Part shown: positions 1 to 64,000 of the stretch, piece after piece
Layout of the letters: the number at the start of each line of letters is the position of its first letter
How positions within the stretch are numbered: position 1 is the stretch's first letter
Sequence record: MT478991.1
DNA: 64,000 bases
Direction: 5' to 3' (one strand)
Source of the DNA: Escherichia phage vB_EcoM_011D4
The notes under the pieces: generated by a model
What the model saw: the letters and a program-made list of their open reading frames with translations, nothing else
Told to the model about the DNA's origin: nothing
The model's database searches: none
Made by a program: the position numbers and the translations under genes

Positions 1-273
1 GGAAGAAACCTTGATCCAGGTCGTCGATTTGGTTCTTATCAAGAAGACGCAATGCAGAGAATTACTGGTAAATTCCCTGTAGCTGACCGCTGGCGCGGTT
101 GGTATGGTGGAGCATTTACTGCACAGCGCGGTCAATGGAGCACGAACTATAAAAACGGTGGTGGTGATGATTGGGGTACTACTGTTAACTTTGACTCAGG
201 AAGATCCGTAAGAACGGCTAACGAGACTCGCGTCAAGAGTCTGGCATTAAACTATATCATAAGGGTGCGCTAA
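1..273 (+). CDS. 12: short tail fibre protein gp12, C-terminal fragment (5' end outside window)
   Basis: Frame is open from nt 1 into listed ORF 52..273; sits directly upstream of wac as in T4 gene order; Gly/Trp-rich C-terminus. Could be gp11 instead. Confidence 0.5.
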   Translation, partial: GRNLDPGRRFGSYQEDAMQRITGKFPVADRWRGWYGGAFTAQRGQWSTNYKNGGGDDWGTTVNFDSGRSVRTANETRVKSLALNYIIRVR

Positions 274-2042
274 TGATTGAACAATTAAACATCCACGAGA
301 TCCCACATGTTGACGGTGTACCAAGCGAAGGACAGCACCGTATTAACTGGATCAAGAATGGCGAATGTTTAAGCGCAGCAACGACACAGACTGGCAATGA
401 CGGGACGCTTAACCGCGCCCCTGTTGCAATTCAAGAAAACGTTGCACGCGTAAACGAAAACGCAAAATCAACCGTCGCTAAAGTTAACGAGGTTGTAACG
501 GCGGTTAACGATATTAAAACAACTTTAGGGGTAATTTCTGACGGAAGTATCATTGATGTGGTTAACCAGACTGTCGCAAAAGTTGAATCCGTCGAAGAGA
601 ACTTAGGAGAAACAGCAAGAACTCTGCAAACAACGGTAGACGCTGTATCAGAACTTAACATCAAGATTGGTGATCGCCCCGCTGCCGATCCTAGCACAAG
701 AACAATCTATGATGACATTTCTTTCATCAAACAAGAAATGGGTTCTTATCCTAACTTTAATATCAATGGTTCCCCTGATGCTGGCAGTTCCGGTTCTGGC
801 ATCAAATACCGAGTTATTCAGAATACCGCAGCATTAAATGACCACGGTCGCCGAATCGTTCAGCTTGAAAACGACTGGCAAGATTCTGACGTAGGCGAGT
901 TAACAAGACAAGTTAACAAAATGCGCAGTGAGATCGGCGACACGTCTCTTGCAACACAAGAAAATGTGTATGTTCGTCTCCGCACCAACGCAAGAAACAT
1001 TGCTAACTTATCAAACGAAGTTCTAGAAGTCAAGAAAGCAATTTTGTTTGATTCAATCCCTGATATCGGGACTAAAGTCACTACGCTGGGAACTAATTAT
1101 GAACGTCTAAACAATGATGTTAATGGTGTAGATTCCGGTATTCGTCCTCGTCTTCTGGCTGTCGAGAATAAGATCGGAACGCCTCAATCGGCTGGAAGCA
1201 TTGATTATCGATTAACCAACACAGAGCGAGAATTTTTAGATCTTAAACAGGTTGTTGGTGTAAGCGGTGCTGACGGTTTGCGCGGTGAAGTTGTTCGACT
1301 TTCCAATGAGATTGGCACTGACAGCGATCGACATACTCTAGCCGGACGTATTAAAGTTGTAGAAAACACTCAGGGTCGGTTAGAAGCAAGCGTACAGGAC
1401 ATGGAACAGCTTGTAGGTGATCGCGAATCAGGTTTGACCGCTGGCGTTATTAAACTATCAAGTGATATCTATGGCGATGATGGTTCAGAAGATCCATTTA
1501 CTCAGAAAGGCGTGATTAAAATCGTCAAAGAGCTACAAACATCTAACGGAAACAAAGTAGATGATGTACCTGATGACGGTTTTCATTATCTGCGTAAGCA
1601 CGGCGAATGGGTGCAAGTTGCATATGCTGCTGGAGCATTTAAAAATACCGCAGATATTACGGTTGAACTTGACGAACAGGATGTTTATAAACCGATTCCG
1701 CTAAACGATATGACCGAAGAAGTTCCTGCGCGTGGAATGGTTAAGAGCGAATCTCTTGTTACGGTTAACGACAAAGGCTTATTCCGTTGTGATTTCCGTT
1801 GTTCTGTAAATGCGGCACATAACGCTACTTTCGTAGTCGGTATTGCTAAAAATGGTCTGATTGTACATGAGGTACGAAATGGTCATTATGGAGCTGATGA
1901 TTTAATTAGCTATTCTACCAGTGCTTTCCTAAATATTGAAAAGGGCGACCGGATCGATATTCGCATTAAGGGCGTATCCGAAGAAGCATTAGCGCAACAG
2001 CTACAAATTAAAGAGTTCCTCTTTGGAATTTCTCCGGTATAA
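273..2042 (+). CDS. wac: fibritin (whisker/neck protein Wac) with foldon-like motif and extra C-terminal domain
   Basis: 589 aa; N-terminus IEQLNIHEIPHVDGVPSEGQHRINWIKNGE matches T4 Wac; long heptad-rich middle; foldon-like DDGFHYLRKHGEWVQV. Confidence 0.9.
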   Translation: MIEQLNIHEIPHVDGVPSEGQHRINWIKNGECLSAATTQTGNDGTLNRAPVAIQENVARVNENAKSTVAKVNEVVTAVNDIKTTLGVISDGSIIDVVNQTVAKVESVEENLGETARTLQTTVDAVSELNIKIGDRPAADPSTRTIYDDISFIKQEMGSYPNFNINGSPDAGSSGSGIKYRVIQNTAALNDHGRRIVQLENDWQDSDVGELTRQVNKMRSEIGDTSLATQENVYVRLRTNARNIANLSNEVLEVKKAILFDSIPDIGTKVTTLGTNYERLNNDVNGVDSGIRPRLLAVENKIGTPQSAGSIDYRLTNTEREFLDLKQVVGVSGADGLRGEVVRLSNEIGTDSDRHTLAGRIKVVENTQGRLEASVQDMEQLVGDRESGLTAGVIKLSSDIYGDDGSEDPFTQKGVIKIVKELQTSNGNKVDDVPDDGFHYLRKHGEWVQVAYAAGAFKNTADITVELDEQDVYKPIPLNDMTEEVPARGMVKSESLVTVNDKGLFRCDFRCSVNAAHNATFVVGIAKNGLIVHEVRNGHYGADDLISYSTSAFLNIEKGDRIDIRIKGVSEEALAQQLQIKEFLFGISPV

Positions 2043-2049
2043 GAAATTA

Positions 2050-2076
2050 AAGGGGCGTTAAGCCCCTTTTTCGTTT
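2050..2076 (+). terminator. rho-independent terminator after wac
   Basis: Hairpin AAGGGGCG-TTAA-GCCCCTT followed by TTTTCGTTT. Confidence 0.65.
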
Positions 2077-2088
2077 ATAGGTGATATT

Positions 2089-3021
2089 ATGTCAGGATAT
2101 GTAACAAATAACCCAAGAGAATTAAAAGACGCTATTCTGCGTCGTTTAGGCGCACCAGTAATTAACGTAGAAGTAACAGAAGACCAGATTTACGATTGTA
2201 TTCAGAGAGCATTAGAACTCTATGGGGAATATCATTTCGATGGTGTGAATAAAGGATATAAAGTATTTCGTGTTAGTGCAGAGCAAGCGCAACACGGGGT
2301 ATTTGATTTAAGCGATTCTGGGGTATTCGCAGTAACTAAAATAATTAGAACAAACGTAGGTAGCGCGGCTACGATGGATGGCACTGCCGTTTATCCGTGG
2401 TTTACTGACTTTCTGTTGGGTTTAGCTGGTGTAAATGGCGGTTTAGGATCTGGATGTAGTAAATTTTATGGTCCAAATGCAATGGGCGGTGATCTAGGAT
2501 ATTTCGAACAGCTTATGAGCTATCGAGCCACTATGCAAAATATGCTTAATCCACTGCCAGACTATTGGTATAATAGCGCAAACGGACAACTTAAGATTAC
2601 AGGAAACTTCCGAGAAGGTGATCTCATTGTTGTTGAATTATATGTTAAAAGCTATGTAGACGTTCCTGATATGATCGGCGCGGTTGCTGGTTATGCTCAT
2701 GCTGGAGGATGTTCTACCGCTGGCGGGATTAGCGCCGTTTATGATAATCCAACTGCTGGTTTAAGCGGGATTGTTGCTGGCATGGGACCGATCAGTGAGA
2801 ACAAGCAGGGCGCATATAATAACCGTTGGGTTAAAGACATGGCAACCGCTTTCACTAAGGAGGTGTGGGGGTCCATCATGGCTAAACATCAAGGTCTGCA
2901 ATTACCCGGCGGTGTCACTGTTGATGGTATCCGAATCATTGAAGAAGCACGCGCCGACATTGAGAAATTGCGACAAGAACTAGAATTATTAGATCCTCCG
3001 TTCGGCATCCTCATGATTTGA
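2089..3021 (+). CDS. 13: neck protein gp13
   Basis: 310 aa, T4 gp13 size and position between wac and gp14. Confidence 0.85.
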
Positions 3022-3057
3022 TTTATTGGGGGAGTATTCCCCCATTTGGAGTAACAT

Positions 3058-3798
3058 ATGTTTAACAACACTCTTTTTGCTCGCCTTGAATCGCAAAAGG
3101 ATTATGAGAATACACGACAAACAGAGATTCTTAATCCTTATGTGAACTTTCACAAATATACAAATACTCAGACGTTAGCCGACGTTATGGTCGCCGAAGC
3201 TATTCAGATGCGAGGTGTAGAATTATATTACATCCCTCGTGAATTTGTCAAACCAGATATGATCTTTGGTGAGGATGTTCAAAGCAAATTTACTAAAGCA
3301 TGGAAATTTGCGGCTTATATTAACTCATTTGATGGGTATGAAGGAGCGGGTAATTTCTTCTCTAGTTTCGGGTATCAAGCTAATGATGAACTAACTTTTA
3401 CGGTTAACCCCAACCTATTCAAGCATCAAGTAGATGATCAAGAGCCAAAATCAGGTGACTTAATTTATATTCCAATGAGTAATGATCTCTTTGAAATTAA
3501 TTACGTCGAGCCATATCAGCCGTTTTTTCAGGCTGGCAAAAATGCCATGCGTAAAATTATTGCAGAGAAATTCGTGTATAGCGGTGAGGAATTGCGACCA
3601 GAATTACAACGCAATGAGGGAATTAATGTTGATGAGTTTGCGGATCTGGATCTTGCACCGATCACTAATCTGGACGGGTTAACAGATATCAACTTAGATC
3701 AGTACAAAGAAGATAAGCAATTCAGAAGCGAAGGACAAGATTTTATTGATCCGTTTGATCCTATTAATGGCACTGGTTCACCTTTTGCTAATTTTTGA
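3058..3798 (+). CDS. 14: neck protein gp14
   Basis: 246 aa, conserved position; start/stop coupling with gp15. Confidence 0.85.
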
Positions 3799-4658
3799 TA
3801 AATACTCATAAACAAGGGGGTCAAATGTTTGGATGGCACTACAATTCGTCACTACGAAGATATATTGTATTGCTGGGTAATTTATTCTCCGGCGTACAAA
3901 TTAAAAGGGTGCGTAGTGACGGTGAGCGGTTTATTAAAGTTCCTATCACCTACGCAAAGAAAGAAAAATTCATGATGAGTCTGGACAAATATAACAATAT
4001 CTCAAGTGAGGAAGACGTAGCAAAGGTAGAAACTATTTTACCTCGTATGTGTCTTTCTTTGATTGATATGACATACGCCCAGAACTTTAAAACCAATATT
4101 GCAAATAAGACAGTACCAAAATATACAGCGGATGGAATCAGGAGCGTAACACAATATAATCCTGTACCATATAAGTTTACTTTCGAGTTAGGGATTTATA
4201 CGCGTAACGAAGATGATATGTTTCAGATAATTGAACAGATTCTTCCTTACTTCCAGCCTCATTTTAACTGTAAGATTAAAGAACTACACGGTAATGATGT
4301 ATGGATTGATCGAGATATTCAGGTCACAATTAGTTCTATTACTCCAGATGAACAGGTAGGCGAAGATAAGTTTTCTCGTCGTCGTCTTGAGTGGACCATT
4401 ATGTTTGAGTTCATCGGGTTTATCTATCCTCCAGCTACCGACGTTAAGGGGGAAATTAGAACGATTTATCTTGATTTTCATGCCAATTCTCGTGAATTGA
4501 ATCCTAGCGGTAATTTTGAATCTGTGGATCACGAGGTCGTTAAACGTGACGTCGAGCAAGAAGAATGGGACGGAACTATCAAAGAATCATATTCTAGTGA
4601 TATTCCAATACCAGTTGCACCGACTCCACCAGGTCCACGTATTGTAAGAGAATTTTAA
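3795..4658 (+). CDS. 15: tail sheath stabiliser / tail completion protein gp15
   Basis: 287 aa; ATGA overlap with gp14; T4 order. Confidence 0.85.
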
Positions 4659-4671
4659 GAGGTAATTTATT

Positions 4672-6992
<2,321 letters not shown>

Positions 6993-7023
6993 CGATAATG
7001 CATAAAAAGATGAGGAAATTCTA

Positions 7024-9024
7024 ATGACTCTATTATCACCGGGTTTCGAAACGAAAGAAACTACTCTCTCCACTACCATTGTGCAATCTGCGACTGGTCG
7101 CGCGGCACTGGTGGGTAAATTCCAATGGGGTCCAGCTTTCCAGATTATTCAAGTAACTAATGAAGTTGAATTAGTTAATAAATTTGGTCAGCCGGATAAT
7201 AACACCGCAGACTATTTCATGAGCGGGGCTAACTTCCTCCAGTACGGTAATGACCTGCGTGTTGTTCGTGTATTGAATAAAGAAAAAGCAAAAAACGCAA
7301 CTGCCCTAGCTGGTAACGTTGAGTTTGAAATCACAAACGAAGGTTCAAACTATGAAGTAGGCGATACCATCAAGATTAAACATAACCGTCAAGATATTGA
7401 AACGGCTGGTAAAGTAACTAAAGTTGATGGTGATGGTAAAGTTAAGGGCGTATTTATCCCAACTGGTAAAATTATCGCTCACGCTAAAGCAATCGGTGTA
7501 TATCCAGAACTTGATGGCGGTTGGACGGCAGAGTTCAATTCTTCGTCAGGTAACGGTAGTGCGGCGCTGTCAGTAACTAAAATTGTTACTGATTCCGGTC
7601 TTCTGTTAACGGATCTGGAAACTTCCCGCGCCAATATCACAAATCAAACTTTCTTGACTAAACTCCAGAAGTATGATATGCCAGCGGTAAGCGCGATCTA
7701 TGCTGGTGAGATTGGCAACTCGCTGGAAGTTGAAATTCTGGCACGTAGTGCGTTTAAGAACACTGCACCGGATCTGACCATGTATCCTTATGGTGGCGAG
7801 CGCACCGCAGCACGCAACCTGATTCCATATGCACCGCAGAATGATAATCAATATGCATTTATTGTTCGTCGCGATGGTGTTGTGGTAGAATCCTATGTAC
7901 TGTCTACTCTGAAAGGGGATAAAGACGTATACGGCAATTCTATCTACATGGACGACTTCTTTGCTCGTGGTTCTAGCCAGTACATCTATGCAACCGCTCA
8001 AGGGTGGGTAGATGGTTTCAGTGGTATTATCTCTCTTGCTGGTGGTGTTTCTGCTAACGAAGCAACGACTGCTGGTGTTGGTGCTGATCCGTTCATCGGT
8101 GCGATGATGCAAGGTTGGGATCTGTTTGCTGAACGAGAATCTATTCACGTAAACCTGTTGATCGCTGGTGCATGTGCTGGCGAAGGCGATGCGTTCTCTA
8201 CCGTACAGAAACATGCTGTTTCCATCGGTGATGAGCGTCAGGATTGCTTAGTAATGGTTTCTCCGCCGCGTAGCACTGTTGTTAATATTCCGGTGACTAC
8301 CGCAATTGATAACCTGATTGCATGGCGCGAAGGTTCAGGAAACTATAATGAAAACAACATGAACATTAATACCACTTACGCTGTTATTGATGGTAACTAC
8401 AAATATCAGTATGACAAATACAACGACGTAAACCGTTGGGTTCCGTTGGCTGCTGATATTGCTGGTTTGTGCGCTCGTACTGATGCTGTATCCCAGCCGT
8501 GGATGAGTCCGGCAGGTTATAACCGTGGTCAGATCATGAACGTGGTTAAACTGGCAATTGAGCCTCGCAAGGCGCACCGCGATCGTCTGTATCAGGCCGC
8601 AATTAACCCGGTAATCGGTGCTGGTGGTGAAGGGTTTATCCTGATGGGTGATAAAACCGCTACGACTGTTCCTAGCCCGTTTGACCGCATTAACGTTCGT
8701 CGTCTGTTTAACATGCTGAAAAAGAATATCGGCGATTCAAGCAAATACAAACTGTTTGAAAACAACGATAACTTTACTCGCGCTTCCTTCCGTATGGAGG
8801 TTTCGCAATATCTCAGCACGATTCGCTCTCTGGGTGGAATTTATGACTTCCGAGTACAATGCGACACCACGAATAACACGCCGGATGTAATTGATCGTAA
8901 CGAATTTGTTGCTAGTATGTTCATCAAACCAGCAAAATCGATCAACTATATCATGCTCAATTTCACTGCTGTTGCAACTGGTTCTGATTTTGACGAAATT
9001 ATCGGTCCAGCTAACCAGGCATAA
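7024..9024 (+). CDS. 18: tail sheath protein gp18
   Basis: 666 aa, matches T4 gp18 in size and position. Confidence 0.95.
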   Translation: MTLLSPGFETKETTLSTTIVQSATGRAALVGKFQWGPAFQIIQVTNEVELVNKFGQPDNNTADYFMSGANFLQYGNDLRVVRVLNKEKAKNATALAGNVEFEITNEGSNYEVGDTIKIKHNRQDIETAGKVTKVDGDGKVKGVFIPTGKIIAHAKAIGVYPELDGGWTAEFNSSSGNGSAALSVTKIVTDSGLLLTDLETSRANITNQTFLTKLQKYDMPAVSAIYAGEIGNSLEVEILARSAFKNTAPDLTMYPYGGERTAARNLIPYAPQNDNQYAFIVRRDGVVVESYVLSTLKGDKDVYGNSIYMDDFFARGSSQYIYATAQGWVDGFSGIISLAGGVSANEATTAGVGADPFIGAMMQGWDLFAERESIHVNLLIAGACAGEGDAFSTVQKHAVSIGDERQDCLVMVSPPRSTVVNIPVTTAIDNLIAWREGSGNYNENNMNINTTYAVIDGNYKYQYDKYNDVNRWVPLAADIAGLCARTDAVSQPWMSPAGYNRGQIMNVVKLAIEPRKAHRDRLYQAAINPVIGAGGEGFILMGDKTATTVPSPFDRINVRRLFNMLKKNIGDSSKYKLFENNDNFTRASFRMEVSQYLSTIRSLGGIYDFRVQCDTTNNTPDVIDRNEFVASMFIKPAKSINYIMLNFTAVATGSDFDEIIGPANQA

Positions 9025-9057
9025 TCAGTAAATTAGCATAGATTAAAAGTTAAATCA

Positions 9058-9078
9058 AGCGGGGAGAAAATCCCCGCT
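9058..9078 (+). terminator. hairpin (weak terminator/attenuator) after gp18
   Basis: AGCGGGGAG-AAAA-TCCCCGCT, poor T-run. Confidence 0.45.
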
Positions 9079-9097
9079 CTATTAAGGAATATCAATT

Positions 9098-9592
9098 ATG
9101 GCACTCGATTTGAATGATATTACACGCGGTTTCGAGTCTGGCGATTTTGCTCGTCCTAACCTGTTTGAAGTTGAGATCCCGTATCTGGGGCAAAACTTTA
9201 AGCTGATGTGTAAGGCTGCGACTGTCCCGGCTGCTACCGTAGAAAAAATTGCTATAGGCTATCAAAACCGTAAAATTAACATCGCTGGCGACCGTGTATA
9301 CGACGACTGGACCATCACTGTATTCAACGATGACGCACACAAGATCCGTGATGCTATCGTTGCATGGAGCGATCAGACACACGGCACTGGTTCGGCGATC
9401 ACTGGTGCAACTCCTGCACAATATAAGAAACAAGCTATTGTTCGTCAACTTAACCGTAACACCGAATCAACTAGCGAAAAAACATTGTACGGTATTTTCC
9501 CTACCAACGTTGGTGAAGTAACCCTCGATTGGGAACAAAACAACGAAGTTGAAACGTTTGAAGTTACTTTTGCTATCGATTGGGTAGAATAA
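9098..9592 (+). CDS. 19: tail tube protein gp19
   Basis: 164 aa, T4 gp19 size and position. Confidence 0.95.
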   Translation: MALDLNDITRGFESGDFARPNLFEVEIPYLGQNFKLMCKAATVPAATVEKIAIGYQNRKINIAGDRVYDDWTITVFNDDAHKIRDAIVAWSDQTHGTGSAITGATPAQYKKQAIVRQLNRNTESTSEKTLYGIFPTNVGEVTLDWEQNNEVETFEVTFAIDWVE

Positions 9593-9604
9593 ATATATTA
9601 TCAT

Positions 9605-9623
9605 GCGGGGAGAAGTTCCCCGC
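9605..9623 (+). terminator. hairpin (weak terminator) after gp19
   Basis: GCGGGGA-GAAGT-TCCCCGC followed by CTAATTT. Confidence 0.45.
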
Positions 9624-9650
9624 CTAATTTCTCCCAATTCGAGGTGAATA

Positions 9651-11216
9651 ATGTTTAGTAGATTAAAAATGCTTGCGCGTTGGGCTGATTTTGACAACGA
9701 CAAATACGAAGAACAAATTAAAGATAAAGCAGAGTCTATCGCCGCACCTAAAAACAATGATGGTGCTACGGAAGTAGAAATTAACGATAATTTACCTGCT
9801 AGCGCGTGGAACTCTCTTACCCAGCAATTTTACAGCACCGACCAGAAAATCAGCACAACTAAGCAATTAGTTAACACATATCGCGGTTTGATGAATAACC
9901 ATGAAGTCGAAAACGCTGTACAAAATATCGTTAACGATGCGATTGTATTTGAAGAAGGTCATGAAGTTGTTTCATTAAATCTTGAGGCGACTGGCTTTAG
10001 TGAATCTGTAAAAGAGCGCATTCATGAAGAATTTAAAGATCTTTTAAACACTATCCAGTTTGATAGGCGCGGTCAGGATATGTTCCGTCGCTGGTATGTC
10101 GATTCGCGTATTTTCTTCCATAAAATCATCGGCAAAAATCCAAAAGATGGTATCGTAGAATTACGCCAGCTTGACCCACGAAATCTTGAATATGTTCGCG
10201 AGATCATTACAGAAGACACACCGGAAGGTAAAATTTATAAAGCAACGAAAGAATATTTCATTTACACTGTAGGCAATAGCTCTTATTGCGCAGGTGGTCA
10301 AGTATTCTCTCCTAACAGTCGCGTTAAAATCCCGCGTAGTGCTATTACATACGCTCACAGCGGCTTGATGGATTGCGATGATAAATATATCATTGGTTAT
10401 TTGCATCGGGCGGTTAAGCCAGCAAACCAGCTTAAATTGTTGGAAGACGCAATGGTCGTTTATCGTATCACGCGTGCACCGGAACGCCGAGTGTTCTTTA
10501 TTGATACCGGAAACATGAACAACCGCAAGGCTGCACAGCACATGAACTCAGTGGCACAGTCTTTTAAAAACCGCGTTGTTTATGATGCATCGACTGGTAA
10601 ACTTAAAAACCAGCAAGCAAATCTATCAATGACAGAGGACTACTGGTTACAGCGTCGAGATGGTAAAGCAATCACCGACGTTACTACTTTACCCGGTGCA
10701 TCCGGTATGAGTGATATCGATGATATTCGCTACTTTAACCGTAAATTGTATGAAGCGTTGCGTGTGCCATTGTCACGCAGCAATCTCTCCGATGCTAATA
10801 TGGTGATCGGTGGTGACGGTTCAGAAATTACTCGCGATGAGTTGGAATTTTCGAAATTCATTAGAACTCTGCAATCACAGTTTTCGGAAGTATTGCGCGA
10901 TCCTCTGAAATATAATCTGATTCTCAAAAATGTAATTACGGAAGACGATTGGGATCGTGAAATAAATAATATCAAGGTGGTTTTCCATCGGGACTCTTAC
11001 TATACAGAAGTTAAAGACGCGGAAATTTTAGAACGTCGAATCGGTCTAATCGAACGTATTACACCTTACATTGGTAAATATTTCTCTAACCAGACAGTGA
11101 TGCGTGACATTCTGAAATATACCGATGACCAGATGGACACCGAGAAGAAACAGATCGAAGAAGAAGCGAACGATCCGCGCTTTAAACAAACTCCCGATGA
11201 AATAGAGGATTTTTAA
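9651..11216 (+). CDS. 20: portal vertex protein gp20
   Basis: 521 aa, T4 gp20 size and position. Confidence 0.95.
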   Translation: MFSRLKMLARWADFDNDKYEEQIKDKAESIAAPKNNDGATEVEINDNLPASAWNSLTQQFYSTDQKISTTKQLVNTYRGLMNNHEVENAVQNIVNDAIVFEEGHEVVSLNLEATGFSESVKERIHEEFKDLLNTIQFDRRGQDMFRRWYVDSRIFFHKIIGKNPKDGIVELRQLDPRNLEYVREIITEDTPEGKIYKATKEYFIYTVGNSSYCAGGQVFSPNSRVKIPRSAITYAHSGLMDCDDKYIIGYLHRAVKPANQLKLLEDAMVVYRITRAPERRVFFIDTGNMNNRKAAQHMNSVAQSFKNRVVYDASTGKLKNQQANLSMTEDYWLQRRDGKAITDVTTLPGASGMSDIDDIRYFNRKLYEALRVPLSRSNLSDANMVIGGDGSEITRDELEFSKFIRTLQSQFSEVLRDPLKYNLILKNVITEDDWDREINNIKVVFHRDSYYTEVKDAEILERRIGLIERITPYIGKYFSNQTVMRDILKYTDDQMDTEKKQIEEEANDPRFKQTPDEIEDF

Positions 11217-11459
11217 ATGAAACAATTTATCGAAGCAATTAAAACTCGCGATCTAACGCTGATCGAAAAAGAATTTGATAAGATCATGGAGGCTAAAAAA
11301 GCCCAGATCATCGAATCCCAGCGTGTCGAAATCGCATCCAGTATCATGATCGAAGGTGAAGAAGAAAAAGACCGCGATGATGAAGAAGATATGGAAGATG
11401 AGGACGACGAAGACGAAGATCGCAAAGACGATAAAAAAGACAAAGAAGACGACGAATAA
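11217..11459 (+). CDS. 67: prohead core protein gp67
   Basis: 80 aa with poly-acidic C-terminus, between gp20 and gp68. Confidence 0.8.
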   Translation: MKQFIEAIKTRDLTLIEKEFDKIMEAKKAQIIESQRVEIASSIMIEGEEEKDRDDEEDMEDEDDEDEDRKDDKKDKEDDE

Positions 11460-11471
11460 TAGGAAGCCAAC

Positions 11472-11879
11472 ATGATTAAAGATTTTACTCCTAAAGCTGA
11501 CTTAGAAACTTTTCTGCCGGAAGCACAGGAAAAATTGGACATGTTGGCTATGTTTGAGTCAGAAGAACTATTGAAAATCGTTGAAGGTATCTCCGAGGAT
11601 GAGCCGGAACTGGCGGTAGCAATGCTGTCTATCATCGACGGAATTACTGTAAATGAAGCAATGGTTAAACATGTAAACGCACGCGGGGAAGTTGCACGTA
11701 AGAAAGATCGCAAAACCCGTGAGCGTAATGCTTACATGACTACTGGCCTAAGCAAAGCTAAACGCCGTCAAATTGCCCGTCGTGCTGCAAAAACCAAACG
11801 TGCAAATCCATCTATCGAACGTCATGCGGAACGTAAGCGCAAAAAAGCAATGCGTAAACGTAAGGCGTTAGGATTATAA
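11472..11879 (+). CDS. 68: prohead core protein gp68
   Basis: 135 aa, basic C-terminus, conserved position. Confidence 0.8.
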   Translation: MIKDFTPKADLETFLPEAQEKLDMLAMFESEELLKIVEGISEDEPELAVAMLSIIDGITVNEAMVKHVNARGEVARKKDRKTRERNAYMTTGLSKAKRRQIARRAAKTKRANPSIERHAERKRKKAMRKRKALGL

Positions 11880-11890
11880 CAGGAAACAAC

Positions 11891-12586
11891 ATGGAAAAGA
11901 ACGAATTACTGATCGAACAATGGGGCGTTCCTTGTGCTCGCGGTAGTTCGTCATTGCTTGAATCATTTGATGATAAGGCTACAGGAAATCTCTATATTCA
12001 AGGGATTTTCCTGCAAGCCGAAACAGTAAACCGCAATAAACGCTGGTATCCTCGCAGTGTTCTAGAAAATGCGGTTACTAAATACATACATGAACAAGTT
12101 GAGACACATCAAGCTCTAGGCGAACTTAATCACCCAACAAGAGCAATGCCAGATCCATCTAATGCTTGCATCATAATTGAAAAATTATGGTGGGAAGGTA
12201 ATAACGTGATGGGTAAAGCCCGTGTTATTGAAGGGGATAAAGGCGCAGGTGATAAACTTGCTGCACTGATTCGCGCTGGCTGGATTCCTGGCGTTTCCTC
12301 CCGTGGGTTGGGTCGGTTGAAAGACTCTGGTCGCGGATACAATATTGTACAGGAAGGTTTTGTGTTGACGGTTGGTGTTGATGTTGTTTGGGGTCCGAGC
12401 GCACCAGATGCGTGGGTAACTCCTGTGGTTGAGTCAACGGATAGCGATTCTAGCGCGTCAGACGCACCAGAAAGCGATAAAACCGAAAAAGTGACTAACC
12501 CTACAGCCCCACAACAAAACATCGTAGAATCGAATAATAGCGCGTTTATGGCGCTCGCAGAAGCGTTATCTAAACGCTATAAATAA
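11891..12586 (+). CDS. 21: prohead core protease gp21
   Basis: 231 aa; conserved position upstream of scaffold gp22. Confidence 0.9.
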   Translation: MEKNELLIEQWGVPCARGSSSLLESFDDKATGNLYIQGIFLQAETVNRNKRWYPRSVLENAVTKYIHEQVETHQALGELNHPTRAMPDPSNACIIIEKLWWEGNNVMGKARVIEGDKGAGDKLAALIRAGWIPGVSSRGLGRLKDSGRGYNIVQEGFVLTVGVDVVWGPSAPDAWVTPVVESTDSDSSASDAPESDKTEKVTNPTAPQQNIVESNNSAFMALAEALSKRYK

Positions 12587-12617
12587 TAACGTCGTTATCA
12601 ACAAGAAGGTTATAACC

Positions 12618-13412
12618 ATGCTTAAAGAAATGCTGCTCGAAGAAGCAAAACAGATCACCGTAGACGTTGCTCTCGATGACCTGTTTGAATCCGTCGAACT
12701 GTCGCCGGAAGTAAAAGAAAATTTTGGTGCTATCTACGCTCAGGCGGTAAAAGCTAATGCTGTTGCTCTGGCAGAAAGCCACATTGAAAAAATCGCCGCT
12801 AAAGCCGATGAACTGGTAGAATCAAAGGTCGAAGAAGCACGCACCGAGATTGAAACCAAACTGTACGAAGATGCAGATAAATTCCTGAATCACTTAGGCG
12901 CTAAATGGCTGGCAGAAAATAAAGAAGCCGTCACCCGTAATATTAAAGCGGATCTGTGTGAATCCCTGATTGGTTCTCTGAAAGATGTTTTCGTTACTCA
13001 CAATGTTGTAGTACCGGAAGAATCTGTAGACGTTGTTGCTGAACTTGACGAAGCACTCAAAGAAGAAAAAGAAAAAACCTCTGAACTCTTTGATGCCAAA
13101 CTGCAACTTGAAAGCGAAATTCGTGGCATGAAGCGCGAACAAGCGATCAATGAAAGCACTCGTGATCTTTCCGATACTCAGAAAGAAAAAGTAACCGCGC
13201 TGATTGAAGGTCTGGAATATAGCGAAACTTTCGATAAGAAATTAACTGCAATTGTCGAAATGGTTGCTAAGAAAGAAGACAAACAAGCGAAGATTGAAGA
13301 ATCACTAAATACTGATGCCGACAAGCTGAATGTTATTGCAGAAAATGTCGAAAAATCAGATAAAAAGGCAACTGTAGATTCCGGCGTATCCCGCTACCTG
13401 AATTTCATCTAA
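12618..13412 (+). CDS. 22: prohead core scaffold protein gp22
   Basis: 264 aa, highly acidic, helical/Glu-Lys rich, directly upstream of gp23. Confidence 0.9.
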   Translation: MLKEMLLEEAKQITVDVALDDLFESVELSPEVKENFGAIYAQAVKANAVALAESHIEKIAAKADELVESKVEEARTEIETKLYEDADKFLNHLGAKWLAENKEAVTRNIKADLCESLIGSLKDVFVTHNVVVPEESVDVVAELDEALKEEKEKTSELFDAKLQLESEIRGMKREQAINESTRDLSDTQKEKVTALIEGLEYSETFDKKLTAIVEMVAKKEDKQAKIEESLNTDADKLNVIAENVEKSDKKATVDSGVSRYLNFI

Positions 13413-13430
13413 TGTAATTCAAATCTACTT

Positions 13431-13438
13431 TATAAATA
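13431..13438 (+). promoter_or_regulatory. T4-type late promoter TATAAATA upstream of gp23
   Basis: Exact TATAAATA about 34 nt upstream of the gp23 ATG. Confidence 0.6.
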
Positions 13439-13471
13439 CTTTAGGTTAACAACAAACAAGGTTTAAAGAAC

Positions 13472-15055
13472 ATGAAAACTACCAAAGAACTGATGGAAAA
13501 ATGGTCCCCGCTGCTGGAGAACGAAAAACTGCCGGAAATCGCAACTGCGTCTAAGCAGAAACTGGTTGCTAAAATTCTGGAATCTCAGGAAGCGGATTTT
13601 GCTGTAGACCCGATCTATAAGGATGAAAAAGTTGTTGAAGCATTCGGTGGCTTTATCGCAGAAGCCGAAGTTGCTGGCGACCACGGTTATGACGCATCTA
13701 ATATCGCGGCTGGTCAGACTACCGGTGCAATCACCAACGTAGGTCCGGCTGTTATCGGTATGGTTCGCCGTGCTATCCCTAACCTGATCGCATTTGATAT
13801 TTGTGGTGTTCAGCCGATGAGCACTCCGACTAGCCAGATCTTTGCAATCCGTTCTGTATACGGTGGCGACCCGCTGGCAAGTAATGCTCGTGAAGCATTC
13901 CATCCGATGTATGCGCCTGATGCTTTCCATAGCTCTCTTGCTGCTAAAGGTGCAACCACAAGCTCTCCGGCTGGTACTCCGTTTAGCAAACTGACTGCTA
14001 GCCAGGCTATCAATACGGGTGATATCGTATATCACGTATTCGAACAGACTGGTATTGCATATCTGCAAAACGTAACATCTGGCACTGTAACTCCTACTCA
14101 GGATGGCGATACCCTCGATGAATGCGTAATGAAACTGATCGAAAAAGGTGATCTGGCAGAAATCGCAGAAGGTATGGCTACTTCCATCGCTGAATTGCAG
14201 CAAGGGTTTAATGGTTCTCAGAATAACCCGTGGAACGAAATGTCAATGCGTATTGACAAACAGGTTGTTGAAGCGAAATCTCGCCAATTGAAAGCCCGTT
14301 ACTCTATCGAAGTTGCGCAGGATCTGCGTGCTGTACACGGTATGGACGCTGACGCTGAACTGAATGCGATCCTGGCTAACGAAGTTCTGCTTGAAATCAA
14401 CCGTGAAATCGTTGATGTAATCAACTTTACCGCTCAGGTTGGTAAAACTGGTATGACTCAGACCGTTGGTTCTAAAGCTGGTGTATTTGACCTGCAAGAC
14501 CCGATCGATACTCGCGGTGCTCGTTGGGCTGGTGAATCCTTCAAATCTCTGATCTACCAGATCGACAAAGAAGCTGCGGAAATCGCTCGTCAGACTGGTC
14601 GCGGTGCTGGTAACTTTATTATCGCTTCCCGTAACGTTGTAAACATTCTGGCTTCTGCTGATCAGGGTATCAGTCTTGCTATGCAGGGTGCTGCACAGGG
14701 TCTGAATACCGACACCACTAAAGCTGTTTTCGCTGGTGTTCTGGCTGGTAAGTACAAAGTATTCATCGACCAGTATGCTCGTCAGGACTACTTCACCGTA
14801 GGTTACAAAGGCGACAACGAAATGGATGCTGGTATCTACTATGCTCCGTATGTTGCTCTGACTCCGCTGCGTGCAACTGATCCGCAGTCTTTCCACCCGG
14901 TTCTGGGCTTCAAGACTCGCTACGGCATCGGTATTAACCCGTTTGCAGACAGCAAATCCCAGGCACCGTCCGCTCGCATCACCTCCGGTATGTTGAGCAA
15001 AGACAGCGTAGGTAAAAACGCATACTTCCGTCGTGTATGGGTTAAAGGTTGCTAA
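13472..15055 (+). CDS. 23: major capsid protein gp23
   Basis: 527 aa; about 70% identical by eye to T4 gp23 (e.g. GPAVIGMVRRAIPNLIAFDICGVQPM, GIYYAPYVALTPLR). Confidence 0.97.
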   Translation: MKTTKELMEKWSPLLENEKLPEIATASKQKLVAKILESQEADFAVDPIYKDEKVVEAFGGFIAEAEVAGDHGYDASNIAAGQTTGAITNVGPAVIGMVRRAIPNLIAFDICGVQPMSTPTSQIFAIRSVYGGDPLASNAREAFHPMYAPDAFHSSLAAKGATTSSPAGTPFSKLTASQAINTGDIVYHVFEQTGIAYLQNVTSGTVTPTQDGDTLDECVMKLIEKGDLAEIAEGMATSIAELQQGFNGSQNNPWNEMSMRIDKQVVEAKSRQLKARYSIEVAQDLRAVHGMDADAELNAILANEVLLEINREIVDVINFTAQVGKTGMTQTVGSKAGVFDLQDPIDTRGARWAGESFKSLIYQIDKEAAEIARQTGRGAGNFIIASRNVVNILASADQGISLAMQGAAQGLNTDTTKAVFAGVLAGKYKVFIDQYARQDYFTVGYKGDNEMDAGIYYAPYVALTPLRATDPQSFHPVLGFKTRYGIGINPFADSKSQAPSARITSGMLSKDSVGKNAYFRRVWVKGC

Positions 15056-15137
15056 TATAAGCCATTCCTGAAAACTCCTGTCGGGTGCAATGCCCGACTT
15101 ATCATAAACCTTATGACAGTGTAAAGTGTTAATTCCA

Positions 15138-15169
15138 AAGGGAAGACTCGAAAGGGTCTTCCCTTTTTG
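15138..15169 (+). terminator. strong rho-independent terminator after gp23
   Basis: 10-bp stem AAGGGAAGAC/GTCTTCCCTT followed by TTTTT; a weaker hairpin precedes it at 15080-15098. Confidence 0.8.
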
Positions 15170-15445
15170 CGTATTATATCAAGTTATAAATAGGGTTGCA
15201 AGCCTATATTCTATTGGGAGCGAAAATAGATACACACAACAAACATTTCCACCAATTTTCGTAGTAACTGCATGACAAAGGGACCAATGAATGAAATGAG
15301 CGTTCATGTTGATATTGGGTCGGATAGATTTGGTAGATATACAGATCTGCCTTGTTATGACATTCCAGCGTGACGCTAGCGGTAATTTTTGGTTTTGGTA
15401 CGCTGTTCCCTGAATTAACCCAAAATTCTCCATAAGGAGGAATGC

Positions 15446-15598
15446 ATGAGTAAGAAAGAAAACAGCTATGTTATGACTCGTAAGGAATACAACGAATTGA
15501 TGTTAGCATTAGCTTATGCAATTATTCGTTCTGATCATGCAATTAATCTGGTAAACAAAGTTAACCGTAGCGTTGATAATGTTTCTAGGAAGAAGTAA
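15446..15598 (+). CDS. small hypothetical protein (50 aa)
   Basis: ATG 7 nt after strong RBS TAAGGAGG; flanked by terminators; not in ORF track (<60 aa). Confidence 0.45.
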   Translation: MSKKENSYVMTRKEYNELMLALAYAIIRSDHAINLVNKVNRSVDNVSRKK

Positions 15599-15608
15599 GT
15601 TTATTTTT

Positions 15609-15636
15609 GGAATCCTTCGGATTCCTTTTTCTTTTT
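15609..15636 (+). terminator. rho-independent terminator
   Basis: GGAATCC-TTCG-GGATTCC followed by TTTTTCTTTTT. Confidence 0.75.
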
Positions 15637-15637
15637 G

Positions 15638-15645
15638 TATAAATA
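15638..15645 (+). promoter_or_regulatory. T4-type late promoter TATAAATA upstream of gp24
   Basis: Exact TATAAATA 38 nt upstream of the ATG at 15683. Confidence 0.6.
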
Positions 15646-15682
15646 TGATATATCCATTAAGGCAAATACAGGATTCATAAAC

Positions 15683-16924
15683 ATGACTCATATTTTTACT
15701 GAACTGTTGCGGGAATCTACTTCCTCAGTAGCTAACCAGACAGCGCGACCGCAACTATTATCATTAACTCGCGCGGTAAACAACCTGATTTTCTCTGATC
15801 TGGTAGCAATCCAGCCAACGGATCAACCAGTATCTGCATTGTACGGCCTACGTTATCTTAATCGTGATGGTCAGATGACTTTCCGAACTGCTACAACCTA
15901 CGGTGGCGCGGCTGGTGATCGCACAGAGATTGAAGAGTTTTCAAAAGAAAAATCTTATGACGAAGGCGCACTGTTCAAATCAGACAATGTTGTATACGAA
16001 GTTGTGACCGCTGGTACAGTCGGTGCAGATGCCGAAACTCCAGAAGCTGCAATCTTTAAAGGCGTAATGACAAACAAAATTCGTTTCTATAGCGATTGTG
16101 CATCGGTAGAATACTTTGAAGATAAAAACACCGAAATTTCGTCTACCTCTATGCAGTTTGATAAATGGCAGGTTAATGTAGGTTCTCGTAAACTGAAAAC
16201 CTCATTCACGACCGAATTAATGCAGGATCTTGAGGCAAGCCAAATCAACTCTGAAAACTCTGTAATTGATCTTCTGGCTACTGTTGCTTCCGAAGAGATC
16301 AACAAAGATATTATTCAGAAGTTGATCACTGTATCATCTCGCTATAAAATTAAAGGGATCACCCCTGATGGCGTACTTTCTCTCGTTAGCGTTCAGGATG
16401 CACCAACACAAGCGCGTGAACTTTACCGCTATGCTTGCGAAATGAGCAATCAAATGTTGCGGACTTCCTCCTTTGCTGGTACATACGTTTTGGCGTCTTC
16501 TCGCGTGGTTGGCCTCCTGCAATCTACCGGTTGGATGGAAGAAACCGACAATGCTCTAAGTGAAGGTCGTCTGCGTTGCGGTCTGGAAGTGTACGCAGAC
16601 ACGACGACACCTTTCGATTATATGCTCGTTGGTTGTAAGCACATGATCGGTGATATGGAGAGTGTAGGTTCTCTGTTCTACTCCCCATATACAGAAGCCG
16701 ACGGCGCTGGCGCGTATAAGAGCGTAATTGACCCTAATAGCTTCCAGCATCATGTAGCTATTATGAATCGTTATTCACTCTCTGTCAACCCATACACATC
16801 AAAAGTTGATCAGGAAGAACACCAGGTCATCAAGGGTGACGATTGGGGTAAAATGGCTGGACGTTCAGAAATGTCCTACATTTTAGGAATCGAACTGCCA
16901 CCGCTTGAGATTGACAACGCTTAA
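15683..16924 (+). CDS. 24: capsid vertex protein gp24
   Basis: Listed ORF begins at a TTG (15635); the ATG at 15683 (MTHIFTELLREST) aligns with the T4 gp24 N-terminus; gp23 paralogue. Confidence 0.93.
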   Translation: MTHIFTELLRESTSSVANQTARPQLLSLTRAVNNLIFSDLVAIQPTDQPVSALYGLRYLNRDGQMTFRTATTYGGAAGDRTEIEEFSKEKSYDEGALFKSDNVVYEVVTAGTVGADAETPEAAIFKGVMTNKIRFYSDCASVEYFEDKNTEISSTSMQFDKWQVNVGSRKLKTSFTTELMQDLEASQINSENSVIDLLATVASEEINKDIIQKLITVSSRYKIKGITPDGVLSLVSVQDAPTQARELYRYACEMSNQMLRTSSFAGTYVLASSRVVGLLQSTGWMEETDNALSEGRLRCGLEVYADTTTPFDYMLVGCKHMIGDMESVGSLFYSPYTEADGAGAYKSVIDPNSFQHHVAIMNRYSLSVNPYTSKVDQEEHQVIKGDDWGKMAGRSEMSYILGIELPPLEIDNA

Positions 16925-17512
16925 CTAAATATCTAACCAAGACAAGTCAGATCCGCCCAAGATTTTTTCGACGGCGGATCTATTTTCTTGATGATATAAG
17001 TTAAAACATGGTATCCCATGTCTACGGGCAACATAAACAGCAATTCGAGTTCCTCCAGAAACAATCCCATTAACTTCTTTCGCCCAAAATAACACACAAT
17101 CTACAGGATCATCAAGTGTCTCACCTAAGACTTGAGCAACATTTCTAGAAAACAGATTTTGCATGTATAACGGTATAGAACGAGGATTATCATAAACGTG
17201 TTCTAATTCATCCATCGCCAGATTTTTTTGTTCTAAGGTTTGCCATGCAATCACATCATGACCGTTATGCTTGTGGTCATAAAACTTCCAATTTGGAATG
17301 AAAATTTTTCTATAATCTGGATCGTAATACTTCATGAAAGCATTGTCCATACCGTAAGCCCCTCCAGAATGCGCTACAACGCGATTTTCTGACAATACCC
17401 TCCCAATGGTACTAGCCATTATCAAAATGTCGCTAGGCGCTTTTCTAGAGCCGATTAAAGCACATCTACGAAGTGGTTTTACTCCAAATAGATCTTGTAA
17501 CTGGTCAAACAT
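16925..17512 (-). CDS. SLOG-superfamily Rossmann-fold protein (DprA/Smf- or DUF2493-like)
   Basis: 195 aa; IGSRKAPSDIL...VVAHSGGAYGMDNAF resembles the DprA/SLOG GSR...SGGA.G.D core. Confidence 0.5.
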   Translation of the reverse strand: MFDQLQDLFGVKPLRRCALIGSRKAPSDILIMASTIGRVLSENRVVAHSGGAYGMDNAFMKYYDPDYRKIFIPNWKFYDHKHNGHDVIAWQTLEQKNLAMDELEHVYDNPRSIPLYMQNLFSRNVAQVLGETLDDPVDCVLFWAKEVNGIVSGGTRIAVYVARRHGIPCFNLYHQENRSAVEKILGGSDLSWLDI

Positions 17513-17666
17513 AATATTTCCTCCATAGAAAGCAATATCATACTACAAGTTAATAACAAATACAAGTATCCGCGTAGCGGAAGCGAGCACAGCGAGCAAT
17601 AAAAACACTTCCAGTAATTGATTAATAAATGTTCGAAACAAATTTTTATTATTCTATAAGATAAGT

Positions 17667-17870
17667 CTTCGTTTTGATCATAATTTAATCATACATGTAA
17701 AAACTACACAAAAGGATATCGCTTCGCGAACTCCTACGGAGTATAACATTTGTGTTACAATATGTAGTGATTAATAATTAACCAAAGATACATTTTCTAT
17801 GTTCTAAAGATCTTTCTTCGTTTTGGTCATAATTTAATCAAACAGTATTAATATTGTGCACATGTAAACT
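17667..17870. repeat. direct repeat pair in 414-bp noncoding region
   Basis: CTTCGTTTTG(A/G)TCATAATTTAATCA at 17667-17691 and 17816-17840, each followed by CATGTAAA(A)CT. Confidence 0.6.
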
Positions 17871-17893
17871 AAAATTATGTTAATAACAGATAC

Positions 17894-17918
17894 AAAAAAG
17901 CCGCCCAGAAGGACGGCT
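17894..17918 (-). terminator. rho-independent terminator (minus strand)
   Basis: Minus strand reads AGCCGTCC-TTCT-GGGCGGCT + TTTTTTG. Confidence 0.7.
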
Positions 17919-17926
17919 AATGTTAA

Positions 17927-18364
17927 TTATTTGTTGATAACGATCTGATTTCGGCGAATGGTAACATTACTCTTAGAGATGATCAGATCATCCGGCACTA
18001 CGTTAGTTTTGTATGGCTGGAAGCGAACAAGCATCTGATTGCGTTTAGACCCTTCCTTAATCTTGATTTCCATCTGGATATTGTTGCCTACGTGAGCAAC
18101 CGCAATTTCACCTTTATTCTCATAGACCCACTTGCTGGTAACGTCTCCAGCAAAAGCCTTAATAACTTGCAATGCTTCGTCATATGCGGTAGAGCTGTGA
18201 ACTTTCAGAAGACCAGCCGTAGCAAGACGGGAGCAGGTGATCGCCGGAGATTGCCAAACATCAACATTAATTTGCTCAATCAGAGTAACACCGCCCTGAT
18301 CAACTGCTTTGAATGCTTCGAACATTGCCTTTTTCATTGCTACGTGGTTTTTACGGAATTTCAT
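17927..18364 (-). CDS. hypothetical protein
   Basis: 145-aa ORF followed by terminator; no recognisable motif. Confidence 0.5.
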   Translation of the reverse strand: MKFRKNHVAMKKAMFEAFKAVDQGGVTLIEQINVDVWQSPAITCSRLATAGLLKVHSSTAYDEALQVIKAFAGDVTSKWVYENKGEIAVAHVGNNIQMEIKIKEGSKRNQMLVRFQPYKTNVVPDDLIISKSNVTIRRNQIVINK

Positions 18365-18410
18365 AATTATTCACCTCTATTGATTAGTTATTCAGAATAT
18401 TAATTACAAA

Positions 18411-18686
18411 TCAGGACATTGCCCGTTTGAATGCGTCCATTATAACAGTGTTATTTGGCTTGTCAACACGTTTTTGAACTTTATTTTTAAATTTTTTGTT
18501 GATGTGGTGTTTACGATAAACAACCTTTTCACGGCTGGCGTAAGCCTCGCGTGCATCTTTTACCATCAACCATGCCTTAGCCGCATCTTGTCCGCTGATC
18601 CCGCCAATCTTCTTAGCAATATCAACAAAATTAAGACCGTGGTCTTCGCGTAGCATGTAAACCATTAACGCTGTTTTCTTGTCCAT
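18411..18686 (-). CDS. hypothetical protein (likely starts at internal Met MDKKTALMV)
   Basis: Internal ATG overlaps the stop of the upstream 65-aa ORF (TGATG coupling); coordinates approximate. Confidence 0.4.
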   Translation of the reverse strand: MDKKTALMVYMLREDHGLNFVDIAKKIGGISGQDAAKAWLMVKDAREAYASREKVVYRKHHINKKFKNKVQKRVDKPNNTVIMDAFKRAMS

Positions 18687-18883
18687 CACTTCGCCCCATT
18701 GACGATTAACAGGATAGTGATCAGTACCGGAAACTGGATCATGACAGTACCAATAAACCGGATAAACGCATTTTCTGACTTCCACACATGACATGCGACT
18801 AGCTGATAGACCATTGTTGCAACCAAAGCCAGAAAATACATCTCGATAGGTGCTTCTTTGATCAATCGTACAATCTCATTCAT
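18686..18883 (-). CDS. small hydrophobic membrane protein
   Basis: 65 aa, two hydrophobic segments. Confidence 0.4.
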   Translation of the reverse strand: MNEIVRLIKEAPIEMYFLALVATMVYQLVACHVWKSENAFIRFIGTVMIQFPVLITILLIVNGAK

Positions 18884-19043
18884 ACTTCACCTCATACATT
18901 CATAAACACAACAACGAATAGGACAGTAACAGTTATTAAAGCCATTTTCAACCCCATATTCATAATATTTTCTTCGCCTCACTATGACAGTAGCATGTCG
19001 ATGCGTGCCATTATAGGCATCTAAATCGCTCTGTCAAGCACTA

Positions 19044-19073
19044 AAAACAAAAAAGCCACCCCGAAGGATGGCT
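19044..19073 (-). terminator. rho-independent terminator after hoc (minus strand)
   Basis: Minus strand AGCCATCC-TTCGG-GGTGGCT + TTTTTGTTTTT. Confidence 0.7.
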
Positions 19074-19084
19074 GATAGATTTCA

Positions 19085-20299
19085 TTAAGCAGGATGCGTT
19101 TCACGAATGCGTAGAACTCGCTCTAACGTATCTCGGTCCAGTTTATGTAACTCTTTGGAATGATACATGAAACCATTGCGAGATTCCATGCAAGTGCAAT
19201 CACTATATTTTTCTTCCGCTGCCGCGATCGTCTCCAGATCTTTGGCGTACTTGCTGGTAGAATAAACTTCTCGGTCACGCCACTCTAACCCAGCCTCATT
19301 GAATTTAACAATCTCGTCAAATACCCACCATCCAATGTAGATAAATGAAGTTTTGCGCCACGGGATCGGGTGTACGTAACGAAACATTTTAACAACTTCA
19401 ATGGAACATTTTCTGCTTGTACTTGCTGCAACTTCTACTGTTTCATCTTCGATCTGTTGATATAGTTTAGCAACACACCAGAATTTGGCTGTGTCATCGT
19501 AAGTAGCACTCTCTTTGAACAGATGACCGTCTGGCATGATAGAAAATCCTTCCAGTGCTTCGCCGTCCTCACTACCGATTAGAGTCGGTGACGGTTGCCC
19601 TTCGCGCTGCAAATACCAGTTATGTTTGATCGTCAATTCAGGCATACCGCTAGAATCGCCTACAATGTCCTCTGATACAACATAATTAAGTAAGATCTCA
19701 TTACCTAGTGCCACGGTCTTTGATTCCACCACATCCTGATCTACGTTCATTGTTGCCAGCATGATTTTAGTCGATGCGCTATTGGCTGAATTTTCCGACT
19801 CACCCCACACTTTTACAGTATACACGCCGTTTTTATCTGCTGTAAATTCTTGGATTGTAATATCCTGTTTTGTGTCTATAACTTCTTCGCCCTTACTCCA
19901 ACTATAATGTAGTTCATAGTTGTCTGCTGGAGTCTTCCCACCCGAAAATTTTACTGTTGCATGTAATTCTACGTCTTTTTGTGATGATACGTAGAAATGC
20001 GGCGGTTCGGTGATGTTTACGATTAATTCCGCTTCTTCCATGAGGAAAACTTCAGATTCTACTGATGCCATCGTATCGGTATCTTGTACCGTGACTTTAT
20101 AGCTACCAGCATTTTCACTTGTTGCGTCTGCTACAGTTAGCGTAGCTGTGTTATTTTCATGCTGTTGGTCGTCTTTTGTCCATGTATATGTCAAATTGCT
20201 GGGTAATGGTTCGTCACCCGTTACAGTCGCCGTTAAGGTGAAACCATCGCCAGCAAGAAAACATCTTTTGTCAGATTTAATTGATACTGTGAAAGCCAT
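19085..20299 (-). CDS. hoc: Hoc, highly immunogenic outer capsid protein (Ig-like repeats)
   Basis: 404 aa; C-terminal YVHPIPWRKTSFIYIGWWVFDEI and ESRNGF match the T4 Hoc capsid-binding tail. Confidence 0.9.
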   Translation of the reverse strand: MAFTVSIKSDKRCFLAGDGFTLTATVTGDEPLPSNLTYTWTKDDQQHENNTATLTVADATSENAGSYKVTVQDTDTMASVESEVFLMEEAELIVNITEPPHFYVSSQKDVELHATVKFSGGKTPADNYELHYSWSKGEEVIDTKQDITIQEFTADKNGVYTVKVWGESENSANSASTKIMLATMNVDQDVVESKTVALGNEILLNYVVSEDIVGDSSGMPELTIKHNWYLQREGQPSPTLIGSEDGEALEGFSIMPDGHLFKESATYDDTAKFWCVAKLYQQIEDETVEVAASTSRKCSIEVVKMFRYVHPIPWRKTSFIYIGWWVFDEIVKFNEAGLEWRDREVYSTSKYAKDLETIAAAEEKYSDCTCMESRNGFMYHSKELHKLDRDTLERVLRIRETHPA

Positions 20300-20468
20300 A
20301 TAAAGCCACTCCCATAGAAAATCCGAATTTAATTAATTGAAATAGTTGATTGTCATCAACCAGATAACCATTGCGAGATTCCAATATATGAGTATTAGAA
20401 TAGTGATGCAACGAGGCCGAAATAGTATCGATCTCGTCTGGGTATTTGTTCTGTTTGATGTAATACAT
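20277..20468 (-). CDS. Hoc C-terminus-like fragment (possible gene remnant)
   Basis: 63 aa; KYPDEIDTISASLHHYS..LESRNGY parallels Hoc C-terminal KYAKDLETIAAAEEKYS..MESRNGF; overlaps hoc start. Confidence 0.35.
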   Translation of the reverse strand: MYYIKQNKYPDEIDTISASLHHYSNTHILESRNGYLVDDNQLFQLIKFGFSMGVALYGFHSIN

Positions 20469-20564
20469 TGATTTTGTTAGACATGTAGTATCCTCTTTTT
20501 AATTGCATAACGGAACTACAATTAAAATTATAACAAATATTTCACAACTTTTATCACCCAAAAA

Positions 20565-21290
20565 TTACTTGAGTGTGTGGAATTGGCTATGTTTAGTCTC
20601 TCGCACCTTGACAGACCCATCGCGTTTGATATAATAGATCAGTGACTTGAGGGTGTCGTGTACATACGCGTGCGGGAAACGCTCTGGATACTTCTTCCAA
20701 TCTGGAGTATTAACGATCCAGTCGAAAATCCACCACGGGCAGGAGTAGTAACCACGACCGCCACCGATCAAGCAAATGGTCGGACGGAAGCCAGTAAGAT
20801 CGCAAAATGAATCAGTGTCATGTGCTGGGGAACGATGCTCTGCTTCGTTAGAGAAAATGTTGGCTACCGGAGATTCCACTTTAACTTCCGGTGCTTCTTC
20901 AACATCTGACTTAACTTCTTCGACCACTGGTTCAACTGCTGGAGATTCTTCTTTTGTTTCTTCAATGACGATCTCAGGTTCTTTCATTGCTTCAACCAGA
21001 GACGGATCAACTTCGTCGAATACCACTTTATCATCTGCGGTGTCTGCTGCCAGAATAAGATCGTTAATACTGGTTCCTTCTGCCGGAGTTTCTTCTTCCA
21101 TTTCGGAAGCCAGTTTAGTTAATTCGGTTTCTACGAACTCGATCATGTTCTCTAGGGATAAAGTCTTTTTGACCTTAATATCAAATTGTTTTGCGTAGTC
21201 AGCTAATTCTGTTTTAGCTGTTTTCTGTGCTTCTTTGTCGTCGGACGCCGCAATAGCGCGGAGTTCTTCGAAATATTCTTTATCAAACAT
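20565..21290 (-). CDS. inh: Inh-like protein (prohead protease inhibitor) with Hoc-like C-terminal domain
   Basis: 241 aa between hoc and uvsW as in T4; acidic middle; C-terminal CPWWIFDWI resembles Hoc IGWWVFDEI. Confidence 0.6.
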   Translation of the reverse strand: MFDKEYFEELRAIAASDDKEAQKTAKTELADYAKQFDIKVKKTLSLENMIEFVETELTKLASEMEEETPAEGTSINDLILAADTADDKVVFDEVDPSLVEAMKEPEIVIEETKEESPAVEPVVEEVKSDVEEAPEVKVESPVANIFSNEAEHRSPAHDTDSFCDLTGFRPTICLIGGGRGYYSCPWWIFDWIVNTPDWKKYPERFPHAYVHDTLKSLIYYIKRDGSVKVRETKHSQFHTLK

Positions 21291-21317
21291 GTTATTCTCC
21301 TGATTGGGGGGTGTTTG

Positions 21318-21325
21318 TATAAATA
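21318..21325 (+). promoter_or_regulatory. T4-type late promoter TATAAATA upstream of uvsW
   Basis: Exact TATAAATA 22 nt upstream of the uvsW ATG. Confidence 0.55.
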
Positions 21326-21346
21326 TTTGTATACTGTATTTATTGA

Positions 21347-22864
21347 GTGAGGCTATTCGCTATGCAAGATATTAAAATTCACTTTCTGAACTACTCCCAT
21401 GTTCAAATTGAATGTAGCGATTCAATTTTATTAGAAATGCGAGATTATTTTAGTTTTGAAGTCGAGGGAGCGCGGTTTCAAAAAAGATTTAAGTATGGTG
21501 GATGGGATGGGCGTATTCGTCTTTTAGATTACAACGGAAAGCTGCCAATCGGCCTAACTAAAACCGTGGGAATCTTCGCTAAAAATATGGGCTATAGCGT
21601 ATGGGTAGATCCTCGCTTATTCGAAAAAGAACAAGTTACAGAAGAAGAAATTACAAAATGGTGTAATGACTTAGAATTATATTCCGGTGCTAACAGGATC
21701 ACCCCGCATTGGTATCAATCAAAGGCCGTCTTTGAAGGTATTCATCATAAACGCCGTATGTTAGTTTTGCCTACGTCCGCTGGTAAATCTGCGATTGCTT
21801 GTATGTTGTCTCGCTGGTACTTAGAGAACTACGAAGGGAAAGTGCTGATCATCGTTCCTACCACGTCGCTAGTGCTGCAAATGCGTGATGACTTTGTTGA
21901 TTATCGCCAGTTTCCTTATGAAGCAATTCATACTATCATGAGCGGTACTAGTAAACACGTAGGTGATCGCCTGATCGTTGTTAGTACGTGGCAATCAGCA
22001 TGTAAACAGCCTCGTGAGTGGTTCCAACAATTCGGGATGGTTATTGTTGACGAATGTCACAAAGCCACTGCTAAAAACCTGCTAAACATCGTTACTGATA
22101 TGGATCATTGCCAATTTAAGATCGGCATGACTGGTTCACCTCGTGACGGGAAAGCTAACATGATGCAGTATGTCGGGCTTTTCGGTGATATTTCTAAGAT
22201 CGTGAGTATTGACCGCCTGATGGAAGAAGGGCAGGTGACAAAACTGAAAATTAACTGTCTTTTCCTTCGTTATACCGATGAGGAATGTAGCGCGGTTAAG
22301 GGTAGAGAATATGCGGAAGAGATCAAGTATATTACGTCTAACCCACGACGAAATAAGTTTGCTTGTAATTTGGCGCTAAAACTCGCTAAGAAGGGCGAAA
22401 ACGTATTCCTTATGTTCCGCAATACTAAGCACGGAAAACTTATGTATGACGCGTTACAGAAGGTACACGACAAGGTTTATTATATTGACGGTGGAGTTAA
22501 GACAGAAGAACGTGATGAATTTAAGAAAATGGCGGAGGGTGACACCGGGATCATTTGTGTTGCGTCTTATGGTGTATTCTCTACTGGTGTTTCAATTAAG
22601 AATTTGCATCATGTTATTTTCGGTCATCCAGTGAAGGAATCAACTATCGTTCGTCAGAGTATCGGTCGTGCATTGCGTAAACATGGTTCGAAAGACATTG
22701 CAACGGTCTGGGATCTTATAGATCATCTGGCGGTGAAGACAAAGAGCAAGAATGCTAAGAAACAGTTTAGCCACCTTAATTATGCTCTTAAACACGCGCT
22801 TGAAAGAATAAAAATTTACAACACCGATCGATTCGAATATGTCACGAAAACAATCGAGATCTAA
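21347..22864 (+). CDS. uvsW: UvsW DNA/RNA helicase
   Basis: 505 aa; SF2 helicase motifs LPTSAGKS, DECH; highly similar to T4 UvsW. Confidence 0.95.
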   Translation: MRLFAMQDIKIHFLNYSHVQIECSDSILLEMRDYFSFEVEGARFQKRFKYGGWDGRIRLLDYNGKLPIGLTKTVGIFAKNMGYSVWVDPRLFEKEQVTEEEITKWCNDLELYSGANRITPHWYQSKAVFEGIHHKRRMLVLPTSAGKSAIACMLSRWYLENYEGKVLIIVPTTSLVLQMRDDFVDYRQFPYEAIHTIMSGTSKHVGDRLIVVSTWQSACKQPREWFQQFGMVIVDECHKATAKNLLNIVTDMDHCQFKIGMTGSPRDGKANMMQYVGLFGDISKIVSIDRLMEEGQVTKLKINCLFLRYTDEECSAVKGREYAEEIKYITSNPRRNKFACNLALKLAKKGENVFLMFRNTKHGKLMYDALQKVHDKVYYIDGGVKTEERDEFKKMAEGDTGIICVASYGVFSTGVSIKNLHHVIFGHPVKESTIVRQSIGRALRKHGSKDIATVWDLIDHLAVKTKSKNAKKQFSHLNYALKHALERIKIYNTDRFEYVTKTIEI

Positions 22865-22869
22865 TAAAT

Positions 22870-22894
22870 AGGGGCTTTAATGCCCCTTTATTCT
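22870..22894 (+). terminator. rho-independent terminator after uvsW
   Basis: GGGGC-TTTAAT-GCCCC + TTTATTCT. Confidence 0.6.
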
Positions 22895-22907
22895 ACGGAG
22901 ATTAAAA

Positions 22908-23144
22908 ATGATTAGCTTTAAACGTTTTTTGGTTGAGGCCGCTATTGACGGTTTCATGCGTAAGATTTATTCTTGTAATACTATCGAGGGATTAAATGAA
23001 CTTGAGGCATATTATGAGAAGCGCAAGAAAGAAACAGAATTGAAACCTGCTGATGATATTTCGATCCGTGATGCCATCGCTGGACGCCGTAAGCAATTGG
23101 AAGCGGACAACGAGCCAGAAGAGGAGCCGGAAGAGGATTTTTAA
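22908..23144 (+). CDS. uvsW.1: UvsW.1-like small protein
   Basis: 78 aa immediately downstream of uvsW, acidic C-terminus. Confidence 0.7.
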   Translation: MISFKRFLVEAAIDGFMRKIYSCNTIEGLNELEAYYEKRKKETELKPADDISIRDAIAGRRKQLEADNEPEEEPEEDF

Positions 23145-23148
23145 GATA

Positions 23149-23174
23149 TAAAAAAGCCCCATCATTGATGGGGC
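23149..23174 (-). terminator. terminator hairpin (minus strand T-run)
   Basis: GCCCCA-TCATTGA-TGGGGC preceded on plus by A6. Confidence 0.6.
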
Positions 23175-23207
23175 AAAATAAACCAATTAAAATCGGTTAT
23201 CAACAAA

Positions 23208-23384
23208 TTACATTAACAGCATTGTTTGCTCTACGAGTTGTTCTTGTTCTTCGCCGTTCGCATCTTCACTAATCGAACGTTCTGTTACTAGCTGTAAGCA
23301 GTAGCCAGTGTGAACAACGCCGTTTTCTGTCTGGACGGCTAACGCATCCTCGACAGGTTGTTTACAACAAATACAGATTTTCAT
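23208..23384 (-). CDS. small Cys-rich protein (58 aa)
   Basis: RBS GGAGG 9 nt upstream of ATG, directly after uvsY stop; CICC...GYC; not in ORF track. Confidence 0.4.
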   Translation of the reverse strand: MKICICCKQPVEDALAVQTENGVVHTGYCLQLVTERSISEDANGEEQEQLVEQTMLLM

Positions 23385-23405
23385 AAAAATTCCTCCTGCA
23401 TGTAT

Positions 23406-23813
23406 TTAGCGACCAGATTCCAGCATACGCAATTCTATAGCATTCTTGATCGCAAAGCCACGAGATTTAACGATATCAAGTGCGCGACCAGCGAAATCCA
23501 TTACCATCTGGTAATATGCAATTTTCGTATCAAGTGGCAAGATCTCGTCGTCTGCTGCCATGACAACTTTCAATTCTGATTTCTCGTACTCTGCGCGACA
23601 CCAGTCATCACTACGGTTAGTATAAAAATCAAGACGATTTTTCATAGCCTTTTTCTTTTTAGCCTCAAGTGCAATCGTCTCTCGCTTCGCCTCGCTGTAA
23701 ATCCTTAACCACTTTGAGTATACTACCGGATTATTCAGCGCCTCCCATTGCAACTTAGTCGCATCGATCTTCATGTCAGCTTCTAATTGTTCTTTCAAAT
23801 CGTTTAGGTCCAT
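23406..23813 (-). CDS. uvsY: UvsY recombination mediator
   Basis: 135 aa; DATKLQWEA, KSRGFAIKN match T4 UvsY. Confidence 0.92.
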   Translation of the reverse strand: MDLNDLKEQLEADMKIDATKLQWEALNNPVVYSKWLRIYSEAKRETIALEAKKKKAMKNRLDFYTNRSDDWCRAEYEKSELKVVMAADDEILPLDTKIAYYQMVMDFAGRALDIVKSRGFAIKNAIELRMLESGR

Positions 23814-23860
23814 AATATCCCCTTATTCACACTAAGACCTATATCATATCACACACAAAA

Positions 23861-24259
23861 TCACTTTGCAAGTCTTATGCGTAGTTGTTCAAGATCATCT
23901 GGGTTATCTATTACTGAAAAGTAGATTGATACTATGATTGAGTTATCGTCGTACTGCGGAGTTACTTCTACTGTCAGGTTTCGGACCCGTGGTTCATAGT
24001 TTCGGATCGCCTCATTAATGTTTTTTGATAAGGTATCCACTGTCAGTGGGTTCATGTTCTCAAACAGTGATTTATTGAGATCGCATCCAAACAGTGGATC
24101 AAATGGACGAGATCCCTTGCGAGTAGTAACGATCAGTAGAATCGAATCCTTAACCGCTTTAATTCCTATGTTCTTTTTAACGTCGTTATTCCATGATCTG
24201 GATATATTGAGATCCAAATCAGTATACATCTGATTAATAGTTGCCATGTTATACCTCAA
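23861..24259 (-). CDS. 25: baseplate wedge protein gp25
   Basis: 132 aa; TTRKGSRPFDPLFGCDL and SVIDNPDDLEQL match T4 gp25. Confidence 0.92.
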   Translation of the reverse strand: MRYNMATINQMYTDLDLNISRSWNNDVKKNIGIKAVKDSILLIVTTRKGSRPFDPLFGCDLNKSLFENMNPLTVDTLSKNINEAIRNYEPRVRNLTVEVTPQYDDNSIIVSIYFSVIDNPDDLEQLRIRLAK

Positions 24260-24885
24260 AGAATTTTAAGGAAACTGGATAGACCTGATAATGAATATAC
24301 ACCAGATTCCCCGCATTCGCATTTGATCGGTACTGCCAGCGTGATTTGATTTCTTGTTAGCTCGTCGATCACTTCTTCCACTTTATCCGTGGTAAGCATA
24401 TCCAGCACGCGGTCAAAGTCCTGTGCGTTCAGGTCGTCTATATTGAATTGCTGATCGCCGATCACGATATATTCGATACATGCAATTACCATCTGCATAA
24501 TATCAACATCTTCTGTAAACTTAGGTTGACGAAACTTGATTTTTACTTGTCCTAAGTCCAGAATATACGGTTCAACTTCTGGTATCTGTGTGCGTGAAAC
24601 ATCAAGAGAATATACTTTCTCTTTATTGCATACACCGCATACCCAAGTAGCATCAATTTTCATCTTATTGAGGCTGTGACACCATAAGAGAAGAAAAATA
24701 TATTCTGCTTCGCATTTCTCTAGCTCTAATGCATTGATCCCCGTACATTCATGTATGATCTCTATAACAACCTCTGACAGCTTGCCAGTCTCTTTTGCTG
24801 CTACCAGTTTTTGAAATTCGCCGAAGGTGAAAGCACGGGCGTGTATCAACTTTTCGCCTAATTGGATCTTGAAAAAGTATTGCAT
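24256..24885 (-). CDS. 26: baseplate hub protein gp26
   Basis: 209 aa, ATGA coupling with gp25, T4 order. Confidence 0.85.
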   Translation of the reverse strand: MQYFFKIQLGEKLIHARAFTFGEFQKLVAAKETGKLSEVVIEIIHECTGINALELEKCEAEYIFLLLWCHSLNKMKIDATWVCGVCNKEKVYSLDVSRTQIPEVEPYILDLGQVKIKFRQPKFTEDVDIMQMVIACIEYIVIGDQQFNIDDLNAQDFDRVLDMLTTDKVEEVIDELTRNQITLAVPIKCECGESGVYSLSGLSSFLKIL

Positions 24886-24927
24886 AATAAAACACCCTTT
24901 ATAAACACATAGAATTATTTAGTATTT

Positions 24928-24935
24928 TATAAATA
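24928..24935 (+). promoter_or_regulatory. T4-type late promoter TATAAATA upstream of gp51
   Basis: Exact TATAAATA 21 nt upstream of the gp51 ATG in the divergent 26/51 intergenic region. Confidence 0.55.
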
Positions 24936-24955
24936 CCCGAAAGGGGGATTATACC

Positions 24956-25726
24956 ATGAATATTATCCGAATAAAACTACCGGAAGGTGTGCAGAGATTT
25001 AAACCATTCACGGTAAAAGATTATAGAGATTTCCTTCTGGTGTCAACTGAAATTAAGATGAATCCAGAAGAAGAACAAACGATTCTTGATGAGCTATTAG
25101 AAGAAATATATCCAGAAGTAGATCCTGCATTTCGTGAATATATTTTCCTGAATGTCTTTACTAGTTCAATTGGTAAAACTAAGATACCGCTTTGTTTTAC
25201 TTGCCCGACTTGCAACAAAGAAAGAAAAATGTTGCTTAACTTACAGATTGAAGCACTAAAACCAATCGTTCTGGAGGCCGCAGGGCTTAAAATAACTTTC
25301 CGGTATGTGAAACCATCAACCGACTATGCAAAAACGTTTCTAGATGCGATAGAGCGTGTATCTGATGGTATTAATGATTATCTATGGACTGAATTACCGG
25401 AAGAAGTTAGAGAACAGGTTATCGATTCAATCTCATTTGCTGAATTTGAAGAAGTTGTTAAGCAGATGCACACGATCAAGATCGAACAAAAGATATCTTG
25501 TTGTGAAAGTCATGATCTAAAATACATAGGTCTTCTTCCATTATTCAAATTGTTGTTGAATCCAGATGAGTTATTCATCTTTTATCGAATAAACCATCTA
25601 TTGGCAAAATCAAATTATTCTATCAGTGATCTTATGGATATGTTACCGATTGAGAGAAACATTGCATTGACACTGGTCGAGAAAGACGTAAAAGAGGCAA
25701 ACAATGCAAAGAACGGGGTTTCCTAA
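24956..25726 (+). CDS. 51: baseplate hub assembly protein gp51
   Basis: 256 aa, T4 position. Confidence 0.85.
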   Translation: MNIIRIKLPEGVQRFKPFTVKDYRDFLLVSTEIKMNPEEEQTILDELLEEIYPEVDPAFREYIFLNVFTSSIGKTKIPLCFTCPTCNKERKMLLNLQIEALKPIVLEAAGLKITFRYVKPSTDYAKTFLDAIERVSDGINDYLWTELPEEVREQVIDSISFAEFEEVVKQMHTIKIEQKISCCESHDLKYIGLLPLFKLLLNPDELFIFYRINHLLAKSNYSISDLMDMLPIERNIALTLVEKDVKEANNAKNGVS

Positions 25727-26813
25727 TGTCTCAATAAAACTTTATCAGGATTATGAGGCGTTTCTAAATCATCGCTTTATAGAGTTGGGTGCTACCTTTG
25801 TTACAATGACTCTGCGTGATTCGATCCGTGGGGTCAATGAAGGATTGTTGCAATTCTATGATAATAAAGCGATGCATACAAAATTAAACGGACGAGAGAT
25901 TATTCAGATTTCGCTATCCACTGCCAACACAGATGAAGTGTTCAACCGAATCTATGGGATCTCTCATAGTAATGTAACTATTGACCAAAAATCTGACAAC
26001 ATTTTAACATTCCAGTTAAAGAGCTATCACGAAACACTAAACCTTAAATTTTCTCGCGCATTGACAAATAACGCTGTTAATAACGTAACCAGTATGATTG
26101 ATGCCATCTATAAGGAAGTTCCTTTATGGAAACCTACTATAAAGGGCGATAACGTTGTTATTCCTCGTTGCCCGTGGGTTAGTACCATAAATGACTATAT
26201 GGATTTTGTTAGGGCATACGGGCAAAGCGTAGAAACCGAGTCTTTCGTGTATTGCTGGGAAGATTTTGATGGTATAACGATCGCTGGACACGATACAATA
26301 TTAAAAAATGAGCCAATACCAGCTATAATCTGTGAGCCTAGACTCATGGGGCAATTTATTGATATGTCGCCTAATCTGATGGTTTTTAATTTCGAGTGGC
26401 AGACTAAGAGCAATGCTAAAGTTAAAAATTCATTTAGCAATGTGACATACACAACTATTGATTTTGTTACTAAGCAGTATAATAAAATTGTTGTTGGTAA
26501 TGGGGATAATATTGCACACTTTGCTCATGGTGGCGCTTATGGTAATTTAACTTATAAGAATGCGTTTTTGGAAGGTTCTAAACTTGCCACAATAGAACAA
26601 TATGATTCATATGCTACCGCCGTGTGTCACGGTAATTTTTCGTTGCGCCCCGGTATGGTTATTCGATTCTTTGATGAGAAACAACAAGCACGCAATGATT
26701 TTATTGTTGACGAAGTTGTGCATGAAATTAGCCGAGAGCAATCATTAACTCACCTGTATATGATCGGTAACAGCGAAGAATTACAGGAAGTCAAATTTGA
26801 AGGTAAGATATAA
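25704..26813 (+). CDS. 27: baseplate hub protein gp27
   Basis: 369 aa, T4 order. Confidence 0.88.
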   Translation: MQRTGFPNVSIKLYQDYEAFLNHRFIELGATFVTMTLRDSIRGVNEGLLQFYDNKAMHTKLNGREIIQISLSTANTDEVFNRIYGISHSNVTIDQKSDNILTFQLKSYHETLNLKFSRALTNNAVNNVTSMIDAIYKEVPLWKPTIKGDNVVIPRCPWVSTINDYMDFVRAYGQSVETESFVYCWEDFDGITIAGHDTILKNEPIPAIICEPRLMGQFIDMSPNLMVFNFEWQTKSNAKVKNSFSNVTYTTIDFVTKQYNKIVVGNGDNIAHFAHGGAYGNLTYKNAFLEGSKLATIEQYDSYATAVCHGNFSLRPGMVIRFFDEKQQARNDFIVDEVVHEISREQSLTHLYMIGNSEELQEVKFEGKI

Positions 26814-27331
26814 TGACAGAAACTAAACCTATGTTAAAATTTGTTGTTCCTGTAAAAAAATTAGAGATAAACGGGAAACATATTAAGATCCCAAAAATGG
26901 GGATTAAGCAACATCGATTATTAAAAGATGTTCGTAGCTGTGATGAAACATTAAAGATTCTTCTTGATTCAATCTGTCCTGGGTTAAACGCTGCCGAGTC
27001 TGAATTGGTTATGCTTAACCTTTGTGCGTTTAATGGTAAGTGTCTGGAAGAAAAAGATGGTCTTAAGCTGTCTGATGTGTATATTTGTACAGAGACCGAA
27101 TTTACTTTAAATGGTAAAGTCTTTAAATTTAAAAATCCAATGTATACTTCTGACCCCATTATCGATGACGCTGATTTCTTGAGTCATCATTATCACGATC
27201 CTAGCGTAGACTTCCATGATTTCCCAGCTTTTATTATGGATTGGGCTACAGGATTAAGAAAAACTATTGCACTGGATACACCGGAAGGTACTATCTATGG
27301 TGGAATTAACATATTGGATCGCCTATCATGA
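26813..27331 (+). CDS. 28: baseplate hub distal subunit gp28
   Basis: 172 aa, T4 order. Confidence 0.8.
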   Translation: MTETKPMLKFVVPVKKLEINGKHIKIPKMGIKQHRLLKDVRSCDETLKILLDSICPGLNAAESELVMLNLCAFNGKCLEEKDGLKLSDVYICTETEFTLNGKVFKFKNPMYTSDPIIDDADFLSHHYHDPSVDFHDFPAFIMDWATGLRKTIALDTPEGTIYGGINILDRLS

Positions 27332-29061
27332 ATGACGCATTAACATCATTTCGCGGGATGCGCAAGGAAGCGGAAGAAAACCCGATTGATAAACTTAACA
27401 AGTTAGATAAACTTGATTCTATTGATAATTTGCAAGCCGCTACCGAATTGGTGGCAGAGACAGTAGAACAAAAATCTAATGAAGTTGTTGGTGCGGTAGA
27501 GGATAACACCGCAGCCAATGAATTGACGGCAGAGAATACCCAATCTACCGCTGGCAATACCCAAAAAACTTATGAAGAATTGCAAAAACTCAATAATTTC
27601 TCTTCTCAGATGAATGAGAAATTACGTGGTTTTGGTGTTATGATGGAACGTAGATTTGGTGTTGTCAGTAAAATGGCTAGCGGTATTGGTGCGATTGAAG
27701 AAGCACTGAAAAAACCGGAACAACCGCAAACAATGCCATCACCTCAGCCAGTTTTGCCTACTGTACCGGAACAGCCTAATAATGACAACTATCAAGGTCT
27801 TCCAAAGAAAAAACCAGATGTTGAGGAACGGAAGAAAAAGAACGCCGCAGATAAGCGTAATGCGGATTCTATGGAAAATCTTCTTAAAGTTGTTCGTGGA
27901 GGATTTAAAGAAACCATAGGCATCTCTAATAAGGTCTTAGGGATGTTATTTAAGATCACCTTGACCGCTATGGCAGAAGCCGCAAAATGGGGCGCTATTT
28001 TGATGGGTATTGTTTTTGCCATCGATACCCTTATGATTCATTTCAGATATTGGAGTGATTTATTCGAAACACAATTCGATGAATTTATGGATAAGGCCGG
28101 AGAATGGGCTGGACCAATTAGTGATATTCTAACAACTATTCGTCAAGTTCGAGATTATTGGTCTAAAGGTGAATATGGAGAATTAATTAAATCGCTGGTT
28201 ATGGGTATTGGTGATGCATTCTATAAAACCTTTATCCAACTTGATCGAATTATCACTACTGGTATTGCTAAAATTCTTCGCATGATCCCTGGTATGGGTG
28301 ATTATGCCGATAAGTTAGAATATGGTGCTTTAAAATCTGCTGTCGCTCAAGGCTATACGCCAAATGAAAGAGAACTCGAATTAATGGATAAGGTCGAGTC
28401 TGAACACGAAGAGGACAAATACGGGGAGCGCACAGGGTGGACCGGAAAAGCCCGTGATATTGGCGAAGCTATTGGGGATTCTATTAAGGATAAAGTTAAC
28501 GAAGGTCTTGTTAGTCTGGGTTGGAGAGATCAAAAGGATGTTGACGCAGAGAAACGACAAGAAGAGTTAAAGCGCGGGGAATACAAGTCTGTTTCTGCTG
28601 AACAACGATCTGCTAGTCGTAAACTTAAAATTAAAAGCGAGGGAGCGATCAATAATATTAATGAAGTTATGGAGAATTTGAGCGGTGACTATGACAAAGA
28701 AAGAATGGGAGAGTTGAAAAAGGATATTGATGTTTACCGTGAGAAAGTTCAAGATCCTACATTAGTTGAAAGTGATCGTTCTCAGTTAGAGCGTCTTATT
28801 GAAAAATTTGATGAGATGTATGCTGATAAAACTAAGGGTGTTGTGCAAACACAGCCAGTTCCGGCAACTGAAACGGAAACAGCAAAACAAGCGGAGCGTA
28901 CTGAACAAATGCAGAAACAAGCTGCAATCCAGCAACAAACGACAAATCAGACCTCAAACGTAAATAATACACAAATTGTAACAAACAATAGAACTATTAA
29001 ACAGGGTGCACCAACAACTAGAATTGATGCCCCCGGTACAATTAATATGGGGAACTTTTAA
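27328..29061 (+). CDS. 29: baseplate hub / tail length determinator gp29
   Basis: 577 aa, T4 order. Confidence 0.88.
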   Translation: MNDALTSFRGMRKEAEENPIDKLNKLDKLDSIDNLQAATELVAETVEQKSNEVVGAVEDNTAANELTAENTQSTAGNTQKTYEELQKLNNFSSQMNEKLRGFGVMMERRFGVVSKMASGIGAIEEALKKPEQPQTMPSPQPVLPTVPEQPNNDNYQGLPKKKPDVEERKKKNAADKRNADSMENLLKVVRGGFKETIGISNKVLGMLFKITLTAMAEAAKWGAILMGIVFAIDTLMIHFRYWSDLFETQFDEFMDKAGEWAGPISDILTTIRQVRDYWSKGEYGELIKSLVMGIGDAFYKTFIQLDRIITTGIAKILRMIPGMGDYADKLEYGALKSAVAQGYTPNERELELMDKVESEHEEDKYGERTGWTGKARDIGEAIGDSIKDKVNEGLVSLGWRDQKDVDAEKRQEELKRGEYKSVSAEQRSASRKLKIKSEGAINNINEVMENLSGDYDKERMGELKKDIDVYREKVQDPTLVESDRSQLERLIEKFDEMYADKTKGVVQTQPVPATETETAKQAERTEQMQKQAAIQQQTTNQTSNVNNTQIVTNNRTIKQGAPTTRIDAPGTINMGNF

Positions 29062-30119
29062 TGAAAATTAGTGTTATCAATGATGCCGTTGATAGCTTTA
29101 AAGCGGGGGTTAAAACCTCCGCTGGTTTTACCTCAAAAAATAAAGGGAAAACATTAACCGCTCAATTCCCCGCTGAACGTGCTAGCGGTAATGATGCTAG
29201 CGGTTATTATATCAACGACTTATATAATAATGGTCTGTTATTCACTGCATACGATTATACATCTCGTACTACTGGATCGTTGCGTGATTTCAGGAAAAAG
29301 AAAAATGTTGCTAGCGGTTTTGGCGGTAGCGTTAATATCGCTGGTTTTGATTTAAATTTGGGTGGGAGAAATGCTGCATTTGACCGAGAGGCAATTGCTA
29401 ATATTCTTCTTCCTCGTAGTCAATCTGACGTTGACGCTGCTAGCCATAAGTTTAATGATGTTGGTGAATCTGTCATTTCTCGCGGCGGTGGTACTTTAGG
29501 CGGTGCTCTTTCTAATATGGCATCTACTGCCGTTTTTGGTGGTATCGAAAGTATTACTGGTGGATACCTTGCCGATCACGGTGAACAGATTTATAATACT
29601 GCGCGAAGCATGTATGCGGGTGCTGACGCACGAACTAAAAACTACGTATGGCATCTAACCCCACGTAGTATTGAAGACCTTCGCAATATTCTGATCATAT
29701 ACGAAACGTTTTTAGAATTGTCTTATGGTTCTAGTGGTATTTCCAGCACCGCAAAAGAATTAAAAGCGGAAGTTGATGCGTGGTATAAAAAAACACTATT
29801 GAGAAAATCCACCCCAGAGGAAGCGAAGAGAAATGATACTCTGTTTGAAGGGATCACCGATTTTCTATCAAACGCAATTACTGTATCTAACCCGACAATA
29901 TGGATGATCTCTAACTTCGGTAAGCGTACATCGTTTGAAGGGCGTAGCGATGCATTTGGTCCCGCTCAGATCTCAAGTGTACGTCTGGACAAGTCGCCTG
30001 ATGGTAAGTTTAATGGCCTTGCTATTTCTCCTAACTTGCCGAGTACCTTTGTTCTGGAAGTATCATTTAGAGAGATCTTGACACTTTCCCGTGGTACTAT
30101 ATTTGGGAGTGCGGCATAA
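29061..30119 (+). CDS. 48: baseplate tail-tube junction protein gp48
   Basis: 352 aa, T4 order. Confidence 0.88.
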   Translation: MKISVINDAVDSFKAGVKTSAGFTSKNKGKTLTAQFPAERASGNDASGYYINDLYNNGLLFTAYDYTSRTTGSLRDFRKKKNVASGFGGSVNIAGFDLNLGGRNAAFDREAIANILLPRSQSDVDAASHKFNDVGESVISRGGGTLGGALSNMASTAVFGGIESITGGYLADHGEQIYNTARSMYAGADARTKNYVWHLTPRSIEDLRNILIIYETFLELSYGSSGISSTAKELKAEVDAWYKKTLLRKSTPEEAKRNDTLFEGITDFLSNAITVSNPTIWMISNFGKRTSFEGRSDAFGPAQISSVRLDKSPDGKFNGLAISPNLPSTFVLEVSFREILTLSRGTIFGSAA

Positions 30120-31051
30120 TGTTTGATTTAAATGACTTTAACGAACAAGCCGCTAACCTTGACTTTCAGCGATCTAACTTATTCAGCGTGGCATTTGCCA
30201 CCACTCCAAGTAATAAGACACAAGCGATCCTAGAAAGTATGGGCGGTGCGGTATATGATATTATACCAAATGCATTAAATGACTATTTCGGGATTACTCG
30301 TGGTGATTATACTGACGCATTAACAAATCTTGCTGTACAGGGTGTTAGGCGTGCTGTTGATTCATCCGGTGTCAAAAAGTATCTTTTAGGTGCAATGTCA
30401 TCCCGCGTAGTTCAATCTCTTCTGGGGCAATTTGATGTTGGTACGTATGCGCTTGACTGGTTCAATATGGCATATAAGACAAGCGGTCTTCTGGTGTATG
30501 CTGTTAAGGTTCCAGAAAACAGATTGAATTATGAAATGGACCGTAACCACAATGCGCCAAACATTCGAATTACCGGACGTGATTTTGATCCGCTTGTATT
30601 GAGCTTTAGAATGGACTCTAGCGCATCAAACTATAGAGCAATGCAGGATTGGGTTAACTCAGTAGAAGACCCCGTTACAGGGCTTCGTGCGCTTCCTGTT
30701 GACGTTGAAGCAGATATTCAGGTCAACTTACATAACCGAATGGGAGTTCCTCACACGATCATGATGTTTAATGGTTGTGTTCCTGTTGGTGTGAGTGCAC
30801 CGGAATTAAACTATGAAAACAACAACGAAATCACAACATTCGATGTTACTTTCGCATATCGTTCTATGCAAACTGGTGCTGTAGGAGAGCAAGCCGCGCG
30901 AGAATGGATTGAGGATAAGGCAATAAACGCAATAACAAACACGTTCGGCAATAATTTACTTGATAGTGGGTTATCTGCTGCTGGTAATGCTTTATCGCGT
31001 CTAAATGGCGTTGGTGGGCGTGTGGTGAATACTGTCACTAACTGGTTCTGA
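30119..31051 (+). CDS. 54: baseplate tail-tube initiator gp54
   Basis: 310 aa, gp19-like, T4 order. Confidence 0.88.
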   Translation: MFDLNDFNEQAANLDFQRSNLFSVAFATTPSNKTQAILESMGGAVYDIIPNALNDYFGITRGDYTDALTNLAVQGVRRAVDSSGVKKYLLGAMSSRVVQSLLGQFDVGTYALDWFNMAYKTSGLLVYAVKVPENRLNYEMDRNHNAPNIRITGRDFDPLVLSFRMDSSASNYRAMQDWVNSVEDPVTGLRALPVDVEADIQVNLHNRMGVPHTIMMFNGCVPVGVSAPELNYENNNEITTFDVTFAYRSMQTGAVGEQAAREWIEDKAINAITNTFGNNLLDSGLSAAGNALSRLNGVGGRVVNTVTNWF

Positions 31052-31060
31052 TAAGCGAAA

Positions 31061-31088
31061 GGCGGGGATAATCCCCGCCTTTTTATTT
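31061..31088 (+). terminator. rho-independent terminator ending the baseplate operon
   Basis: GGCGGGGA-TAA-TCCCCGCC + TTTTTATTT. Confidence 0.8.
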
Positions 31089-31598
31089 GATTAAATCATC
31101 ACATTGTTTGCGTAGTTTATAGCGATACTGTTTTGATTGTAGCAATTGAAGTTTTTCATAATCCCCTTCCTCATATGCAGCCGAAAGATCATCTTGATAT
31201 GCTGCTTCCGTCCCGATTACACATACTCCAAATTTTCTACGACGGTCGGCATCTTCCATTGCTTTGCGATTCATTTCTTCAATTGAATTTTCATGACCAT
31301 AATAATATTCGTAAATGCGTTTCTTCTCTGCTTCTTTATCTGCCTTAATCTTTGCGATCTGTTCTGCTGATTCCGGTTGACGACCTAAACGCTGTAATGA
31401 GGCGTCTTTCTTTTCAAGGTAGTCAATAACGCAATCTTCAACGCTATTAAATGGAAAACGTGACTCTTTCTGCCATCGTTCACATGACCGTACAAACTCG
31501 TGTGTATTCTTAGATGCAAGTGCCAGATCATGCACAGCGCACCCATTAAGCATAGCCACTAAAGCCGCAGCAAGACCAATCAGTTTAATCATTTTCAT
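31083..31598 (-). CDS. putative lipoprotein
   Basis: 171 aa; N-terminal signal peptide with Cys (LAAALVAMLNGC). Confidence 0.5.
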   Translation of the reverse strand: MKMIKLIGLAAALVAMLNGCAVHDLALASKNTHEFVRSCERWQKESRFPFNSVEDCVIDYLEKKDASLQRLGRQPESAEQIAKIKADKEAEKKRIYEYYYGHENSIEEMNRKAMEDADRRRKFGVCVIGTEAAYQDDLSAAYEEGDYEKLQLLQSKQYRYKLRKQCDDLIK

Positions 31599-32419
31599 TT
31601 AGTCACCTCACCGAAAATTGTAAATTGTCTACGATTCTCATCACCGAAAGATTCTACTACGTCGTTTACCTTGACGCAAGTCCCGCGCGGTAAAATTACT
31701 TCACATTCGCAAGGATTCCATGCAATTGACCCAACAACAAAACCTTTATGATCTTTTACGTCAATTACCCACGATACATTACAAGAATGTTGCATCTTTC
31801 CGGTCATGGATTCATATCGATTCTCACAATAAAGGCTAGTGCTGTTTGATAGCCAGCCTCCAAAGATGATCGGTGTCATGCTGGTTGACACAAAGTTTTT
31901 AAAGGTAAATTCCTTATCTTCAATAATACGCTCTATTGTCTGAATGTCAAGATGTTGACCGCGATAAAGAGTACCGTTTAACTTTTCGGTTTTATCCATG
32001 ACGCAATCCATCAAATCAACAATCTCTGATATCTCATCGGTCATGTCTTCTTCCCCTAAGAGAGCACCATTTACCCATTCGTATTGTTCAGACACATAAT
32101 CACAGATTGCATTATATTCTGCTGGGGTTATGTTGTTATGTTTGTAATGTTTGAATACATTATCTCCAAAGTCTTCGGAGTGTACTTCATACATCACATT
32201 AATGATTTTCTTGACAAATCCATAATCTTGTGTCTCACGCTCAAGGAAGCGGATAACCTTCACATAATCATCAAAGTTAATCTGATCGCTGATCATCTCA
32301 GTGATCATGTAACCATTAATCCCCTCAATGTCATATGTTTCGATGTAATTATCCATACGTTCCATCATTGATTCGCGTGATTCTTCTGAAAGACGAAAAT
32401 CCTGTAATTTCTTGAACAT
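31595..32419 (-). CDS. ADP-ribosyltransferase, Alt/Mod-family paralogue
   Basis: 274 aa; R-S-E triad TLYRGQ, FVSTS, CECEVILPRG parallels the Alt C-terminus. Confidence 0.7.
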   Translation of the reverse strand: MFKKLQDFRLSEESRESMMERMDNYIETYDIEGINGYMITEMISDQINFDDYVKVIRFLERETQDYGFVKKIINVMYEVHSEDFGDNVFKHYKHNNITPAEYNAICDYVSEQYEWVNGALLGEEDMTDEISEIVDLMDCVMDKTEKLNGTLYRGQHLDIQTIERIIEDKEFTFKNFVSTSMTPIIFGGWLSNSTSLYCENRYESMTGKMQHSCNVSWVIDVKDHKGFVVGSIAWNPCECEVILPRGTCVKVNDVVESFGDENRRQFTIFGEVTK

Positions 32420-32451
32420 TTTAAGCCTCCCATATAACAGAAAACGGGGCT

Positions 32452-32480
32452 AGTATAAAACTAGTCCCCGTTTGAGTCAA
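32452..32480 (-). promoter_or_regulatory. sigma70-type early promoter inside a stem-loop
   Basis: Minus strand TTGACT-N17-TATACT; hairpin CGGGGACTAG..CTAGCCCCG spans the -10; also ends alt. Confidence 0.6.
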
Positions 32481-32497
32481 CCATTATTTCTTAAAAA

Positions 32498-34549
32498 TTA
32501 CATTTTAAATTTATCTGGCATTGCGTCTACAGATACCAGATCAGCGATAAGCTGACGTAGAGTTGCCTTATCTGCTTTCTTACGTTCGGTTTTAGCTTCG
32601 CTAATGAAGCTGGAGAAAGACAGGTCAGAAGCAGGTTTAACAACACCTTCACGGATGAATGCATCACCGTCCGCGATCATCTCGCCAGATTCTTGTAATG
32701 CTGCCAGTTCATTTTTGTTCATAATATGTGCCTCAATGTAATAAGTTTCTTGTGAATCCGTCGATGCCGTAGCACGAGTTACCGTATCAAAGGATAACAC
32801 AACACCGCGAGGAAGTAAAATCTCGCATTCTTTGTAAGCAAATGCTTTGTTACCTACTGGCAAGACAGGGATGTTTTCCGCGCCAGCAATGGAGAAAGCA
32901 ACATTAGCGCCACCTTCACCGCGAGAGCCAGCCATAGAATCAACACCAGCAACGGCACTAGCCACGTTTGCATTCCAGCCGCCAAAAATGTTAGGTGCAA
33001 GGGAAGTGCTCACATAGTTTTTAAAGTAAAACGCTTTTTGCTTACGTGCAGTTTCCCACATTTGCGACCGGAAGTCCATACCACGATACAGAATAGTACC
33101 CGGATCAAGTTTAACTCCATAGTTGGAGAAGGCATTATCCAGTGCATCACACATCTTGACCAATTCTTCTGGATCTGCGATGCCTTCAAACTCTTCCAGC
33201 TTACGGTCGGTTAGGAAGTTGTTCATATTGATGTATGCTGCATCGGCATATTCGCTCAACACAAAACCTTCCGCGCCAGGCAGATCAAGATCAATATCTG
33301 CCATCATTTCACCCATGTTGCTAGCAATTGCTTCAAACATACCGGAAGCAACATTACGTAGGGCATCGGTTTTAATCTGGGTGATATGACTACGCAACAT
33401 TTCAGCTTTTACATCTGCTGGCATAGACTGGTCTACTCGATCCATTGCCAGAGCGGTGATCTTGTTTTCGAATACTTCCTCGCTCATGATTTCTTTTAAG
33501 CGTTTGATTGATGCTGCGATAACTTCCGCAGACAACGGATCATATTGATCCTGAACTTTTACCAGTTCGCTTACTGCGTATTTTGCATCGGCTTCGCTTT
33601 CAAAAATAGTACGCATGAAACCATAGCGAGTGATAATATCACTTGTCCAGTCATTCAGAGAACGGGCGGTTGAACGTTCTAAGGCTTGACGATCAATCAG
33701 AGTATTAAACTGTTTCTTAGGTTCGGCTTCGGTGATATCTTCTTCCGGTTTAAGATTAATTTTTTCTGGATGATTCACATAGTCGCTGTTATAGGTCGCT
33801 TGAGTTTTCAGCATTTCTTCTTTAGTCAAACGAGATTTAGCCGCTACGCGTTGTTCCGCTTCCGCGTTTCGTTCTTCTTCTGACACAAGACTAGCCGCAT
33901 ACGCCTCATCTTTAGTCAGAGATTCACCAGTAGCCTTAGATACCCAGCGATCACCTAAATCACTTTCTACTTTAGTGAACAAGGATTCATCAAGTTTAAT
34001 CCCTTTAATCTTATCAATCGCCATACCGCGACGCTTGACAACAACTAAAGCGATCTTTTTGCTGGTCATTACTTCCTGCTGGAATACTTCAAACTTCGGT
34101 GTACGACGCACCAAACGCTCTATAACGCGCTTAACCAGTTCGGTCTTACCTTTCATGCGGGATACGTTAAAACGGAACATAACAGCGTCTAACTGCGCTT
34201 TACGGGCTGTTTCCATAACCACATCAAAAGCACTTGCCATAACTGCAATCGGGTTATCGCCTAGACCATTTTTAAGCTGTACAATACGACCGCTTTTGTT
34301 CATTTCGCACAGTACAACATGTGCGGTCTTGTCACCCATACGAATGATTTTAGGTGTTTTGTTGGTGAAGTTACAAAGACGGACAATCACATCTTTATCG
34401 CGTGTCTGTACTGCAAAAAGCTGTTTAGGATTCTGCTTAGGCTTTAAGCACTGTACCGGGGCAATACTACCAAAGTTTTCTTCCTCTTCCGTCAACAGCC
34501 ATTTCTCGAAAGATTCAATCATTAGATCGTCGATTTCTAAGTTAAACAT
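32498..34549 (-). CDS. alt: Alt ADP-ribosyltransferase (head-packaged)
   Basis: 683 aa; C-terminal ART motifs YRG, STS, ECE; downstream of gp54 as in T4. Confidence 0.88.
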   Translation of the reverse strand: MFNLEIDDLMIESFEKWLLTEEEENFGSIAPVQCLKPKQNPKQLFAVQTRDKDVIVRLCNFTNKTPKIIRMGDKTAHVVLCEMNKSGRIVQLKNGLGDNPIAVMASAFDVVMETARKAQLDAVMFRFNVSRMKGKTELVKRVIERLVRRTPKFEVFQQEVMTSKKIALVVVKRRGMAIDKIKGIKLDESLFTKVESDLGDRWVSKATGESLTKDEAYAASLVSEEERNAEAEQRVAAKSRLTKEEMLKTQATYNSDYVNHPEKINLKPEEDITEAEPKKQFNTLIDRQALERSTARSLNDWTSDIITRYGFMRTIFESEADAKYAVSELVKVQDQYDPLSAEVIAASIKRLKEIMSEEVFENKITALAMDRVDQSMPADVKAEMLRSHITQIKTDALRNVASGMFEAIASNMGEMMADIDLDLPGAEGFVLSEYADAAYINMNNFLTDRKLEEFEGIADPEELVKMCDALDNAFSNYGVKLDPGTILYRGMDFRSQMWETARKQKAFYFKNYVSTSLAPNIFGGWNANVASAVAGVDSMAGSRGEGGANVAFSIAGAENIPVLPVGNKAFAYKECEILLPRGVVLSFDTVTRATASTDSQETYYIEAHIMNKNELAALQESGEMIADGDAFIREGVVKPASDLSFSSFISEAKTERKKADKATLRQLIADLVSVDAMPDKFKM

Positions 34550-34589
34550 TTTATATCCTCTAGTTGATAACCTATAAACCTATATTTAT

Positions 34590-34611
34590 GAAAACGGGGC
34601 TTAACGCCCCA
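34590..34611 (-). terminator. terminator hairpin (minus strand)
   Basis: Minus strand GGGGCGTTAAGCCCC + GTTTT. Confidence 0.6.
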
Positions 34612-34615
34612 TTTA

Positions 34616-34828
34616 TTATAATGCACCATCGAGCAATTGCTCTAAGGTGTATCCTGAATAGTCTTTTTCAATCAGGATATATTTTCCTACTCGTTTAATA
34701 CAACCACGCATTTCAACGTATTCTGCGTAGTTGATGGTACGAGTTGTTCCATCTTCCAGTAATGCAGTACCGATTTCGTTAATGCGGTCATAAGTTACGT
34801 CGGTAATGATGATTTCGATGTTAGCCAT
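34616..34828 (-). CDS. hypothetical early protein
   Basis: 70 aa behind consensus early promoter and conserved leader. Confidence 0.5.
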   Translation of the reverse strand: MANIEIIITDVTYDRINEIGTALLEDGTTRTINYAEYVEMRGCIKRVGKYILIEKDYSGYTLEQLLDGAL

Positions 34829-34864
34829 TTGATACTCCTTAGTAGTTCGTTTCGGTATGGGTGT

Positions 34865-34893
34865 ATTATGATATACACCCTCTGTTATGTCAA
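34865..34893 (-). promoter_or_regulatory. sigma70-type early promoter
   Basis: Minus strand TTGACA-N17-CATAAT then ACACCCATACCGAAACGA leader. Confidence 0.6.
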
Positions 34894-34899
34894 CAACTT

Positions 34900-35079
34900 T
34901 TAGAACATTTTTGAAATTAATTCTGCTTTGATTTCGCAGAGAACATCTAAAGATTTCTCGTCACCTGCTTTTGCGGCTTCTGCTTGCATTTTTGAAATGG
35001 CTTCAATGTCAGTGCAATTATAAGCCGCTTGAACTTTAGCGATTGCGATGATTGCCGATTCGATGGTTAATTGTTTCAT
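34900..35079 (-). CDS. hypothetical early protein (59 aa)
   Basis: ATG after AGGAGAATCAAAC leader; not in ORF track. Confidence 0.45.
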   Translation of the reverse strand: MKQLTIESAIIAIAKVQAAYNCTDIEAISKMQAEAAKAGDEKSLDVLCEIKAELISKMF

Positions 35080-35111
35080 GTTTGATTCTCCTTTCGTTTC
35101 GGTATGGGTGT

Positions 35112-35140
35112 ATTATAGGGGATCGATGATCCCCTGTCAA
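35112..35140 (-). promoter_or_regulatory. early promoter with palindromic spacer (PeSL-like)
   Basis: Minus strand TTGACA-GGGGATCATCGATCCCC-TATAAT. Confidence 0.7.
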
Positions 35141-35148
35141 CAAATTTT

Positions 35149-35667
35149 TTAGTTATTTTTTAATTGCTCATCTTGCAATAGGGCAATCACATGCTGGCGA
35201 TGTTCTTCCGATTGAGGCACACCGAAAAAGTTTGTTTTGTAGAAATACTCTAATCGGTCTTCTCGTGTGCTCTCTTCCATCATGATCGCGGGTAGTCCGA
35301 GATTTCGGAAACGTCGCTTTTCTGCTGGCGTAAAATCACTGTAATACAACATAGAATCATCATTACAAGCAATGCTAAACTCATCCTTCATAAAGGAGAA
35401 TATTGCGTTTAAACGCTGTTTACCGTCCACGATTTCGATCTCATAGCGAGAGCCATCATCAATCTTAGCCATTGCGATAGCACCAACCGGAAAATCATTA
35501 ATCAGGTTTTCGATAAACATACGTTTGTTTTCGGTGTCCCATACTAAAGGACGCTGATAATCTGGGTTCATGTTGATATAGCCATCTTCTAACCATGCAT
35601 CATAAACAGAGATGACAAAGTTTTTAGTATTGGTATAGTAACGGCGTTTAGGCGTTAAACGGTTCAT
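35149..35667 (-). CDS. DUF262 / ParB-like nuclease-domain protein
   Basis: DYQRPLVWD...FPVGAI...IVDGKQRLNAI matches the DUF262 signature; start taken at MNRL with RBS AGGAGA. Confidence 0.65.
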   Translation of the reverse strand: MNRLTPKRRYYTNTKNFVISVYDAWLEDGYINMNPDYQRPLVWDTENKRMFIENLINDFPVGAIAMAKIDDGSRYEIEIVDGKQRLNAIFSFMKDEFSIACNDDSMLYYSDFTPAEKRRFRNLGLPAIMMEESTREDRLEYFYKTNFFGVPQSEEHRQHVIALLQDEQLKNN

Positions 35668-35668
35668 G

Positions 35669-35998
35669 TTATAGTCTCCTGAATGGATCATCACGTAAAT
35701 CAATATCTTTTAAGAACTCATCCCATGAATGGCGGATGTTGTTCTTAATTCTCCAGATAAGAGCAGGGATTGAACGCTCTCCCATCTGGAAGTATGGATC
35801 ATATGATCCGTATGCCCAATATGCTACTACAATTCCACAATCAGCGCAATAGTATTCTATTTCACTTGCTGGCGACCAAAGTCCATCAATATGATCGGTG
35901 ATCTTGCTTTCGATGTTATGGCTATGACAATCAGGGCAACGGATGCAATGACCTTGTTTATCGTAATTTGACGTTAGCGAATACTTAAACAATCTCAT
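35669..35998 (-). CDS. zinc-ribbon protein
   Basis: 109 aa; CIRCPDC...CADC; start/stop coupled with flanking genes. Confidence 0.5.
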   Translation of the reverse strand: MRLFKYSLTSNYDKQGHCIRCPDCHSHNIESKITDHIDGLWSPASEIEYYCADCGIVVAYWAYGSYDPYFQMGERSIPALIWRIKNNIRHSWDEFLKDIDLRDDPFRRL

Positions 35999-36714
35999 TA
36001 TAGATCCTTATTTGCTTCAAATACTGCCTTTGCGAATCCTCGCGGGGTAAGTGACCTTATAGTCTTTGTTTTCGTTCCTTTCCCGCCTAGCTTAGAATGC
36101 TGTTTACTGTACCCTTTATTAATCTGCAACGGTTTCTTTTCTGGCATTATAAAGCCTTGTCCGGTCCATAAGCAAGTCTTTTTCGGGTACATATCACGGG
36201 CGGCAATATACTCAGGAAACGTAGGATGCTTATCATCTTCCGGCAAATAACCGCCATATTCCCACGGATGGAACATGTAATCAGGCTTACGCCACATGCT
36301 AGAGATAACGCTTACAGGATTCTCTATCATGTAGGGAACTCCGAGCCATTCACCCAAATAAGCGGTTATTTTAGCTGCCCGTACATCATGAACTTGAATC
36401 AATGGTCCTTGTTCTCGTTTCTTTCGTTCAAAGTGCGCAGCGCCACTAACAGCTAAATTGGTGCACGGTGGGAATGCAAAGATAATATCCGGTTTCCCCC
36501 ATTCAAGGTCCATTGCTCTTTCCAGCCAGTTCAAATCAATCCAGGTGTTTACATAGGTAATGTTTGGATGTTCAAATCTGGTATTATACTTTTTGTATGT
36601 ACCGTGGTCGGCGTCATCCGCATTAAAGCAGACTACCTTATGACCTGCTTTAGCCCATTCTAGCCCCATTATCCCCGATCCGTCAAAGTTGCAGAATATT
36701 AATTTTTGTTTCAT
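35998..36714 (-). CDS. compact DNA (cytosine-5)-methyltransferase-like protein
   Basis: 238 aa; motif I FDGSG, motif IV FAFPPCTNLAVSG (Pro-Cys), motif VI MIENP, motif IX RSLTPRGF. Confidence 0.6.
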   Translation of the reverse strand: MKQKLIFCNFDGSGIMGLEWAKAGHKVVCFNADDADHGTYKKYNTRFEHPNITYVNTWIDLNWLERAMDLEWGKPDIIFAFPPCTNLAVSGAAHFERKKREQGPLIQVHDVRAAKITAYLGEWLGVPYMIENPVSVISSMWRKPDYMFHPWEYGGYLPEDDKHPTFPEYIAARDMYPKKTCLWTGQGFIMPEKKPLQINKGYSKQHSKLGGKGTKTKTIRSLTPRGFAKAVFEANKDL

Positions 36715-36956
36715 ATACGACCCTTTAACCCAGCACAGATTTTAGTCGGTTCTTTACCGTGCCACATTAAGTAAATTCCGTTAATGCGTCCTTGTTTTGT
36801 ATATGATTCTTTTCTGATCTTCTTATAGTGTCGTGCTTCCTCCGCCGATTGTTTAGAATGTCGGTCATAAAGGAAGAGGAACAAAGGCCAACCATTAGCG
36901 ACCTTAATGCAGTTATTCAAAAATTCCTTATTTCGTTTAATTAATTTTCTTTTCAC
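36711..36956 (-). CDS. hypothetical basic protein
   Basis: 81 aa; ATGA coupling on both sides. Confidence 0.5.
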   Translation of the reverse strand: MKRKLIKRNKEFLNNCIKVANGWPLFLFLYDRHSKQSAEEARHYKKIRKESYTKQGRINGIYLMWHGKEPTKICAGLKGRI

Positions 36957-37204
36957 GCTGCCCCCATTGGTTTGATAGTAACCGAATCTAAAAGACCTTT
37001 GTTAGCCAGTTCGCGGCAAGTTTTCAGATCCGCAACTTCCCAGCCAGCCGCAATCAGGTTATCAATGAGGCTGTTAGCAACTTCTTCGCTCATGAAAGAG
37101 CACTGTTTGCCGATGGTGTAGCGCACACGCTGTAATTTCAGTTTACGGAAGCCTTTAACGTTCAGGTCTTTAGCGATTTTCTTTGCGGTTTCGATGTTAG
37201 CCAT
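36953..37204 (-). CDS. hypothetical protein (first gene of operon)
   Basis: 83 aa directly behind promoter. Confidence 0.5.
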   Translation of the reverse strand: MANIETAKKIAKDLNVKGFRKLKLQRVRYTIGKQCSFMSEEVANSLIDNLIAAGWEVADLKTCRELANKGLLDSVTIKPMGAA

Positions 37205-37244
37205 TGTTTGATTCTCCTAAGTGGTATCTCGTCTTGATGGTTGT

Positions 37245-37273
37245 ATTGTAGGGGAGTTATCCTCCCCTGTCAA
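37245..37273 (-). promoter_or_regulatory. early promoter with palindromic spacer (PeSL-like)
   Basis: Minus strand TTGACA-GGGGAGGATAACTCCCC-TACAAT. Confidence 0.65.
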
Positions 37274-37287
37274 CACTTTTTATAAAA

Positions 37288-37455
37288 TTATTTGTTAATT
37301 TCTGGTGCGTTGCTAGGATAGTAACCTTCTTTAACTCCGAGGTATTTCGCAACCATCCCTACAATCTTCTGTGCTACTACAATGTCAAATTTCAGATAAT
37401 CTTCACCGTAGGTTTCAATGATATATGCTTCACATGCTGCTTTAGTCTCGAACAT
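37288..37455 (-). CDS. hypothetical protein, paralogue of 40544..40711 (copy 1)
   Basis: 55 aa MFETKAACEAYIIETYGEDYLKFDIVVAQKI.GMVAKYLGVKEGYYPSNAPEINK; not in ORF track. Confidence 0.5.
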   Translation of the reverse strand: MFETKAACEAYIIETYGEDYLKFDIVVAQKIVGMVAKYLGVKEGYYPSNAPEINK

Positions 37456-37488
37456 TTTGATTCTCCTATTTCGTTTCGGTATGTGTGC

Positions 37489-37517
37489 ATTATAGGGGAT
37501 CTCCCGATCCCCGTCAA
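37489..37517 (-). promoter_or_regulatory. early promoter with palindromic spacer (PeSL-like)
   Basis: Minus strand TTGACG-GGGATCGGGAGATCCCC-TATAAT. Confidence 0.65.
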
Positions 37518-37530
37518 CAACTTTTTTAAA

Positions 37531-37812
37531 TTATTCGTGATTAGTTTCGATGTTGTGCATTTTGCACCAGTTCAGCCAATCGCCAAGATCTTGATAGTTG
37601 ATGCTTTTATCTGCTGCCATCGTTTTTGTCTTGATACCCATATGTGCGTTATGAGTAAGCATTTTTACAGTGAACTCGATTTTATCGCCTTTAGCTTTAA
37701 CATCAACCAGTTTGGTCCACTGGCTACCAGCGCCGCGAATGTTCATACCAACGATGTTTCCGATGTATGCTTCTTTGTTTTTCAGGATTTCGGTTGCTTT
37801 GATGAATTTCAT
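37531..37812 (-). CDS. hypothetical early protein
   Basis: 93-aa ORF behind consensus promoter/leader. Confidence 0.5.
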   Translation of the reverse strand: MKFIKATEILKNKEAYIGNIVGMNIRGAGSQWTKLVDVKAKGDKIEFTVKMLTHNAHMGIKTKTMAADKSINYQDLGDWLNWCKMHNIETNHE

Positions 37813-37845
37813 TTTTGATTCTCCAGTTCGTTTCGGTATGGGTGT

Positions 37846-37874
37846 ATTATGCTATGTTCTTACTTTGGTGTCAA
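37846..37874 (-). promoter_or_regulatory. sigma70-type early promoter
   Basis: Minus strand TTGACA-N17-CATAAT. Confidence 0.6.
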
Positions 37875-37881
37875 CAACTTT

Positions 37882-38151
37882 TTAGATATTTTCAGAAATA
37901 AATTTTAAAACTTGACGTAAATGTTTCTCATCTTTGATAGTCGCCGGAAGTTCTTCTTTTACTTCCTGTGCAAGATAGATATTTCCGTTCCAAGTGAAAG
38001 ATCCGTCTTCGTTTACGAGATAGCTGAACATCCACTCGCAATCATTTTCGATTTCATATACACACAGAAGGGTGTAATCGTTAAAGCTATTGATTTCAAG
38101 GTCGAAGCCGTGACGTTTTGCAAAGTTGGTAGTGGTTTTAGTCAGTGCCAT
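37882..38151 (-). CDS. hypothetical early protein
   Basis: 89-aa ORF behind consensus promoter/leader. Confidence 0.5.
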   Translation of the reverse strand: MALTKTTTNFAKRHGFDLEINSFNDYTLLCVYEIENDCEWMFSYLVNEDGSFTWNGNIYLAQEVKEELPATIKDEKHLRQVLKFISENI

Positions 38152-38191
38152 TGTTTGATTCTCCTAAGTGGTATCTCGTTTCGATGGGTGT

Positions 38192-38220
38192 ATTATGCTA
38201 TAGGCGTGTTCTGGTGTCAA
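38192..38220 (-). promoter_or_regulatory. sigma70-type early promoter
   Basis: Minus strand TTGACA-N17-CATAAT. Confidence 0.6.
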
Positions 38221-38279
38221 TTCTTTTTTTAAAAAATTTTATGCAATAAAAAAGCCGACGCTAAGGTCGGCTAATAAAA

Positions 38280-38588
38280 TCATTTAGACAAATAATCATT
38301 CTGTGCAATCCGGTCGGCGTATGCTGGTGTTACGTCAATCGCAATCACTTTAACGCGTGCTTTCTTGCGACCTGGGTTTTCTCGTAACCAGTGCTCATGA
38401 CCGTGCACATTTTTATACTTTGATGCTTCTTCGAAGGTACGGATCGGACCTGGGTAATCAGCGTAAAGGATCTCTAGATCTTCGGTGATGTAAAAATATA
38501 CATCGTAATTGCTGTTCTCTAGCTTAAGCAGAGACTTTCGGAACATTGGGAGATTTTCGCGGGTAAATTCAAAGATATTATCTTTCAT
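38280..38588 (-). CDS. HxHW-family small protein (paralogue A)
   Basis: Start at internal MKDNIF with RBS GAGGA; motifs YFYITEDLEIL, HGHEHW, VIAIDV. Confidence 0.5.
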   Translation of the reverse strand: MKDNIFEFTRENLPMFRKSLLKLENSNYDVYFYITEDLEILYADYPGPIRTFEEASKYKNVHGHEHWLRENPGRKKARVKVIAIDVTPAYADRIAQNDYLSK

Positions 38589-38611
38589 AGTATTATCCTC
38601 AATAGTTGGAT

Positions 38612-38633
38612 GAAAAGGGGGCTTAACGCCCCA
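38612..38633 (-). terminator. intercistronic terminator-like hairpin
   Basis: Minus strand GGGGCGTTAAGCCCCC + TTTT. Confidence 0.5.
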
Positions 38634-38637
38634 TATA

Positions 38638-38925
38638 TTAAAACAGTCCTTCCTGTACACCGTAATAGAGTTCGTCGCTGATAATTTCATTAATGCGACG
38701 GTGTGCATATTCCTGATTTGCGAAGTTGTCAGCAAGTTCTACTTTAGTTTCTCCGTCATGAGTCCATTTAGTGATAACTTTACCATCTGCAAATTTGAAG
38801 TTGAACTCTTTAGCTACCGCATCGCGTACCAGACGTGCAAACTTATTGTTGCGGATTGCATTGTCGGTTTCGTGTGCAGCGTGAGCGAATTTGTTAACTT
38901 TCAGAGTGATAGTAATGTATGCCAT
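38638..38925 (-). CDS. hypothetical protein, paralogue of 41912..42223
   Basis: 95 aa; shared NAI.IR..R.A.AKEFN.K segment. Confidence 0.5.
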   Translation of the reverse strand: MAYITITLKVNKFAHAAHETDNAIRNNKFARLVRDAVAKEFNFKFADGKVITKWTHDGETKVELADNFANQEYAHRRINEIISDELYYGVQEGLF

Positions 38926-38971
38926 AATTTGATTCTCCTAGTTAGAAAGTGTATCTCGTTTCGATGGGTGT

Positions 38972-39000
38972 ATTATGCTATACACCCGACCTCATGTCAA
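38972..39000 (-). promoter_or_regulatory. early promoter with stem-loop over the -10 (PeSL-like)
   Basis: Minus strand TTGACA-N17-CATAAT; GGGTGTAT..ATACACCC inverted repeat. Confidence 0.6.
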
Positions 39001-39006
39001 CACTTT

Positions 39007-39285
39007 TTATAAAATAATTTTTTGATATTTTTCTATGATGTTTGTGTAGGTCACATCAACCGCTAGCACCGTTGCTTCGAATCCACCGTCTAGCCAATGG
39101 CTATGATCTCTTTCATCAAAGAAGCCGAGGCCAATACGAAGACCATCCTTAAACTCTGCGCGTACATTTAGATCATCATCGATAAACAGATAAAACCATG
39201 AATTTTTACTAGGATTGATGATACAACCTTTCAGATTAGGGAGAATATCACGACTAAGAATAAACTTATCACCTACTTTGAACAT
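39007..39285 (-). CDS. HxHW-family small protein (paralogue B)
   Basis: Start at MFKVGDKF; FYLFIDDDLNV, HSHW, VLAVDV. Confidence 0.5.
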   Translation of the reverse strand: MFKVGDKFILSRDILPNLKGCIINPSKNSWFYLFIDDDLNVRAEFKDGLRIGLGFFDERDHSHWLDGGFEATVLAVDVTYTNIIEKYQKIIL

Positions 39286-39299
39286 AATATTTTCCTCAC

Positions 39300-39608
39300 T
39301 TATAAAGTTTGACCGTTGTTTTTCGCGTAATGCTGAATGCGTGCTTGATCTGCTTCCGCTGGTGATAGATTCCATGCGATCACTACAACTTCTGACGCAT
39401 CATGATCATTATCACTTACCCAATGATTGTGATTCATACAGTTATTTGCTATCGCGTGAGAAAATGATTTCATCACTGGAGACGTATAATCATAGTAACG
39501 GATTTTCAGATTTTCATCAACGTACAAATAGATCGTATAAGGTTTATATTCAGTAACCAGTAACAGACAGTTACGCAATTCTGGGAAAATCTTTTTAGTT
39601 AATTTCAT
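39300..39608 (-). CDS. HxHW-family small protein (paralogue C)
   Basis: 102 aa; YLYVDENLKI, HNHW, VVVIAW. Confidence 0.5.
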   Translation of the reverse strand: MKLTKKIFPELRNCLLLVTEYKPYTIYLYVDENLKIRYYDYTSPVMKSFSHAIANNCMNHNHWVSDNDHDASEVVVIAWNLSPAEADQARIQHYAKNNGQTL

Positions 39609-39810
39609 ATTCTAGTTCTCCGTAATACACAGTAATCCATTTTTCTTCATACTTTGTATCTTTCCAGCACACAATCCCGTTTACTGTGCAATCTTTGGAA
39701 TTGACGAATGATTCATATTGTTCTGCATCTTCCATCATTGCATGAGCGGTCTTTTCATCGAATATATCGCAGATCGCTTTATATGCTCGATAATCTTTAA
39801 ATTTGCTCAT
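39595..39810 (-). CDS. hypothetical protein, tandem paralogue 1 (MSKFKDYRAY)
   Basis: Listed ORF starts at a TTG; ATG at 39810; about 50% identical to the next gene. Confidence 0.45.
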   Translation of the reverse strand: MSKFKDYRAYKAICDIFDEKTAHAMMEDAEQYESFVNSKDCTVNGIVCWKDTKYEEKWITVYYGELEYEIN

Positions 39811-39812
39811 AA

Positions 39813-40028
39813 TTAACACCAATCAAGAGTTTTTGAGAAAACCTCTATCCATTGTTGAGTATATGCGGTTTCTTTCCATGACACAATACCAGTCGAATAA
39901 TGGTTTTTGTTTCCAGAAAAGGACGGGCATTTTGATGCATCTTCCATCATCTTTTCGGCGAACTCTGGTGCGTATACTCGCAAAATCTGTTGATATGCTT
40001 TGTATTCTTTAAATTTGCTCATAATCAT
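39813..40028 (-). CDS. hypothetical protein, tandem paralogue 2 (MIMSKFKEYKAY)
   Basis: 71 aa; shares MSKFK.Y.AY, MMEDA, GIV.WK.T.Y with the neighbour. Confidence 0.45.
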   Translation of the reverse strand: MIMSKFKEYKAYQQILRVYAPEFAEKMMEDASKCPSFSGNKNHYSTGIVSWKETAYTQQWIEVFSKTLDWC

Positions 40029-40287
40029 TCACTACCTTATCAGCTTCTTTTGTTGTTTTTACATCAACTGCGATAACTCGTAAAGGTTCGTCATGGTTCC
40101 ACCAGTGGTCATGAATATCGGCTTGTGATTTATCACCAAAGGAATCACGAATATCATTTTTACATTTATAGCTAATGTGACCGTCATAGTCAACATAAAG
40201 GTAATTATCGAAAATCGGCGTTTTTAAGATCATACCGAAAAATCTTTCTTTGTGTGTCTTATCCAGCGTTGCAGTAATTCGCATCAT
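40009..40287 (-). CDS. HxHW-family small protein (paralogue D)
   Basis: 92 aa; YLYVDYDGHISY, HDHWW, VIAVDV. Confidence 0.5.
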   Translation of the reverse strand: MMRITATLDKTHKERFFGMILKTPIFDNYLYVDYDGHISYKCKNDIRDSFGDKSQADIHDHWWNHDEPLRVIAVDVKTTKEADKVVNDYEQI

Positions 40288-40299
40288 AATATATTCCTC

Positions 40300-40479
40300 T
40301 TAGAAAGGGATGGTCATTTCTTGAGCTTGTACATTCTCGTTAGGATTAAACTTCATCCAACCGATATTGTCTACCAGCATATGCACATTTTTATCATATC
40401 CTACGTGGGTAGTCAATACTGTATGTGCTTTACCTTCAATGATGAGTTCCATGTACTTCTGAACTTCGATAGCTTTCAT
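40300..40479 (-). CDS. hypothetical early protein (59 aa)
   Basis: ATG after GGAGAATCAAA leader; not in ORF track. Confidence 0.4.
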   Translation of the reverse strand: MKAIEVQKYMELIIEGKAHTVLTTHVGYDKNVHMLVDNIGWMKFNPNENVQAQEMTIPF

Positions 40480-40511
40480 TTTGATTCTCCGTTTGTTGTC
40501 TTTATGGGAGT

Positions 40512-40540
40512 ATCTTACTACTCCCTTTAATCATTGTCAA
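40512..40540 (-). promoter_or_regulatory. early promoter with stem-loop (PeSL-like)
   Basis: Minus strand TTGACA then GGGAGTAGTAAGATACTCCC hairpin; -10 approximate (TAAGAT). Confidence 0.5.
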
Positions 40541-40543
40541 CTA

Positions 40544-40711
40544 TTATTTGTTAATTTCTGGTGCGTTGCTTGGATAGTAACCTTCTTTAACACCCAGATA
40601 TTTTGCAACCATTCCGGTGATCTTCTGTGCTACTACGATATCGAATTTCAGGTAGTCTTCACCGTGGTTTGCTACAATGTATGCTTCGCATTCTGCTTTA
40701 GTCTGGAACAT
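40544..40711 (-). CDS. hypothetical protein, paralogue of 37288..37455 (copy 2)
   Basis: Starts at internal Met MFQTKAECEAY of listed ORF 40544..40747; near-identical C-terminus to copy 1. Confidence 0.5.
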   Translation of the reverse strand: MFQTKAECEAYIVANHGEDYLKFDIVVAQKITGMVAKYLGVKEGYYPSNAPEINK

Positions 40712-40745
40712 TTTTGATTCTCCTATATCTCGTTGGTATGTGTGC

Positions 40746-40774
40746 ATTATAGGGGATCACAGATCCCCTGTCAA
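40746..40774 (-). promoter_or_regulatory. early promoter with palindromic spacer (PeSL-like)
   Basis: Minus strand TTGACA-GGGGATCTGTGATCCCC-TATAAT. Confidence 0.7.
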
Positions 40775-40779
40775 CAACT

Positions 40780-41073
40780 TTATAATGCTTTATATGCGTA
40801 TTTCATAAATTTGTCTGCCACTTCATTGGCATGTTCAGATTCTACGCCTGATTCGAGAACAATAGCTAGGTCGGTTTCGTCATTCCCGCCGTACCAATGA
40901 TTTGATGTTCGATTTTTTTCAATTGGAAATTGGTCACTTTTATCTGTGCGACAAAATACATCTAAATGCTCGTCTATGTAAAAGATCCAATCCTCATAAA
41001 GAATAACGGTATTAGCCAGATTTTTATTGCCTTCAACGAAAGGTTCAGCTACAAATAGCTTAGTTTGTTCCAT
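40780..41073 (-). CDS. HxHW-family-like small protein (paralogue F, divergent)
   Basis: Start at MEQTKLF with RBS GAGGA; IFYIDEHLDVF, NHWY. Confidence 0.4.
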   Translation of the reverse strand: MEQTKLFVAEPFVEGNKNLANTVILYEDWIFYIDEHLDVFCRTDKSDQFPIEKNRTSNHWYGGNDETDLAIVLESGVESEHANEVADKFMKYAYKAL

Positions 41074-41089
41074 AGTAATTTCCTCAAAA

Positions 41090-41281
41090 TTATACAGCTT
41101 CGTAAACTTCCCAATGTCCAACACCAGCACGCTTAACGAAAAGGTTTTCTTTGATGTTATTCATAAACGTCTGGATGGATTTAATGCGGTTGGAAGGTTT
41201 CCAGTCTTCGTTAGCATTGCGGCGATACATTATAACATTACCAGATCGCTTATATTCAGCAACCATTTTAAGACCACACAT
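41090..41281 (-). CDS. hypothetical protein
   Basis: 63 aa, RBS GAGGA; preceded by GGGAG..CTCCC hairpin. Confidence 0.4.
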   Translation of the reverse strand: MCGLKMVAEYKRSGNVIMYRRNANEDWKPSNRIKSIQTFMNNIKENLFVKRAGVGHWEVYEAV

Positions 41282-41337
41282 AATATTATCCTCAATTTGT
41301 GGGAGAGTATTACCCTCCCAATTATTGTTATACTACA

Positions 41338-41640
41338 TTACGCAAAATGGCGTGTCAATGCTTCTTTTGCTGTTCCGCTAAGATTCTCGATCTCTCCTGG
41401 CATAACATCAACCGCCAGAACTTCTACAACATCCTCTGATCCTAACCAGTGAGTATGACCTTTGTAGAACTTGATATCCCATTTAACGCTATCGCTAGCC
41501 CACCACACATCACCGTCGATAAAGTTGATGTAAAGCACACTACGCCACATTGAATTAATTACTTTCAATACTGCGCCTTTCATCTCTTCCACGGTATGGT
41601 CTTCCATTTTGAAGACCTCACCTACCTGAACTTTTGCCAT
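41338..41640 (-). CDS. HxHW-family small protein (paralogue E)
   Basis: 100 aa; YINFIDGDVWW, HTHW, VLAVDV. Confidence 0.5.
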   Translation of the reverse strand: MAKVQVGEVFKMEDHTVEEMKGAVLKVINSMWRSVLYINFIDGDVWWASDSVKWDIKFYKGHTHWLGSEDVVEVLAVDVMPGEIENLSGTAKEALTRHFA

Positions 41641-41657
41641 TTAGTCACCTCTCTTTA

Positions 41658-41837
41658 TTACATAACAATCACGCCAGCCGTTGAAAGTTGATGTTTCAAC
41701 TGAGCATTTTCTGCTACCGTCAAATCAATGATTTCTTGTGACGCTGCAATCATATAGCCATTGGTGATATTGTTTTGCATCAGTTCAATGGTTTCTTCGT
41801 TGTAGCGGATTTTAGCGATGATTTCGTTGAAGTTCAT
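41658..41837 (-). CDS. hypothetical early protein (59 aa)
   Basis: ATG after GGAGAATCAAT leader; not in ORF track. Confidence 0.4.
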   Translation of the reverse strand: MNFNEIIAKIRYNEETIELMQNNITNGYMIAASQEIIDLTVAENAQLKHQLSTAGVIVM

Positions 41838-41871
41838 AATTGATTCTCCTAGTTCGTTTCGGTATGTGTGT

Positions 41872-41901
41872 ATTATAGGGGAGTTTAACCTCCCCTGTCA
41901 A
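41872..41901 (-). promoter_or_regulatory. early promoter with palindromic spacer (PeSL-like)
   Basis: Minus strand TTGACA-GGGGAGGTTAAACTCCCC-TATAAT. Confidence 0.65.
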
Positions 41902-41911
41902 CAACTTTTTT

Positions 41912-42223
41912 TTAAAGTTTTTCCATGATAACGGTCATAATTACATCTTCTGCGCGAGCGGTCAGATTATCAGCGTCAGCATGTGGGCGGTTGGTTGTTA
42001 CAGAGATAACACCGTTGCGCACTGGTTTGATATTGATATCAAGATGATCCGCGAAACGTTCGCCAGTTACAGAATGAATTTTGGTGTTAAATTCTTTTGC
42101 CAGTGCCTTGCGAACTTCACGAATCAGGATAGCGTTTTTCAGTTGGTTCTCTGCGCTCATGGTCTTCTGGGTGTTCATGGTTCCGTCGAAGTCAATCATT
42201 GGCAGCGTTACGATGTATTTCAT
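41912..42223 (-). CDS. hypothetical protein, paralogue of 38638..38925
   Basis: 103 aa; shared NAI.IR..R.A.AKEFN.K segment. Confidence 0.5.
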   Translation of the reverse strand: MKYIVTLPMIDFDGTMNTQKTMSAENQLKNAILIREVRKALAKEFNTKIHSVTGERFADHLDINIKPVRNGVISVTTNRPHADADNLTARAEDVIMTVIMEKL

Positions 42224-42268
42224 TTTTTATTCTCCGTTTAAGAAAGTGTGTTTCGTTTTGATGTGTGT

Positions 42269-42297
42269 AGTATAGGGGATCGGTGATCCCCTGTCAA
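42269..42297 (-). promoter_or_regulatory. early promoter with palindromic spacer (PeSL-like)
   Basis: Minus strand TTGACA-GGGGATCACCGATCCCC-TATACT. Confidence 0.65.
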
Positions 42298-42310
42298 CAA
42301 CTTTTTTGAA

Positions 42311-42655
42311 TTATTTTTTCATGAGCTTAATTGCTTCTTCCATAGCCAACACATTTCGATAGTTAGGGTATCGTGTTAGATCGTCATACATTCGCTTAAG
42401 GGTGGAAACTTCCTCAAACTCTGGGTTTTCTAGATACAGTTGAACAAATTGTTTCTCTACCATCTCTGCTTTTAGCTTGTCTGCTTGTTCCTGTTCATAT
42501 GATTTAGTTGGACCCAACACCAACAAAATGATAAAGGTGATCAACGGGCTAATGATCAATGATAGGATAACATAACCGATAACGCTACGGTTTAAACGGC
42601 TTGCATACATGCCTACCAGGAAAACAAAAAGGATATAGATAAACAGAAAGAACAT
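42311..42655 (-). CDS. small membrane protein (two N-terminal TM helices)
   Basis: 114 aa; hydrophobic MFFLFIYILFVFLVGMY and VILSLIISPLITFIILLVLG. Confidence 0.55.
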   Translation of the reverse strand: MFFLFIYILFVFLVGMYASRLNRSVIGYVILSLIISPLITFIILLVLGPTKSYEQEQADKLKAEMVEKQFVQLYLENPEFEEVSTLKRMYDDLTRYPNYRNVLAMEEAIKLMKK

Positions 42656-42662
42656 ATAATGG

Positions 42663-43136
42663 CTACTCCTTATTTTCGCGCTCGTACTTTTCGAAATAAA
42701 ATTCTACTGGCTGGTCATGAATTGACAGCAAGCCAAAGCGTTTAGCCGCTCGCAATCCCATATTGCGCTGAATGTACTTCTGGAAGTTCTCGCGTATACA
42801 CTTACGCCAGTATTCTAAGCCCATACAACTTTTATAAAGATTGCATTGCACACACGCCGGATTCATGTTATCAAGTATATCATGTTCCGGTTTATGCATT
42901 CCTACAACCTTATACTTCCACGATCCATCATCATTACGGGCAATTCGTCCATTTTCATCATAGACTACCTTTGAGCGTCGCAATACTGGTTTGATGTGGT
43001 CTGCGTGCCAGCGATCCCCTAGTTCCTCGCCACAATAGGCACAACGTCCACCATATTTCATTTTCAGGATCTGGCGTTGCTCTTTCTTTGACAATTTTTT
43101 AGGTTTAGGGGCTTTCGCCCCTTCATTATCACACAT
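42663..43136 (-). CDS. HNH endonuclease (putative freestanding homing endonuclease)
   Basis: 157 aa; CAYCGEELGDRWHADHIKP...HDILDNMNPACVQCN; start overlaps ligase stop by 8 nt. Confidence 0.7.
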   Translation of the reverse strand: MCDNEGAKAPKPKKLSKKEQRQILKMKYGGRCAYCGEELGDRWHADHIKPVLRRSKVVYDENGRIARNDDGSWKYKVVGMHKPEHDILDNMNPACVQCNLYKSCMGLEYWRKCIRENFQKYIQRNMGLRAAKRFGLLSIHDQPVEFYFEKYERENKE

Positions 43137-44631
43137 CGAATACCTCTTTTACTGTATTTGCAGTGGTCTTGTCGTAGCGAATACGTTTGATGATTGGGAG
43201 AAATAAAGAGAACTCCGGTTCATCTTCTTTACGTGATTTGCTGCGGATATACCCGTTGCATGTCATCTCAATGACTTTTCCAATCAGGTTATGACGGTCA
43301 GCCCATAACATTTCTCGGTCGAGTTCATTTCGACGATCGAACGGAATTACACGTTCAATACCAACATCATCTTTTTCGGTTGTGGTGTCTGTCAATCCCG
43401 ATCCGGTGTTAGTCGTCATTCGTCCGCACGCACTACGGACAGTAAAACCGCCTACCTTATTGGGGTCTTTACTATGCGGATATACATCAACAATTTCCGC
43501 GTCGAAGTCAATCACTTCTTTAAATTTAACCTGATCTTTACTACGGCGATCTTCAAATACACCATGTAAATTTTTAAGGATAATACCTTCTAAGCCCATG
43601 TTTACATAACGATGATATACTTCGCGAGCTTCATCGATATTGTTAACTACAGTGTTTTCGATGATCTGAACACGAGGATCGTTAAGTTCTTCAACAATCT
43701 GTTTTAGTTCTTCGAATCGATCTTTATATTGCTTCGTTGCCTTCTCGTTTCCATAATACACATCACGGTCGATAACATCCCAGACAGTGTAAACAATACA
43801 TTGGGCTTCTTCTTTTGGAATAGTTCCTTTAAGTGATTTGTTGAGGATACCATTTCCGGTCTGACGATCTGCAACAACGGATTGTTTCACTGCTTCCGCT
43901 ACTGGCGTTAATGGCATTTCCTCTTCTTCAAATATCCATGACAGAGTACCATCATAAACGCTTTCAACGAAGTTCTGCGCTGGTGTTTGCGAAAGGGTAG
44001 GCATATATACCAATTCGCCATCTAGAACAATTCCACGGCCTCGTAGACGCTCTAAAACCGCAAACAAATCATCAAGTCCTTGATAGGTATTACCTGAGCG
44101 GGTATAGATTGCTAATGTTTCCCCGTCAATATCAGCCATACCACGAGCGCCATCGCTTTTAAGTTGTGCATACGCCGGATACTTGATATTAGCAATAGTC
44201 TTATCAGAACATGACGATGCAAGGTGGCACGGCTGCTGGGGGATCAGTTTCTTCCATACCTTGTTTGCAGTGGTAGCTGAACAGCCGCATTCCAGATCAC
44301 GATTCAGGACCATCATTGCAACTTTAGCATCATCCTCTGACAAGCAAGTCAGAGTATCGGTAACTAGCTGTATTGCTGCATTACCAGTTACTTGACGCGT
44401 GGCAAGTTTATTTTTAAAGACCTGTAATGCACCGGATAAAGACAATACAGACGAATAGCGAGATGGTTTATCGTATTTCTTTACGCCAAACGTAACCTGT
44501 TTGCAATATGCCAGATAAAAGCATTCTTTCAGCGTTTCATTGCTTGCAGATTCTTTCAGGATCTTTTCTTTCAGCGATGTTTTGTCGGTTGCTGCAAGCT
44601 GATTAATGATATTAAGAATTGACATTTTCAC
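43129..44631 (-). CDS. 30: ATP-dependent DNA ligase gp30
   Basis: 500 aa; KSDGARG adenylation motif, LDGELVY, EGIILKN; similar to T4 ligase throughout. Confidence 0.95.
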   Translation of the reverse strand: MKMSILNIINQLAATDKTSLKEKILKESASNETLKECFYLAYCKQVTFGVKKYDKPSRYSSVLSLSGALQVFKNKLATRQVTGNAAIQLVTDTLTCLSEDDAKVAMMVLNRDLECGCSATTANKVWKKLIPQQPCHLASSCSDKTIANIKYPAYAQLKSDGARGMADIDGETLAIYTRSGNTYQGLDDLFAVLERLRGRGIVLDGELVYMPTLSQTPAQNFVESVYDGTLSWIFEEEEMPLTPVAEAVKQSVVADRQTGNGILNKSLKGTIPKEEAQCIVYTVWDVIDRDVYYGNEKATKQYKDRFEELKQIVEELNDPRVQIIENTVVNNIDEAREVYHRYVNMGLEGIILKNLHGVFEDRRSKDQVKFKEVIDFDAEIVDVYPHSKDPNKVGGFTVRSACGRMTTNTGSGLTDTTTEKDDVGIERVIPFDRRNELDREMLWADRHNLIGKVIEMTCNGYIRSKSRKEDEPEFSLFLPIIKRIRYDKTTANTVKEVFDV

Positions 44632-45091
44632 CTCGTTTTGTTAAACGTTCACGAATATCATTGAGGATACTACAAAATTCCGATTCAGTCAATATAGTCT
44701 TTAACGGATCAGTTCCACCTATACTATGACGTAATTTCTTATTTCCGGTAGAGAGTAATGCTTTACAAAATTCTGGGTTATTCTGTGCCATCGTAACAAA
44801 TGCCAGATGTACCAGTCTGTAATAATGCTCACTCATTCGATGAATCGGGCGACCCTGAAAATATAACATGTGATTCTCAATCTTTTCAGTTCTTCCGGTT
44901 CTTTTTGCTTTGCCGCCGTGCATCAAAAAGATTTCTCTTTGTCTCTGAGGGTTCTTAAATCTTAGCCCCTGTAAAAATCCTTCTGTGCTGTTAATATCGC
45001 AACCAAATAGACGGAATGGTCTTTTATTGAAATTACTCAATTCACCCGATGGATAAGGTCCACCCGCATAGATATCAATTTCAGAAGTCAT
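44612..45091 (-). CDS. NADAR-domain (YbiA-like, DUF1768) protein
   Basis: 159 aa; GELSNFNKRPF...NSTEGFLQGLRF...GGKAKRTGR...LLSTG match NADAR conserved blocks. Confidence 0.65.
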   Translation of the reverse strand: MTSEIDIYAGGPYPSGELSNFNKRPFRLFGCDINSTEGFLQGLRFKNPQRQREIFLMHGGKAKRTGRTEKIENHMLYFQGRPIHRMSEHYYRLVHLAFVTMAQNNPEFCKALLSTGNKKLRHSIGGTDPLKTILTESEFCSILNDIRERLTKRGENVNS

Positions 45092-45245
45092 TGAAACTAA
45101 TCTCGCTAATCAGAGAGAACGGATCATAATCGTCATTAGGAATATCGATAGTAATCGAATGAGGATTTACCCATACACCAAACTGGTCTTCTTCGGTGAA
45201 TACTTCGGTATGGATTTCGTGGATGTTTACATTCATAGTTTTCAT
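45081..45245 (-). CDS. small hypothetical protein (54 aa)
   Basis: RBS AAGGAA upstream of ATG; overlaps NADAR start by 11 nt; not in ORF track. Confidence 0.35.
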   Translation of the reverse strand: MKTMNVNIHEIHTEVFTEEDQFGVWVNPHSITIDIPNDDYDPFSLISEISFNDF

Positions 45246-45289
45246 AATAAAATTCCTTAATAATCAATAACTTACAAAATCATATAGCC

Positions 45290-45316
45290 AAAATATAGGC
45301 GGGATTATTTCCCGCC
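45290..45316 (-). terminator. terminator hairpin after gp31 (minus strand)
   Basis: Minus strand GGCGGGAAATAATCCCGCC + TATATTTT. Confidence 0.5.
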
Positions 45317-45327
45317 GTTTAAAATCA

Positions 45328-45651
45328 TTAACCGTAAACTACCACAATATTCTGTTTGTGCGTTACAGTCCATTTCAGGTCGATCTCTTCTTCCTTCTTA
45401 ACGCCGTTAATAACGTCTGGATGAGGAACTTTATTCATCTTGCCATGTGGCAGTAGAACAGTTTTACCCAGCAATTCTTTATCTACCGTTTCACCAATAT
45501 CAATAATCTTACCTACCAGCGGAATCTCACCCATAGTGCGCTTTTGCTCAATAATGATCCCCATAGAGCTTTTTACTTCGGTCCCTGCGCTTTCTGCTTT
45601 AGCTTCGATAATTACATAATCACCAAGTGCTTTAGGAGTTTTAACGGTCAT
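45328..45651 (-). CDS. 31: co-chaperonin GroES homologue gp31
   Basis: 107 aa GroES-like fold pattern (GDYVIIEAK...GKIIDIG); T4 position next to cd. Confidence 0.8.
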   Translation of the reverse strand: MTVKTPKALGDYVIIEAKAESAGTEVKSSMGIIIEQKRTMGEIPLVGKIIDIGETVDKELLGKTVLLPHGKMNKVPHPDVINGVKKEEEIDLKWTVTHKQNIVVVYG

Positions 45652-45692
45652 AATTTTATTACCTCTTCAAATCAATACAGTTTAATGATGAA

Positions 45693-46013
45693 TTATTTAT
45701 AAATTTCGACGATCTGCTCTGGAGTCAGCCCGTCTACATTAATCAGACTATCAAGCCCAAAACTACGGAAACCTTCAACTGCAATTTCATATACTGGCAA
45801 AGATGTTTCTGATTCTTTACGCGGTTTTTCAACATTCGGAACTAACCACTTTTCGTATGTTTCAAACGGCATCAGTGCCGGATCTCGCGTGGCGATCATC
45901 TCACGGACAGTACCATCTTTCTTAGTAAACTGCAAAGAGTGAGTACCGACCGAAAACATTTTCTTTAGTGCTTCACGAAGTGCGATATTATCAACTTGTT
46001 CAGTCATTATCAA
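45693..46013 (-). CDS. hypothetical protein
   Basis: 106-aa ORF between cd and gp31. Confidence 0.5.
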   Translation of the reverse strand: MIMTEQVDNIALREALKKMFSVGTHSLQFTKKDGTVREMIATRDPALMPFETYEKWLVPNVEKPRKESETSLPVYEIAVEGFRSFGLDSLINVDGLTPEQIVEIYK

Positions 46014-46506
46014 TACCCTTCAAATCAGTCAATAATGCTTTTGGAATACGCGTGATCGTAATATCTGCATTATTCAGAATATCAGCCCAATCACGCCCAC
46101 CATTTCGATCATATGTGTCGCAATAGTATAAATGTTTAATTCCACTGTTTGCAATTGCTTTAGCGCAATCTGGACACGGTGAAGCAGTACACCACATACT
46201 AGCGCCTTCAATCGATACACCGCTACGGGCAGCAAACAAAATAGCATTTAATTCAGCATGGATCTCGTTTTTCTGTGACCATGCACTATGCTCTGGTCGT
46301 TTTTCTGGGATCATTTTGCCGTCATCATCCAGCCAACCGTTTTTATGTGCATGACAGCTACAATTTACTTGCCCTGCTGGAGTTCCGTTAAATCCAGTAG
46401 AAATGATTCGCCCGTCTTTTTCGATCAGTGCGCCTACCTTCCACGAAACACATTTAGAGTTCTTTGCGATCAGATAGGCGATCTGCATGTAAGTTTGTGA
46501 CAACAT
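46000..46506 (-). CDS. cd: dCMP deaminase
   Basis: 168 aa; zinc motifs HAELNA and PCPDC. Confidence 0.9.
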   Translation of the reverse strand: MLSQTYMQIAYLIAKNSKCVSWKVGALIEKDGRIISTGFNGTPAGQVNCSCHAHKNGWLDDDGKMIPEKRPEHSAWSQKNEIHAELNAILFAARSGVSIEGASMWCTASPCPDCAKAIANSGIKHLYYCDTYDRNGGRDWADILNNADITITRIPKALLTDLKGIDND

Positions 46507-46527
46507 AATATAATCCTCACATATTAA

Positions 46528-46731
46528 TTAACCGTATACGCGAAAGTATTCTACTGATCCGTCGCTATACTGTTTTACATTGAATGTATTCACACCATGA
46601 TTATTTCTCATGATGACATATAAACTACGACGTTCATCGCTAAACGGCATAACTGGCGCGGGTTCAATATCAACACTAAAACCACGTTTAGCAAGTGCTT
46701 CGCCTAATTGCTTGATTTTATCGGTAAACAT
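46528..46731 (-). CDS. hypothetical protein
   Basis: 67-aa ORF. Confidence 0.45.
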   Translation of the reverse strand: MFTDKIKQLGEALAKRGFSVDIEPAPVMPFSDERRSLYVIMRNNHGVNTFNVKQYSDGSVEYFRVYG

Positions 46732-47609
46732 TAAAAGTCTCCGTAGTTAACCTGAAAACATTCTACACCAATTGAGCGGTACATGTCAACCACTTGATCA
46801 CGATCATCTACTGCCAACACAACATGATAACGCGGTGCAATTTCAGTGAAGAAAATCTCTTTCTTCACTTCATGATCAGGACGACGATCATTAGTTTCAC
46901 GTTGAAAGTGATCACTCGGTTCAATACCCTGTTCACGCAACCATTGCAGAGTATCTTCTTCGCAAACATCCTCACGCCCTGAGCATGTAATGATACGATA
47001 GCCATTATCACGATACAGTTTAAGCATTTCGATCACTTGCGGACGTGGTTTATCTTCTTTGACCTTTGTCCAGTCAAACGGATGACGACCGCCCTTATCC
47101 GCTAATGTTCCATCAATATCAAAGATCACTGCCTTCGGCAGCATGGTATTCGGTTTGTATACTTCTTGACCCATATATTCCTGCATCAGATAAAATTGGT
47201 TACGCAAATGAGAAAGTGGAATTGCTTTCTCACCGCGATAGAAATTACGTTTCTTTAGTGTCTCAAATGATTCATTGAACACTTGTTCAGTATACACCGC
47301 GTTAAATTCTTTTGCAAGTTCTTTGTAGAATACACGATGTTTTTCTTTCAGGTTGGTATCAGAGATAATGATACTCAATCCGCGTGATAGAGTCTCGCGA
47401 GCAATCATTCTCTGAATAGACTCTACCAGCTTTTCCTTTTCCTTAGTATATTTGTATTTCAAAGGTGAGTCAACACCAAACAACATAAGACGAAGATCAT
47501 CACGATTCACATTACGATAATTACTAAACCGTTTACACGTTTCCATAGCCCATGTAGTTTTACCGGACCCAGAACAACCAACGGTTAAAATCACTTCACA
47601 TTTCGGCAT
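46731..47609 (-). CDS. pseT: polynucleotide 5'-kinase/3'-phosphatase PseT
   Basis: 292 aa; P-loop GCSGSGKTT plus HAD motif DIDGTL; similar to T4 Pnk. Confidence 0.93.
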   Translation of the reverse strand: MPKCEVILTVGCSGSGKTTWAMETCKRFSNYRNVNRDDLRLMLFGVDSPLKYKYTKEKEKLVESIQRMIARETLSRGLSIIISDTNLKEKHRVFYKELAKEFNAVYTEQVFNESFETLKKRNFYRGEKAIPLSHLRNQFYLMQEYMGQEVYKPNTMLPKAVIFDIDGTLADKGGRHPFDWTKVKEDKPRPQVIEMLKLYRDNGYRIITCSGREDVCEEDTLQWLREQGIEPSDHFQRETNDRRPDHEVKKEIFFTEIAPRYHVVLAVDDRDQVVDMYRSIGVECFQVNYGDF

Positions 47610-48061
47610 TATTTCTCCTTCGGTTTACACCGTTCCTCATTGAGTTCTTTGCGATAATAACACATGATCAACTTACTTTCAAGTGTATATCTCTTAATAT
47701 CAGCCAACCAGACTCTAAATTTTTGGGAGTCCTCCCACGACATAGAAACTCTAGGCTTACCGTCTATTGTATCCACTTTCAGGTTAACGTCAACTTTTTC
47801 TATTGGTGTTGGTAGTGGAGGATGTAATTTCGGTTCCTGTGAATAATGGTCCATTGTACACGAAGAAAGCGCAAATACAATAGGTACAGCAAAAACATGG
47901 ATTATGGCGGTCTGGAAATTCTTATGTGCTTTCTTAAACATCCAATGTATTACGAAAATTGAAAACACCATCAGGATAATAATGCTTGCACCTATCCCCA
48001 GATAATCAACCAGATTAAAATTGCTTATCTGCTCTTGCGTAGGCAACATTTCTATGCTCAT
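47609..48061 (-). CDS. putative o-spanin-like lipoprotein / membrane protein
   Basis: 150 aa; hydrophobic N-terminus, LSSC lipobox-like site, Pro-rich periplasmic part; adjacent to pseT like T4 pseT.2. Confidence 0.45.
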   Translation of the reverse strand: MSIEMLPTQEQISNFNLVDYLGIGASIIILMVFSIFVIHWMFKKAHKNFQTAIIHVFAVPIVFALSSCTMDHYSQEPKLHPPLPTPIEKVDVNLKVDTIDGKPRVSMSWEDSQKFRVWLADIKRYTLESKLIMCYYRKELNEERCKPKEK

Positions 48062-48381
48062 TTAGTAGCCTCCTTTAATTCTTCGGTAAACTCCTTAAAT
48101 GAGTCATTAAGCTGTTTCTCTACCAACTTGGGTTTTTGTGCTACTACATAGCCTCGTGTAGCGTCTTTCATTGCTTTGTTTTGTTCTTCGGCAAACTTAG
48201 TTCTTATTCCGTACATCTCCTTTTGTAGTGAGTCTACAATCTTCATCTTCTCATCGGTCTTTTTCTTATACTCTGTAAATTCCTGATTCAGTCGATCTAC
48301 CTCCTTTTTATTTTCCCACCACATATTGCCACCTACCCCCAACAACACAGATATGATAACAATGTATATCAGCTTTGACAT
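48058..48381 (-). CDS. putative i-spanin
   Basis: Start at MSKLIYIVIISVLLGV (one N-terminal TM) then charged helical domain; T4 pseT.3 position. Confidence 0.5.
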   Translation of the reverse strand: MSKLIYIVIISVLLGVGGNMWWENKKEVDRLNQEFTEYKKKTDEKMKIVDSLQKEMYGIRTKFAEEQNKAMKDATRGYVVAQKPKLVEKQLNDSFKEFTEELKEATK

Positions 48382-48395
48382 ATTACCCCCAACGA

Positions 48396-48420
48396 CAAAA
48401 GGCGGGGAACTAGCCCCGCT
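48396..48420 (-). terminator. terminator hairpin after rnlA (minus strand)
   Basis: Minus strand GCGGGGCTAGTTCCCCGC + TTTT. Confidence 0.5.
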
Positions 48421-48425
48421 TATTA

Positions 48426-49595
48426 TTACCAATCAATCTTATCAGCCGGAATCAGTTTCTTATAATTCCGTAGATAGTAAGTTTTCATTGAATCCAGAAT
48501 ACGGTCATAATCAAGACCATCAAATGCAATCATCAGACACATGAAAATATATGCTTGTGCATCACCATGTTTACGTGATTCGATAGTCGCATTTGATGCA
48601 TATGTCTTTCTGTCTTCTCCCGCGTGTGCGTTATAAAATTCTGTTGCTGTCGTGAAGGCATTGCGAAGAATAGACCTGAATGCTTCCTCGAATAGCTCGA
48701 TTCGTTCCAGTGCTTCCGGTTCGCCTTCATATGCAGCACGCAAATCATCGGTTTCGCTTTCTACGACATAGTAGATCAGGTTATTAGGAAACATCGATGT
48801 GTTTTTAATGTTATGCACACCAATATACCATTCACTCTTCACCTTGAACATTTGACCGTCTTTAGTGCGTGCAACAATTCCTTCGATACCTTCTGCGGTC
48901 CGAACTTCATCAAGAATATTGCTAAACCGCGCTGAATCAACTTGTAACGCATTTACCAGATGAGGACGTAGGATTGCATCAGCGAATAGTATTTGATGCG
49001 GTACATACTCTCCTGTGACGTTATGGCGTACATTCAGAAGTGTTAGCGACGGTTCAGAATATTCTACAACAATTCGGTTGCTTGGTGCTGTATATTCAAA
49101 GTTGAAAGTATAATCAGACCCAATATCAGAGATCTTAGCGCGTAGATCTGCATACTTCTCTGAATACAGAAGACCGTTTGCTCTCTCTGCCTGGCTTGAG
49201 TACAAGGCCGCTTTAGACTTCAACTGAACATAGCCGTTATCAATGTATGTGCTTACTAGACTACCGTCCATTTTGTCCATGACCATTTCCACATCTTCCG
49301 GCTTAAAGCGAGCGCGATCATTCTCACCCAAATTAAAAAACTTCTCCATAGGACGAGATGCGATGCGGACCGGACGACCTTTATCGTCAATTTCAAACAT
49401 GATCCCGCGACACTCTAACGCATCTGGTTTATTCCACATTTCCGGTTTGCTCAAGTACAGATAACTAAAAATGCGCATACGGGTTTGCATCGCCGTAATT
49501 TCATCTTTGTAATAGAACGTATCAGATCCGTCACATAGTGCCATAAGATTTTTGAACAATGCTAAAACTTTTTTGTTGTTTTCTTTTGTTGACAT
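48426..49595 (-). CDS. rnlA: RNA ligase 1
   Basis: 389 aa; lysine-adenylation motif MDKMDGSL; PDALECRGIMFE and RIASRPMEKFFNL match T4 RnlA. Confidence 0.92.
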   Translation of the reverse strand: MSTKENNKKVLALFKNLMALCDGSDTFYYKDEITAMQTRMRIFSYLYLSKPEMWNKPDALECRGIMFEIDDKGRPVRIASRPMEKFFNLGENDRARFKPEDVEMVMDKMDGSLVSTYIDNGYVQLKSKAALYSSQAERANGLLYSEKYADLRAKISDIGSDYTFNFEYTAPSNRIVVEYSEPSLTLLNVRHNVTGEYVPHQILFADAILRPHLVNALQVDSARFSNILDEVRTAEGIEGIVARTKDGQMFKVKSEWYIGVHNIKNTSMFPNNLIYYVVESETDDLRAAYEGEPEALERIELFEEAFRSILRNAFTTATEFYNAHAGEDRKTYASNATIESRKHGDAQAYIFMCLMIAFDGLDYDRILDSMKTYYLRNYKKLIPADKIDW

Positions 49596-49992
49596 AATTT
49601 GTGTTCCATTCTGGTTTAAATTTGGTGATCAAAACAGGTTCTTCGATATCGGCAGTGCTTATAATATCCTTACCCGTTGGATTCTCGATGTACAACTCAA
49701 AGCACTGGCGGTAATAGAATGTTACTGTCTTACCTTCCTCTAGCGCCTTATGAATATTCTTACTCTTTCGAGTATCCGCCGTTGGTGTTTGTCTGTTAAT
49801 GCTCGTCCGGTAATAATTGATCCGCTTTCTGAGATTAACAGTCTGACCAATGTATACCAGTTCACCATCAACCGCAATAGCGTAAAGAACATTTAAACGG
49901 TTCTTCTGAGGCGGTAAAATCACATCACCATCTTTACACTCTAAACATGAATATTTAACGAATCCATAGTTTTCTATTAGCTCATTAATCAT
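49531..49992 (-). CDS. denA: endonuclease II (GIY-YIG)
   Basis: 153 aa; NVLYAIAVDGELVYIGQTVNLRKRINYYRTSINR nearly identical to the T4 DenA core. Confidence 0.9.
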   Translation of the reverse strand: MINELIENYGFVKYSCLECKDGDVILPPQKNRLNVLYAIAVDGELVYIGQTVNLRKRINYYRTSINRQTPTADTRKSKNIHKALEEGKTVTFYYRQCFELYIENPTGKDIISTADIEEPVLITKFKPEWNTNYVNKRKQQKSFSIVQKSYGTM

Positions 49993-50017
49993 TATCCTTT
50001 CCTCACGTCACAACAAA

Positions 50018-50035
50018 GGCGGGATTTCTCCCGCC
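50018..50035 (-). terminator. terminator-like hairpin (minus strand)
   Basis: Minus strand GGCGGGAGAAATCCCGCC + TTTGTT. Confidence 0.45.
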
Positions 50036-50042
50036 CACCTTA

Positions 50043-50441
50043 TTAACTTTCCAGAATATCGCGAGCTTCGTTACGCTCCTTGATGATTTTCAGGATAAAT
50101 TCCAGTTTTTCTTTGTTCAGTGTCCCGTTTTCCATTGCCTCTTTGACGGTGAACACTCCGCCACCTTGCCCGTATACAGTGACAGTGATTTCACCTAACA
50201 TCGTGGTATGAAAACCGCCAATTTTCGGTGATTCGAAAGAAACAATTACCTCGCGAACAGTATTACCGTCGTTGATTTCTGAGAGGGTAATGTCGTTTTT
50301 GTAGGCGGTTGCTTTAACCATACGGATCAGCATAGTCTGATCTGGGGAGATGGTCATTTTGTCCATTGCATGTTGCAATGCAGCGTAACCGAAAACTTTA
50401 ACGAAGTCCAGAACATCTTTGCGAGTTTGAAATTTAATCAT
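50043..50441 (-). CDS. hypothetical early protein
   Basis: 132-aa ORF behind promoter/leader. Confidence 0.5.
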   Translation of the reverse strand: MIKFQTRKDVLDFVKVFGYAALQHAMDKMTISPDQTMLIRMVKATAYKNDITLSEINDGNTVREVIVSFESPKIGGFHTTMLGEITVTVYGQGGGVFTVKEAMENGTLNKEKLEFILKIIKERNEARDILES

Positions 50442-50474
50442 CTTGATACTCCTTAGTTGTTTTGGTATGGGAGT

Positions 50475-50503
50475 ATCTTACTACTCCCGTGATATACTGT
50501 CAA
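50475..50503 (-). promoter_or_regulatory. early promoter with stem-loop (PeSL-like)
   Basis: Minus strand TTGACA then the same GGGAGTAGTAAGATACTCCC hairpin as at 40505. Confidence 0.5.
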
Positions 50504-50511
50504 CTGCTTTT

Positions 50512-50661
50512 TTATGCAACCGCAAACATCAACATTTGAACATTCTTGGCTGTATGGCTTTCAAAGTTCTGACATTCTTTGATAATGTCCTCTACTTTCT
50601 CGCCGGAGATCTCCGCGTAAGTTTCGATTGCCATTTTCAGTACCGCGTCAAAGTTGTTCAT
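50512..50661 (-). CDS. small hypothetical protein (49 aa)
   Basis: ATG after GGAGAATCAAA leader; not in ORF track. Confidence 0.35.
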   Translation of the reverse strand: MNNFDAVLKMAIETYAEISGEKVEDIIKECQNFESHTAKNVQMLMFAVA

Positions 50662-50699
50662 TTGATTCTCCTTAAAGTGTATTTCGTTTCGATGGGGGT

Positions 50700-50728
50700 A
50701 TATTACTACCCCCGTTTCATGCTGTCAA
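50700..50728 (-). promoter_or_regulatory. early promoter with stem-loop (PeSL-like)
   Basis: Minus strand TTGACA; GGGGGTA..TACCCCC hairpin covers the -10 region. Confidence 0.45.
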
Positions 50729-50947
50729 CTACTTTTTAATGACAAGTTCAAATTTTGCTACTTTGCGTCCGCGTTTATTGAAAGCCACCCACGGACGGTT
50801 TTCAATGTAGAACAACTCTTCACCTATAATGAATACTGGCTGATTGTAAAGGCGACCCATCAGGTCACGCTGGCGAATGGTAGTAGATTCGTATACTTCG
50901 CCTACTACAAAGTGTTTGCTGATAGAGTCGGTGCAAGTAAATTTCAT
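50729..50947 (-). CDS. hypothetical early protein
   Basis: Start at internal MKFTCTD after GGAGAATCAAA leader. Confidence 0.45.
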   Translation of the reverse strand: MKFTCTDSISKHFVVGEVYESTTIRQRDLMGRLYNQPVFIIGEELFYIENRPWVAFNKRGRKVAKFELVIKK

Positions 50948-50980
50948 TTTGATTCTCCTTTGTTTCGTTTCGATGGGAGT

Positions 50981-51009
50981 ATTATGCAATACTCCCTAAT
51001 GTGTGTCAA
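50981..51009 (-). promoter_or_regulatory. early promoter with stem-loop (PeSL-like)
   Basis: Minus strand TTGACA-N17-CATAAT; GGGAGTATT..AATACTCCC hairpin spans the -10. Confidence 0.6.
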
Positions 51010-51173
51010 CTGCCTTTTTGAAAGTTTTCTGCTTTTCTTAGGTGAAATTTCGAGGAATAAAAATTAAAGTCTTCCTCTTTCACGATACTAATTGACGTTG
51101 CAAGGTTTTCGTCCCAATGGTTGATGATATAGAGATTTCCTTCCGCTCTAAAATACCAACGTTGTTCTTTCAT
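51006..51173 (-). CDS. small hypothetical protein (55 aa)
   Basis: RBS GAGGTG 3 nt before ATG; not in ORF track. Confidence 0.35.
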   Translation of the reverse strand: MKEQRWYFRAEGNLYIINHWDENLATSISIVKEEDFNFYSSKFHLRKAENFQKGS

Positions 51174-51182
51174 GTTCACCTC

Positions 51183-51350
51183 TTAGCTAAACCAGATTTT
51201 ACCATCGTTAGATACTTCGCAGATCAGGCGATTGCGCCATGTGCAGAAGTAAACACGTCCGAATTTACCTTCACCTGCATCGTGCTCGAAAGTAACGCCT
51301 TTGTTTTTCTTAGCCATGTTGCAAGCCTGACGATAAGTTAAAGTTTTCAT
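51183..51350 (-). CDS. small hypothetical protein (55 aa)
   Basis: ATG after GGAGAATCAAA leader; not in ORF track. Confidence 0.4.
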   Translation of the reverse strand: MKTLTYRQACNMAKKNKGVTFEHDAGEGKFGRVYFCTWRNRLICEVSNDGKIWFS

Positions 51351-51383
51351 TTGATTCTCCTTAAAGTGTGTTTCGATGTGCGT

Positions 51384-51412
51384 ATTATGCTATGACAAGA
51401 TCCGATTGTCAA
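51384..51412 (-). promoter_or_regulatory. sigma70-type early promoter
   Basis: Minus strand TTGACA-N17-CATAAT. Confidence 0.6.
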
Positions 51413-51459
51413 CAGCCAATAACAAAAAAGTCGCCACTATGGGCGACTTTGAACAAACA

Positions 51460-51936
51460 TTAATCATGACCGTGATTTGCAATATCCGCTCGCGTCTTAT
51501 CTTTGTGATTTCCTACGTCAAAGACACGATAACCATTTTCACGCAAAACTTTAATCACTTCTGGGTTATCCTCAAAGACTCCGACAACTTCATCTTTATC
51601 AAAGGATTTAATTACCTCTAATTTGATGTGATAGTCTTTACGGGAATCGGTACGGCCTCTCATAAAGATTTTATCAAAACACACCCCGTTAGAAATTAAC
51701 CAATCAATTGTTTCCATGTAAGCATGTGAACTTCGTCCGGTGAGGATGTAAATCAAATGCCCGTTGTCGGAAAGAGCATTAATAACACGAATTACATCGT
51801 AAATGGGGGAATCTCCCCCACATGCCTTGTTATATTCGACCCATGACTCGACTTTATCAAGATTTTCGGTTGGCATCTTTGCTAGTCGATGTGTTGGATC
51901 TGTGATCGTAAAATCTAAATCGACAAAATATATCAT
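51460..51936 (-). CDS. HAD-superfamily phosphatase-like protein
   Basis: 158 aa; motif I FVDLDFT, motif II ILTGR, Lys and acidic motifs downstream; ATGA coupling to nrdB. Confidence 0.55.
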   Translation of the reverse strand: MIYFVDLDFTITDPTHRLAKMPTENLDKVESWVEYNKACGGDSPIYDVIRVINALSDNGHLIYILTGRSSHAYMETIDWLISNGVCFDKIFMRGRTDSRKDYHIKLEVIKSFDKDEVVGVFEDNPEVIKVLRENGYRVFDVGNHKDKTRADIANHGHD

Positions 51937-53093
51937 AGATATTTCCCGAATCGGTTGTAGTCATTGTCTGTTAAATCGGTATTAACCTGAGATACCAGAT
52001 ACATAATCTCTACTTCCTGCGCTGCATTCTGTACTTCGTCAGAGTTCAACCATTTACGCATCCACGGTAACGGATGACGACGAACACTAAACGGGCTTTT
52101 CAGTCCGGCAGCACGCATACGGGAATCTGCCAGGTATTCTACATAGGTTTTCAGAATTTCCGGTGACAGGTTAGGAATTGCCCCCATTGCGAATAGGTGG
52201 TCTACCCATTCTTTTTCTTGCTCGACAACATCCAGAAAGATTTTCGTTGCTTCGCCTTCAAGTTCTTCCGCAATCTGTTTCCACTCATCACCATCAACCC
52301 CCGTTTGCCATTGACGAATAATGTATTGTGTGCCTTTTAAGTGAAGTTGTTCATCACGCGCAATAAATTTCATGATCTTCGCGTTACCTTCCAGTAAACC
52401 ACGTTCGGCAAAGCTGAAAGTACATGCAAATGACACATAAAAACGAATTGCTTCCAGTGCATTTACGCAGTGTGCACACAGATAAATCGAAGCCATCAGA
52501 TCTCGTTTTGTGTCTTCAAAAAATCTTCTTGCATCATCTAATGCTGTCTGATCGTCTCGTTCTTCCCAATAGCGGAGTTCTTCTTTTGCATTCTCATACT
52601 TACGAATCCAATAAAGAACATCATCATAATATTGCCCGATAGATTCCGCTCGCTTCATGATAGCAGGGTTATCGATGATCTGGTCGAACTCACTAGCCGG
52701 ATCAATGAAACAGTTACGCATAATGTGTGTATAGCTTCGGCTATGAATCGTTTCGCTGAATGTCCATGTTTGCAACCATGTATCGAGAGTTGGATCAGAT
52801 ACAATTGGACCAAATGCTGCGGACGGTGCGCGACCTTGAATAGAATCAAGTAATGTCTGATACTTCAAGTTTTCAGTAAAGAAACGCTTTTCAACGTCAC
52901 CCATATTAAGATATTGAATGCGGTCGGTTGCAAGTGAAATTTCTTCGGGGCGCCAGAAAAATGACAATTGCTTTTCGATCAGTTCTTCAAATACTTGATG
53001 ACGCTGAATATCATAGCGAGCGATACCCAACCCACTACCCAGAAACATTGGTTCGTTCATAATATCAACATGTTCGCGGTTAAATACGCTCAT
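51933..53093 (-). CDS. nrdB: ribonucleotide reductase small subunit NrdB
   Basis: 386 aa; di-iron/tyrosyl radical R2 fold; T4 NrdB-like. Confidence 0.93.
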   Translation of the reverse strand: MSVFNREHVDIMNEPMFLGSGLGIARYDIQRHQVFEELIEKQLSFFWRPEEISLATDRIQYLNMGDVEKRFFTENLKYQTLLDSIQGRAPSAAFGPIVSDPTLDTWLQTWTFSETIHSRSYTHIMRNCFIDPASEFDQIIDNPAIMKRAESIGQYYDDVLYWIRKYENAKEELRYWEERDDQTALDDARRFFEDTKRDLMASIYLCAHCVNALEAIRFYVSFACTFSFAERGLLEGNAKIMKFIARDEQLHLKGTQYIIRQWQTGVDGDEWKQIAEELEGEATKIFLDVVEQEKEWVDHLFAMGAIPNLSPEILKTYVEYLADSRMRAAGLKSPFSVRRHPLPWMRKWLNSDEVQNAAQEVEIMYLVSQVNTDLTDNDYNRFGKYL

Positions 53094-53108
53094 TAATTCA
53101 CCTCACTA

Positions 53109-53276
53109 TCACTTTTTAACACAAAAGAACTTAGTATTTCTGTTAACTTCGCTATCCTGCTGCAATTCCTGCACAGCTTCAAAACAATTTTGATGTGATG
53201 AAAACTCTACGCTGGTAACAGTTCCTTTATTATATGATCCTACGCTAACGGAAAGCAATAACCATAATGTAGCCAT
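53109..53276 (-). CDS. small signal-peptide-like protein, tandem paralogue 1
   Basis: 55 aa MATLWLLLSVSVGS...; TAATG coupling; not in ORF track. Confidence 0.4.
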   Translation of the reverse strand: MATLWLLLSVSVGSYNKGTVTSVEFSSHQNCFEAVQELQQDSEVNRNTKFFCVKK

Positions 53277-53449
53277 TAGTTCACCTTTTGTTTTTCAACG
53301 CAATATAGATTCATAAAGCGTTTATTGTCTTCACGGATAATCTCGCGAGCTTTAACGCAATCCTGCTTTGTGGAAAATTCAATGCTTGACATATTTCCGT
53401 AATTATACATTGAATTGCTTATTGCAATCAATAACCATACAGTAGCCAT
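53276..53449 (-). CDS. small signal-peptide-like protein, tandem paralogue 2
   Basis: 57 aa MATVWLLIAISNS...; coupled to neighbours. Confidence 0.4.
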   Translation of the reverse strand: MATVWLLIAISNSMYNYGNMSSIEFSTKQDCVKAREIIREDNKRFMNLYCVEKQKVN

Positions 53450-53616
53450 TATCCGACAACCTCAAAACATTTATCATCAGGAAGAATAGCCCATTCTACG
53501 CCGTATTCATCCTTAACGTAGTAGCAAGTCCCATCATGTCGAGCATCATATTCATCACCGACAACAAAGCTATCAGCTAGTTCAAAATCTACAGCAACAC
53601 ATTTTAATTTGGTCAT
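53449..53616 (-). CDS. small hypothetical protein
   Basis: Start at internal MTKLKCVAV with RBS GAGGA; listed ORF start would overlap the promoter. Confidence 0.4.
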   Translation of the reverse strand: MTKLKCVAVDFELADSFVVGDEYDARHDGTCYYVKDEYGVEWAILPDDKCFEVVG

Positions 53617-53647
53617 AATAAAATCCTCACTTGTTTTTGATGGTTGT

Positions 53648-53676
53648 ATTATAGCGGGGATTTCTCCCCGCGTCAA
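53648..53676 (-). promoter_or_regulatory. early promoter with palindromic spacer (PeSL-like)
   Basis: Minus strand TTGACG-CGGGGAGAAATCCCCGC-TATAAT. Confidence 0.65.
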
Positions 53677-53684
53677 CACTTATT

Positions 53685-55928
53685 TTACAGCTTGCAAGAT
53701 GAGCACTCGCTAGCGTCTTCCGTACCATCAGCACCATCACGCACGTTAGCGTAATACAGGGTTTTCAGACCGTAATATTGAGCAAACAGCATATCATCTA
53801 ACACATCAGCAATATCGACTTTACCAGTCTTATAAGTGCTTGGATCATAGGATGTATTGGAACTAATCGCCTGATCTACAAACTTCTGCATGATCGCTGC
53901 CAGTGTCAGATAGGGCTTGTTACCTTTCTTGATCAGTGTCCAAAGCAGGTCAATAACATCAGCATTATTCTCTACGTTCGGAATAACCTGATTAAATTGC
54001 CCTTCTTTCGATCCTTTAACCGATACAATCCCGCGAGGCGGTTCAATACCATTTGTGCTGTTAGACACCTGAGAGGACGACTCACAAGGCATCAGCGCCG
54101 ACAGTGTACTGTTACGAATGCCATATTTTTTCAGGTCTTCGCGCAGTTCTTCCCAATCCATCTCATACACCGGATCAACCAGTTCATCTACTGTCTTTTT
54201 GTACCAGTCGATAGGAAGTTCACCGCGACCATAGCGTGTTTCGTGCATCAGTTCGCAAGCACCCTTCTCTTTAGCCAGTCGCACACTAGCCTTAATCAGA
54301 GCATATTGCAAGCGTTCAAACGTTTTATGCGTAAACTCGTTAGCGTCTTCATATGTGAAGAAATTATCTGCTAGATATGATGCAAAGTTAGTAACACCAA
54401 CACCCAGAGAGCGACGTTTTTTGGCTGTCAGAGCTTGTTCTACAGGATAATCCTGATAATCTAACAGGTTGTCAAGTGCACGCACCATAACCATAGCAAT
54501 GCGTTCTACTTCTTCCATATTTTCGATATCGAAATTACCTAAAACATATGCTGCCAAAGTACATAGGCTAATTTCTGAATCATCCCGACCCATCGGTTTA
54601 GTAGGCAGTGCAATTTCACAACACAGGTTAGATTGTTTAATCGGTGCTACATTACGAATAAACGCCCCATGATTGTTCATGTTGTCTGTGAACGTTGGGT
54701 AGATTCGACCAGTGTTAAAACGTTCAATTGCCACCGCTAAAAACAGGTCTTCGGCTTTAACACGAGTTTTACGAACACTCGGATCTTTTTCCAGTTTTTC
54801 GTAAAGCTGGCGGAAACCTTCCTCATCTCGGAAGTACAGATCCCACAACAAGCCACCCGCAACATCTGGACTAAACAGAGTAATGTAATCCCGTTTAAGG
54901 AATCGCTCTACCATCAGGTTATTAATCTGTACGCCGTAATCAAGATGACGAATGCGGTTATCTTCCACCCCCTTATTGTTCTTCAACACAATCAGACTTT
55001 CAAACTCTAAATGCCACATTGGGTAATAGAGAGTCGCCGCCCCGCCACGAATACCGCCTTGTGAGCATGACTTAACGGCAGTCTGAAAATGTTTCCAGAA
55101 TGGGATAACGCCAGTATGACGAACTTCACCATGCCCGATCTTAGATCCTTCCGCGCGAATCATACCAGCATTGATACCGATACCAGCACGCTTACTAATA
55201 TACTTGATGATTGCATTTGCTGTTTCGTTGATGCCCTGCAATGAGTCATCACTTTCAATAACCACACACGAACTAAATTGTCGTGTCGGGGTACGCACAC
55301 CCGCCATAATCGGAGTAGGCAGAGAGATTTGCTTATTCGCAACAGCATTATAAAAATCAATCACATGTTCAAGTCGATTTTCTGTCTCTTCTTGATGCAA
55401 GCACATACCGATCAGCATATACGCAAATTGCGGTGTTTCAATGATTTTCTTAGTGCTGCGATCCTGAACAAGATATTTCTCTTTTAACTGCATCGCACCA
55501 GCGTAGGTCATTTTAAAATCAAGTTTATGATCGATGAATTTCTCCAGATATTCCACTTCTTCGCGGGAATACTTTTGCAGAATTTCGCGATCATATTTTC
55601 CGGTTGCAATATTACGCTCAATATGGCTATAAAAATCAATCGGTTGGAATTGACCGTATACTGATTTACGAAGCGCGAACATTGCAAGGTTACTTGCTAC
55701 ATATTGATAATCAGGTGTTTCTACAGTAATGTTATCTGCGGCGACCTTAATCAATACTTTCTGGATATCATTGGTAGACATACCTTCTGTCAGAAGTGGT
55801 TCAACCATATCAAACAATTCATATGGATCAACGTTATGACCTTCGGCTGCCGCTTCCAGAATTTTCATTACTTTTTCTTTTTCAAACGGAACAGTCAGAC
55901 CGGAAGACTTAACAACATTTTTAATCAT
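53685..55928 (-). CDS. nrdA: ribonucleotide reductase large subunit NrdA
   Basis: 747 aa; N-terminal ATP-cone, C-terminal redox Cys pair CSSCKL; class Ia RNR. Confidence 0.95.
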   Translation of the reverse strand: MIKNVVKSSGLTVPFEKEKVMKILEAAAEGHNVDPYELFDMVEPLLTEGMSTNDIQKVLIKVAADNITVETPDYQYVASNLAMFALRKSVYGQFQPIDFYSHIERNIATGKYDREILQKYSREEVEYLEKFIDHKLDFKMTYAGAMQLKEKYLVQDRSTKKIIETPQFAYMLIGMCLHQEETENRLEHVIDFYNAVANKQISLPTPIMAGVRTPTRQFSSCVVIESDDSLQGINETANAIIKYISKRAGIGINAGMIRAEGSKIGHGEVRHTGVIPFWKHFQTAVKSCSQGGIRGGAATLYYPMWHLEFESLIVLKNNKGVEDNRIRHLDYGVQINNLMVERFLKRDYITLFSPDVAGGLLWDLYFRDEEGFRQLYEKLEKDPSVRKTRVKAEDLFLAVAIERFNTGRIYPTFTDNMNNHGAFIRNVAPIKQSNLCCEIALPTKPMGRDDSEISLCTLAAYVLGNFDIENMEEVERIAMVMVRALDNLLDYQDYPVEQALTAKKRRSLGVGVTNFASYLADNFFTYEDANEFTHKTFERLQYALIKASVRLAKEKGACELMHETRYGRGELPIDWYKKTVDELVDPVYEMDWEELREDLKKYGIRNSTLSALMPCESSSQVSNSTNGIEPPRGIVSVKGSKEGQFNQVIPNVENNADVIDLLWTLIKKGNKPYLTLAAIMQKFVDQAISSNTSYDPSTYKTGKVDIADVLDDMLFAQYYGLKTLYYANVRDGADGTEDASECSSCKL

Positions 55929-55975
55929 ATTACCTCACTTCATATTTTAGCAGGAACAAGTTTATCCTCCATATT

Positions 55976-55991
55976 GGGGGCTTTCGCCCCC
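55976..55991. repeat. hairpin GGGGGC-TTTC-GCCCCC, copy 1 of a direct repeat flanking the methyltransferase gene
   Basis: TGGGGGCTTTCGCCCCC(C)TTTGTT also at 56775-56796; core GGGGCTTTCGCCCC also at 43108-43121. Confidence 0.6.
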
Positions 55992-55996
55992 CTTTG

Positions 55997-56386
55997 TTAC
56001 AAGTCTAACGTATTTTGATGTATTCTGTCAACGGCAATTTGATAATATTTTTCGTCTTTCTCTATGCCGACAAAATTTCGATTTAAGTTTCGACACGCAA
56101 CACCAGTTGTTCCACTTCCCATAGTAAAATCCAGAACAGTTTCCCCCTCGTTGGTGTAAGTTTTTATCAGATATTCCATTAACTCTACTGGTTTCTGTGT
56201 TGGGTGCAATCCTCTTTCTTTACATCGACCGGAATAACTTACAATAGATTCTGGGCATTTGGTATCGTATGTTTTATTATTATAGCTTTGGTTTGTGACT
56301 AAAGGGATCGCCCCACTTTCATTTTTGTTGCTTCCTTTTTTAATTGGCTTGTCTCTTTTCGTCATTTGCGGATAATAAAGTGGCAT
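55997..56386 (-). CDS. DNA methyltransferase (N6-A/N4-C, beta class), C-terminal part after frameshift
   Basis: 129 aa; HPTQKPVEL and AdoMet motif FTMGSGTTG. Confidence 0.6.
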   Translation of the reverse strand: MPLYYPQMTKRDKPIKKGSNKNESGAIPLVTNQSYNNKTYDTKCPESIVSYSGRCKERGLHPTQKPVELMEYLIKTYTNEGETVLDFTMGSGTTGVACRNLNRNFVGIEKDEKYYQIAVDRIHQNTLDL

Positions 56387-56754
56387 TTTCCAGTTCTTGA
56401 AAATATGATAACATCTTCATGAATTTTTAACGGTTGTCGTTTTGCTTGAACAAAATTTGCCGCAAATTTTTTATCCCACACCCAAGAATAACAGAATCCG
56501 TTCATATTACTATGAATTAATGCCGTTGTGAATGGTTGAGACGCGGTCATGACAATGGCATTTTTAGGTTTAATTATTCTATTAATCGCCGCCCACATTT
56601 CAGTAAATGGTATAACACTATCCCATTTACACGCTGTTGTTCCATATGGAGGATCACAAAGAATTAAATCTACGCTTTCCGTTTCAATTTCTTTCATCAG
56701 TTCCAGACAATCCCCGTTCATCAACCAGATTTTGTCAGTTCTAACGTCATTCAT
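56362..56754 (-). CDS. DNA methyltransferase (N6-A/N4-C, beta class), N-terminal part before frameshift
   Basis: 130 aa; catalytic DPPY; overlaps the C-terminal ORF by 25 nt in another frame. Confidence 0.6.
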   Translation of the reverse strand: MNDVRTDKIWLMNGDCLELMKEIETESVDLILCDPPYGTTACKWDSVIPFTEMWAAINRIIKPKNAIVMTASQPFTTALIHSNMNGFCYSWVWDKKFAANFVQAKRQPLKIHEDVIIFSRTGKCHFIIRK

Positions 56755-56775
56755 GATATACTATTCCTCATAAAT

Positions 56776-56791
56776 GGGGGCTTTCGCCCCC
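56776..56791. repeat. hairpin GGGGGC-TTTC-GCCCCC, copy 2
   Basis: Identical to copy at 55976-55991. Confidence 0.6.
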
Positions 56792-56796
56792 TTTGT

Positions 56797-58029
56797 TTAT
56801 ACTGCCATTTGAGCGGTGATCGCTGGATGGCTTTGATAGTTGTGGATTTTAAAGTCTTTCGGAGTCTTTGTCAATACCTCATCTAAAGATTTAAATTCCG
56901 GCAACTCAATTGTTGGTTTATCAAACGGAACACGGCTTAACTGTTCCATAACTTGATCAAAATGGTTTTTGTAAATGTGAGTATCTCCACCAGAGAAAAT
57001 CAGTTCTCCTACCTCAAGATCACACATTTTCGCTATGATGTGAGTTAACAGCGCATAGCTGGCAACATTAAAGGGCAAGCCCAAAAAGCTGTCTACGCTT
57101 CGCTGAAACCACATACAAGATAGTTTACCTTCATTGACGTAGAATTGCACGAAAGGATGACATACACCTAATACAGCATTATGTGTTCCTTGTACGTTCC
57201 ATGCGTCAATGATAATACGTCTATTATACGGATCATTCTTGATTAAGTCAATCACGTTTTGTAACTGGTCTTCCCAAATCTTCGGGCGATAGACATATTC
57301 TTCATCGTCTTTAGTGCTTGATGTGTCTACGTCCATACTAACAAAGATCGTGGTATCCGGTGCTATAATATCCCCACCCAGATAATCACTATCAAGCAGA
57401 TAACCGAAATAACCATCATCTACCCATTCCTGGAATCCCCACAAGCAATATGCATCATTAACAAAATTAGATTGGGTCTTCCAGTGATCTGCTACTAAGA
57501 ATTGATTATATTCAGAATCAAACTCTTCATAACGCATACCACGCCAGATAGCACATAAACGGTCTTCTGTTTCATTGGTTGGCGTAAAGTCTTCTACCCA
57601 CGGGTGTTTAAATGTATGTGTATATTTGCTATTAACGCGCTTAATTTTGATTTCACCATGTGGATGAATCGGTTTGCGTCGCCACGCCATACCATACATA
57701 TTGCCGACATTATAACCATTGAATCGCAAAGGATTCTTTTCTTTCATATCAAGACAGTTACCGCGCCAAATGTCAAAGGCTTCTTCGTCAAACTTACCGC
57801 GTGTAATTTCCTGTAAGCGACGGCGGTCAAGTGATCCTTCCATAAACCATAGCAACTCGCCAATTACAGAGGCTGTAGCCATCTTTTTAGTAGTCAGTAA
57901 GGGGAAACCCTTGCTTAAATCAATTCGCATCTCTGCACCGAATTTAGAGAGCGTACCGACCCCCGTGCGGTCTTCACGAGGCCAGCCATTATCAAGAACA
58001 TCACGCAACAGTTTCAAATATTCTTTCAT
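56797..58029 (-). CDS. td: thymidylate synthase with ~125-aa internal insertion
   Basis: 410 aa; ThyA motifs DRTGVGT, ELLWF, catalytic GVCHPFVQFYV, GLPFNVASYALL; extra segment between MYGMAWRR and DQLQNVIDLIKNDPYNRR. Confidence 0.85.
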   Translation of the reverse strand: MKEYLKLLRDVLDNGWPREDRTGVGTLSKFGAEMRIDLSKGFPLLTTKKMATASVIGELLWFMEGSLDRRRLQEITRGKFDEEAFDIWRGNCLDMKEKNPLRFNGYNVGNMYGMAWRRKPIHPHGEIKIKRVNSKYTHTFKHPWVEDFTPTNETEDRLCAIWRGMRYEEFDSEYNQFLVADHWKTQSNFVNDAYCLWGFQEWVDDGYFGYLLDSDYLGGDIIAPDTTIFVSMDVDTSSTKDDEEYVYRPKIWEDQLQNVIDLIKNDPYNRRIIIDAWNVQGTHNAVLGVCHPFVQFYVNEGKLSCMWFQRSVDSFLGLPFNVASYALLTHIIAKMCDLEVGELIFSGGDTHIYKNHFDQVMEQLSRVPFDKPTIELPEFKSLDEVLTKTPKDFKIHNYQSHPAITAQMAV

Positions 58030-58270
58030 CCCACTTCACCTTTTTCTTGTTCATTGCTTTCTTACGCAGTTTTGCTACTGTCTCATCAATATCGATAAAG
58101 ACAACACCCGGATCGAATACAGTAACAGGTCTTGAAATATCGCTATTTTCCTGTACCGGAAGCCATGATGCTTCCGCTTCAACATAGGCATATTGTAAGC
58201 CGTAATAATCTACGGCTACTGCGTAGTTTTCACTGGTAGCCGACCATAGTTGAATAATGGTGATTTTCAT
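58001..58270 (-). CDS. hypothetical protein
   Basis: Start at internal MKITIIQLW; TAATG coupling to upstream mini-ORF. Confidence 0.4.
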   Translation of the reverse strand: MKITIIQLWSATSENYAVAVDYYGLQYAYVEAEASWLPVQENSDISRPVTVFDPGVVFIDIDETVAKLRKKAMNKKKVKWDERIFETVA

Positions 58271-58362
58271 TATTGTTCCCTTCCGCAATGTAAACACCGA
58301 CCACCAGCAAACATCAAAGATTCACCACAATGTTTGCACTCATAATCTGTCAGAATTTTCAT
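58270..58362 (-). CDS. 30-aa zinc-ribbon mini-protein
   Basis: MKILTDYECKHCGESLMFAGGRCLHCGREQ; squeezed between frd stop and next start. Confidence 0.3.
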   Translation of the reverse strand: MKILTDYECKHCGESLMFAGGRCLHCGREQ

Positions 58363-58363
58363 G

Positions 58364-58963
58364 TTACGCCTTCTTACGTTCTAAAATTTGTTCGCTGATC
58401 AGGTAATCATCAAGGAAGTAATTATGTTCTTCTTTTGTTACAAAGTCAAAATATAATTCCTGAATCATTTCCTTAGAGATACCAACATCATATTCAAACG
58501 GATCGTTGATTCCTGAACGTTGAACATACGTTAACACAATACGGTCCGCAAAGTCAACTGCTTTTTCAATCAGGGAAGGTCCACCGATAACGCTTACCAT
58601 ACCTTGCAATTTCTCTATGACTTCCAATAAATCCTTCAAACCACCATCATTAGTAATCGCGGTATACACATCAGGCTGTTCGCCGTTTTTTGCTTTCGGT
58701 GCTGGCTTACTGGTATCGGTACTAACAACCACATTCACACGACCTTCCAGTGCTTTAGGAAGACTTTCAAAGGTATTACGTCCCATTACTACCGCCGCAA
58801 GATCAACATCTCCCATAGTGCGCATTTTAAAGTTTTCCATATCTTTTTTGATTGGACGACCCCACGGTAAGCCGCCTTTAAAACCAAACGCCCAATTTTC
58901 ATCCGACATTTTAGTGTCACCAATCGCAAATACACATTGAATCATAATATAATCTCCTGTCAA
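58364..58963 (-). CDS. frd: dihydrofolate reductase
   Basis: 199 aa; GGLPWGRPIKKDMENFK and VIGGPSLIEKA match the DHFR fold; T4 frd position. Confidence 0.9.
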   Translation of the reverse strand: MTGDYIMIQCVFAIGDTKMSDENWAFGFKGGLPWGRPIKKDMENFKMRTMGDVDLAAVVMGRNTFESLPKALEGRVNVVVSTDTSKPAPKAKNGEQPDVYTAITNDGGLKDLLEVIEKLQGMVSVIGGPSLIEKAVDFADRIVLTYVQRSGINDPFEYDVGISKEMIQELYFDFVTKEEHNYFLDDYLISEQILERKKA

Positions 58964-59289
58964 ATCAGTTTAAAGAAGTTTTCGTTTACATTTTCTTCGG
59001 TGATTGCTGTCTTAAATTCTTGACCGTTATCCGGTGTGATGAAATAACGGTCAGAATAATCACGAAAACGTTTTAAGTGAGATACCCCAACATTAACACC
59101 ATTTTCCCAAAAACGAAAGGTAATCATTTTTGGTTCATATCGATAGTCGCTGGTTAACACAGTACCATCACCGCGACGGGCTTCATAAACCGTAATACAT
59201 TCACGATTAGCGGCTTTAAGGCATTCTTCAATAGTGCCACACGAGATAATACTTACTTTTTCATCTACGATTTGCTCTACAGTCCACAT
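58960..59289 (-). CDS. hypothetical protein
   Basis: 109-aa ORF behind early promoter, ATGA-coupled to frd. Confidence 0.5.
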   Translation of the reverse strand: MWTVEQIVDEKVSIISCGTIEECLKAANRECITVYEARRGDGTVLTSDYRYEPKMITFRFWENGVNVGVSHLKRFRDYSDRYFITPDNGQEFKTAITEENVNENFFKLI

Positions 59290-59320
59290 AATATAATCCT
59301 CTCTTCGTTTCGATGTTTGT

Positions 59321-59348
59321 ATTATACATCATCTGTATTCGGTGTCAA
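59321..59348 (-). promoter_or_regulatory. sigma70-type early promoter
   Basis: Minus strand TTGACA-N16-TATAAT. Confidence 0.55.
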
Positions 59349-59674
59349 CCTTTTTGTTCCATGAAAAGCGGTGCTGTTTCTTCTTTCAGTTTAATAACTA
59401 GCGCGGAAACTTCATCAAGAAAATCTTTTTCCATATGAGCAAGCATTGATTTAGAATCTTTGATGACTTTCAAAGAATATTCACTTAGATCTCCTTTTCC
59501 TAACAATAATGCAGGATACACACTATGTGGGATCTCGATTTCATGATATTCGCTCATAGTATAATATTTGTGAATTTTTAAATCTATATTTCTTCGTTGT
59601 ACGTCTACCTCAGCAATGACATACAGAAGTTCGATTTTATCACTTTTCTGGGAAAGGGTAGCATTCAAAAACAT
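59345..59674 (-). CDS. hypothetical protein
   Basis: 109-aa ORF behind early promoter. Confidence 0.5.
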   Translation of the reverse strand: MFLNATLSQKSDKIELLYVIAEVDVQRRNIDLKIHKYYTMSEYHEIEIPHSVYPALLLGKGDLSEYSLKVIKDSKSMLAHMEKDFLDEVSALVIKLKEETAPLFMEQKG

Positions 59675-59703
59675 TGTTAATCCTCCGTTGTTTCGATGAG
59701 CGC

Positions 59704-59731
59704 ATTATACATTACCACATCAGCATGTCAA
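59704..59731 (-). promoter_or_regulatory. sigma70-type early promoter
   Basis: Minus strand TTGACA-N16-TATAAT. Confidence 0.55.
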
Positions 59732-59758
59732 CACCTTTTTCATAAAATTTTAGGCAAT

Positions 59759-59783
59759 AAAAAAGCCTCCCCGAAGGGAGGCT
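59759..59783 (-). terminator. rho-independent terminator after gene 32 (minus strand)
   Basis: Minus strand AGCCTCCC-TTCG-GGGAGGCT + TTTTTTAT. Confidence 0.8.
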
Positions 59784-59793
59784 GTAAAATTCA

Positions 59794-60741
59794 TTAGAGA
59801 TTCAGAAGAGAATCAAGGTCATCCAGATCCGAAGCGGAGGAAGTACCGCCACCCAGGTCCAGAGATGCCATCAGGTCATCAGCGGAAGAACTCGACGCGG
59901 TGATAGCTGAGGTAGTACCAGCGTCGAATGCATTCATCTGAGCATCGAAATCATCAAGCTGGCTGTTAATCGCTGCCGCAGCACTGGAAGCCGCAGCACC
60001 AGCTACCATAGACACGCCCATAGTTTTCTTAAATTTGGTTTCCAGTTCATCAAACGGTTTAAACTGGCTAGGTGCTACAATCTCACCCAGATCAACCATG
60101 TTTTCCATCAGATATTTCTGATATGCTTCGTCTTCAATTTTCGGAAGCTGTGATTGCTGCATGAAACGAGAATCATCATAGTTCTGGTGTTTATCAACCT
60201 TCTTAGCTTTCAGGAGGAAGTTAGCGCCAGAGAACACACAAGTTACATCGACCGGAACTTCGCCCATATCGGTATTCACGTTCACCATTGCAACGATCTT
60301 ATCATAAATTTTCTGACCGAAGCGGAATTTGAATACCTTACCTTCGTTTTCTGGTGCTTGAGGATCTTTCAGTACCAGAATATTTGCGTAGTAAGACGCT
60401 TTACGTTTAATCAGTTGCCATTCGGTTTTATCGGTATTGTACAGATCTTTTTCGTTAATATATTTGCACACCGGGCAAGAATCAAAATCACCGTGGGTGC
60501 TGGAGCAGTTTTCCCAATACCATTTTCCATTAACTTTGAAGGAATGGTTTACCAGTTTCACAATCGGCAGACCGTCTTCTGTCTTAGACGGCAGGAAGCG
60601 AATCAGGGCTTCACCGTTACCCGCTGCATCAGTCTTAATCTTCCACTCTTTCGGATCTTCTTTGGAAAAACCGTTGCCACCTTTCAGTGCGGCCAGTTGA
60701 GCTTGCAGTTTGGAGCTATCTTGACGTTTAAACATATTCAC
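59794..60741 (-). CDS. 32: single-stranded DNA-binding protein gp32
   Basis: 315 aa; zinc site [18 protein letters not shown], acidic Ser/Asp-rich C-terminus; about 65% identical to T4 gp32 by eye. Confidence 0.95.
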
Positions 60742-60788
60742 TATTCCTTCTTTTGATTAATTTACTAGACTATTATACAGATTTAAAT

Positions 60789-61382
60789 TTACTTGTCAAA
60801 TACTTTATTAATTATATCTAACAACTTTGGTTTTCTATTTTCAAATTCTAACATTTCTTCGGGAGAAATATCAACTACTTCTGTTTTATGAAAGAAATCA
60901 GGATCTATTGCATCGGCAACAAAATTTCTAGCTAACGCAGCGGCCTTTTCGTAATCATAAAGACCTAGATACAAAAGTTTCCCTCTATCAACCTGAATAC
61001 ATGCTTTATATTTACCATCTCGTTTATAAAAACTTACTCCGATATACTCAGACGTCTTACCTTTTTGCTTTCCAACATTTCTTGAGTTTTGTTGGTCAGT
61101 CGCATCTCTCAAGTTTTCAATCCGATTATCGGTTATAACTCGGTTTACATGGTCAACACATTTTGGCATATATCCATGATGCATGAAGAAAATTATTCTA
61201 TGCTCTTTGTGCAATCGACCATCAAACTTAACTACTCTATATCCAATTCTTGGATTTACATAGCCCGCTCTAGATCCGACTTTATGCTTTCGGTTTGTCG
61301 ATATCTTGCGAATCAGCTTACCGTTATCATATTTAAAGAGTTCATGACAACGAGCATACAATTCAGGATCATATGTTTTCAC
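60789..61382 (-). CDS. HNH homing endonuclease with AP2-type DNA-binding domain
   Basis: 197 aa; HNH core HKEHRIIFFMHHG...VDHVNRVITDNRIENL; AP2-like YIGVSFYKRDGKYKA; inserted between 32 and 59. Confidence 0.75.
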   Translation of the reverse strand: MKTYDPELYARCHELFKYDNGKLIRKISTNRKHKVGSRAGYVNPRIGYRVVKFDGRLHKEHRIIFFMHHGYMPKCVDHVNRVITDNRIENLRDATDQQNSRNVGKQKGKTSEYIGVSFYKRDGKYKACIQVDRGKLLYLGLYDYEKAAALARNFVADAIDPDFFHKTEVVDISPEEMLEFENRKPKLLDIINKVFDK

Positions 61383-62046
61383 CTTTTAACCTCGATATTT
61401 CTTTACACTCTTTAACTACTTTAACAAATAATGTTCTTGCTTTTGCGGCGTCAATAACAAGTAGTTTCTTGTACGCCTTCATTTTAACACTATAAGTTTG
61501 CCAAATCAAGTCTTTGGCTACCTTGTCGTGTTCGTCGATTATATTTAGAAAGCTATCTAACAACATAAACGACTCAAACGATATAATCCGATTTTGCAGT
61601 AGTTTAAAGATACCGCTAGTTTCGGTTGCGGGATTGTATGTAATTAGCTCTTTAAGAGTAACCCCGCGTTTCTCTGAGAAGTATACAAGACTTTTAATGT
61701 CATCGTCAAATCGTGTTGCAGCATCAGTGATCTTACCGATATACTCCATGTAAAATCCGTATGCGTCAACATCAGTGATTTCACCTACCCATGCATCGGT
61801 ATTGGCTACCAGATTGCTTAGGAATAGGAAGTATAATTCTCTTAGATTGTACTTTTCCGCTAATTTCGCGAAATAATACTTATCTCTGCGTTTATTGAAT
61901 GCGGCATCAGACAACCGCATCCTCCAATTGTATTTTACGCAATCATAACGCCCGTTCATGTGAGCTTTCATCATGCAATATAACATATACACAGATTTAG
62001 CATTAATTCGCATATCTGGATCTGGAGGAAGACGGTTTCTGATCAT
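61369..62046 (-). CDS. 59: helicase loader gp59
   Basis: 225 aa; KSVYMLYCMMKAHMNGRYDCVKYNWRMRLSDAAFNKRRDKYYF closely matches T4 gp59. Confidence 0.93.
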   Translation of the reverse strand: MIRNRLPPDPDMRINAKSVYMLYCMMKAHMNGRYDCVKYNWRMRLSDAAFNKRRDKYYFAKLAEKYNLRELYFLFLSNLVANTDAWVGEITDVDAYGFYMEYIGKITDAATRFDDDIKSLVYFSEKRGVTLKELITYNPATETSGIFKLLQNRIISFESFMLLDSFLNIIDEHDKVAKDLIWQTYSVKMKAYKKLLVIDAAKARTLFVKVVKECKEISRLKGENI

Positions 62047-62055
62047 ACATACCCC

Positions 62056-62325
62056 TTAAATATCGAGAGTGTTGGTCGGTTCGTCGATCACTCCCTTCCT
62101 GAGCGTTCTATTTACTATACATTCTTGTGTGATCTTGTCAATAATGGACACCGGAATATATTTCTGATAGTGACCATATTCGATAGAGTTTTCCTCTACA
62201 AACTGCGTTGTCGCTTCAAGATAAGTCAATCCCTCTTCAACAACCAGTTTTTCGATTGCAAGACCGTTTGCTGTTTTGTTCGCGGCTTTTACCGCATGTT
62301 CATTAAGCATTGAACACCCGATCAT
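62056..62325 (-). CDS. 33: late transcription co-activator gp33
   Basis: 89 aa; YLEATTQFVEENSI..KYIP matches T4 gp33; T4 order 59-33-dsbA. Confidence 0.8.
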   Translation of the reverse strand: MIGCSMLNEHAVKAANKTANGLAIEKLVVEEGLTYLEATTQFVEENSIEYGHYQKYIPVSIIDKITQECIVNRTLRKGVIDEPTNTLDI

Positions 62326-62578
62326 AGAGTTCTACTGCTTCGTCGCGTTCTGCTTCGAAGGTTTCGCGCTGTTGCTGGTGATACAGTTTAAACAGAATGC
62401 CCCACATTTTACCATCGACGCCTAATTCTTCTTTAGCACGCTGTTTGATCTCTTTGATCTTATCGCCGTATGCTTCTTGAATGGTTTTCTGATCGCTGGC
62501 TTCTTTAATCAGTTGTGCCAGGGTATTTCCGTGTACATTTTCATCGAATACTACTTTTTCTTTTTTCTGTTCAGTCAT
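62303..62578 (-). CDS. dsbA: double-stranded DNA-binding protein DsbA
   Basis: 91 aa; IKEASD, RAKEELGVDGKM, ELYDRVF match T4 DsbA. Confidence 0.85.
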   Translation of the reverse strand: MTEQKKEKVVFDENVHGNTLAQLIKEASDQKTIQEAYGDKIKEIKQRAKEELGVDGKMWGILFKLYHQQQRETFEAERDEAVELYDRVFNA

Positions 62579-62583
62579 AATAT

Positions 62584-63180
62584 TTAACCCTCTTTCGTCA
62601 TTAATTGAAAACCACGTTCAGCTTTTGAAATTTCGCTAGGACTTAAATCGTCACCAACATATTCTAGCATCATTTCTCGGATAATGTCAAGTGCTTTTTC
62701 ATCACCTGATTTTAACTCGAACTCAAGTTCATAGTGAGCATCTCCCATTACTTCGCCGACTTTGCAATAATAGAAAGTGTCTTTGCACATTTCCACTATA
62801 GCACCCTCAAGGTCAATTGTCAATGACTTGCGGTATGTCATTACTTGCAATAAAGGAACGATAAGGTCGGAGTTTACGCCTAGACTATCAACATAATGAT
62901 AGAAATCATCCATTGTTGAAAAAGTAATTTCTTCTCGGTTGAAGAGTCCAGATTCACTATCACCTATTTTGACCATGATCAATGATCTATTAACGTCAAG
63001 TCGAGCATAAATTCCTTTTCGACGCAGTGCATGATCTTCGGTATCATAATAAAATTCGTGTTTTAGAGTGTTAGCACGATCTACTAGATTGTACCCGTCA
63101 TACATTGCTACCCACAAATCACAGATTGTTTCGACGCCAATTTGTGAGTGTGCATAGTATTTTAATTCAAGTTCTTTCAT
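62584..63180 (-). CDS. CYTH-domain protein (triphosphate tunnel metalloenzyme-like)
   Basis: 198 aa; N-terminal ELELKY (ExExK), HEFYYDTEDHALRRKGIYARLD, C-terminal YELEFELK acidic strands typical of CYTH. Confidence 0.6.
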   Translation of the reverse strand: MKELELKYYAHSQIGVETICDLWVAMYDGYNLVDRANTLKHEFYYDTEDHALRRKGIYARLDVNRSLIMVKIGDSESGLFNREEITFSTMDDFYHYVDSLGVNSDLIVPLLQVMTYRKSLTIDLEGAIVEMCKDTFYYCKVGEVMGDAHYELEFELKSGDEKALDIIREMMLEYVGDDLSPSEISKAERGFQLMTKEG

Positions 63181-63190
63181 ATGTCAACCC

Positions 63191-64000
63191 TTAGAACTCA
63201 CCAATTTTCTGCAACATTTTAACTAACGCATTTGTTACAAAATAGTTATAAATTTTACCGCGTGGTGCTGGTTTAGATTTTTCCCATGCTAACAAAATTT
63301 CATACTCAATGTTATCAGGAATAAATTCAAAATCAATAAGTTCGCGGTTTTCGTCAAAGCGTCGTGCTTCTTCCTCTGTCATCAAAGACTTTGGATCTTC
63401 GGCATCGAAAATTTGCTCTAACCATTTGGTTGCAATTGGTTTAGCTCGTTCACCTTCCAGTCGTGAGATAATGAAATCACTACGGCACTTGATAGAAGCT
63501 ACACCGTCTTTTGCGTCGCCCTTAACACATTTTACCATAAGGTCTTTGTAAGGGCTACCATATTTGCATTTCTTCCATGCTTTCTGTACTGGCGCCCACT
63601 GTTTCACGTTTTTGTATTTGTGCAACTGTGTGTAGTCACCATCACCGGAGTTGATCAGCACCTGGCGACCTTCTACAGAAAACTTTTTAGTTAACACAGC
63701 GATTATATCATCTGCTTCAACTTTGTCAACCTTAATAACGTGATAAGGCATGTTCTCTTTAAACTCTTCGGTGATCTTATTGATCGCAGCAAAGATCATC
63801 TCCCAATCACGCGGATCTGCGTCTCGTTTTTCCTTACGGTTGCGTTTATAGTAAGATGCGATATCACGTCGCCAGTAACCTTTGCTTGAATCAAAGGCAA
63901 GTACCGTAATTGGGTATTGCTCTTTGAATTTTGTCATATTATAACGCATGGTGTCAAGGATAAGATGACGGATCATGCCTTCATTAATAGGATCTTCCGG
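63191..64000 (-). CDS. rnh: RNase H / 5'-3' exonuclease (FEN), 5' end outside window
   Basis: MIRHLIL...GYWRRD...EADDIIAVL...INSGDGDYTQLHKY match T4 RNase H; frame stays open to the window edge. Confidence 0.9.
   Translation of the reverse strand, partial: PEDPINEGMIRHLILDTMRYNMTKFKEQYPITVLAFDSSKGYWRRDIASYYKRNRKEKRDADPRDWEMIFAAINKITEEFKENMPYHVIKVDKVEADDIIAVLTKKFSVEGRQVLINSGDGDYTQLHKYKNVKQWAPVQKAWKKCKYGSPYKDLMVKCVKGDAKDGVASIKCRSDFIISRLEGERAKPIATKWLEQIFDAEDPKSLMTEEEARRFDENRELIDFEFIPDNIEYEILLAWEKSKPAPRGKIYNYFVTNALVKMLQKIGEF

Follow-up and report, generated by a model that had tools for sequence, protein, structure and literature searches.

The window analysed here, the whole stretch of 64,000 nucleotides, is that of a Krischvirus of the RB49/JSE-like kind (98-99% nucleotide identity). 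Its minus strand carries, at 44612..45091, an open reading frame of 159 amino acids that begins with an ATG at 45091 and ends with a TAA at 44612-44614. An earlier note on this DNA had described the ORF together with its NADAR/YbiA sequence blocks, and we could confirm both: the frame is real, with exactly these coordinates, and all of the quoted blocks (GELSNFNKRPF, NSTEGFLQGLRF, GGKAKRTGR and LLSTGNKKL) are found in the translation. We refer to the gene as adfN, the ortholog of T4 gene 30.3, and its product is predicted to be a phage-type NADAR ADP-ribosyl glycohydrolase. Its neighbours in the window are orf54, the DNA ligase gene, an HNH gene and the gene for gp31.

Immediately downstream lies gene 30 (43129..44625, minus strand), identified as an ATP-dependent DNA ligase gene by PF01068 (E 4.6e-22) and by the RB49 annotation. 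The 3' end of adfN and the start of gene 30 overlap by 14 nt (44612..44625, minus strand). It had been claimed that the ORF adjoins and overlaps the ligase gene, which is correct, and also that it lies downstream over the ligase 3' end, which has to be reversed, because the ORF is upstream in transcription and overlaps the ligase 5' end. Ligase translation begins with the ATG at 44625, and the GAGG Shine-Dalgarno that precedes it sits within adfN. This start is supported by the RB49 ligase, which is annotated as 498 aa, and by the relative L007, where the overlap is an identical 14 nt and an in-frame TGA ahead of the ligase ATG forces the choice of start. The overlap implies a putative translational coupling of the two genes. 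Tight gene overlaps are the rule along the entire minus strand of the window. We regard the ligase as context for adfN, and its position does not imply a functional partnership.

On the other side, a Krischvirus-specific ORF of 54 amino acids (orf54; 45081..45245, minus strand), called as an ORF and matching phrog_15277 (E 4e-42), overlaps the adfN start with its stop by 11 nt. It is also part of the context and conserved in L007 (dN/dS 0.17); the ORFs that precede 30.3 in T4, MX01, RB16, Acinetobacter and Vibrio phages are not homologous to it. Just after gene 31, a terminator-like GC hairpin with a T-run (45298..45316, minus strand) was found by pattern scan and inspection of the sequence; it is a consensus match only, and it marks the upstream limit of the tightly packed orf54-adfN-ligase-HNH block. 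It was the one plausible terminator hairpin in a promoter and terminator scan whose sites were not enriched over shuffled sequence.

Two ADP-ribosyltransferase ORFs are also encoded on the minus strand, at 31595-32419 (PF03496, E 4e-16) and 32498-34549 (PF03496, E 2e-9). They had been assigned to the same region as adfN; they are indeed in the window, but some 12-13 kb away with about 30 small ORFs in between, and they share no gene cluster with it. The accompanying suggestion that the phage both writes and erases ADP-ribose marks is true in a loose sense only, since the two Alt-like ADP-ribosyltransferases match a protein-targeting exoenzyme family, and the ADP-ribose on which NADARs act is linked to guanine. 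The residue that Alt modifies is an arginine of RNA polymerase.

Family, fold and orthology

The protein matched the Pfam family PF08010 (Phage_30_3) with 131.2 bits (E 3.1e-38; curated gathering threshold 36 bits) over profile positions 2-138 of 138, and PHROG 652 with an E-value of 5.5e-45. By tblastn, 1509 phage records matched the ORF, at one place per record, and with these three results the ORF is far beyond chance. An exhaustive profile search gave a family of 1632 clusters; the initial homolog search, limited by its word index, had found 7 proteins only. The canonical NADAR model PF08719, proposed earlier as the check on this assignment, failed to recognize the ORF (15.8 bits, E 0.018, where 35.1 bits are required; the control, E. 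coli YbiA, scores 133 bits), which is explained by the phage NADARs forming a separate Pfam family. The absence of a NADAR profile hit, which the earlier note would have counted against its proposal, is thus technically the case for PF08719, while the phage NADAR family PF08010 does match.

Using hhalign, the gp30.3 family could be aligned with YbiA at a probability of 93.5% (E 2e-7); the match brings the SNF and SxEGFLQxLK motifs into register and ends at YbiA residue 124. A fold search assigns the protein to the NADAR alpha+beta fold. Homology at the superfamily level was recovered solely by profile-profile comparison and fold. A search of PDB sequences with the single sequence gave spurious matches only (a designed repeat protein and, at E 0.0014, the ligase DltA), and the gp30.3 family profile reached YbiA at no better than E 0.012 (hmmsearch). 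PADLOC returned no match, and in NCBIfam the sole match, sub-threshold at 16 bits where 240 are required, was with the model 'NADAR family anti-phage protein'.

Over its full length the protein is 38% identical to T4 gp30.3 (E 9e-30). Gene 31, small ORFs, 30.3, zero to four genes and then gene 30 follow one another in T4, MX01, RB16, Acinetobacter and Morganella phages and RB49, with alt at the end of this shared order. The ORF is a single-copy syntenic ortholog of T4 gp30.3, or AdfN, and its family, fold, orthology and synteny are established. Compared with L007, a 67%-identical metagenomic relative having the same gene order and overlap, adfN has a dN/dS of 0.138, which indicates purifying selection. 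In the approximately 1500 phage genomes with this gene, nearly all labels read 'hypothetical protein' and one reads 'DNA ligase'; the gene can be named adfN, for an anti-DarTG1 NADAR ADP-ribosyl glycohydrolase.

Active-site residues and the T4 ortholog

The residues important for catalysis were located by alignment. Glu37 (codon GAA, 44981..44983, minus strand) corresponds to E36 of T4 AdfN, E88 of the E. coli C7 NADAR and E43 of PnNADAR. A Glu is present here in 152 of the 157 family domains, and it aligns by both hmmsearch and hhalign with the Glu of the TSEHYFQAQKF motif in E. coli YbiA; its equivalent is the distal-ribose contact and catalytic Glu (PMC11543638, PMC11825919). The essential Lys is expected seven residues further on. 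In this case the phosphate-coordinating position (T4 K43, C7 K95, Pn K50) is occupied by Arg44 (codon AGA, 44960..44962, minus strand), a conservative swap seen in 7 of the 157 domains, with Lys in 148, and common to L007, the Acinetobacter phages MD-2021a and PhT2, and P0134. When the same change was made in the C7 NADAR (K95R), hydrolysis was kept in vitro and DarT1 toxicity was not rescued in cells (PMC11543638).

His122 (codon CAT, 44726..44728, minus strand) lies in the last beta-strand and corresponds to T4 H123; it is conserved in 149 of the 157 domains and invariant in A2. The residue on this strand types NADARs, His being found in phage proteins, Glu in the YbiA type and Asp in the DarG1 type (PMC11125620, PMC11543638). 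The C-terminal alpha-helix, predicted at residues ~136-152 (44636..44686, minus strand; H136-152 by DSSP on the model), contains the conserved TILTExEF..L..R block. The reading frame is unbroken and extends 7 residues past the T4 end, with no frameshift and with this helix intact; the truncated RB69 allele has lost the equivalent helix and its function is reduced (PMC11257639, PMC11825919). Apart from position 44 all family-invariant residues are intact. Of the three catalytic residues the protein keeps two, Glu37 and His122, and it keeps the C-terminal helix as well.

The function of the T4 ortholog is well documented. AdfN ('anti-DarT factor NADAR') is a guanine-ADP-ribose DNA glycohydrolase needed by T2 and T4 to escape DarTG1: deletion of adfN made both phages about 10^4-fold sensitive to DarTG1, RB69 was rescued by ectopic AdfN, the E36A and K43A mutants were impaired, purified AdfN alone removed ADPr from DarT1-modified DNA in vitro, and DarTG2 was unaffected (PMC11257639, PMC11825919). 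A transposon screen confirmed this role independently, and in vitro the T4 NADAR cleaves G-ADPr in DNA as well as in RNA (PMC11125620, PMC11833690, PMC12945103). The anti-DarT function of NADARs was therefore already published, in 2023-2025, and is not new here; our literature search found no paper pairing DarTG with Krischvirus.

T4 AdfN is fully active only in T-even infection and seems to need a T-even factor. We considered orf54 as such a missing phage cofactor and discarded the idea, as the upstream ORFs are non-homologous between phage groups. A preprint on AdfN had suggested specificity for hmC-DNA, and in the published version the modification-free T4-GT7 still depends on AdfN; with this result we also abandoned the view of an ortholog from a phage with unmodified cytosine as a notable variant of an hmC-specific enzyme.

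Proposed function and its alternatives

The ORF, the Krischvirus ortholog of AdfN, probably encodes a minimal core-only NADAR-fold glycohydrolase that counters a DarT1-type toxin, and we hold this with good confidence. The proposal of a NADAR-superfamily eraser of nucleic-acid ADP-ribosylation directed against DarT-type systems is thereby upheld as the probable reading, given the PF08010 match, the profile match to YbiA, the catalytic Glu and phage-type His, and the T4 experiments (PMC11825919, PMC11125620). For the Krischvirus protein, we infer what it acts on, how it reacts and its role against DarTG1 from T4 AdfN and from further NADARs. A host DarT1-type toxin would ADP-ribosylate guanines of the phage DNA at N2 and block replication. 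The enzyme, made from the compact and presumably translationally coupled early-region block orf54-adfN-ligase-HNH, would then bind the ADP-ribose moiety, contacting the diphosphate through its basic residue 44, which is Arg in this protein and Lys in T4, and the distal ribose through Glu37 and the phage-specific last-strand His122. Hydrolysis of the ribose-guanine N-glycosidic bond would free ADP-ribose and an intact guanine, and replication could restart. For phage therapy and host-range prediction this would mean that RB49-like coliphages probably resist abortive infection of the DarTG1 type. Points that speak against a T4-like function are the identity of only 38%, the sub-threshold PF08719 score and the context dependence of T4 AdfN, which works fully only in T-even infection.

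Perhaps the Arg in place of the essential Lys also matters, and activity could be lower than that of T4 AdfN, or differently tuned. It is quite unlikely that the protein keeps the fold and family while its activity has shifted or weakened. On this view the subclade with Arg in place of Lys, made up of Krischvirus and Acinetobacter T4-like phages, would be a poor DarT1 antagonist or tuned to another substrate or toxin, such as RNA G-ADPr, a soluble ADPr derivative or another DarT1/ScARP-like ART. Such a shift would fit the replacement of so conserved a Lys, the loss of antitoxin function in vivo by C7 K95R, the strongly varying in vivo specificity of NADARs that share a common in vitro activity (PMC11125620), the cleavage of RNA G-ADPr by the T4 enzyme, and the soluble ADPr derivatives that Iyer et al. 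proposed as substrates of phage NADARs. However, Arg is positively charged like Lys and preserved in vitro activity in the single NADAR where the exchange was tried; it is stably inherited across the subclade under purifying selection, the remaining family-invariant residues are all intact, and the phage NADARs of T4, Bas32 and Bas60, all those tested so far, counter DarT1. The more particular idea that Lys-to-Arg defines a coherent subclade (Krischvirus, L007, Acinetobacter Twarogvirinae-type phages and P0134) with an in vivo specificity unlike that of T4 AdfN is suggested by the C7 variant, because K95R kept hydrolysis in vitro and lost protection; we consider it unlikely. The difference may then concern another DarT1 or ART family, RNA over DNA, or another dependence on phage context. 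If this were true, the subclade would offer a natural handle on NADAR in vivo specificity, so far unexplained, and a natural Arg variant of the essential Lys could shed light on why NADARs whose in vitro chemistry is identical diverge so strongly in cell protection. The research value is limited to this variant, and the locus is otherwise mainly a matter of annotation.

The coupling to DNA repair through the ligase that had been put forward earlier is very improbable. A module in which de-ADP-ribosylation is followed by nick sealing could draw on the co-translation implied by the 14-nt overlap, on the position of 30.3 zero to four genes upstream of the ligase gene in several T4-like genera, and on the T-even factor that T4 AdfN seems to require. 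Yet no ligation step is needed, because NADAR hydrolysis restores an unmodified guanine and leaves base and backbone intact, with no strand break (PMC11543638), and purified T4 AdfN is active alone. Moreover, what lies between 30.3 and the ligase gene varies (30.1/30.2, a homing endonuclease, a HAD hydrolase or no gene at all), 30.3 has no ligase nearby in KVP40-like phages, tight overlaps are typical of the whole minus strand, and the gene order is inherited T4-like synteny. Scarcely credible, finally, is a YbiA-like housekeeping N-glycosidase with intermediates of the riboflavin pathway as substrates, or an enzyme that removes the Alt-type ADP-ribosylation which the phage itself places on proteins: PF08719 remains below threshold, the last-strand residue is His and not the YbiA-type Glu, and the hhalign match ends short of the C-terminal region for a PnNADAR D130/W133-type motif. 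The two ADP-ribosyltransferases are also ~12 kb off and match the protein-modifying exoenzyme-type family PF03496, and the further linkages that were tested, thymidine-ADPr and phosphate-end ADPr, were not cleaved by NADARs (PMC11125620, PMC11833690).

Comparison with known systems

The window protein resembles T4 AdfN as a core-only NADAR of ~150-160 aa with the catalytic Glu (E37/E36), the phage-type His (H122/H123) and the TILTExEF C-terminal helix, encoded in single copy at the same spot in the 31 - 30.x - 30 order. It differs in sequence (38% identity only), in Arg44 versus Lys43 and in its seven extra C-terminal residues. At the locus, the Krischvirus gene abuts and overlaps the ligase gene because 30.1/30.2 are absent, and the small ORF upstream is non-homologous to T4 30.4. 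The genus also normally has unmodified cytosine (RB49, TB34), unlike T4; according to the published work, it makes no difference to T4 AdfN whether the DNA is modified.

From E. coli YbiA (PDB 2B3W), the PF08719 type, and the Phytophthora NADAR (8BAU), the protein is set apart by its PF08719 score, by His in place of the last-strand Glu and by a C-terminal third that is unalignable by sequence; the assigned cellular role of YbiA is that of a riboflavin-intermediate N-glycosidase. It is 11% identical to the DarG1 antitoxins of DarTG1 (E. coli C7 and Geobacter/Trichlorobacter lovleyi, 8BAT), it is without their N-terminal helix/beta-sheet extension, and His replaces their last-strand Asp. Because there is no adjacent DarT1 gene in an operon with it, no PADLOC match and no last-strand Asp, the gene appears to be an orphan counter-defence gene and not a DarTG1 antitoxin; T4 AdfN, for its part, cannot substitute for DarG1 in uninfected cells. 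AdfN-Bas32 (T5-like) and AdfN-Bas60 (Vequintavirinae) are likewise orphan phage-encoded NADARs, which counter DarTG1 and neutralise DarT1 even without infection. These two represent other NADAR branches, acquired independently, and not the gp30.3 branch, into which the window protein falls.

Membership and probable function of the gp30.3 ortholog

The 159-aa ORF at 44612-45091 on the minus strand (ATG to TAA) lies in 3.1 kb with 98-99% nucleotide identity to 59 RB49/JSE-like coliphages (genus Krischvirus), and in RB49 the same ORF is labelled 'gene 30.3, hypothetical protein'. Its product matches Pfam PF08010 'Phage_30_3' over the full length (131 bits, E 3e-38), belongs to phrog_652 in PHROGs, and aligns by BLASTP with T4 gp30.3 over the whole length at 38% identity (E 9e-30). 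All the NADAR motif blocks quoted in the earlier note are present in the translation. The Pfam NADAR profile PF08719, which that note had put forward as the check, gave 15.8 bits (E 0.018), under the cut-off of 35.1; the positive control, E. coli YbiA, scored 133 bits. A 60-sequence family profile compared with YbiA by hhalign gave 93.5% probability (E 2e-7), with LSNF over FSNF and SxEGFLQxL(K/R)F over TSEHYFQAQKF of YbiA. NADAR membership is solid despite the weak PF08719 score. Published work already groups the gp30.3 proteins as a 'phage NADAR' branch within the superfamily, its defining mark being a last-strand His; the counterpart is Glu in YbiA-type and Asp in DarG1-type proteins (PMC11125620, PMC11543638).

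With a cut-off of E 1e-3, an exhaustive profile search yielded 1632 clusters, and residues were counted in 157 domains. Glu37 (GAA, 44983-44981, minus strand), which aligns with T4 E36, is Glu in 152/157 domains, and His122 (CAT, 44728-44726, minus strand), which aligns with T4 H123, is His in 149/157. The predicted model retains an intact C-terminal helix at residues 136-152. Compared with L007, the locus of a divergent metagenomic relative, adfN has a dN/dS of 0.138, an approximate value because dS is high (1.55), and the same comparison gave 0.11 for ligase and 0.20 for pseT; adfN is under purifying selection comparable with that on these two genes. Among the metagenomic PF08010 relatives P0015, P0017, P0029, P0031, P0042 and P0111, several are 290-480 aa long with two or three gp30.3-type domains, and in some multi-domain relatives one copy has N, Q or A in place of the catalytic Glu. 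Such proteins look like tandem architectures of active and degenerate NADARs. Another relative, P0004, is extended at the N-terminus, with a ZapA-like Pfam match in the extension.

Johannesman et al. mapped T-even resistance to the toxin-antitoxin defence DarTG1 to 30.3 and renamed the gene adfN (bioRxiv 2024 PMC11257639; Nat Commun 2025 PMC11825919). T2 and T4 without adfN are ~10^4-fold more sensitive to DarTG1, and ectopic AdfN rescues RB69, in which a frameshift has removed the last helix from the native allele; E36A and K43A in T4 AdfN impair rescue, the purified protein takes ADP-ribose off DarT1-modified DNA, and AdfN neither binds DarT1 nor acts against DarTG2 (PMC11257639, PMC11825919). 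An independent transposon screen again found adfN conditionally essential on DarTG1. Cihlova et al. reported that the T4 protein hydrolyses G-ADPr in vitro and fails as an antitoxin in uninfected cells (PMC11125620); it requires the T-even infection context (PMC11825919). Later work showed in vitro hydrolysis of RNA G-ADPr as well (PMC11833690). In a panel that included the T4 phage NADAR and both G-ADPr and C-ADPr, all enzymes hydrolysed G-ADPr, and in that paper's summary table the NADAR and YbiA-type families alone are listed as reversing C-ADPr (PMC12945103). Specificity of AdfN for hydroxymethylated DNA, an idea of the preprint, was dropped in the published version; T4-GT7, which has no DNA modification, still depends on AdfN (PMC11825919). 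Our literature search found no paper treating DarTG together with Krischvirus. The earlier note's central proposal, a NADAR enzyme undoing ADP-ribosylation of nucleic acids to counter DarT-type defence, was right and is exactly what has appeared in print for the T4 ortholog, and on our analysis the gene is best read as the Krischvirus adfN/30.3, correctly spotted and already explained.

Phages TB34 and SAP are 98.2% identical to the window over 43000-46100. The cytosines of SAP are fully modified and those of TB34, >99% identical to it, are canonical, with no modification genes known (PMC13390438), a puzzling difference within the genus.

A natural lysine-to-arginine variant

The sole feature deserving experiment is a natural Lys-to-Arg subclade. 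Arg44 (AGA, 44962-44960, minus strand) stands in place of the essential phosphate-coordinating Lys, aligned with T4 K43, K95 of the E. coli C7 NADAR and K50 of PnNADAR. Position 44 is K in 148 and R in 7 of the 157 domains; five of the seven keep Glu and His, and the other two have lost Glu too. The Krischvirus cluster combines Arg with intact Glu and His, as do the 67%-identical metagenomic relative P0002 (L007), Acinetobacter phages MD-2021a and PhT2, and metagenomic proteins P0134 and P0139; Arg-bearing loci in this set, besides that of the window, are L004:2992-3474, L011:2492-2983 and L007:5001-5480. In a rough neighbour-joining tree the Arg sequences except P0139 form one small clade beside the Lys-bearing Tevenvirinae, and P0139 carries its Arg independently. 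Schuller et al. found that C7 K95R keeps guanine-ADPr hydrolysis in vitro but has lost the ability to protect cells from DarT1 toxicity (PMC11543638). Arg is therefore compatible with catalysis, and Arg44 could alter efficiency or specificity.

Position relative to DNA ligase

In transcribed order on the minus strand, gene 31 (45651-45328) is directly followed by a terminator-like GC-rich hairpin, GGCGGGA-AATAA-TCCCGCC with a T-run (45316-45298), 50 nt ahead of a 54-aa ORF, orf54 (45245-45081); adfN, DNA ligase gene 30 (44625-43129) and a 157-aa HNH endonuclease (43136-42663, PF01844) follow. The hairpin likely marks the boundary of the orf54-adfN-ligase-HNH block, as an intrinsic terminator or a PeSL-like element. 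Neighbours overlap by 11 nt (orf54/adfN), 14 nt (adfN/ligase) and 8 nt (ligase stop/HNH). The ligase start, ATG 44625, is preceded by a GAGG Shine-Dalgarno and matches the RB49 annotation, and L007 has an in-frame TGA immediately 5' of the ligase ATG, in agreement with this start. The HNH ORF, also in RB49, could represent the insertion of a mobile or homing endonuclease behind gene 30.

The earlier note had placed the ORF downstream of ligase, overlapping its 3' end, and proposed coupling to repair. Gene order and overlap put adfN upstream instead, overlapping the ligase start, and the coupling is unsupported: hydrolysis gives back an intact guanine and leaves the strand unnicked, the genes spacing 30.3 from ligase are variable or absent, and T4 AdfN is active alone in vitro. 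By tblastn, adfN occurs once per genome in 1509 phage records, mostly T4-like phages of Escherichia, Klebsiella, Shigella, Aeromonas, Acinetobacter and Vibrio. T4 has it in the same slot between genes 31 and 30 (order 30.3, 30.2, 30.1, 30), as do Dhakavirus MX01, RB16, Acinetobacter phages and one Morganella phage. Direct contact with ligase in the window therefore reflects the absence of 30.1 and 30.2 from Krischvirus and not a dedicated pairing.

The slot adjoining adfN is variable among T4-like phages. Directly 3' of 30.3 lie 30.2, without a Pfam match, in T4 and Acinetobacter phages, a HAD-superfamily hydrolase in Morganella phage vB_Mm5 (L006:3452-4078), and a 5'-nucleotidase-like (NT5C) protein in the KVP40-like Vibrio phage V09 (L005:3449-3961), where gp47 follows and no ligase is nearby. 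The gp30.3/AdfN ortholog of Escherichia phage MX01 (NC_031934), ORF201 (L009:2498-2956), bears the RefSeq label 'DNA ligase'. This looks like an annotation error, since the true ligase gene, ORF198, lies two genes further downstream.

ADP-ribosyltransferases and the alt region

Two ADP-ribosyltransferases, said earlier to share the region of adfN and to write marks that it might erase, do exist (both PF03496 and annotated in RB49): an Alt-C-terminal-like protein of 274 aa (31595-32419) and an Alt homolog of 683 aa (32498-34549), side by side on the minus strand, as is adfN. They are not near it, lying ~12 kb downstream, and belong to a protein-modifying exoenzyme family; we found no evidence of NADARs erasing marks of exoenzyme-type transferases. 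A 171-aa ORF without a Pfam match (31083-31598) overlaps the end of the 274-aa gene. Between the HNH/ligase block and alt, ~30 small ORFs of unassigned function (~34600-42600, minus strand; RB49p185-p211) form a hyperplastic region of the kind typical for T4-like genomes. The alt gene of T4, like that of the Acinetobacter phages, follows ligase nearly directly.

What the first reader, a model, noticed from the sequence alone, without database searches (positions are those of the whole stretch)
55976..56791. Frameshifted beta-class DNA methyltransferase bracketed by identical GC hairpin repeats between nrdA and td
Two overlapping ORFs encode the halves of one N6-adenine/N4-cytosine methyltransferase: the N-terminal part with DPPY (56362-56754) and the C-terminal part with HPTQKP and FxGSGTTG (55997-56386). 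They are in different frames with a 25-nt overlap around a T/A homopolymer (minus strand ...ATATTTTCAAGAACTGGAAAATGCC...). This is either an inactivating frameshift, a sequencing error at the homopolymer, or a slippage-based on/off switch. The gene is flanked on both sides by the same 22-24 bp element TGGGGGCTTTCGCCCCC(C)TTTGTT (55974-55997 and 56773-56796), which suggests it arrived as a cassette between nrdA and td.
Basis: seen in the sequence. Interest (0 to 1): 0.55.

Follow-up and report, generated by a model that had tools for sequence, protein, structure and literature searches.

The report
Broken accessory methylase cassette in RB49-like phage
A DNA-methylase gene recently picked up by an RB49-like coliphage, between its thymidylate synthase and ribonucleotide reductase genes, has been knocked out by loss of a single A; this is ordinary phage gene gain and decay, not a new mechanism.

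Summary
The window is Escherichia phage vB_EcoM_011D4 (Krischvirus, RB49 species). Two overlapping minus-strand ORFs (56362-56754 and 55997-56386) are the halves of one beta-class DPPY N6-adenine DNA methyltransferase. Three independent metagenome contigs carry an intact 252-aa allele in the same td-nrdA slot. Over the 759-nt gene the window differs from them by one thing only: A5 has become A4 at 56387-56390. No other gene in the 64 kb is frameshifted. An independent Logan reassembly (SRR11793931) reproduces the lesion. So it is most likely a very recent inactivating deletion, less likely a read-level error, and not a programmed switch. Nearly all homologues are single ORFs.

The flanking repeat is also real: 35 nt at 80% identity, with an identical 16-nt GGGGGC-GAAA-GCCCCC hairpin. 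About 50 of 58 Krischvirus genomes have the empty site with one hairpin, 8 carry a different small ORF there, and none carries this methylase. The element resembles the PeSL recombination cassettes described for RB49/phi1 but has no sigma-70 promoter. The cassette plus adjoining td and nrdA sequence (1.1-1.4 kb in all) shows no substitutions between phages whose flanks differ by 3-4%, so it spread recently by ordinary homologous recombination. Low novelty.

The parts
55997..56754 (-). Whole accessory beta-class (DPPY) N6-adenine DNA methyltransferase gene. Here it is a frameshifted pseudogene; the intact allele is 759 nt / 252 aa.
   Evidence: The fusion is 100% identical to P0001. The DNA is identical to L004/L005/L006 except for one A. 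Family matches: PF01555, phrog_67, and PDB relatives DpnA, M.MboIIA, M.RsrI and CcrM.
56362..56754 (-). N-terminal fragment ORF (130 aa). It holds the catalytic DPPY motif and ends in 7 out-of-frame codons (CHFIIRK) plus a stop.
   Evidence: It is GenBank QMP82558.1 'DNA methylase'.
56387..56390 (-). The lesion: an A4 run (GGAAAATG) where intact alleles have A5 (GGA AAA ATG = G K M).
   Evidence: This is the only difference inside the gene in a 4-way DNA alignment. Homologues read ...FSKTGRMPVYYP... straight across the junction.
55997..56386 (-). C-terminal fragment ORF (129 aa). It holds the target-recognition region plus the AdoMet-binding motifs HPTQKP and FTMGSGTTG.
   Evidence: It is GenBank QMP82557.1.
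56765..56799 (-). Upstream copy of the stop-hairpin-SD element: td stop TAA, ACAAAG, hairpin GGGGGC-GAAA-GCCCCC (56776-56791), then the methylase's own SD (GAGG).
   Evidence: The RNA fold is -14.8 kcal/mol, z = -3.2.
55965..55999 (-). Downstream copy of the same element: methylase stop TAA, CAAAG, hairpin with a G6 run (55976-55991/2), then the native AATATGGAGG... leader of nrdA.
   Evidence: Its 3' side is identical to the RB49 empty site.
56797..58029 (-). td (thymidylate synthase, 410 aa), the upstream neighbour.
   Evidence: PF00303 at 1e-83; annotated td in RB49.
53685..55928 (-). nrdA (747 aa), the downstream neighbour.
55423..56844 (.). Substitution-free tract shared with phages that carry the intact allele. 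It runs 55423-56814 against L004 and 55729-56844 against L005, and covers the cassette plus the td 3' end and the nrdA 5' end.
   Evidence: There are 0 substitutions in the tract, against 6-12 differences per 250 nt in the flanks.
53648..53676 (-). Canonical PeSL downstream of nrdA, for comparison: TTGACG-17-TATAAT with the CGGGGAGAAATCCCCG stem-loop between the hexamers.
   Evidence: In phages Delraymugoa/Aragogtheria it is duplicated around an unrelated C5-methylase.

Best explanation
An ancestor of phage vB_EcoM_011D4 (Krischvirus, RB49 species) acquired an 800-bp 'moron' cassette encoding a beta-class N6-adenine DNA methyltransferase. The cassette went into the 68-nt td-nrdA spacer, at the GC-rich GNRA-loop hairpin that follows the td stop codon. 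Recombination at that hairpin left one copy of the stop-hairpin-SD element on each side. This is the same logic as the PeSL cassettes of RB49/phi1, but without a promoter. The cassette then spread among diverged Krischvirus lineages by ordinary homologous recombination in the td and nrdA flanks. In this phage, one A was lost from an A5 run (GGA AAA ATG became GGAAAATG). That truncates the protein after Lys123, at the junction between the catalytic half and the half holding the target-recognition and AdoMet-binding regions. The gene is therefore a very young pseudogene and the phage most likely no longer methylates its DNA with this enzyme.

Shown: the lesion, the intact alleles, the empty and alternative sites, and the identity tract. 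Inferred: the direction and mechanism of the original insertion, loss of activity, and that the lesion is biological rather than a read error.
For: - The fusion made by restoring one A equals P0001: 100% identity over 100% of 252 aa.
- P0001 is encoded between td and nrdA in three independent assemblies: Logan SRR10692239, ENA ERZ27297797 and ENA ERZ28635246.
- The only in-gene DNA difference is A5 versus A4.
- Homologues are single ORFs of 240-281 aa (the 120 best listed). 426 of 432 phage records give one place covering at least 80% of the query, and only one of the 60 listed is in two pieces.
- The lesion is reproduced in the Logan contig from SRR11793931, which is 100% identical to the window over 6393 nt.
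- No other gene in the window is frameshifted relative to E26, L004 or L005.
- 58 Krischvirus records were surveyed: about 50 are empty, 8 carry a 303-nt ORF, and 0 carry this methylase.
- The RB49 empty-site sequence equals the left arm of the upstream copy plus the right arm of the downstream copy.
- The substitution-free tract is 1.1-1.4 kb, within flanks that are 3-4% diverged.
- PeSL-mediated indels are documented for RB49/phi1 (PMC2839356).
Against: - No reads are available and the sequencing platform is unknown, so a systematic homopolymer miscall cannot be excluded. SRR11793931 is probably the same phage's own data, not an independent isolate.
- The hairpin element has no sigma-70 hexamers, so it is not a canonical PeSL.
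- No donor carrying the same hairpin was found, so the role of the hairpin in the original insertion is inferred only from junction sequences.
- Loss of methylase activity has not been tested.
Confidence: 0.7

Rival explanations
1. The frameshift is a sequencing or consensus error at the A5 homopolymer, and the phage actually carries the intact 252-aa methylase.
For: The lesion is a single-base length change in a homopolymer. Everything else in the gene is 100% identical to the intact alleles. The G runs of the flanking hairpins also vary by one base between assemblies.
Against: An independent k-mer reassembly of SRR11793931 gives the same A4 and is 100% identical over 6.4 kb. No other gene in 64 kb shows a frameshift, whereas an error-prone assembly would be expected to show several. 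A5 is a short run, rarely miscalled in consensus on any platform (my own knowledge, not tested here).
Confidence: 0.17
2. The A4 allele is still expressed. One route is low-level -1 ribosomal slippage of tRNA-Lys on A_AAA (GGA AAA UGC), which would give exactly the wild-type ...TGK-MPLYY... protein. The other is association of the two separately translated halves as a split enzyme. Either would give an attenuated or switchable methylase.
For: The C frame is -1, and tRNA-Lys can re-pair perfectly on A-AA after a -1 slip (sequence). The C-terminal ORF starts with an ATG that overlaps the end of the N ORF, which would allow coupling. PHROGs holds half-length families for each half (phrog_12862 and phrog_18293), so split copies recur in phages.
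Against: There is no X_XXY_YYZ heptamer and no upstream SD-like stimulator. The downstream RNA is no more stable than shuffled sequence (z = 0.01). The intact allele is otherwise identical, so nothing has evolved around the shift. Split copies are rare exceptions. The SD before the internal ATG is weak. An A4/A5 run is far shorter than known phase-variable tracts (my own knowledge, not tested here).
Confidence: 0.05
3. The methylase is ancestral at this site, and the empty site of most Krischvirus genomes arose by repeated deletion between the two hairpin copies (PeSL-type mini-circle excision). On this reading the gene is not a recent insertion.
For: The empty-site sequence is exactly the product expected from recombination within the hairpin repeats. 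Excision between PeSLs has been shown experimentally for RB49/phi1 (PMC2839356).
Against: 0 of 58 genomes across the whole genus carry it, including the most diverged ones (JSE, GEC-3S). The cassette shows zero substitutions between phages whose flanks are 3-4% diverged, which indicates recent spread and not ancient residence.
Confidence: 0.05

Closest known systems
PeSL (promoter-early stem-loop) mobile regulatory cassettes of RB49/phi1/JSE (Arbiol et al. 2010, PMC2839356; Comeau et al. 2014, PMC4122927)
   Same: The genus is the same. The element is an intergenic unit made of an upstream stop codon, a polyG/polyC stem-loop and an SD. Direct copies flank a non-core gene, and the empty site equals the recombinant of the two copies. 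The same slot is occupied by different cargos in different phages. A true PeSL 2 kb away (53648-53676) is duplicated around another methylase in Delraymugoa.
   Different: There are no sigma-70 -35/-10 hexamers at or around the hairpin. The site lies between core nucleotide-metabolism genes, not in a hyperplastic region. Present-day spread is by flanking gene homology. Mini-circle formation was not tested.
Beta-class (DPPY) N6-adenine DNA methyltransferases of Pfam PF01555 (M.RsrI, M.MboIIA, DpnA/M2.DpnII, CcrM catalytic domain; phrog_67)
   Same: The motif order is DPPY (motif IV) at the N terminus, then the target-recognition region, then HPTQKP and FxGSGTT (motif I) at the C terminus. Matches: PF01555, PDB 1g60, 1eg2, 5hfj and 6pbd at 1e-15 to 1e-20, and thousands of 240-280-aa phage homologues.
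   Different: Here the gene is interrupted by a 1-nt deletion. The recognition sequence is unknown, and no NCBIfam equivalog cut-off is reached.
Phase-variable methyltransferases (phasevarions) switched by homopolymer or short-repeat slippage
   Same: A length change in a homopolymer inside a methylase ORF toggles the reading frame.
   Different: The tract is only 4-5 nt. It is not expanded relative to homologues. Only one off allele is seen, in one phage. Nothing indicates reversible switching.
Accessory 'moron' methylases of T4-like phages (for example the unrelated C5-methylase of Delraymugoa/Aragogtheria)
   Same: These are single-gene anti-restriction cargo inserted at regulatory hairpins next to nrdA, and they are patchily distributed.
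   Different: The enzyme class is different (no similarity) and so is the intergenic slot.

Membership tests
Beta-class N6-adenine DNA methyltransferase (PF01555 N6_N4_Mtase) | Catalytic motif IV, (D/S)PP(Y/F), lies N-terminal to AdoMet-binding motif I, FxGxG (the beta permutation) | tested here: met
   DPPY is in the N fragment and FTMGSGTTG is in the C fragment. The two fragments cover PF01555 profile positions 1-109 and 141-220.
Beta-class N6-adenine DNA methyltransferase (PF01555 N6_N4_Mtase) | Significant full-length similarity to family members and to solved structures | tested here: met
   The C half scores 94.6 bits against a cut-off of 26.7. The intact allele carries PF01555. M.MboIIA aligns over residues 8-240 at 3e-18 and M.RsrI over 15-231 at 4e-15. 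phrog_67 matches at 3e-76.
Beta-class N6-adenine DNA methyltransferase (PF01555 N6_N4_Mtase) | One continuous polypeptide that carries both halves of the fold | tested here: not met
   The A5-to-A4 deletion splits the gene in this window. The condition is met in alleles L004-L006. The window copy is therefore filed as a pseudogene of the family.
Beta-class N6-adenine DNA methyltransferase (PF01555 N6_N4_Mtase) | Adenine-N6 (not cytosine-N4) methylation at a defined target sequence | not testable with these tools
   The DPPY motif and the nearest solved relatives (DpnA, M.MboIIA, M.RsrI, CcrM) favour N6-adenine. Specificity needs methylome data.
PeSL mobile regulatory cassette (Arbiol et al. 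2010) | Stable polyG/polyC stem-loop in an intergenic position, between the upstream stop codon and the downstream SD and start | tested here: met
   GGGGGC-GAAA-GCCCCC, -14.8 kcal/mol, z = -3.2 and -2.6. It is flanked by TAA and by GAGG/GGAGG. The definition is taken from PMC2839356.
PeSL mobile regulatory cassette (Arbiol et al. 2010) | Sigma-70-like early promoter (-35/-10) associated with the stem-loop | tested here: not met
   No promoter-like site overlaps either hairpin. The nearest lie inside the td 3' end (56874-56846) and the methylase 3' end (56031-56002). The true PeSL at 53676-53648 scores 11 of 12.
PeSL mobile regulatory cassette (Arbiol et al. 2010) | Direct copies flank non-core genes, and indels between related phages map to the copies | tested here: met
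   There are two copies 800 nt apart. The empty site equals the recombinant junction. Three site states occur among Krischvirus genomes.
PeSL mobile regulatory cassette (Arbiol et al. 2010) | Formation of excised mini-circles by recombination between the copies | not testable with these tools
   This needs inverse PCR on infected cells or virion DNA.
Programmed -1 ribosomal frameshift site | Slippery heptamer X_XXY_YYZ plus a downstream structure or upstream SD stimulator, conserved among homologues | tested here: not met
   The sequence is U_GGA_AAA, where only the A-site tRNA can re-pair. The downstream fold has z = 0.01. Homologues are unshifted.

The most novel reading that the evidence does not exclude
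The promoter-less stop-hairpin-SD element behind td is a second, stem-loop-only class of recombination hotspot in Krischvirus genomes. It would let PeSL-like cassette capture reach into the conserved nucleotide-metabolism operon, where three site states are seen. The A4 allele would be a selected 'off' state: loss of adenine methylation under methylation-dependent restriction (for example Mrr) in the propagation host, possibly leaky through -1 slippage of tRNA-Lys.
Probability: 0.12. Interest if true: 0.4.

Novelty: new member of a known kind. Interest (0 to 1): 0.2.

Why it matters
The locus is a clean, dated snapshot of accessory-gene turnover in a T4-type phage. It shows the empty site, two alternative cargos, an intact cassette sweeping through diverged genomes, and its first inactivating mutation. 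For annotation, the two GenBank CDSs QMP82557/QMP82558 should be one pseudogene. For phage-therapy work, this isolate probably lacks an anti-restriction methylation that some close relatives seen in metagenome assemblies have. It adds a promoter-less example to the PeSL recombination story, but it reveals no new mechanism.

Tried and rejected
- I looked for the cassette junction elsewhere. Exact-pattern scans of JGI metagenomes, IMG/VR and GTDB genomes found nothing. IMG/VR relatives of the protein are at most 68% identical.
- I looked for the donor. The closest homologues (69-73% identity) sit in a siphovirus-like contig and in other T4-like phages near nrdG/rIIB. None has this hairpin beside the gene.
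- I tested whether the Delraymugoa 'DNA methyltransferase' near nrdA is the same gene. It is not. It is an unrelated C5-type enzyme in a different slot.
- I tested for a generally error-prone assembly. The frameshift scan of the whole window against E26, L004 and L005 gave seven other two-frame hits besides the methylase (itself picked up with both L004 and L005). All seven fall in antisense or non-coding stop-to-stop frames, or in a gene (the RB49 ORF236 homologue) that is likewise split in RB49, so they were rejected.
- I tested for a frameshift-stimulating RNA structure and found none.
- The first literature search, for the bare string 011D4, returned only unrelated papers in the rows listed. 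The full phage name found one paper that merely cites its description, Wang et al. 2021, Agrobiol Rec 6:27, which is not held in the library. The sequencing platform therefore stays unknown.

Full report
**What is there.** All genes in this part of the window run on the minus strand:
- nrdB, 51933-53093
- three small ORFs
- nrdA, 53685-55928
- the two ORFs of the finding, 55997-56386 and 56362-56754
- td, 56797-58029
- frd, 58364-58963
- gene 32, 59794-60741

The window is 94-97% identical to RB49, phi1, kvi, Cognac and other Krischvirus genomes. An exact-sequence look-up of the two half-proteins identifies it as Escherichia phage vB_EcoM_011D4, a 163,764-bp genome of species Krischvirus RB49. 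GenBank annotates the halves as two separate CDSs, QMP82558.1 'DNA methylase' and QMP82557.1 'DNA methylase family protein'.

**The frameshift.**
- The 130-aa ORF carries DPPY and covers Pfam PF01555 profile positions 1-109. On its own this is a weak match, below the gathering score.
- The 129-aa ORF carries HPTQKP and FTMGSGTTG and covers positions 141-220, at E = 1.1e-26.
- The C-terminal frame is -1 relative to the N-terminal frame. Reading ...ACT GGA AAA | ATG CCA CTT..., restoring one A in GGAAAATG predicts ...FSRTGK-MPLYYPQM...
- A search with that 252-aa fusion returned P0001, which is 100% identical over 100% of its length and is itself 252 aa.
- P0001 is encoded in three independent assemblies: Logan SRR10692239, ENA ERZ27297797 and ENA ERZ28635246. 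In the two contigs long enough to show neighbours it lies between td and nrdA of a Krischvirus genome; the third is a 900-nt contig that matches the window across the cassette and its junctions.
- In a four-way DNA alignment, the only difference inside the 759-nt gene is one A: A5 in the three intact alleles and A4 at window 56387-56390.
- More distant homologues read straight through the junction, for example FSKTGRMPVYYP and FSVSGRMPTYYP.
- The 120 best homologues are all single proteins of 240-281 aa. In the phage collection, 426 of 432 records give one place covering at least 80% of the query, and only one of the 60 listed is in two pieces.
- The two-ORF state is therefore not the normal state of the family. 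PHROGs does contain small half-length families, which shows that split copies recur occasionally.

**Real mutation or error?**
- The exact 130-aa fragment is also called on a Logan contig from run SRR11793931. That contig is 100% identical to the window over 6393 nt, including the A4 run. This is probably the phage's own read set, reassembled independently. It rules out an assembly or editing slip but not a systematic read error.
- I scanned the window for frameshifts against phage E26 and contigs L004 and L005, using all stop-to-stop frames of at least 80 aa from those loci. The methylase is the only genuine gene split in this way.
- The other two-frame hits lie in antisense or upstream non-coding frames, or in the RB49 ORF236 homologue, which has the same arrangement in RB49 itself.
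- An error-prone homopolymer assembly would be expected to break several genes.
- My estimates are: genuine deletion about 0.7, read-level error about 0.17, and the rest shared among the other readings.

**Programmed switch?**
- A -1 slip of tRNA-Lys on A_AAA would in principle regenerate exactly the wild-type protein.
- However, there is no X_XXY_YYZ heptamer and no SD-like stimulator.
- The downstream 130 nt fold no better than shuffled sequence (z = 0.01).
- The allele is otherwise identical to the intact one, so nothing has adapted to the shift.
- An A4/A5 tract is much shorter than the tracts of known phase-variable methylases (my own knowledge).
- The break falls at the boundary between the catalytic half (motifs IV-VIII) and the half holding the target-recognition and AdoMet-binding regions. 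Both halves contribute strands to a single Rossmann-like sheet in solved relatives such as M.MboIIA and M.RsrI (plus general knowledge). Neither half should be active alone. Complementation between the halves is conceivable but has no support.

**The flanking repeats.**
- The repeat family is 55965-55999 and 56765-56799: 35 nt, 80% identical, 800 nt apart.
- Each copy consists of a stop codon (TAA), (A)CAAAG, the hairpin GGGGG(G)C-GAAA-GCCCCC (-14.8 kcal/mol; z = -3.2 and -2.6), and an SD-like GAGG or GGAGG.
- The 14-nt core occurs three times exactly in the window. With up to 2 mismatches there are 4 matches, against 0.09 expected by chance.
- RB49, Delraymugoa and most other relatives have one copy: td-TAA-ACAAAGGGGGCGAAAGCCCCC-AATATGGAGGATAAAC...-nrdA. 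That is exactly the left arm of the window's upstream copy joined to the right arm of its downstream copy.

**Survey of the td-nrdA site.** Among 58 Krischvirus records:
- About 50 are empty, with a 68-nt spacer.
- 8 carry a different 303-nt ORF (phrog_464, unknown function) behind a different hairpin, GGCGGGGAGAAATCCCCGCC. These are E26, Makalu_001 to _003, SSG23, SFHK24 and LF73P4.
- None carries the methylase.

The slot is therefore a recurrent insertion point with three states.

**Relation to PeSLs.**
- Arbiol et al. (PMC2839356) described PeSLs in RB49/phi1. A PeSL is a stop codon, an AT-rich tract, a sigma-70 promoter, a polyG/polyC stem-loop and an SD. Recombination between copies inserts, deletes and circularises non-core genes.
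- A canonical PeSL lies 2 kb away, downstream of nrdA, at 53676-53648 (TTGACG-17-TATAAT with the stem-loop between the hexamers).
- In Delraymugoa and Aragogtheria that PeSL is duplicated around an unrelated C5-type methylase.
- The td-nrdA element shares the stop/stem-loop/SD layout and the flanking-repeat signature. It has no promoter hexamers and sits between core genes.
- I therefore describe it as working like a PeSL but do not file it as one.
- On the plus (antisense) strand, the hairpin followed by TTTGTT scores as an intrinsic terminator. Several GenBank records annotate a 'terminator' under the matched td-nrdA stretch.

**How the cassette moves now.**
- Against L004 the window has no substitution from 55423 to 56814. 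Against L005 it has none from 55729 to 56844.
- The surrounding td and nrdA sequence differs at 6-12 positions per 250 nt.
- A tract of 1.1-1.4 kb, comprising the cassette plus adjoining td and nrdA sequence, has therefore been exchanged very recently among lineages that are 3-4% diverged.
- This is what general homologous recombination during co-infection gives. It does not need the hairpins.
- The hairpin G runs differ by one base between alleles, in a swapped pattern: G5/G6 in the window and L004, G6/G5 in L005 and L006.

**Origin.** No donor was found. The nearest homologues (69-73% identity) are in a siphovirus-like contig and in other T4-like phages next to nrdG/rIIB, and none has this hairpin beside the gene. 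Exact junction patterns are absent from JGI metagenomes, IMG/VR and GTDB genomes.

**Verdict.** The observation and the interpretation are both essentially right. The object is a recently acquired accessory N6-adenine methylase cassette in a PeSL-like slot of an RB49-type phage, freshly pseudogenised by a one-base deletion. It is a tidy example of known processes, not a new kind of system. Interest is about 0.2.

Noticed in passing
window 56797-58029 (-): Thymidylate synthase is 410 aa, yet the 266-position Pfam profile spans residues 2-410 in one stretch. That implies an in-frame insertion of about 140 aa, roughly residues 120-260. It is conserved (406-410 aa) across Krischvirus, and its most variable patch is at 57204-57247.
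   Followed up: no
window 53648-53676 (-); L001 5360-5400 and 6260-6300: A canonical PeSL (TTGACG-17-TATAAT with an embedded CGGGGAGAAATCCCCG stem-loop) lies downstream of nrdA. In phages Delraymugoa and Aragogtheria it is duplicated around an unrelated 279-aa C5-cytosine methylase.
   Followed up: partly
window 43108-43121 (-): A third exact copy of GGGGCGAAAGCCCC lies inside the first codons of a 157-aa ORF (42663-43136). The E26 homologue of that ORF is annotated 'putative endonuclease'. The ORF overlaps the end of the upstream 500-aa ORF.
   Followed up: no
L003 3229-3531 (E26); also Makalu_001 to _003, SSG23, SFHK24, LF73P4: An alternative cargo occupies the same td-nrdA slot. It is a 100-aa protein of phrog_464 (unknown function) behind a PeSL-type hairpin, GGCGGGGAGAAATCCCCGCC, and the native nrdA leader is deleted.
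   Followed up: partly
window 55976-55992 and 56776-56791; L004-L006: The G-run lengths of the two hairpin copies are swapped between alleles. The window and L004 have G5 upstream and G6 downstream. L005 and L006 have G6 upstream and G5 downstream. This could reflect exchange between the copies or independent slippage.
   Followed up: no
window 35998-36714 (-): A resident putative methyltransferase-like gene (FPPC motif, C5-type) is 98% identical to E26 QHB48787.1. The phage therefore has another candidate DNA-modification gene apart from the broken cassette.
   Followed up: no
window 53109-53276 and 53276-53449 (-): Two tandem paralogous small ORFs (55 and 57 aa, MATLWLLLSVS... and MATVWLLIAIS..., likely membrane or secreted peptides) lie between nrdA and nrdB, with a 173-nt repeat spacing.
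   Followed up: no
L005 7480-8019: The metagenomic Krischvirus contig carrying the intact methylase also has an HNH_3/AP2 endonuclease ORF inserted just upstream of nrdB. It is absent from the window.
   Followed up: no
PHROGs phrog_12862 / phrog_18293; Agrobacterium phage OLIVR4 (H180): Half-length PHROG families match only the N half (residues 9-144) or only the C half (139-248) of this methylase. One phage record shows a two-piece match. Breaks of this gene family at about the same domain junction therefore recur in other phages.
   Followed up: partly

What the first reader, a model, noticed from the sequence alone, without database searches (positions are those of the whole stretch)
57310..57685. 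Thymidylate synthase carries a ~125-residue in-frame insertion
The td product is 410 aa versus about 265-290 for bacterial and T4 enzymes. The ThyA core is intact, but between MYGMAWRR and DQLQNVIDLIKNDPYNRR there is an extra segment of about 125 residues (KPIHPHGEIKIKRVNSKYTHTFKHPWVEDFTPTNETEDRLCAIWRGMRYEEF...YVYRPKIW) with no counterpart in E. coli ThyA or T4 Td. T4 td is interrupted at the DNA level by a group I intron; here the extra sequence stays in frame, so it is more likely an inserted protein domain than an intron. It lacks intein boundary residues.
Basis: partly seen in the sequence, partly recalled or inferred. Interest (0 to 1): 0.55.

Follow-up and report, generated by a model that had tools for sequence, protein, structure and literature searches.

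The report
Decayed homing-element domain inside thymidylate synthase
The extra 136 residues in this phage's thymidylate synthase are a translated, folded but decayed copy of a phage mobile-element (homing-endonuclease-like) domain; fuller copies of it have been swapped into thymidylate synthase genes of other phages together with flanking gene sequence, with no sign of splicing.

Summary
The td ORF (56797..58029, minus strand) encodes 410 aa. Residues 118-253 (57271..57678) replace the 10-residue loop 100-109 of E. coli ThyA, and every catalytic residue checked is kept. The segment is not an intron or an intein: Rfam and Pfam find nothing, it shows codon-level purifying selection (dN/dS 0.13-0.30), it tolerates an in-frame 4-codon indel, and AlphaFold2 folds it confidently.

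It is not new to this phage. All 58 matching Krischvirus (RB49-like) genomes have it, as do other T4-like lineages.

It is homologous to longer inserts (up to about 320 aa) at the same ThyA site in other phages, and to a large phage-only family of free-standing proteins. These carry AP2 or zinc-finger DNA-binding modules and are variously labelled HNH endonuclease or DNA-binding protein.

In two jumbo-phage genera, close relatives differ by presence or absence of the insert. The insert sits in a block of unrelated DNA that also replaces the flanking thyA codons, the pattern expected from homing with co-conversion.

The copy here has lost both DNA-binding modules and 15 of 25 family-conserved residues. 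Nuclease activity of the family is unproven. I found no published description.

The parts
56797..58029 (-). td gene: thymidylate synthase (ThyA type), 410 aa plus stop codon
   Evidence: ORF. Pfam PF00303 covers residues 2-410, E 1e-83. NCBIfam thymidylate synthase models match. 96% nt identity to RB49 td.
57679..58029 (-). N-terminal ThyA core, residues 1-117. It ends with the conserved MYGMAWR (Y112 = Ec Y94, R117 = Ec R99).
   Evidence: Alignment with E. coli ThyA and residue map. R21, E58 and W88 (= Ec W80) are kept.
57271..57678 (-). The insert, residues 118-253 (136 aa). It replaces the 10-residue loop Ec 100-109.
   Evidence: Homologous to longer ThyA inserts and to free-standing phage proteins. 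dN/dS 0.13-0.30. Confidently folded.
57640..57678 (-). First predicted strand at the start of the insert (RKPIHPHGEIKIK, residues 118-130). It is conserved in short and long ThyA inserts.
   Evidence: DSSP on the AF2 model gives strand E118-130. The motif P..P.G...I.R is shared with KP13-7, D69 and P0005. Pairing with the last strand into a ribbon is inferred, because no coordinates were available.
57517..57570 (-). Helix TEDRLCAIWRGMRYEEFD (residues 154-171). It is the remnant of the family's 'Y..W..ML.RCY' helix, with the Arg-Cys-Tyr lost.
   Evidence: Alignments. Helix H153-170.
57505..57516 (-). SEYN, residues 172-175. These four codons are present here and in RB49 but absent in Phi1, JSE, G2248, JK32 and P0002, an in-frame indel.
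   Evidence: The lengths 1221 versus 1233 nt appear.
57418..57459 (-). NDAYCLWGFQEWVD (residues 191-204). This highly conserved segment is typical of ThyA-embedded copies and is missing from most free-standing relatives.
   Evidence: Spacing of 21 residues in embedded copies versus 13 in free-standing ones.
57325..57399 (-). LLDSDYLGGDIIAPDTTIFVSMDVD (residues 211-235). This is the decayed counterpart of the family's 'LDKD..GNKIYSP.TC.F.....N' strand-strand-helix element. Lys, Tyr, Cys and Asn are lost, and the helix region is shortened.
   Evidence: Strands E210-213 and E228-231. The intact element is seen at residues 69-98 of the free-standing model.
57268..57297 (-). Last predicted strand of the insert, leading back into the core (YVYRPKIWED, residues 245-254). 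'RPKI(Y/W)' is conserved in long and short inserts.
   Evidence: Strand E245-254. Conservation.
56800..57270 (-). C-terminal ThyA core, residues 254-410, with the catalytic Cys290 (= Ec C146).
   Evidence: PDB alignment of residues 254-410 with Ec 110-264. R270/R271, C290, R310, D313, N321, H351 and Y353 are kept.

Best explanation
The segment is translated and folds as an autonomous domain that leaves and re-enters the ThyA core at one surface loop, through a long strand at each end. It descends from a phage mobile element: a homing-endonuclease-like gene whose product has N-terminal DNA-binding modules, a conserved central domain and a C-terminal AP2 domain. This element inserted in frame into thyA just after the conserved YG.QWR codons. 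It needs no RNA or protein splicing, because the host enzyme tolerates a folded domain at that loop. Fuller copies in other phages have been exchanged between genomes by gene conversion that carried flanking thyA sequence with them. In the RB49 group the element is fixed and has decayed: both DNA-binding modules and the polar conserved residues are gone, while the hydrophobic skeleton is kept. It most likely no longer cuts DNA. It probably persists because it is now part of the enzyme's fold and because it interrupts the site that related elements would target. Shown: translation, fold, homology, site identity, presence/absence with replaced flanks, decay, and purifying selection. Inferred: nuclease activity of the ancestors, the homing mechanism, the pairing of the two terminal strands, and the reason for retention.
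For: 1. Translated and not spliced. Rfam finds nothing. dN/dS of the insert is 0.13-0.30, against 0.04-0.13 for the core. There is an in-frame 4-codon indel. The AF2 model has mean pLDDT 94.3 and pTM 0.92, with the insert confident and bounded by strands 118-130 and 245-254.

2. The enzyme core is intact. All 12 catalytic and binding residues checked are conserved; only Ec W83 differs, being Cys here.

3. Homology of the insert. tblastn with the insert finds ThyA of jumbo phage KP13-7 (517 aa), Vibrio phage D69 (477 aa) and a free-standing Erwinia phage ORF. The long inserts hit PHROG families annotated as HNH endonuclease at E 1e-33 to 1e-14. A profile built only from free-standing proteins hits the window Td at residues about 167-243 with E 2e-4.

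4. The family is large and all copies sit at one site. Among 123 ThyA hits of at least 380 aa, about 95 have an insert of 125-320 aa at the Ec 99/108 site, and 73 of these match the free-standing profile.

5. Lateral transfer. KP13-7 and Muenster belong to the same genus. They are 96% identical in DNA up to thyA codon 91. There is then no detectable similarity for 998 nt in KP13-7, against 373 nt in Muenster, and 92% identity resumes from codon 424. ph0011 and CMSTMSU show the same pattern.

6. Decay. Long inserts keep 17-23 of 25 family-conserved positions, while the window keeps 10 and has lost R, C, K, Y, C and N. Spearman rho between protein length and retention is 0.52.

7. Phage-only distribution. 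A scan of genomes of 185,579 bacterial and archaeal species found two MAG contigs. The one I examined is phage-like; the other was not examined.
Confidence: 0.72

Rival explanations
1. Exapted accessory domain. Whatever its origin, the short insert now has a function of its own, for example binding nucleic acid or a partner protein of the phage nucleotide-synthesis complex. That function would be why it is conserved.
For: There is purifying selection on the insert (dN/dS 0.13-0.30). Sequence blocks such as DAYCLWGFQEWVD and GDI(I/L)APDT are conserved at 50-53% overall insert identity across lineages whose core is 61-72% identical. The fold is compact and confident. The short form is retained in at least three T4-like lineages.
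Against: The residues kept are mainly aromatic or hydrophobic (W, Y, W, F, L, P), as expected for a fold skeleton. The conserved polar residues of the family are lost, and both DNA-binding modules are deleted. The insert evolves 2-4 times faster than the core. Insert lengths form a continuum, as expected for decay. No candidate activity was detected by any library.
Confidence: 0.22
2. Still-active homing endonuclease. The window's Td itself cuts insert-less td alleles of co-infecting phages.
For: It is homologous to a family annotated as HNH endonuclease. Related long forms show signs of recent transfer.
Against: It keeps only 10 of 25 family-conserved positions and lacks R29, C30, K73, K81, Y83, C88 and N96 (P0012 numbering). 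The N-terminal module and the C-terminal AP2-like module are deleted. The PHROG match of the window insert is only E 0.083. The insert is fixed in all 58 matching Krischvirus genomes, so no empty targets remain within the genus.
Confidence: 0.03
3. Self-splicing element: a group I intron read through in frame, or an intein, removed from the mature product.
For: T4 td and other thyA genes are known intron hosts (background knowledge; references listed). Phage nucleotide-metabolism genes, including ThyX-type thymidylate synthase, host inteins.
Against: No Rfam match appears even at E up to 1, either here or in the long-insert loci. Selection acts at the codon level. There is no Hint domain in Pfam. 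The first insert residue is Arg or Lys, the residue after the insert is Asp, and no His-Asn precedes it. The in-frame translation is homologous to free-standing proteins and folds confidently together with the core.
Confidence: 0.01
4. Ancestral ThyA-specific domain. The insert arose within ThyA, and the free-standing proteins are derived from it.
For: Embedded copies share features that most free-standing ones lack, namely the roughly 8-residue NDAYCLWGFQ segment and the terminal strands.
Against: The free-standing family is far larger and more diverse: about 170 of the 180 hits of the insert profile and 85 BFVD structures. The family's conserved residues are shared by free-standing and long embedded forms and are lost only in short ones. 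The great majority of ThyA hits are of ordinary length: 14,465 hits in all, with inserts seen only among the top-scoring ones. Within two genera the insert comes with foreign flanks.
Confidence: 0.02

Closest known systems
ShiLan insertion element in actinophage DNA methylase genes (Arsenault, Gosselin & Gogarten 2025, PMC11855218)
   Same: It is a homing-type insertion inside a phage enzyme gene that is neither intron nor intein. It leaves the host frame open, has a sporadic distribution, and is thought to be tolerated as a loop of the host protein.
   Different: In ShiLan the HNH endonuclease is encoded in another reading frame, and the in-frame translation is unstructured with low model confidence. 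Here the mobile-element protein is itself in the host frame, is homologous residue by residue to free-standing proteins, and folds confidently as part of the host protein. The host gene and the endonuclease-like family are also different.
Inteins carrying homing endonucleases, including HNH-type ones in phage genes
   Same: They are in-frame insertions at conserved sites of nucleotide-metabolism enzymes. They spread by gene conversion and decay over time to 'mini' forms (background knowledge; for phage inteins).
   Different: There is no Hint splicing domain and no Cys/Ser/Thr or His-Asn junction residues (and the sequence itself). The insert stays in the mature protein, so tolerance comes from the insertion site and the autonomous fold rather than from excision.
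Free-standing HNH-AP2 homing endonuclease genes of T4-like phages, for example the window ORF at 60789..61382
   Same: The free-standing relatives of the insert have the same layout: variable N-terminal DNA-binding modules, a conserved middle domain with a strand-strand-helix element, then AP2. They are phage-only.
   Different: The middle domain is not detectably HNH. There is no PF13392 or PF01844 match, it has Lys instead of the catalytic His, and hhalign aligns only AP2. Free-standing genes lie between genes; this one lies inside a gene and is fused to it.
Group I intron of T4 td with I-TevI, and the thyA intron of Bacillus mojavensis with I-BmoI
   Same: Thymidylate synthase genes are recurrent targets of homing elements, which aim at conserved codons (background knowledge; Edgell et al. 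2004 is listed).
   Different: Those elements are RNA-spliced, use GIY-YIG enzymes, and sit at a different site further downstream in the gene (from memory, not tested here). Here there is no intron, and the site is the loop after Ec R99.
Lineage-specific length variation of ThyA, such as the 50-residue insert of Lactobacillus casei TS and the short inserts of eukaryotic and T4 enzymes
   Same: Surface regions of the ThyA small domain tolerate extra residues without loss of activity. The chain offsets show extra residues before Ec 110 in L. casei (+52) and T4 (+10).
   Different: Those inserts are 8-50 residues, are not homologous to mobile-element proteins, and are not polymorphic among close relatives. 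From memory, not tested here, the L. casei insert lies upstream of Tyr94, not in the 100-109 loop.
LAGLIDADG endonuclease genes fused in frame into mitochondrial rps3, and HNH-like insertions in animal cox2
   Same: These are endonuclease ORFs that insert into a protein-coding gene without an intron or intein (rps3 from memory; the cox2 case is PMC5374615, listed but not read in detail).
   Different: They have different endonuclease families, hosts and genome types. They usually sit near gene ends or split the gene, rather than forming an internal folded domain of an active enzyme.

Membership tests
Thymidylate synthase, ThyA type (PF00303) | Profile match over the whole fold | tested here: met
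   PF00303 covers residues 2-410, E 1e-83. TIGR03284 scores 279 bits against a cut-off of 108. PDB ThyA chains match at E 1e-69.
Thymidylate synthase, ThyA type (PF00303) | Catalytic Cys and the dUMP/folate-binding residues (Ec R21, E58, W80, Y94, R126, R127, C146, R166, D169, N177, H207, Y209) | tested here: met
   All are conserved in the alignment. Only Ec W83 differs, being Cys here. Enzyme activity itself was not testable.
Intein | Hint splicing domain; Cys/Ser/Thr (or Ala) as the first residue; His-Asn at the end, followed by Cys/Ser/Thr | tested here: not met
   Pfam gives no Hint or intein match for the window Td or the long forms. The insert begins with R/K-P and ends ...RPKIWE followed by D.
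Group I / group II intron | Ribozyme core detectable by covariance model; no codon-level constraint in the host frame | tested here: not met
   No Rfam match at E up to 1 in the window, and no intron match at E up to 0.1 in L001, L002, L005 or L007. dN/dS is 0.13-0.30 and the indel is in frame. Splicing itself is not testable with these tools.
HNH (beta-beta-alpha-Me) endonuclease superfamily | HNH profile match; catalytic His at the end of strand 1; Asn or His metal ligand in the helix | tested here: inconclusive
   Only PHROG families annotated as HNH endonuclease match (long inserts E 1e-33; window insert E 0.083). No Pfam HNH family matches. hhalign to a genuine HNH_3-AP2 protein aligns only AP2. 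The family has a strand-strand-helix element with invariant D-K-D and Asn at the position where HNH-AP2 proteins have theirs, but Lys replaces His. No PDB fold match. In the window copy both the Lys and the Asn are also lost.
Free-standing phage family (W..ML.RCY / LDKD / KIYSP.TC / N, with AP2) | Profile match and the 25 positions conserved in at least 90% of members | tested here: met
   A profile built from free-standing members only hits the window Td at E 2e-4. Homology is therefore supported, but only 10 of 25 conserved positions are retained, making this a decayed member.
Homing (site-specific mobile) element | Always the same target site in a conserved gene | tested here: met
   About 95 long ThyA proteins all carry the extra residues between Ec 99 and Ec 108.
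Homing (site-specific mobile) element | Presence/absence among close relatives, with co-converted flanks | tested here: met
   This holds for the long forms only. KP13-7 versus Muenster, and ph0011 versus CMSTMSU, show a block of unrelated DNA that contains the insert plus heterologous thyA flanks, set within genomes otherwise 78-96% identical. It does not hold within Krischvirus, where the insert is fixed.
Homing (site-specific mobile) element | Encoded endonuclease that cleaves the empty site | not testable with these tools
   No biochemical data were found for any member (literature searches). This needs cleavage assays.

The most novel reading that the evidence does not exclude
The long ThyA inserts may be a working, previously undescribed kind of selfish element: a homing-nuclease domain that lives permanently inside its host enzyme as an in-frame, unspliced domain. 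It would be expressed with the enzyme, and the ThyA dimer could present two copies to the target DNA. It would use a nuclease fold with no solved relative. The RB49-group insert would then be its domesticated end state, kept because it blocks re-invasion or has gained a role in the phage nucleotide-synthesis machinery.
Probability: 0.3. Interest if true: 0.8.

Novelty: new variant of a known kind. Interest (0 to 1): 0.6.

Why it matters
Homing endonuclease genes are thought to survive inside essential genes only if they are removed by RNA or protein splicing, or if they sit between genes. Here an essential-pathway enzyme carries the mobile-element protein as a permanent internal domain. The data contain a full series, from apparently intact copies (insert of about 260-320 aa, recently exchanged with their flanks between jumbo phages) to compact relics (about 125-150 aa) under purifying selection. 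That makes the invasion, fixation and decay cycle of a splicing-free element directly testable in culturable E. coli and Klebsiella phages.

There are practical consequences too. Td proteins of 400-610 aa are annotated inconsistently as 'thymidylate synthase', 'hypothetical protein' or 'HNH endonuclease'. The loop after Ec R99 is a proven permissive site for domain insertion in ThyA. The free-standing family is a widespread phage domain with no curated model and no solved structure.

Tried and rejected
- **Intron:** Rfam with permissive thresholds found no intron on the window region or on four related loci.
- **Intein:** there is no Hint domain, and the junction residues are wrong.
- **Curated domain libraries on the insert alone:** Pfam gave only a chance-level hit (CT_A_B, E 0.32). 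NCBIfam gave nothing. PHROGs gave a weak hit (E 0.083).
- **Testing the HNH label:** hhalign of the family against the window's genuine HNH_3-AP2 ORF aligned only AP2, so I do not call the domain HNH.
- **A trans-acting relative near td:** the RB49 'endonuclease' RB49p240 and the ORF next to P0002's td belong to an unrelated zinc-ribbon family. In the window, only the AP2 part of ORF 60789..61382 matches.
- **Hidden out-of-frame ORF, as in ShiLan:** no alternative-frame ORF longer than 41 aa lies on the coding strand within the insert.
- **Foreign base composition:** insert GC is 39.3%, against 41.8% for the core and 40.6% for the window, which is not informative.
- **Literature:** five full-text searches and six papers checked gave no description of the RB49 Td insert or of ThyA-embedded endonuclease-like domains. 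The RB49 genome paper of 2002 is not held.
- **Position of the insert in 3D:** I could not test this relative to the active site and dimer interface, because model coordinates are not exposed.

Full report
**What is there.** The window comes from an RB49-like (Krischvirus) T4-type coliphage. The 1233-nt td region is 96% identical to RB49, and 58 phage records match it over at least 80% of its length. The ORF at 56797..58029 on the minus strand encodes 410 aa. Pfam's thymidylate synthase model spans residues 2-410. Solved ThyA structures match in two blocks: residues 1-82 and residues 254-410, the latter aligning with E. coli 110-264.

In an alignment with E. coli ThyA, R117 equals Ec R99 and D254 equals Ec D110. 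Residues 118-253 (nt 57271..57678) therefore stand where E. coli has the 10-residue loop 100-109. All 12 catalytic and binding residues I checked are conserved (Ec R21, E58, W80, Y94, R126, R127, C146, R166, D169, N177, H207, Y209); only Ec W83 differs, being Cys here. Its coordinates are close at the high end and 39 nt short at the low end.

**It is translated, not spliced.**
- Rfam finds no intron here or in related loci.
- There is no intein domain, and the junction residues are wrong: R/K at the start, and ...KIWE followed by D at the end.
- Among ten td genes, the insert has dN/dS 0.13-0.30. That is two to four times the core value (0.04-0.13) but far below 1.
- Several Krischvirus genomes differ by a clean 4-codon indel inside the insert.
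- AlphaFold2, run with an alignment of 90 relatives, gives mean pLDDT 94.3 and pTM 0.92. The 10-residue blocks of the insert mostly average 92-98, with a dip to 72-84 over residues 161-180. The insert starts and ends with long strands (118-130 and 245-254), which probably pair as a ribbon carrying a helical and hairpin domain. I could not inspect the coordinates.

**It is a lineage feature.** All 58 matching Krischvirus records carry the insert at 90-98% aa identity. Td proteins of 401-418 aa, with the insert only 46-53% identical, occur on metagenomic contigs that have the T4-like order gene 59, gene 32, frd, td, nrdA.

**What the domain is.** tblastn with the insert alone also finds:
- ThyA of Klebsiella jumbo phage KP13-7 (517 aa);
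- a Vibrio phage protein annotated 'HNH endonuclease', which is in fact a 477-aa ThyA-type protein;
- a free-standing 125-aa ORF of an Erwinia jumbo phage.

The longer inserts share both ends with the window insert (P..P.G...I.R at the start, RPKI(Y/W) at the end). In addition they carry an N-terminal beta-rich module and a C-terminal segment. They match PHROG families annotated as HNH endonuclease at E 1e-33 to 1e-14, whereas the window insert reaches only E 0.083.

A profile of the inserts retrieves about 170 free-standing phage proteins of 120-380 aa. Their common core is 'Y..W..ML.RCY ... W..FSNF ... LDKD..GNKIYSP.TC.F.P..N'. Many end in an AP2 domain, and some begin with DUF723/DUF4379 zinc fingers. 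A profile built from free-standing proteins alone hits the window Td at E 2e-4, and the residue-level alignment is clear.

The family is common in viral proteomes: 85 BFVD models match at E of 0.001 or better, and they are named inconsistently. It is practically absent from cellular genomes. A scan of 185,579 species' genomes found two MAG contigs; the one I examined is phage-like, and the other was not examined.

**Is it a nuclease?** This is unproven. The domain sits where HNH sits in HNH-AP2 homing endonucleases. In an AF2 model of a free-standing member (pLDDT 95.1) it has a strand-strand-helix element with invariant Asp-Lys-Asp and Asn. Against that:
- Lys replaces the catalytic His.
- No Pfam or NCBIfam family matches.
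- hhalign to the window's own genuine HNH_3-AP2 ORF aligns only AP2.

I therefore call it homing-endonuclease-like, not HNH.

**Evidence for mobility.** An exhaustive phmmer search, followed by my classification of the hits, gave 123 ThyA proteins of at least 380 aa. About 95 of them carry 125-320 extra residues at exactly this site, and 73 of those match the free-standing profile.

Within the genus Alcyoneusvirus, KP13-7 has the insert and Muenster (309 aa) does not. Within Asteriusvirus, ph0011 (546 aa) has it and CMSTMSU does not. At the DNA level, KP13-7 and Muenster are 96% identical up to thyA codon 91. There is then no detectable similarity for 998 nt, against 373 nt in Muenster, and identity returns at 92% from codon 424. 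ph0011 and CMSTMSU show the same pattern, with 1195 nt against 483 nt. Inside the replaced block, the thyA flanks of KP13-7 resemble the Krischvirus type (65-85% aa) more than its own relative (30-55%). This is what gene conversion with co-conversion of flanks would leave. Who makes the break is not shown.

**Decay.** I took 25 positions conserved in at least 90% of free-standing members. ThyA proteins of 471-620 aa keep on average 18 of them (most keep 17-23). Those of 380-430 aa keep on average 10. The window keeps 10: it retains W, Y, W, F, L, D, D and P, and has lost the Arg-Cys-Tyr, the Lys of LDKD, Lys-Ile-Tyr, Cys and Asn. It also lacks the roughly 58-residue N-terminal module and the roughly 45-residue C-terminal segment seen in KP13-7. 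Embedded copies share a roughly 8-residue segment (NDAYCLWGFQ) that most free-standing ones lack. This suggests that one colonisation of ThyA was followed by spread among thyA genes.

**Interpretation.** The window insert is the fixed, decayed end state of an in-frame, unspliced mobile element of ThyA. It is probably no longer active. It is retained because it now folds with the enzyme and possibly because it disrupts the target site. A gained function cannot be excluded.

**Comparison with what is known.** The closest published case I found is the ShiLan element of actinophage methylases (PMC11855218). There, however, the endonuclease is encoded out of frame and the in-frame peptide is unstructured. 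I found no description of this ThyA insert. The sequence itself has long been public, as RB49 td.

Noticed in passing
window 55997..56754 (minus strand): Two overlapping ORFs (56362..56754 with a DPPY motif; 55997..56386 with PF01555 at E 1e-26) look like one N6/N4 DNA methyltransferase split by a frameshift. They lie between nrdA and td. This roughly 800-nt block is absent from all 51 Krischvirus records that match its edge; RB49 has td directly next to nrdA. The closest phage relatives are only about 59% identical in aa (Xanthomonas phages).
   Followed up: partly
window 60789..61382 (minus strand): A free-standing HNH_3 + AP2 homing-endonuclease-type ORF (197 aa) lies between gene 32 and gene 59. 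RB49 lacks it at this place and instead has a 485-aa zinc-ribbon-type 'endonuclease' between gene 32 and frd.
   Followed up: partly
L015 (phage JSE td) and L009:3001-4221 (P0002): The C-terminal core of td in JSE and in metagenomic P0002 is mosaic. dS is 0.78-0.88 there, against 0.11-0.57 in the rest of the gene, and the residues are typical of the P0009 lineage. This indicates recombination inside td between T4-like lineages.
   Followed up: no
L007:4689-7876: On a T4-like metagenomic contig, nrdA is split into two ORFs by a 237-aa ORF with a faint I-HmuI NUMOD-like hit. This is a 'gene in pieces' arrangement next to an insert-bearing td.
   Followed up: no
L020 / L018 (contig JBOFQK010000295.1, 'Culicoidibacterales' MAG): This contig is binned as bacterial but carries T4-type Rnl1, Rnl2, frd and a 476-aa insert-bearing td, so it is most likely a phage contig.
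   Followed up: partly
L002:2138-3571 (Vibrio phage D69): The protein deposited as 'HNH endonuclease' is a ThyA-type protein with a long insert. Its core motifs are unusually diverged (for example SLKDAHTY in place of GGDTHIY), so it may not be a standard dTMP synthase.
   Followed up: no
L003:2408-2785 (Erwinia phage pEa_SNUABM_49): This 125-aa free-standing ORF looks like a truncated copy of a 198-aa relative (P0004), so free-standing members of the family decay too.
   Followed up: no

Follow-up and report, generated by a model that had tools for sequence, protein, structure and literature searches.

The analyzed window (64,000 nucleotides of Escherichia phage vB_EcoM_011D4, MT478991.1) is RB49-like coliphage DNA of the genus Krischvirus. 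Close to its end lies a gene for a CYTH-domain protein, i.e., a triphosphate tunnel metalloenzyme (TTM), and the 2 kb around this gene are 96–99% identical to FL15, JSE, RB49, and many others among the records listed. The gene and its two neighbours are as follows:

62584..63180, minus strand: CYTH / triphosphate tunnel metalloenzyme gene, 198 aa, ATG start, the same as RB49p245 (NP_891816.1)
63191..64000 (cut by the window end), minus strand: rnh (RNase H / 5'-3' exonuclease), the upstream neighbour, by Pfam RNaseH_C (1.3e-37), 5_3_exonuc_N, and the RB49 annotation
62303..62578, minus strand: dsbA, the downstream neighbour, by Pfam Phage_DsbA (5.4e-22)

The rnh stop is separated from the CYTH start codon by 10 nt and the CYTH stop from the dsbA start codon by 5 nt, and dsbA is followed by gene 33, gene 59, an HNH endonuclease gene, and gene 32. 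In T4, T2, and the phages of Jiaodavirus, Tulanevirus, and Pseudotevenvirus, rnh and dsbA are directly adjacent, and in one Lazarusvirus phage only a 76-aa ORF was found between them. The earlier note had placed an ORF between these two genes and described them as adjacent in T4; the ORF was recovered at the exact coordinates given above, and the adjacency in T4 was observed. At the rnh/dsbA junction, which is otherwise very stable, the CYTH gene is a lineage-specific addition. Its dN/dS was 0.22–0.30 in comparison with three other alleles, and a spurious ORF was ruled out by this ratio together with the synteny, which is kept down to 32% identity.

All spacers in the rnh-CYTH-dsbA-33-59 block are 10 nt or shorter, and this tight packing fits translational coupling. 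The dsbA gene and gene 33 overlap by 23 nt (62303–62325), and they overlap likewise in T4 and T2. The ORF between gene 59 and gene 32 (197 aa, 60789–61382, minus strand) is homing-endonuclease-like, with HNH_3 and AP2 domains, and shares 14 nt with the end of gene 59. It was present in vB_EcoM_011D4 and Skers and absent from RB49, Phi1, and Brandy, and DNA identity drops sharply at this ORF (approximately 61420–61360). The same slot in T4 is occupied by a different homing endonuclease, SegG (GIY-YIG).

The protein is a member of the CYTH/TTM superfamily. The Pfam CYTH profile (PF01928) was matched with 27.7 bits (gathering score 23.2, E 2.9e-6), and a profile of the phage clade was aligned by HHalign to 24 standalone cellular CYTH proteins with a probability of 99.9 (E 3.6e-33). 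An end-to-end match (2.3e-132) was obtained to PHROG 14893, which is listed with "unknown function". The AlphaFold2 model, built from 17 family members, was confident (mean pLDDT 91.6, pTM 0.84) and contained exactly eight long beta-strands with flanking helices. The best structural match in Foldseek was YgiF (E 5.8e-13, TM 0.77), the TM values being about 0.46 for cyclases and 0.4–0.5 for RNA triphosphatases; the matches also included proteins deposited as putative adenylate cyclases. The CYTH domain and eight-strand tunnel proposed in the earlier note were thereby borne out by profile and by structure, the top matches being triphosphate tunnel enzymes. The motifs quoted there were all present in the translation (ELELKY at residues 3–8, YYDTEDHALRRKGIYARL at 44–61, and YELEFELK at 150–157), and the expected acidic and basic tunnel residues were conserved in the alignment as the ExExK and ExE motifs and the basic positions. 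No CHAD domain was matched, and the protein ends at residue 198, just past the C-terminal helix; it is a YgiF-type tunnel domain without CHAD. The mRNA_triPase family (Pfam PF02940, Cet1-like) gave no profile match and no close structural similarity. NCBIfam and PADLOC scans of the protein yielded zero matches, which places it in no curated bacterial equivalog and among no known defence-system components.

The gene and its family assignment have been on record for about 20 years. The vB_EcoM_011D4 protein and RB49p245 (NP_891816.1) are 100% identical; in GenBank, the latter carries the note "similar to P45267, P30871, HI1598, ygiF", and the Pfam table for novel ORFs in Nolan et al. 2006 (Virol J 3:30) contains the entry "RB49ORF244c, CYTH domain, 0.0026". 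The CYTH finding as such restates this old annotation and leaves the picture of T4-like phages unchanged. Added here are the subfamily assignment, the correction of a cyclase label, a clade-specific pocket, and an allelic mosaic. A search of the literature for functional work on phage CYTH proteins, a Krischvirus "adenylate cyclase", or CYTH proteins as anti-defence factors returned none; a jumbo-phage review describes CYTH triphosphatases as scattered among phages.

The register of the catalytic residues was set with a MAFFT L-INS-i alignment of 156 sequences (10 of the phage clade and 146 distant CYTH proteins). Residue roles were taken from YgiF (Martinez et al. 2015, PMC4641920) and the three discriminating CYTH motifs from Vogt et al. 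2021 (PMC8233210). The segments used were:

63160..63174, minus strand: ExExK motif E3-L-E5-L-K7, invariant in 17/17 family members and present in 141–142 of the 146 distant CYTH proteins
62995..63009, minus strand: strand Y58-A-R60-L-D62, the counterpart of small-x-R-x-R, on which MAFFT, HHalign, and the AlphaFold2 hairpin geometry agree
62710..62730, minus strand: acidic strand beta-8, E151-L-E153-F-E155-L-K157, aligned to YgiF Glu-160/Glu-162, with Glu in 145–146 of the 146 distant proteins
62611..62628, minus strand: S185-K-A-E-R-G190 in the C-terminal helix (residues 186–194 in the model), with K186 in 146/146 and R189 in 129/146 distant proteins

E3 and E5 are predicted to be ligands of metal site 2, on the basis of Glu-4 and Glu-6 of YgiF (PMC4641920), and K7 is the predicted phosphate-binding lysine. 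On beta-8, by analogy to YgiF, where Glu-160 binds metal 1 and Glu-162 metal 2 (PMC4641920), E153 would be a metal-1 ligand and E155 a metal-2 ligand, in an ExE arrangement and not the ExA of cyclases. We interpret the C-terminal helix with S185–G190, the YgiF counterpart of which reads SKAARG, as the plug helix. All residues of the two-metal hydrolase set are kept (E3, E5, K7, R60, K71, R82, E84, R117, E130, D134, E151, E153, E155, and K186). The columns of E153, R60, K71, R82, and R117 are at least 97% conserved, and both metal sites and the catalytic arginine are strictly conserved down to 32% identity.

R60 occupies the first (catalytic) arginine column (R in 144/146 distant relatives), and D62 the second (R in 142/146). 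In the column of Y58, the relatives have Ala, Ser, or Gly, and ThTPase has Trp; P0044 and P0045, which are the two most divergent family members, have Val or Ile there. In the model, the catalytic hairpin consists of strands 57–62 and 67–76 with a 4-residue loop, and it is 2 residues shorter than that of YgiF. A pairwise phmmer comparison to YgiF had put Tyr58 in the place of the catalytic arginine, and this register was refuted by the 156-sequence alignment, HHalign, and the AlphaFold2 hairpin.

None of the three signatures of class IV cyclases was found in the protein. The HFxxxxExExK motif is absent, since M1-K2 alone precede E3 (criterion of PMC8233210); the first arginine of R-x-R is not exchanged for a small neutral residue, its column being held by R60; and beta-8 has E153-F-E155 in place of ExA. 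The synthesis of a cyclic nucleotide, one of the options in the earlier note, is disfavoured on these grounds. The "adenylate cyclase" label carried by three phage records (PHB13, AV108, and KMB43) is, because all three signatures fail, probably wrong and should read CYTH/TTM triphosphohydrolase. Two other GenBank records (Makalu phages) are labelled "inorganic triphosphatase". Of the W/Y-x-R-x-R motif of ThTPases, the aromatic residue (Y58) and the first arginine are matched, the second arginine is Asp, and Y58 becomes V or I in P0044 and P0045. The small-x-R-x-R motif of the YgiF cluster, with both arginines, is likewise incomplete, the second arginine being Asp.

Asp or Asn in column 62 was exclusive to the phage clade among the 156 aligned sequences, and a second clade-specific position was found:

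63061..63063, minus strand: K40, a tunnel-facing lysine, K in 10/10 phage-clade sequences and K/R in 0/146 distant relatives

Judged from the aligned sequences, K40 probably compensates for the charge missing at position 62. Tunnel-facing positions were assigned by the alternation of residues along each strand, with the catalytic residues as anchors, and not from coordinates; on this definition the phage clade has 8.4 basic residues vs 8.7 ± 1.5 in the relatives, which fits a positive charge that was moved from strand 3 to strand 2 and not lost. Aromatic residues and His at the same positions numbered 8.1 in the clade vs 3.9 ± 1.2 in the relatives (maximum 7); Y58, F136 (Gly in 111/146), Y138 (Ile/Val), and H149 (Ile/Leu) are among the exchanged residues. 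The phage clade has most likely remodelled its substrate pocket. Y-x-R-x-D, K40, and the extra aromatic residues make up a pocket unlike that of any characterised CYTH enzyme, so a new specificity could emerge from a simple screen of substrates.

A tblastn search of 50,697 phage records detected the CYTH gene in 58, all Krischvirus, and dsbA in 1,403 records of the same set; 58 records match the vB_EcoM_011D4 dsbA at 95% identity or higher, the same number as that of the CYTH carriers. The distribution among T4-like genomes, for which the earlier note had proposed a check, is, in these records, confined to Krischvirus, with T4 and T2 lacking the gene. In IMG/VR, only 3 loci were detected, all Krischvirus-like. 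Among 1.84 billion representatives, an exhaustive HMM search gave only about five close relatives, beyond which came generic CYTH proteins of ~200 aa and proteins of ~510 aa, of which the scanned one (P0049) was CYTH-CHAD. The divergent relatives P0043 (45% identity), P0044 (41%), and P0045 (32%) each directly precede dsbA and gene 33; P0043, in addition, follows rnh. Since relatives down to 32% identity keep the position before dsbA, the slot is old. Other phage CYTH proteins in BFVD were structurally distant (TM 0.3–0.5). Restricted to phages, the family is a compact offshoot of the YgiF-type enzymes.

In one of the 58 records (G2494, MK327935.1, 146593–147185), the CYTH ORF is in two pieces annotated as two hypothetical proteins (593 bp, probable frameshift), and protein databases contain a truncated form of 130 aa (P0035; BFVD A0A482GBZ4). 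These split and truncated ORFs may reflect sequencing errors or a gene that is dispensable in the laboratory. For the closest cellular relative (P0046; L012, 4797–6606), the coding gene is on a metagenomic contig whose neighbouring genes are of archaeal type. It lies 4 nt past a PRK-family kinase gene, a pairing reminiscent of the fused kinase-TTM proteins TTM1/2 in plants; an RNA ligase gene adjoins this locus on the opposite strand. In another protein (P0050, 462 aa), a CYTH-like N-terminus is fused to an AAA_28 domain.

Within Krischvirus, the gene is divided into two parts of different history:

62737..63153, minus strand: variable core, codons 10–148, with deep allelic cassettes, by DNA identity, dS, and allele classes
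62584..62736, minus strand: conserved 3' segment, codons 149–198 and the stop, 93–100% DNA identity even in Skers

In comparison with Skers, DNA identity was 45–57% across 63160–62745 vs 97–100% in both flanks and over the final ~150 bp of the gene. For codons 10–148, dS was 0.42–0.43 (Phi1, Brandy) or saturated (Skers), compared with 0.07–0.24 for codons 149–198 and 0.08–0.19 for the neighbouring genes. At least 5 allele classes were distinguished, the cores of which are only 33–44% identical to each other (56–67% different); the C-termini have 88–100% protein identity across the classes, P0043 excepted. The conserved 3' segment also carries the Shine-Dalgarno sequence of dsbA (GAGGG near 62588–62592). 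Variation is concentrated in outward-facing strand positions, helices, and loops: per-strand entropy ranged from 0 to 1.03 for inward positions vs 0.3 to 1.55 for outward ones, and was lower inward in every strand. The active site is thus strongly constrained and the surface diversifies, and alleles are exchanged by recombination through the conserved ends.

No element of the protein varies more than the hairpin loop at residues 63–66 (entropy 2.18), and in one metagenomic allele (P0033) this loop of the catalytic-arginine hairpin carries a 7-aa insertion. A second small mosaic segment was observed beside the CYTH gene, in the C-terminal part of rnh (~63281–63340, minus strand), as a hypervariable patch of 60 bp with 62–72% identity to Skers, Phi1, and RB49, 95% to Brandy, and 97–100% on either side.

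The late-promoter motif TATAAATA was not found anywhere near the CYTH gene. On the coding strand between 61300 and 64000, 15 sigma70-like sites were counted, 7.5 ± 2.3 being expected, and perfect TTGACA was found at six sites (63957, 63729, 63187, 62823, 62690, and 62141), of which 62823 and 62690 are inside the CYTH ORF and 63187 straddles its start. Two sites were recorded as features:

62690..62661, minus strand: sigma70-like site in the conserved 3' segment
63702..63729, minus strand: TTGACA-N16-TATAAT with an upstream TG, inside rnh, 12/12 match, ~550 bp upstream of the CYTH start

The rnh-internal site is conserved in all Krischvirus loci and is at the same relative position in a divergent locus (L006). 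It encodes V-D-K...E-A-D-D-I-I of RNase H in conserved codons, a stretch which we take to be part of the nuclease active-site region, and because of this overlap coding constraint confounds the conservation of the site. The pattern is shared with the sequence marked as "early RB49 promoter" in GenBank, which precedes gene 32, and the GTTGAC of the rnh-internal site agrees with the early consensus given for RB49 in Nolan et al. 2006; in RB49, no promoter is annotated at the rnh-internal site. The site is a candidate early promoter for CYTH-dsbA-33-59, and early co-expression of the CYTH gene with the replication genes is likely, as far as can be judged from these motifs.

By analogy with YgiF, the phage protein is probably an active hydrolase, a view that we hold with good confidence. 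For catalysis, its timing, and the substrate we infer the following. The protein would be made early, on transcripts shared with rnh, dsbA, 33, and 59. A Mg2+- or Mn2+-triphosphate complex would bind in the barrel, as in YgiF, and be held by E153 (through metal 1) together with K7, R60, K71, R82, and R117. Metal 2, on E3, E5, and E155, would activate a water molecule for the attack on the terminal phosphate, R60 would assist the leaving group, and orthophosphate and a diphosphate product would be released. The preferred reading, an active single-domain YgiF-type triphosphohydrolase whose substrate carries an organic group (nucleoside- or thiamine-type), is put forward tentatively, at slightly less than an even chance. 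The remodelled, more aromatic pocket favours such a triphosphate over bare PPPi, although aromatic stacking at position 58 would not be universal, since P0044 and P0045 have Val or Ile there.

The same catalytic apparatus would serve a YgiF-like specific inorganic tri(poly)phosphatase minus CHAD that clears PPPi or short polyphosphate during infection, a rather unlikely reading. In structure and in sequence, YgiF matches far better than any other protein, CYTH-CHAD proteins are among the nearest cellular matches, the full two-metal site and catalytic arginine are kept, and two GenBank records already bear the inorganic triphosphatase label. YgiF itself is specific for PPPi, slow on ThTP, and does not hydrolyse ATP, GTP, ITP, PPi, or polyP (PMC3440374), which favours this reading over one with an organic substrate, and the arginine lost at position 62 is dispensable for the PPPase activity of AtTTM3 (PMC4641920). 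However, a plain PPPase would not need D62 and K40, which are found in this clade alone, or a doubled aromatic content of the tunnel. There is also little physiological rationale for it, as bacterial cells are not known to contain PPPi and the PPPase activity of YgiF is insignificant next to pyrophosphatase in E. coli extracts (PMC3440374). A non-catalytic binder, i.e., a sponge for a phosphorylated ligand or a protein engaged in protein-protein contacts, whose tunnel residues are kept for binding alone, would suit the fast-diversifying surface and deep alleles, which resemble those of proteins engaged with host factors, and phage sponges for immune nucleotides are known (Kongming preprint). 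Such a protein would not require both metal sites and the catalytic arginine to be strictly kept, as they are here, and we consider it very improbable.

The position of the gene, 10 nt past the rnh stop and inside the replication cluster, brings to mind an RNA 5'-triphosphatase that acts on pppRNA, either on Okazaki primers, helping RNase H, or on transcripts, speeding up 5'-end-dependent decay. RNA triphosphatases with the TTM fold occur in large DNA viruses and are among the structural matches, but the match to the Cet1-type enzymes is weak, and this activity appears improbable. A class IV (CyaB-like) adenylate or nucleotidyl cyclase producing cAMP or another cyclic nucleotide would be in keeping with the shared superfamily, the labels of PHB13, AV108, and KMB43, and the putative adenylate cyclases among the structural matches; with all three signatures failing, it is hardly credible.

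RB49 lacks nudE and the bifunctional NUDIX protein of other T4-like phages (Nolan et al. 2006), and the CYTH enzyme could be a non-orthologous substitute in nucleotide housecleaning. It might also be a host-takeover or counter-defence hydrolase of a triphosphate-bearing signalling or toxic nucleotide, in which case the pocket would represent a new CYTH substrate class and the alleles would reflect an arms race with some host factor by which the protein is sensed or inhibited; this proposal is speculative and, on balance, unlikely. Its candidate substrates would be ThTP or AThTP of stressed E. coli, immune messengers of the ITP/dITP type, or (p)ppGpp-like alarmones. A counter-signalling role is conceivable because triphosphate-bearing immune messengers such as dITP are described in the literature (the Kongming preprint among the sources) and stressed E. 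coli cells produce ThTP and AThTP; there is no mention of CYTH or RB49 in the Kongming preprint. A strict active site combined with deep, recombining surface alleles in near-identical genomes is typical of host-interacting genes, and this pattern makes the CYTH gene a reasonable, not compelling, candidate for knockout and defence-library screens.

As regards known systems, RB49ORF244c / RB49p245 has the same sequence and the PHROG 14893 family is matched over its full length, and those sources contain no analysis of function, subfamily, or alleles. The class IV adenylate cyclases (Aeromonas CyaB, Yersinia YpAC-IV, PDB 2fjt/3n10) share with the phage protein the superfamily, a similar size, the single domain, and ExExK. 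The 25-kDa ThTPase (mouse/human, PDB 5a64, 3bhd; CYTH cluster 8) resembles it only in part, the phage motif being Y-x-R-x-D and not W/Y-x-R-x-R, and its structural similarity is clearly lower than that of YgiF. The YgiF cluster (SSN cluster 1 of Vogt 2021) has two features that the phage protein lacks, CHAD and the second arginine. YgiF of E. coli (PDB 5a60/5a61), a CYTH-CHAD inorganic triphosphatase, is the closest to the phage protein in both sequence and structure. The two are only 23% identical, an identity by which a recent capture of the host ygiF was ruled out. The phage protein differs from YgiF in having no CHAD domain or linker, in the change of the second arginine to Asp, in the new Lys40, and in a more aromatic tunnel, and whereas ygiF is a host gene, the phage CYTH gene is situated in a replication cluster.
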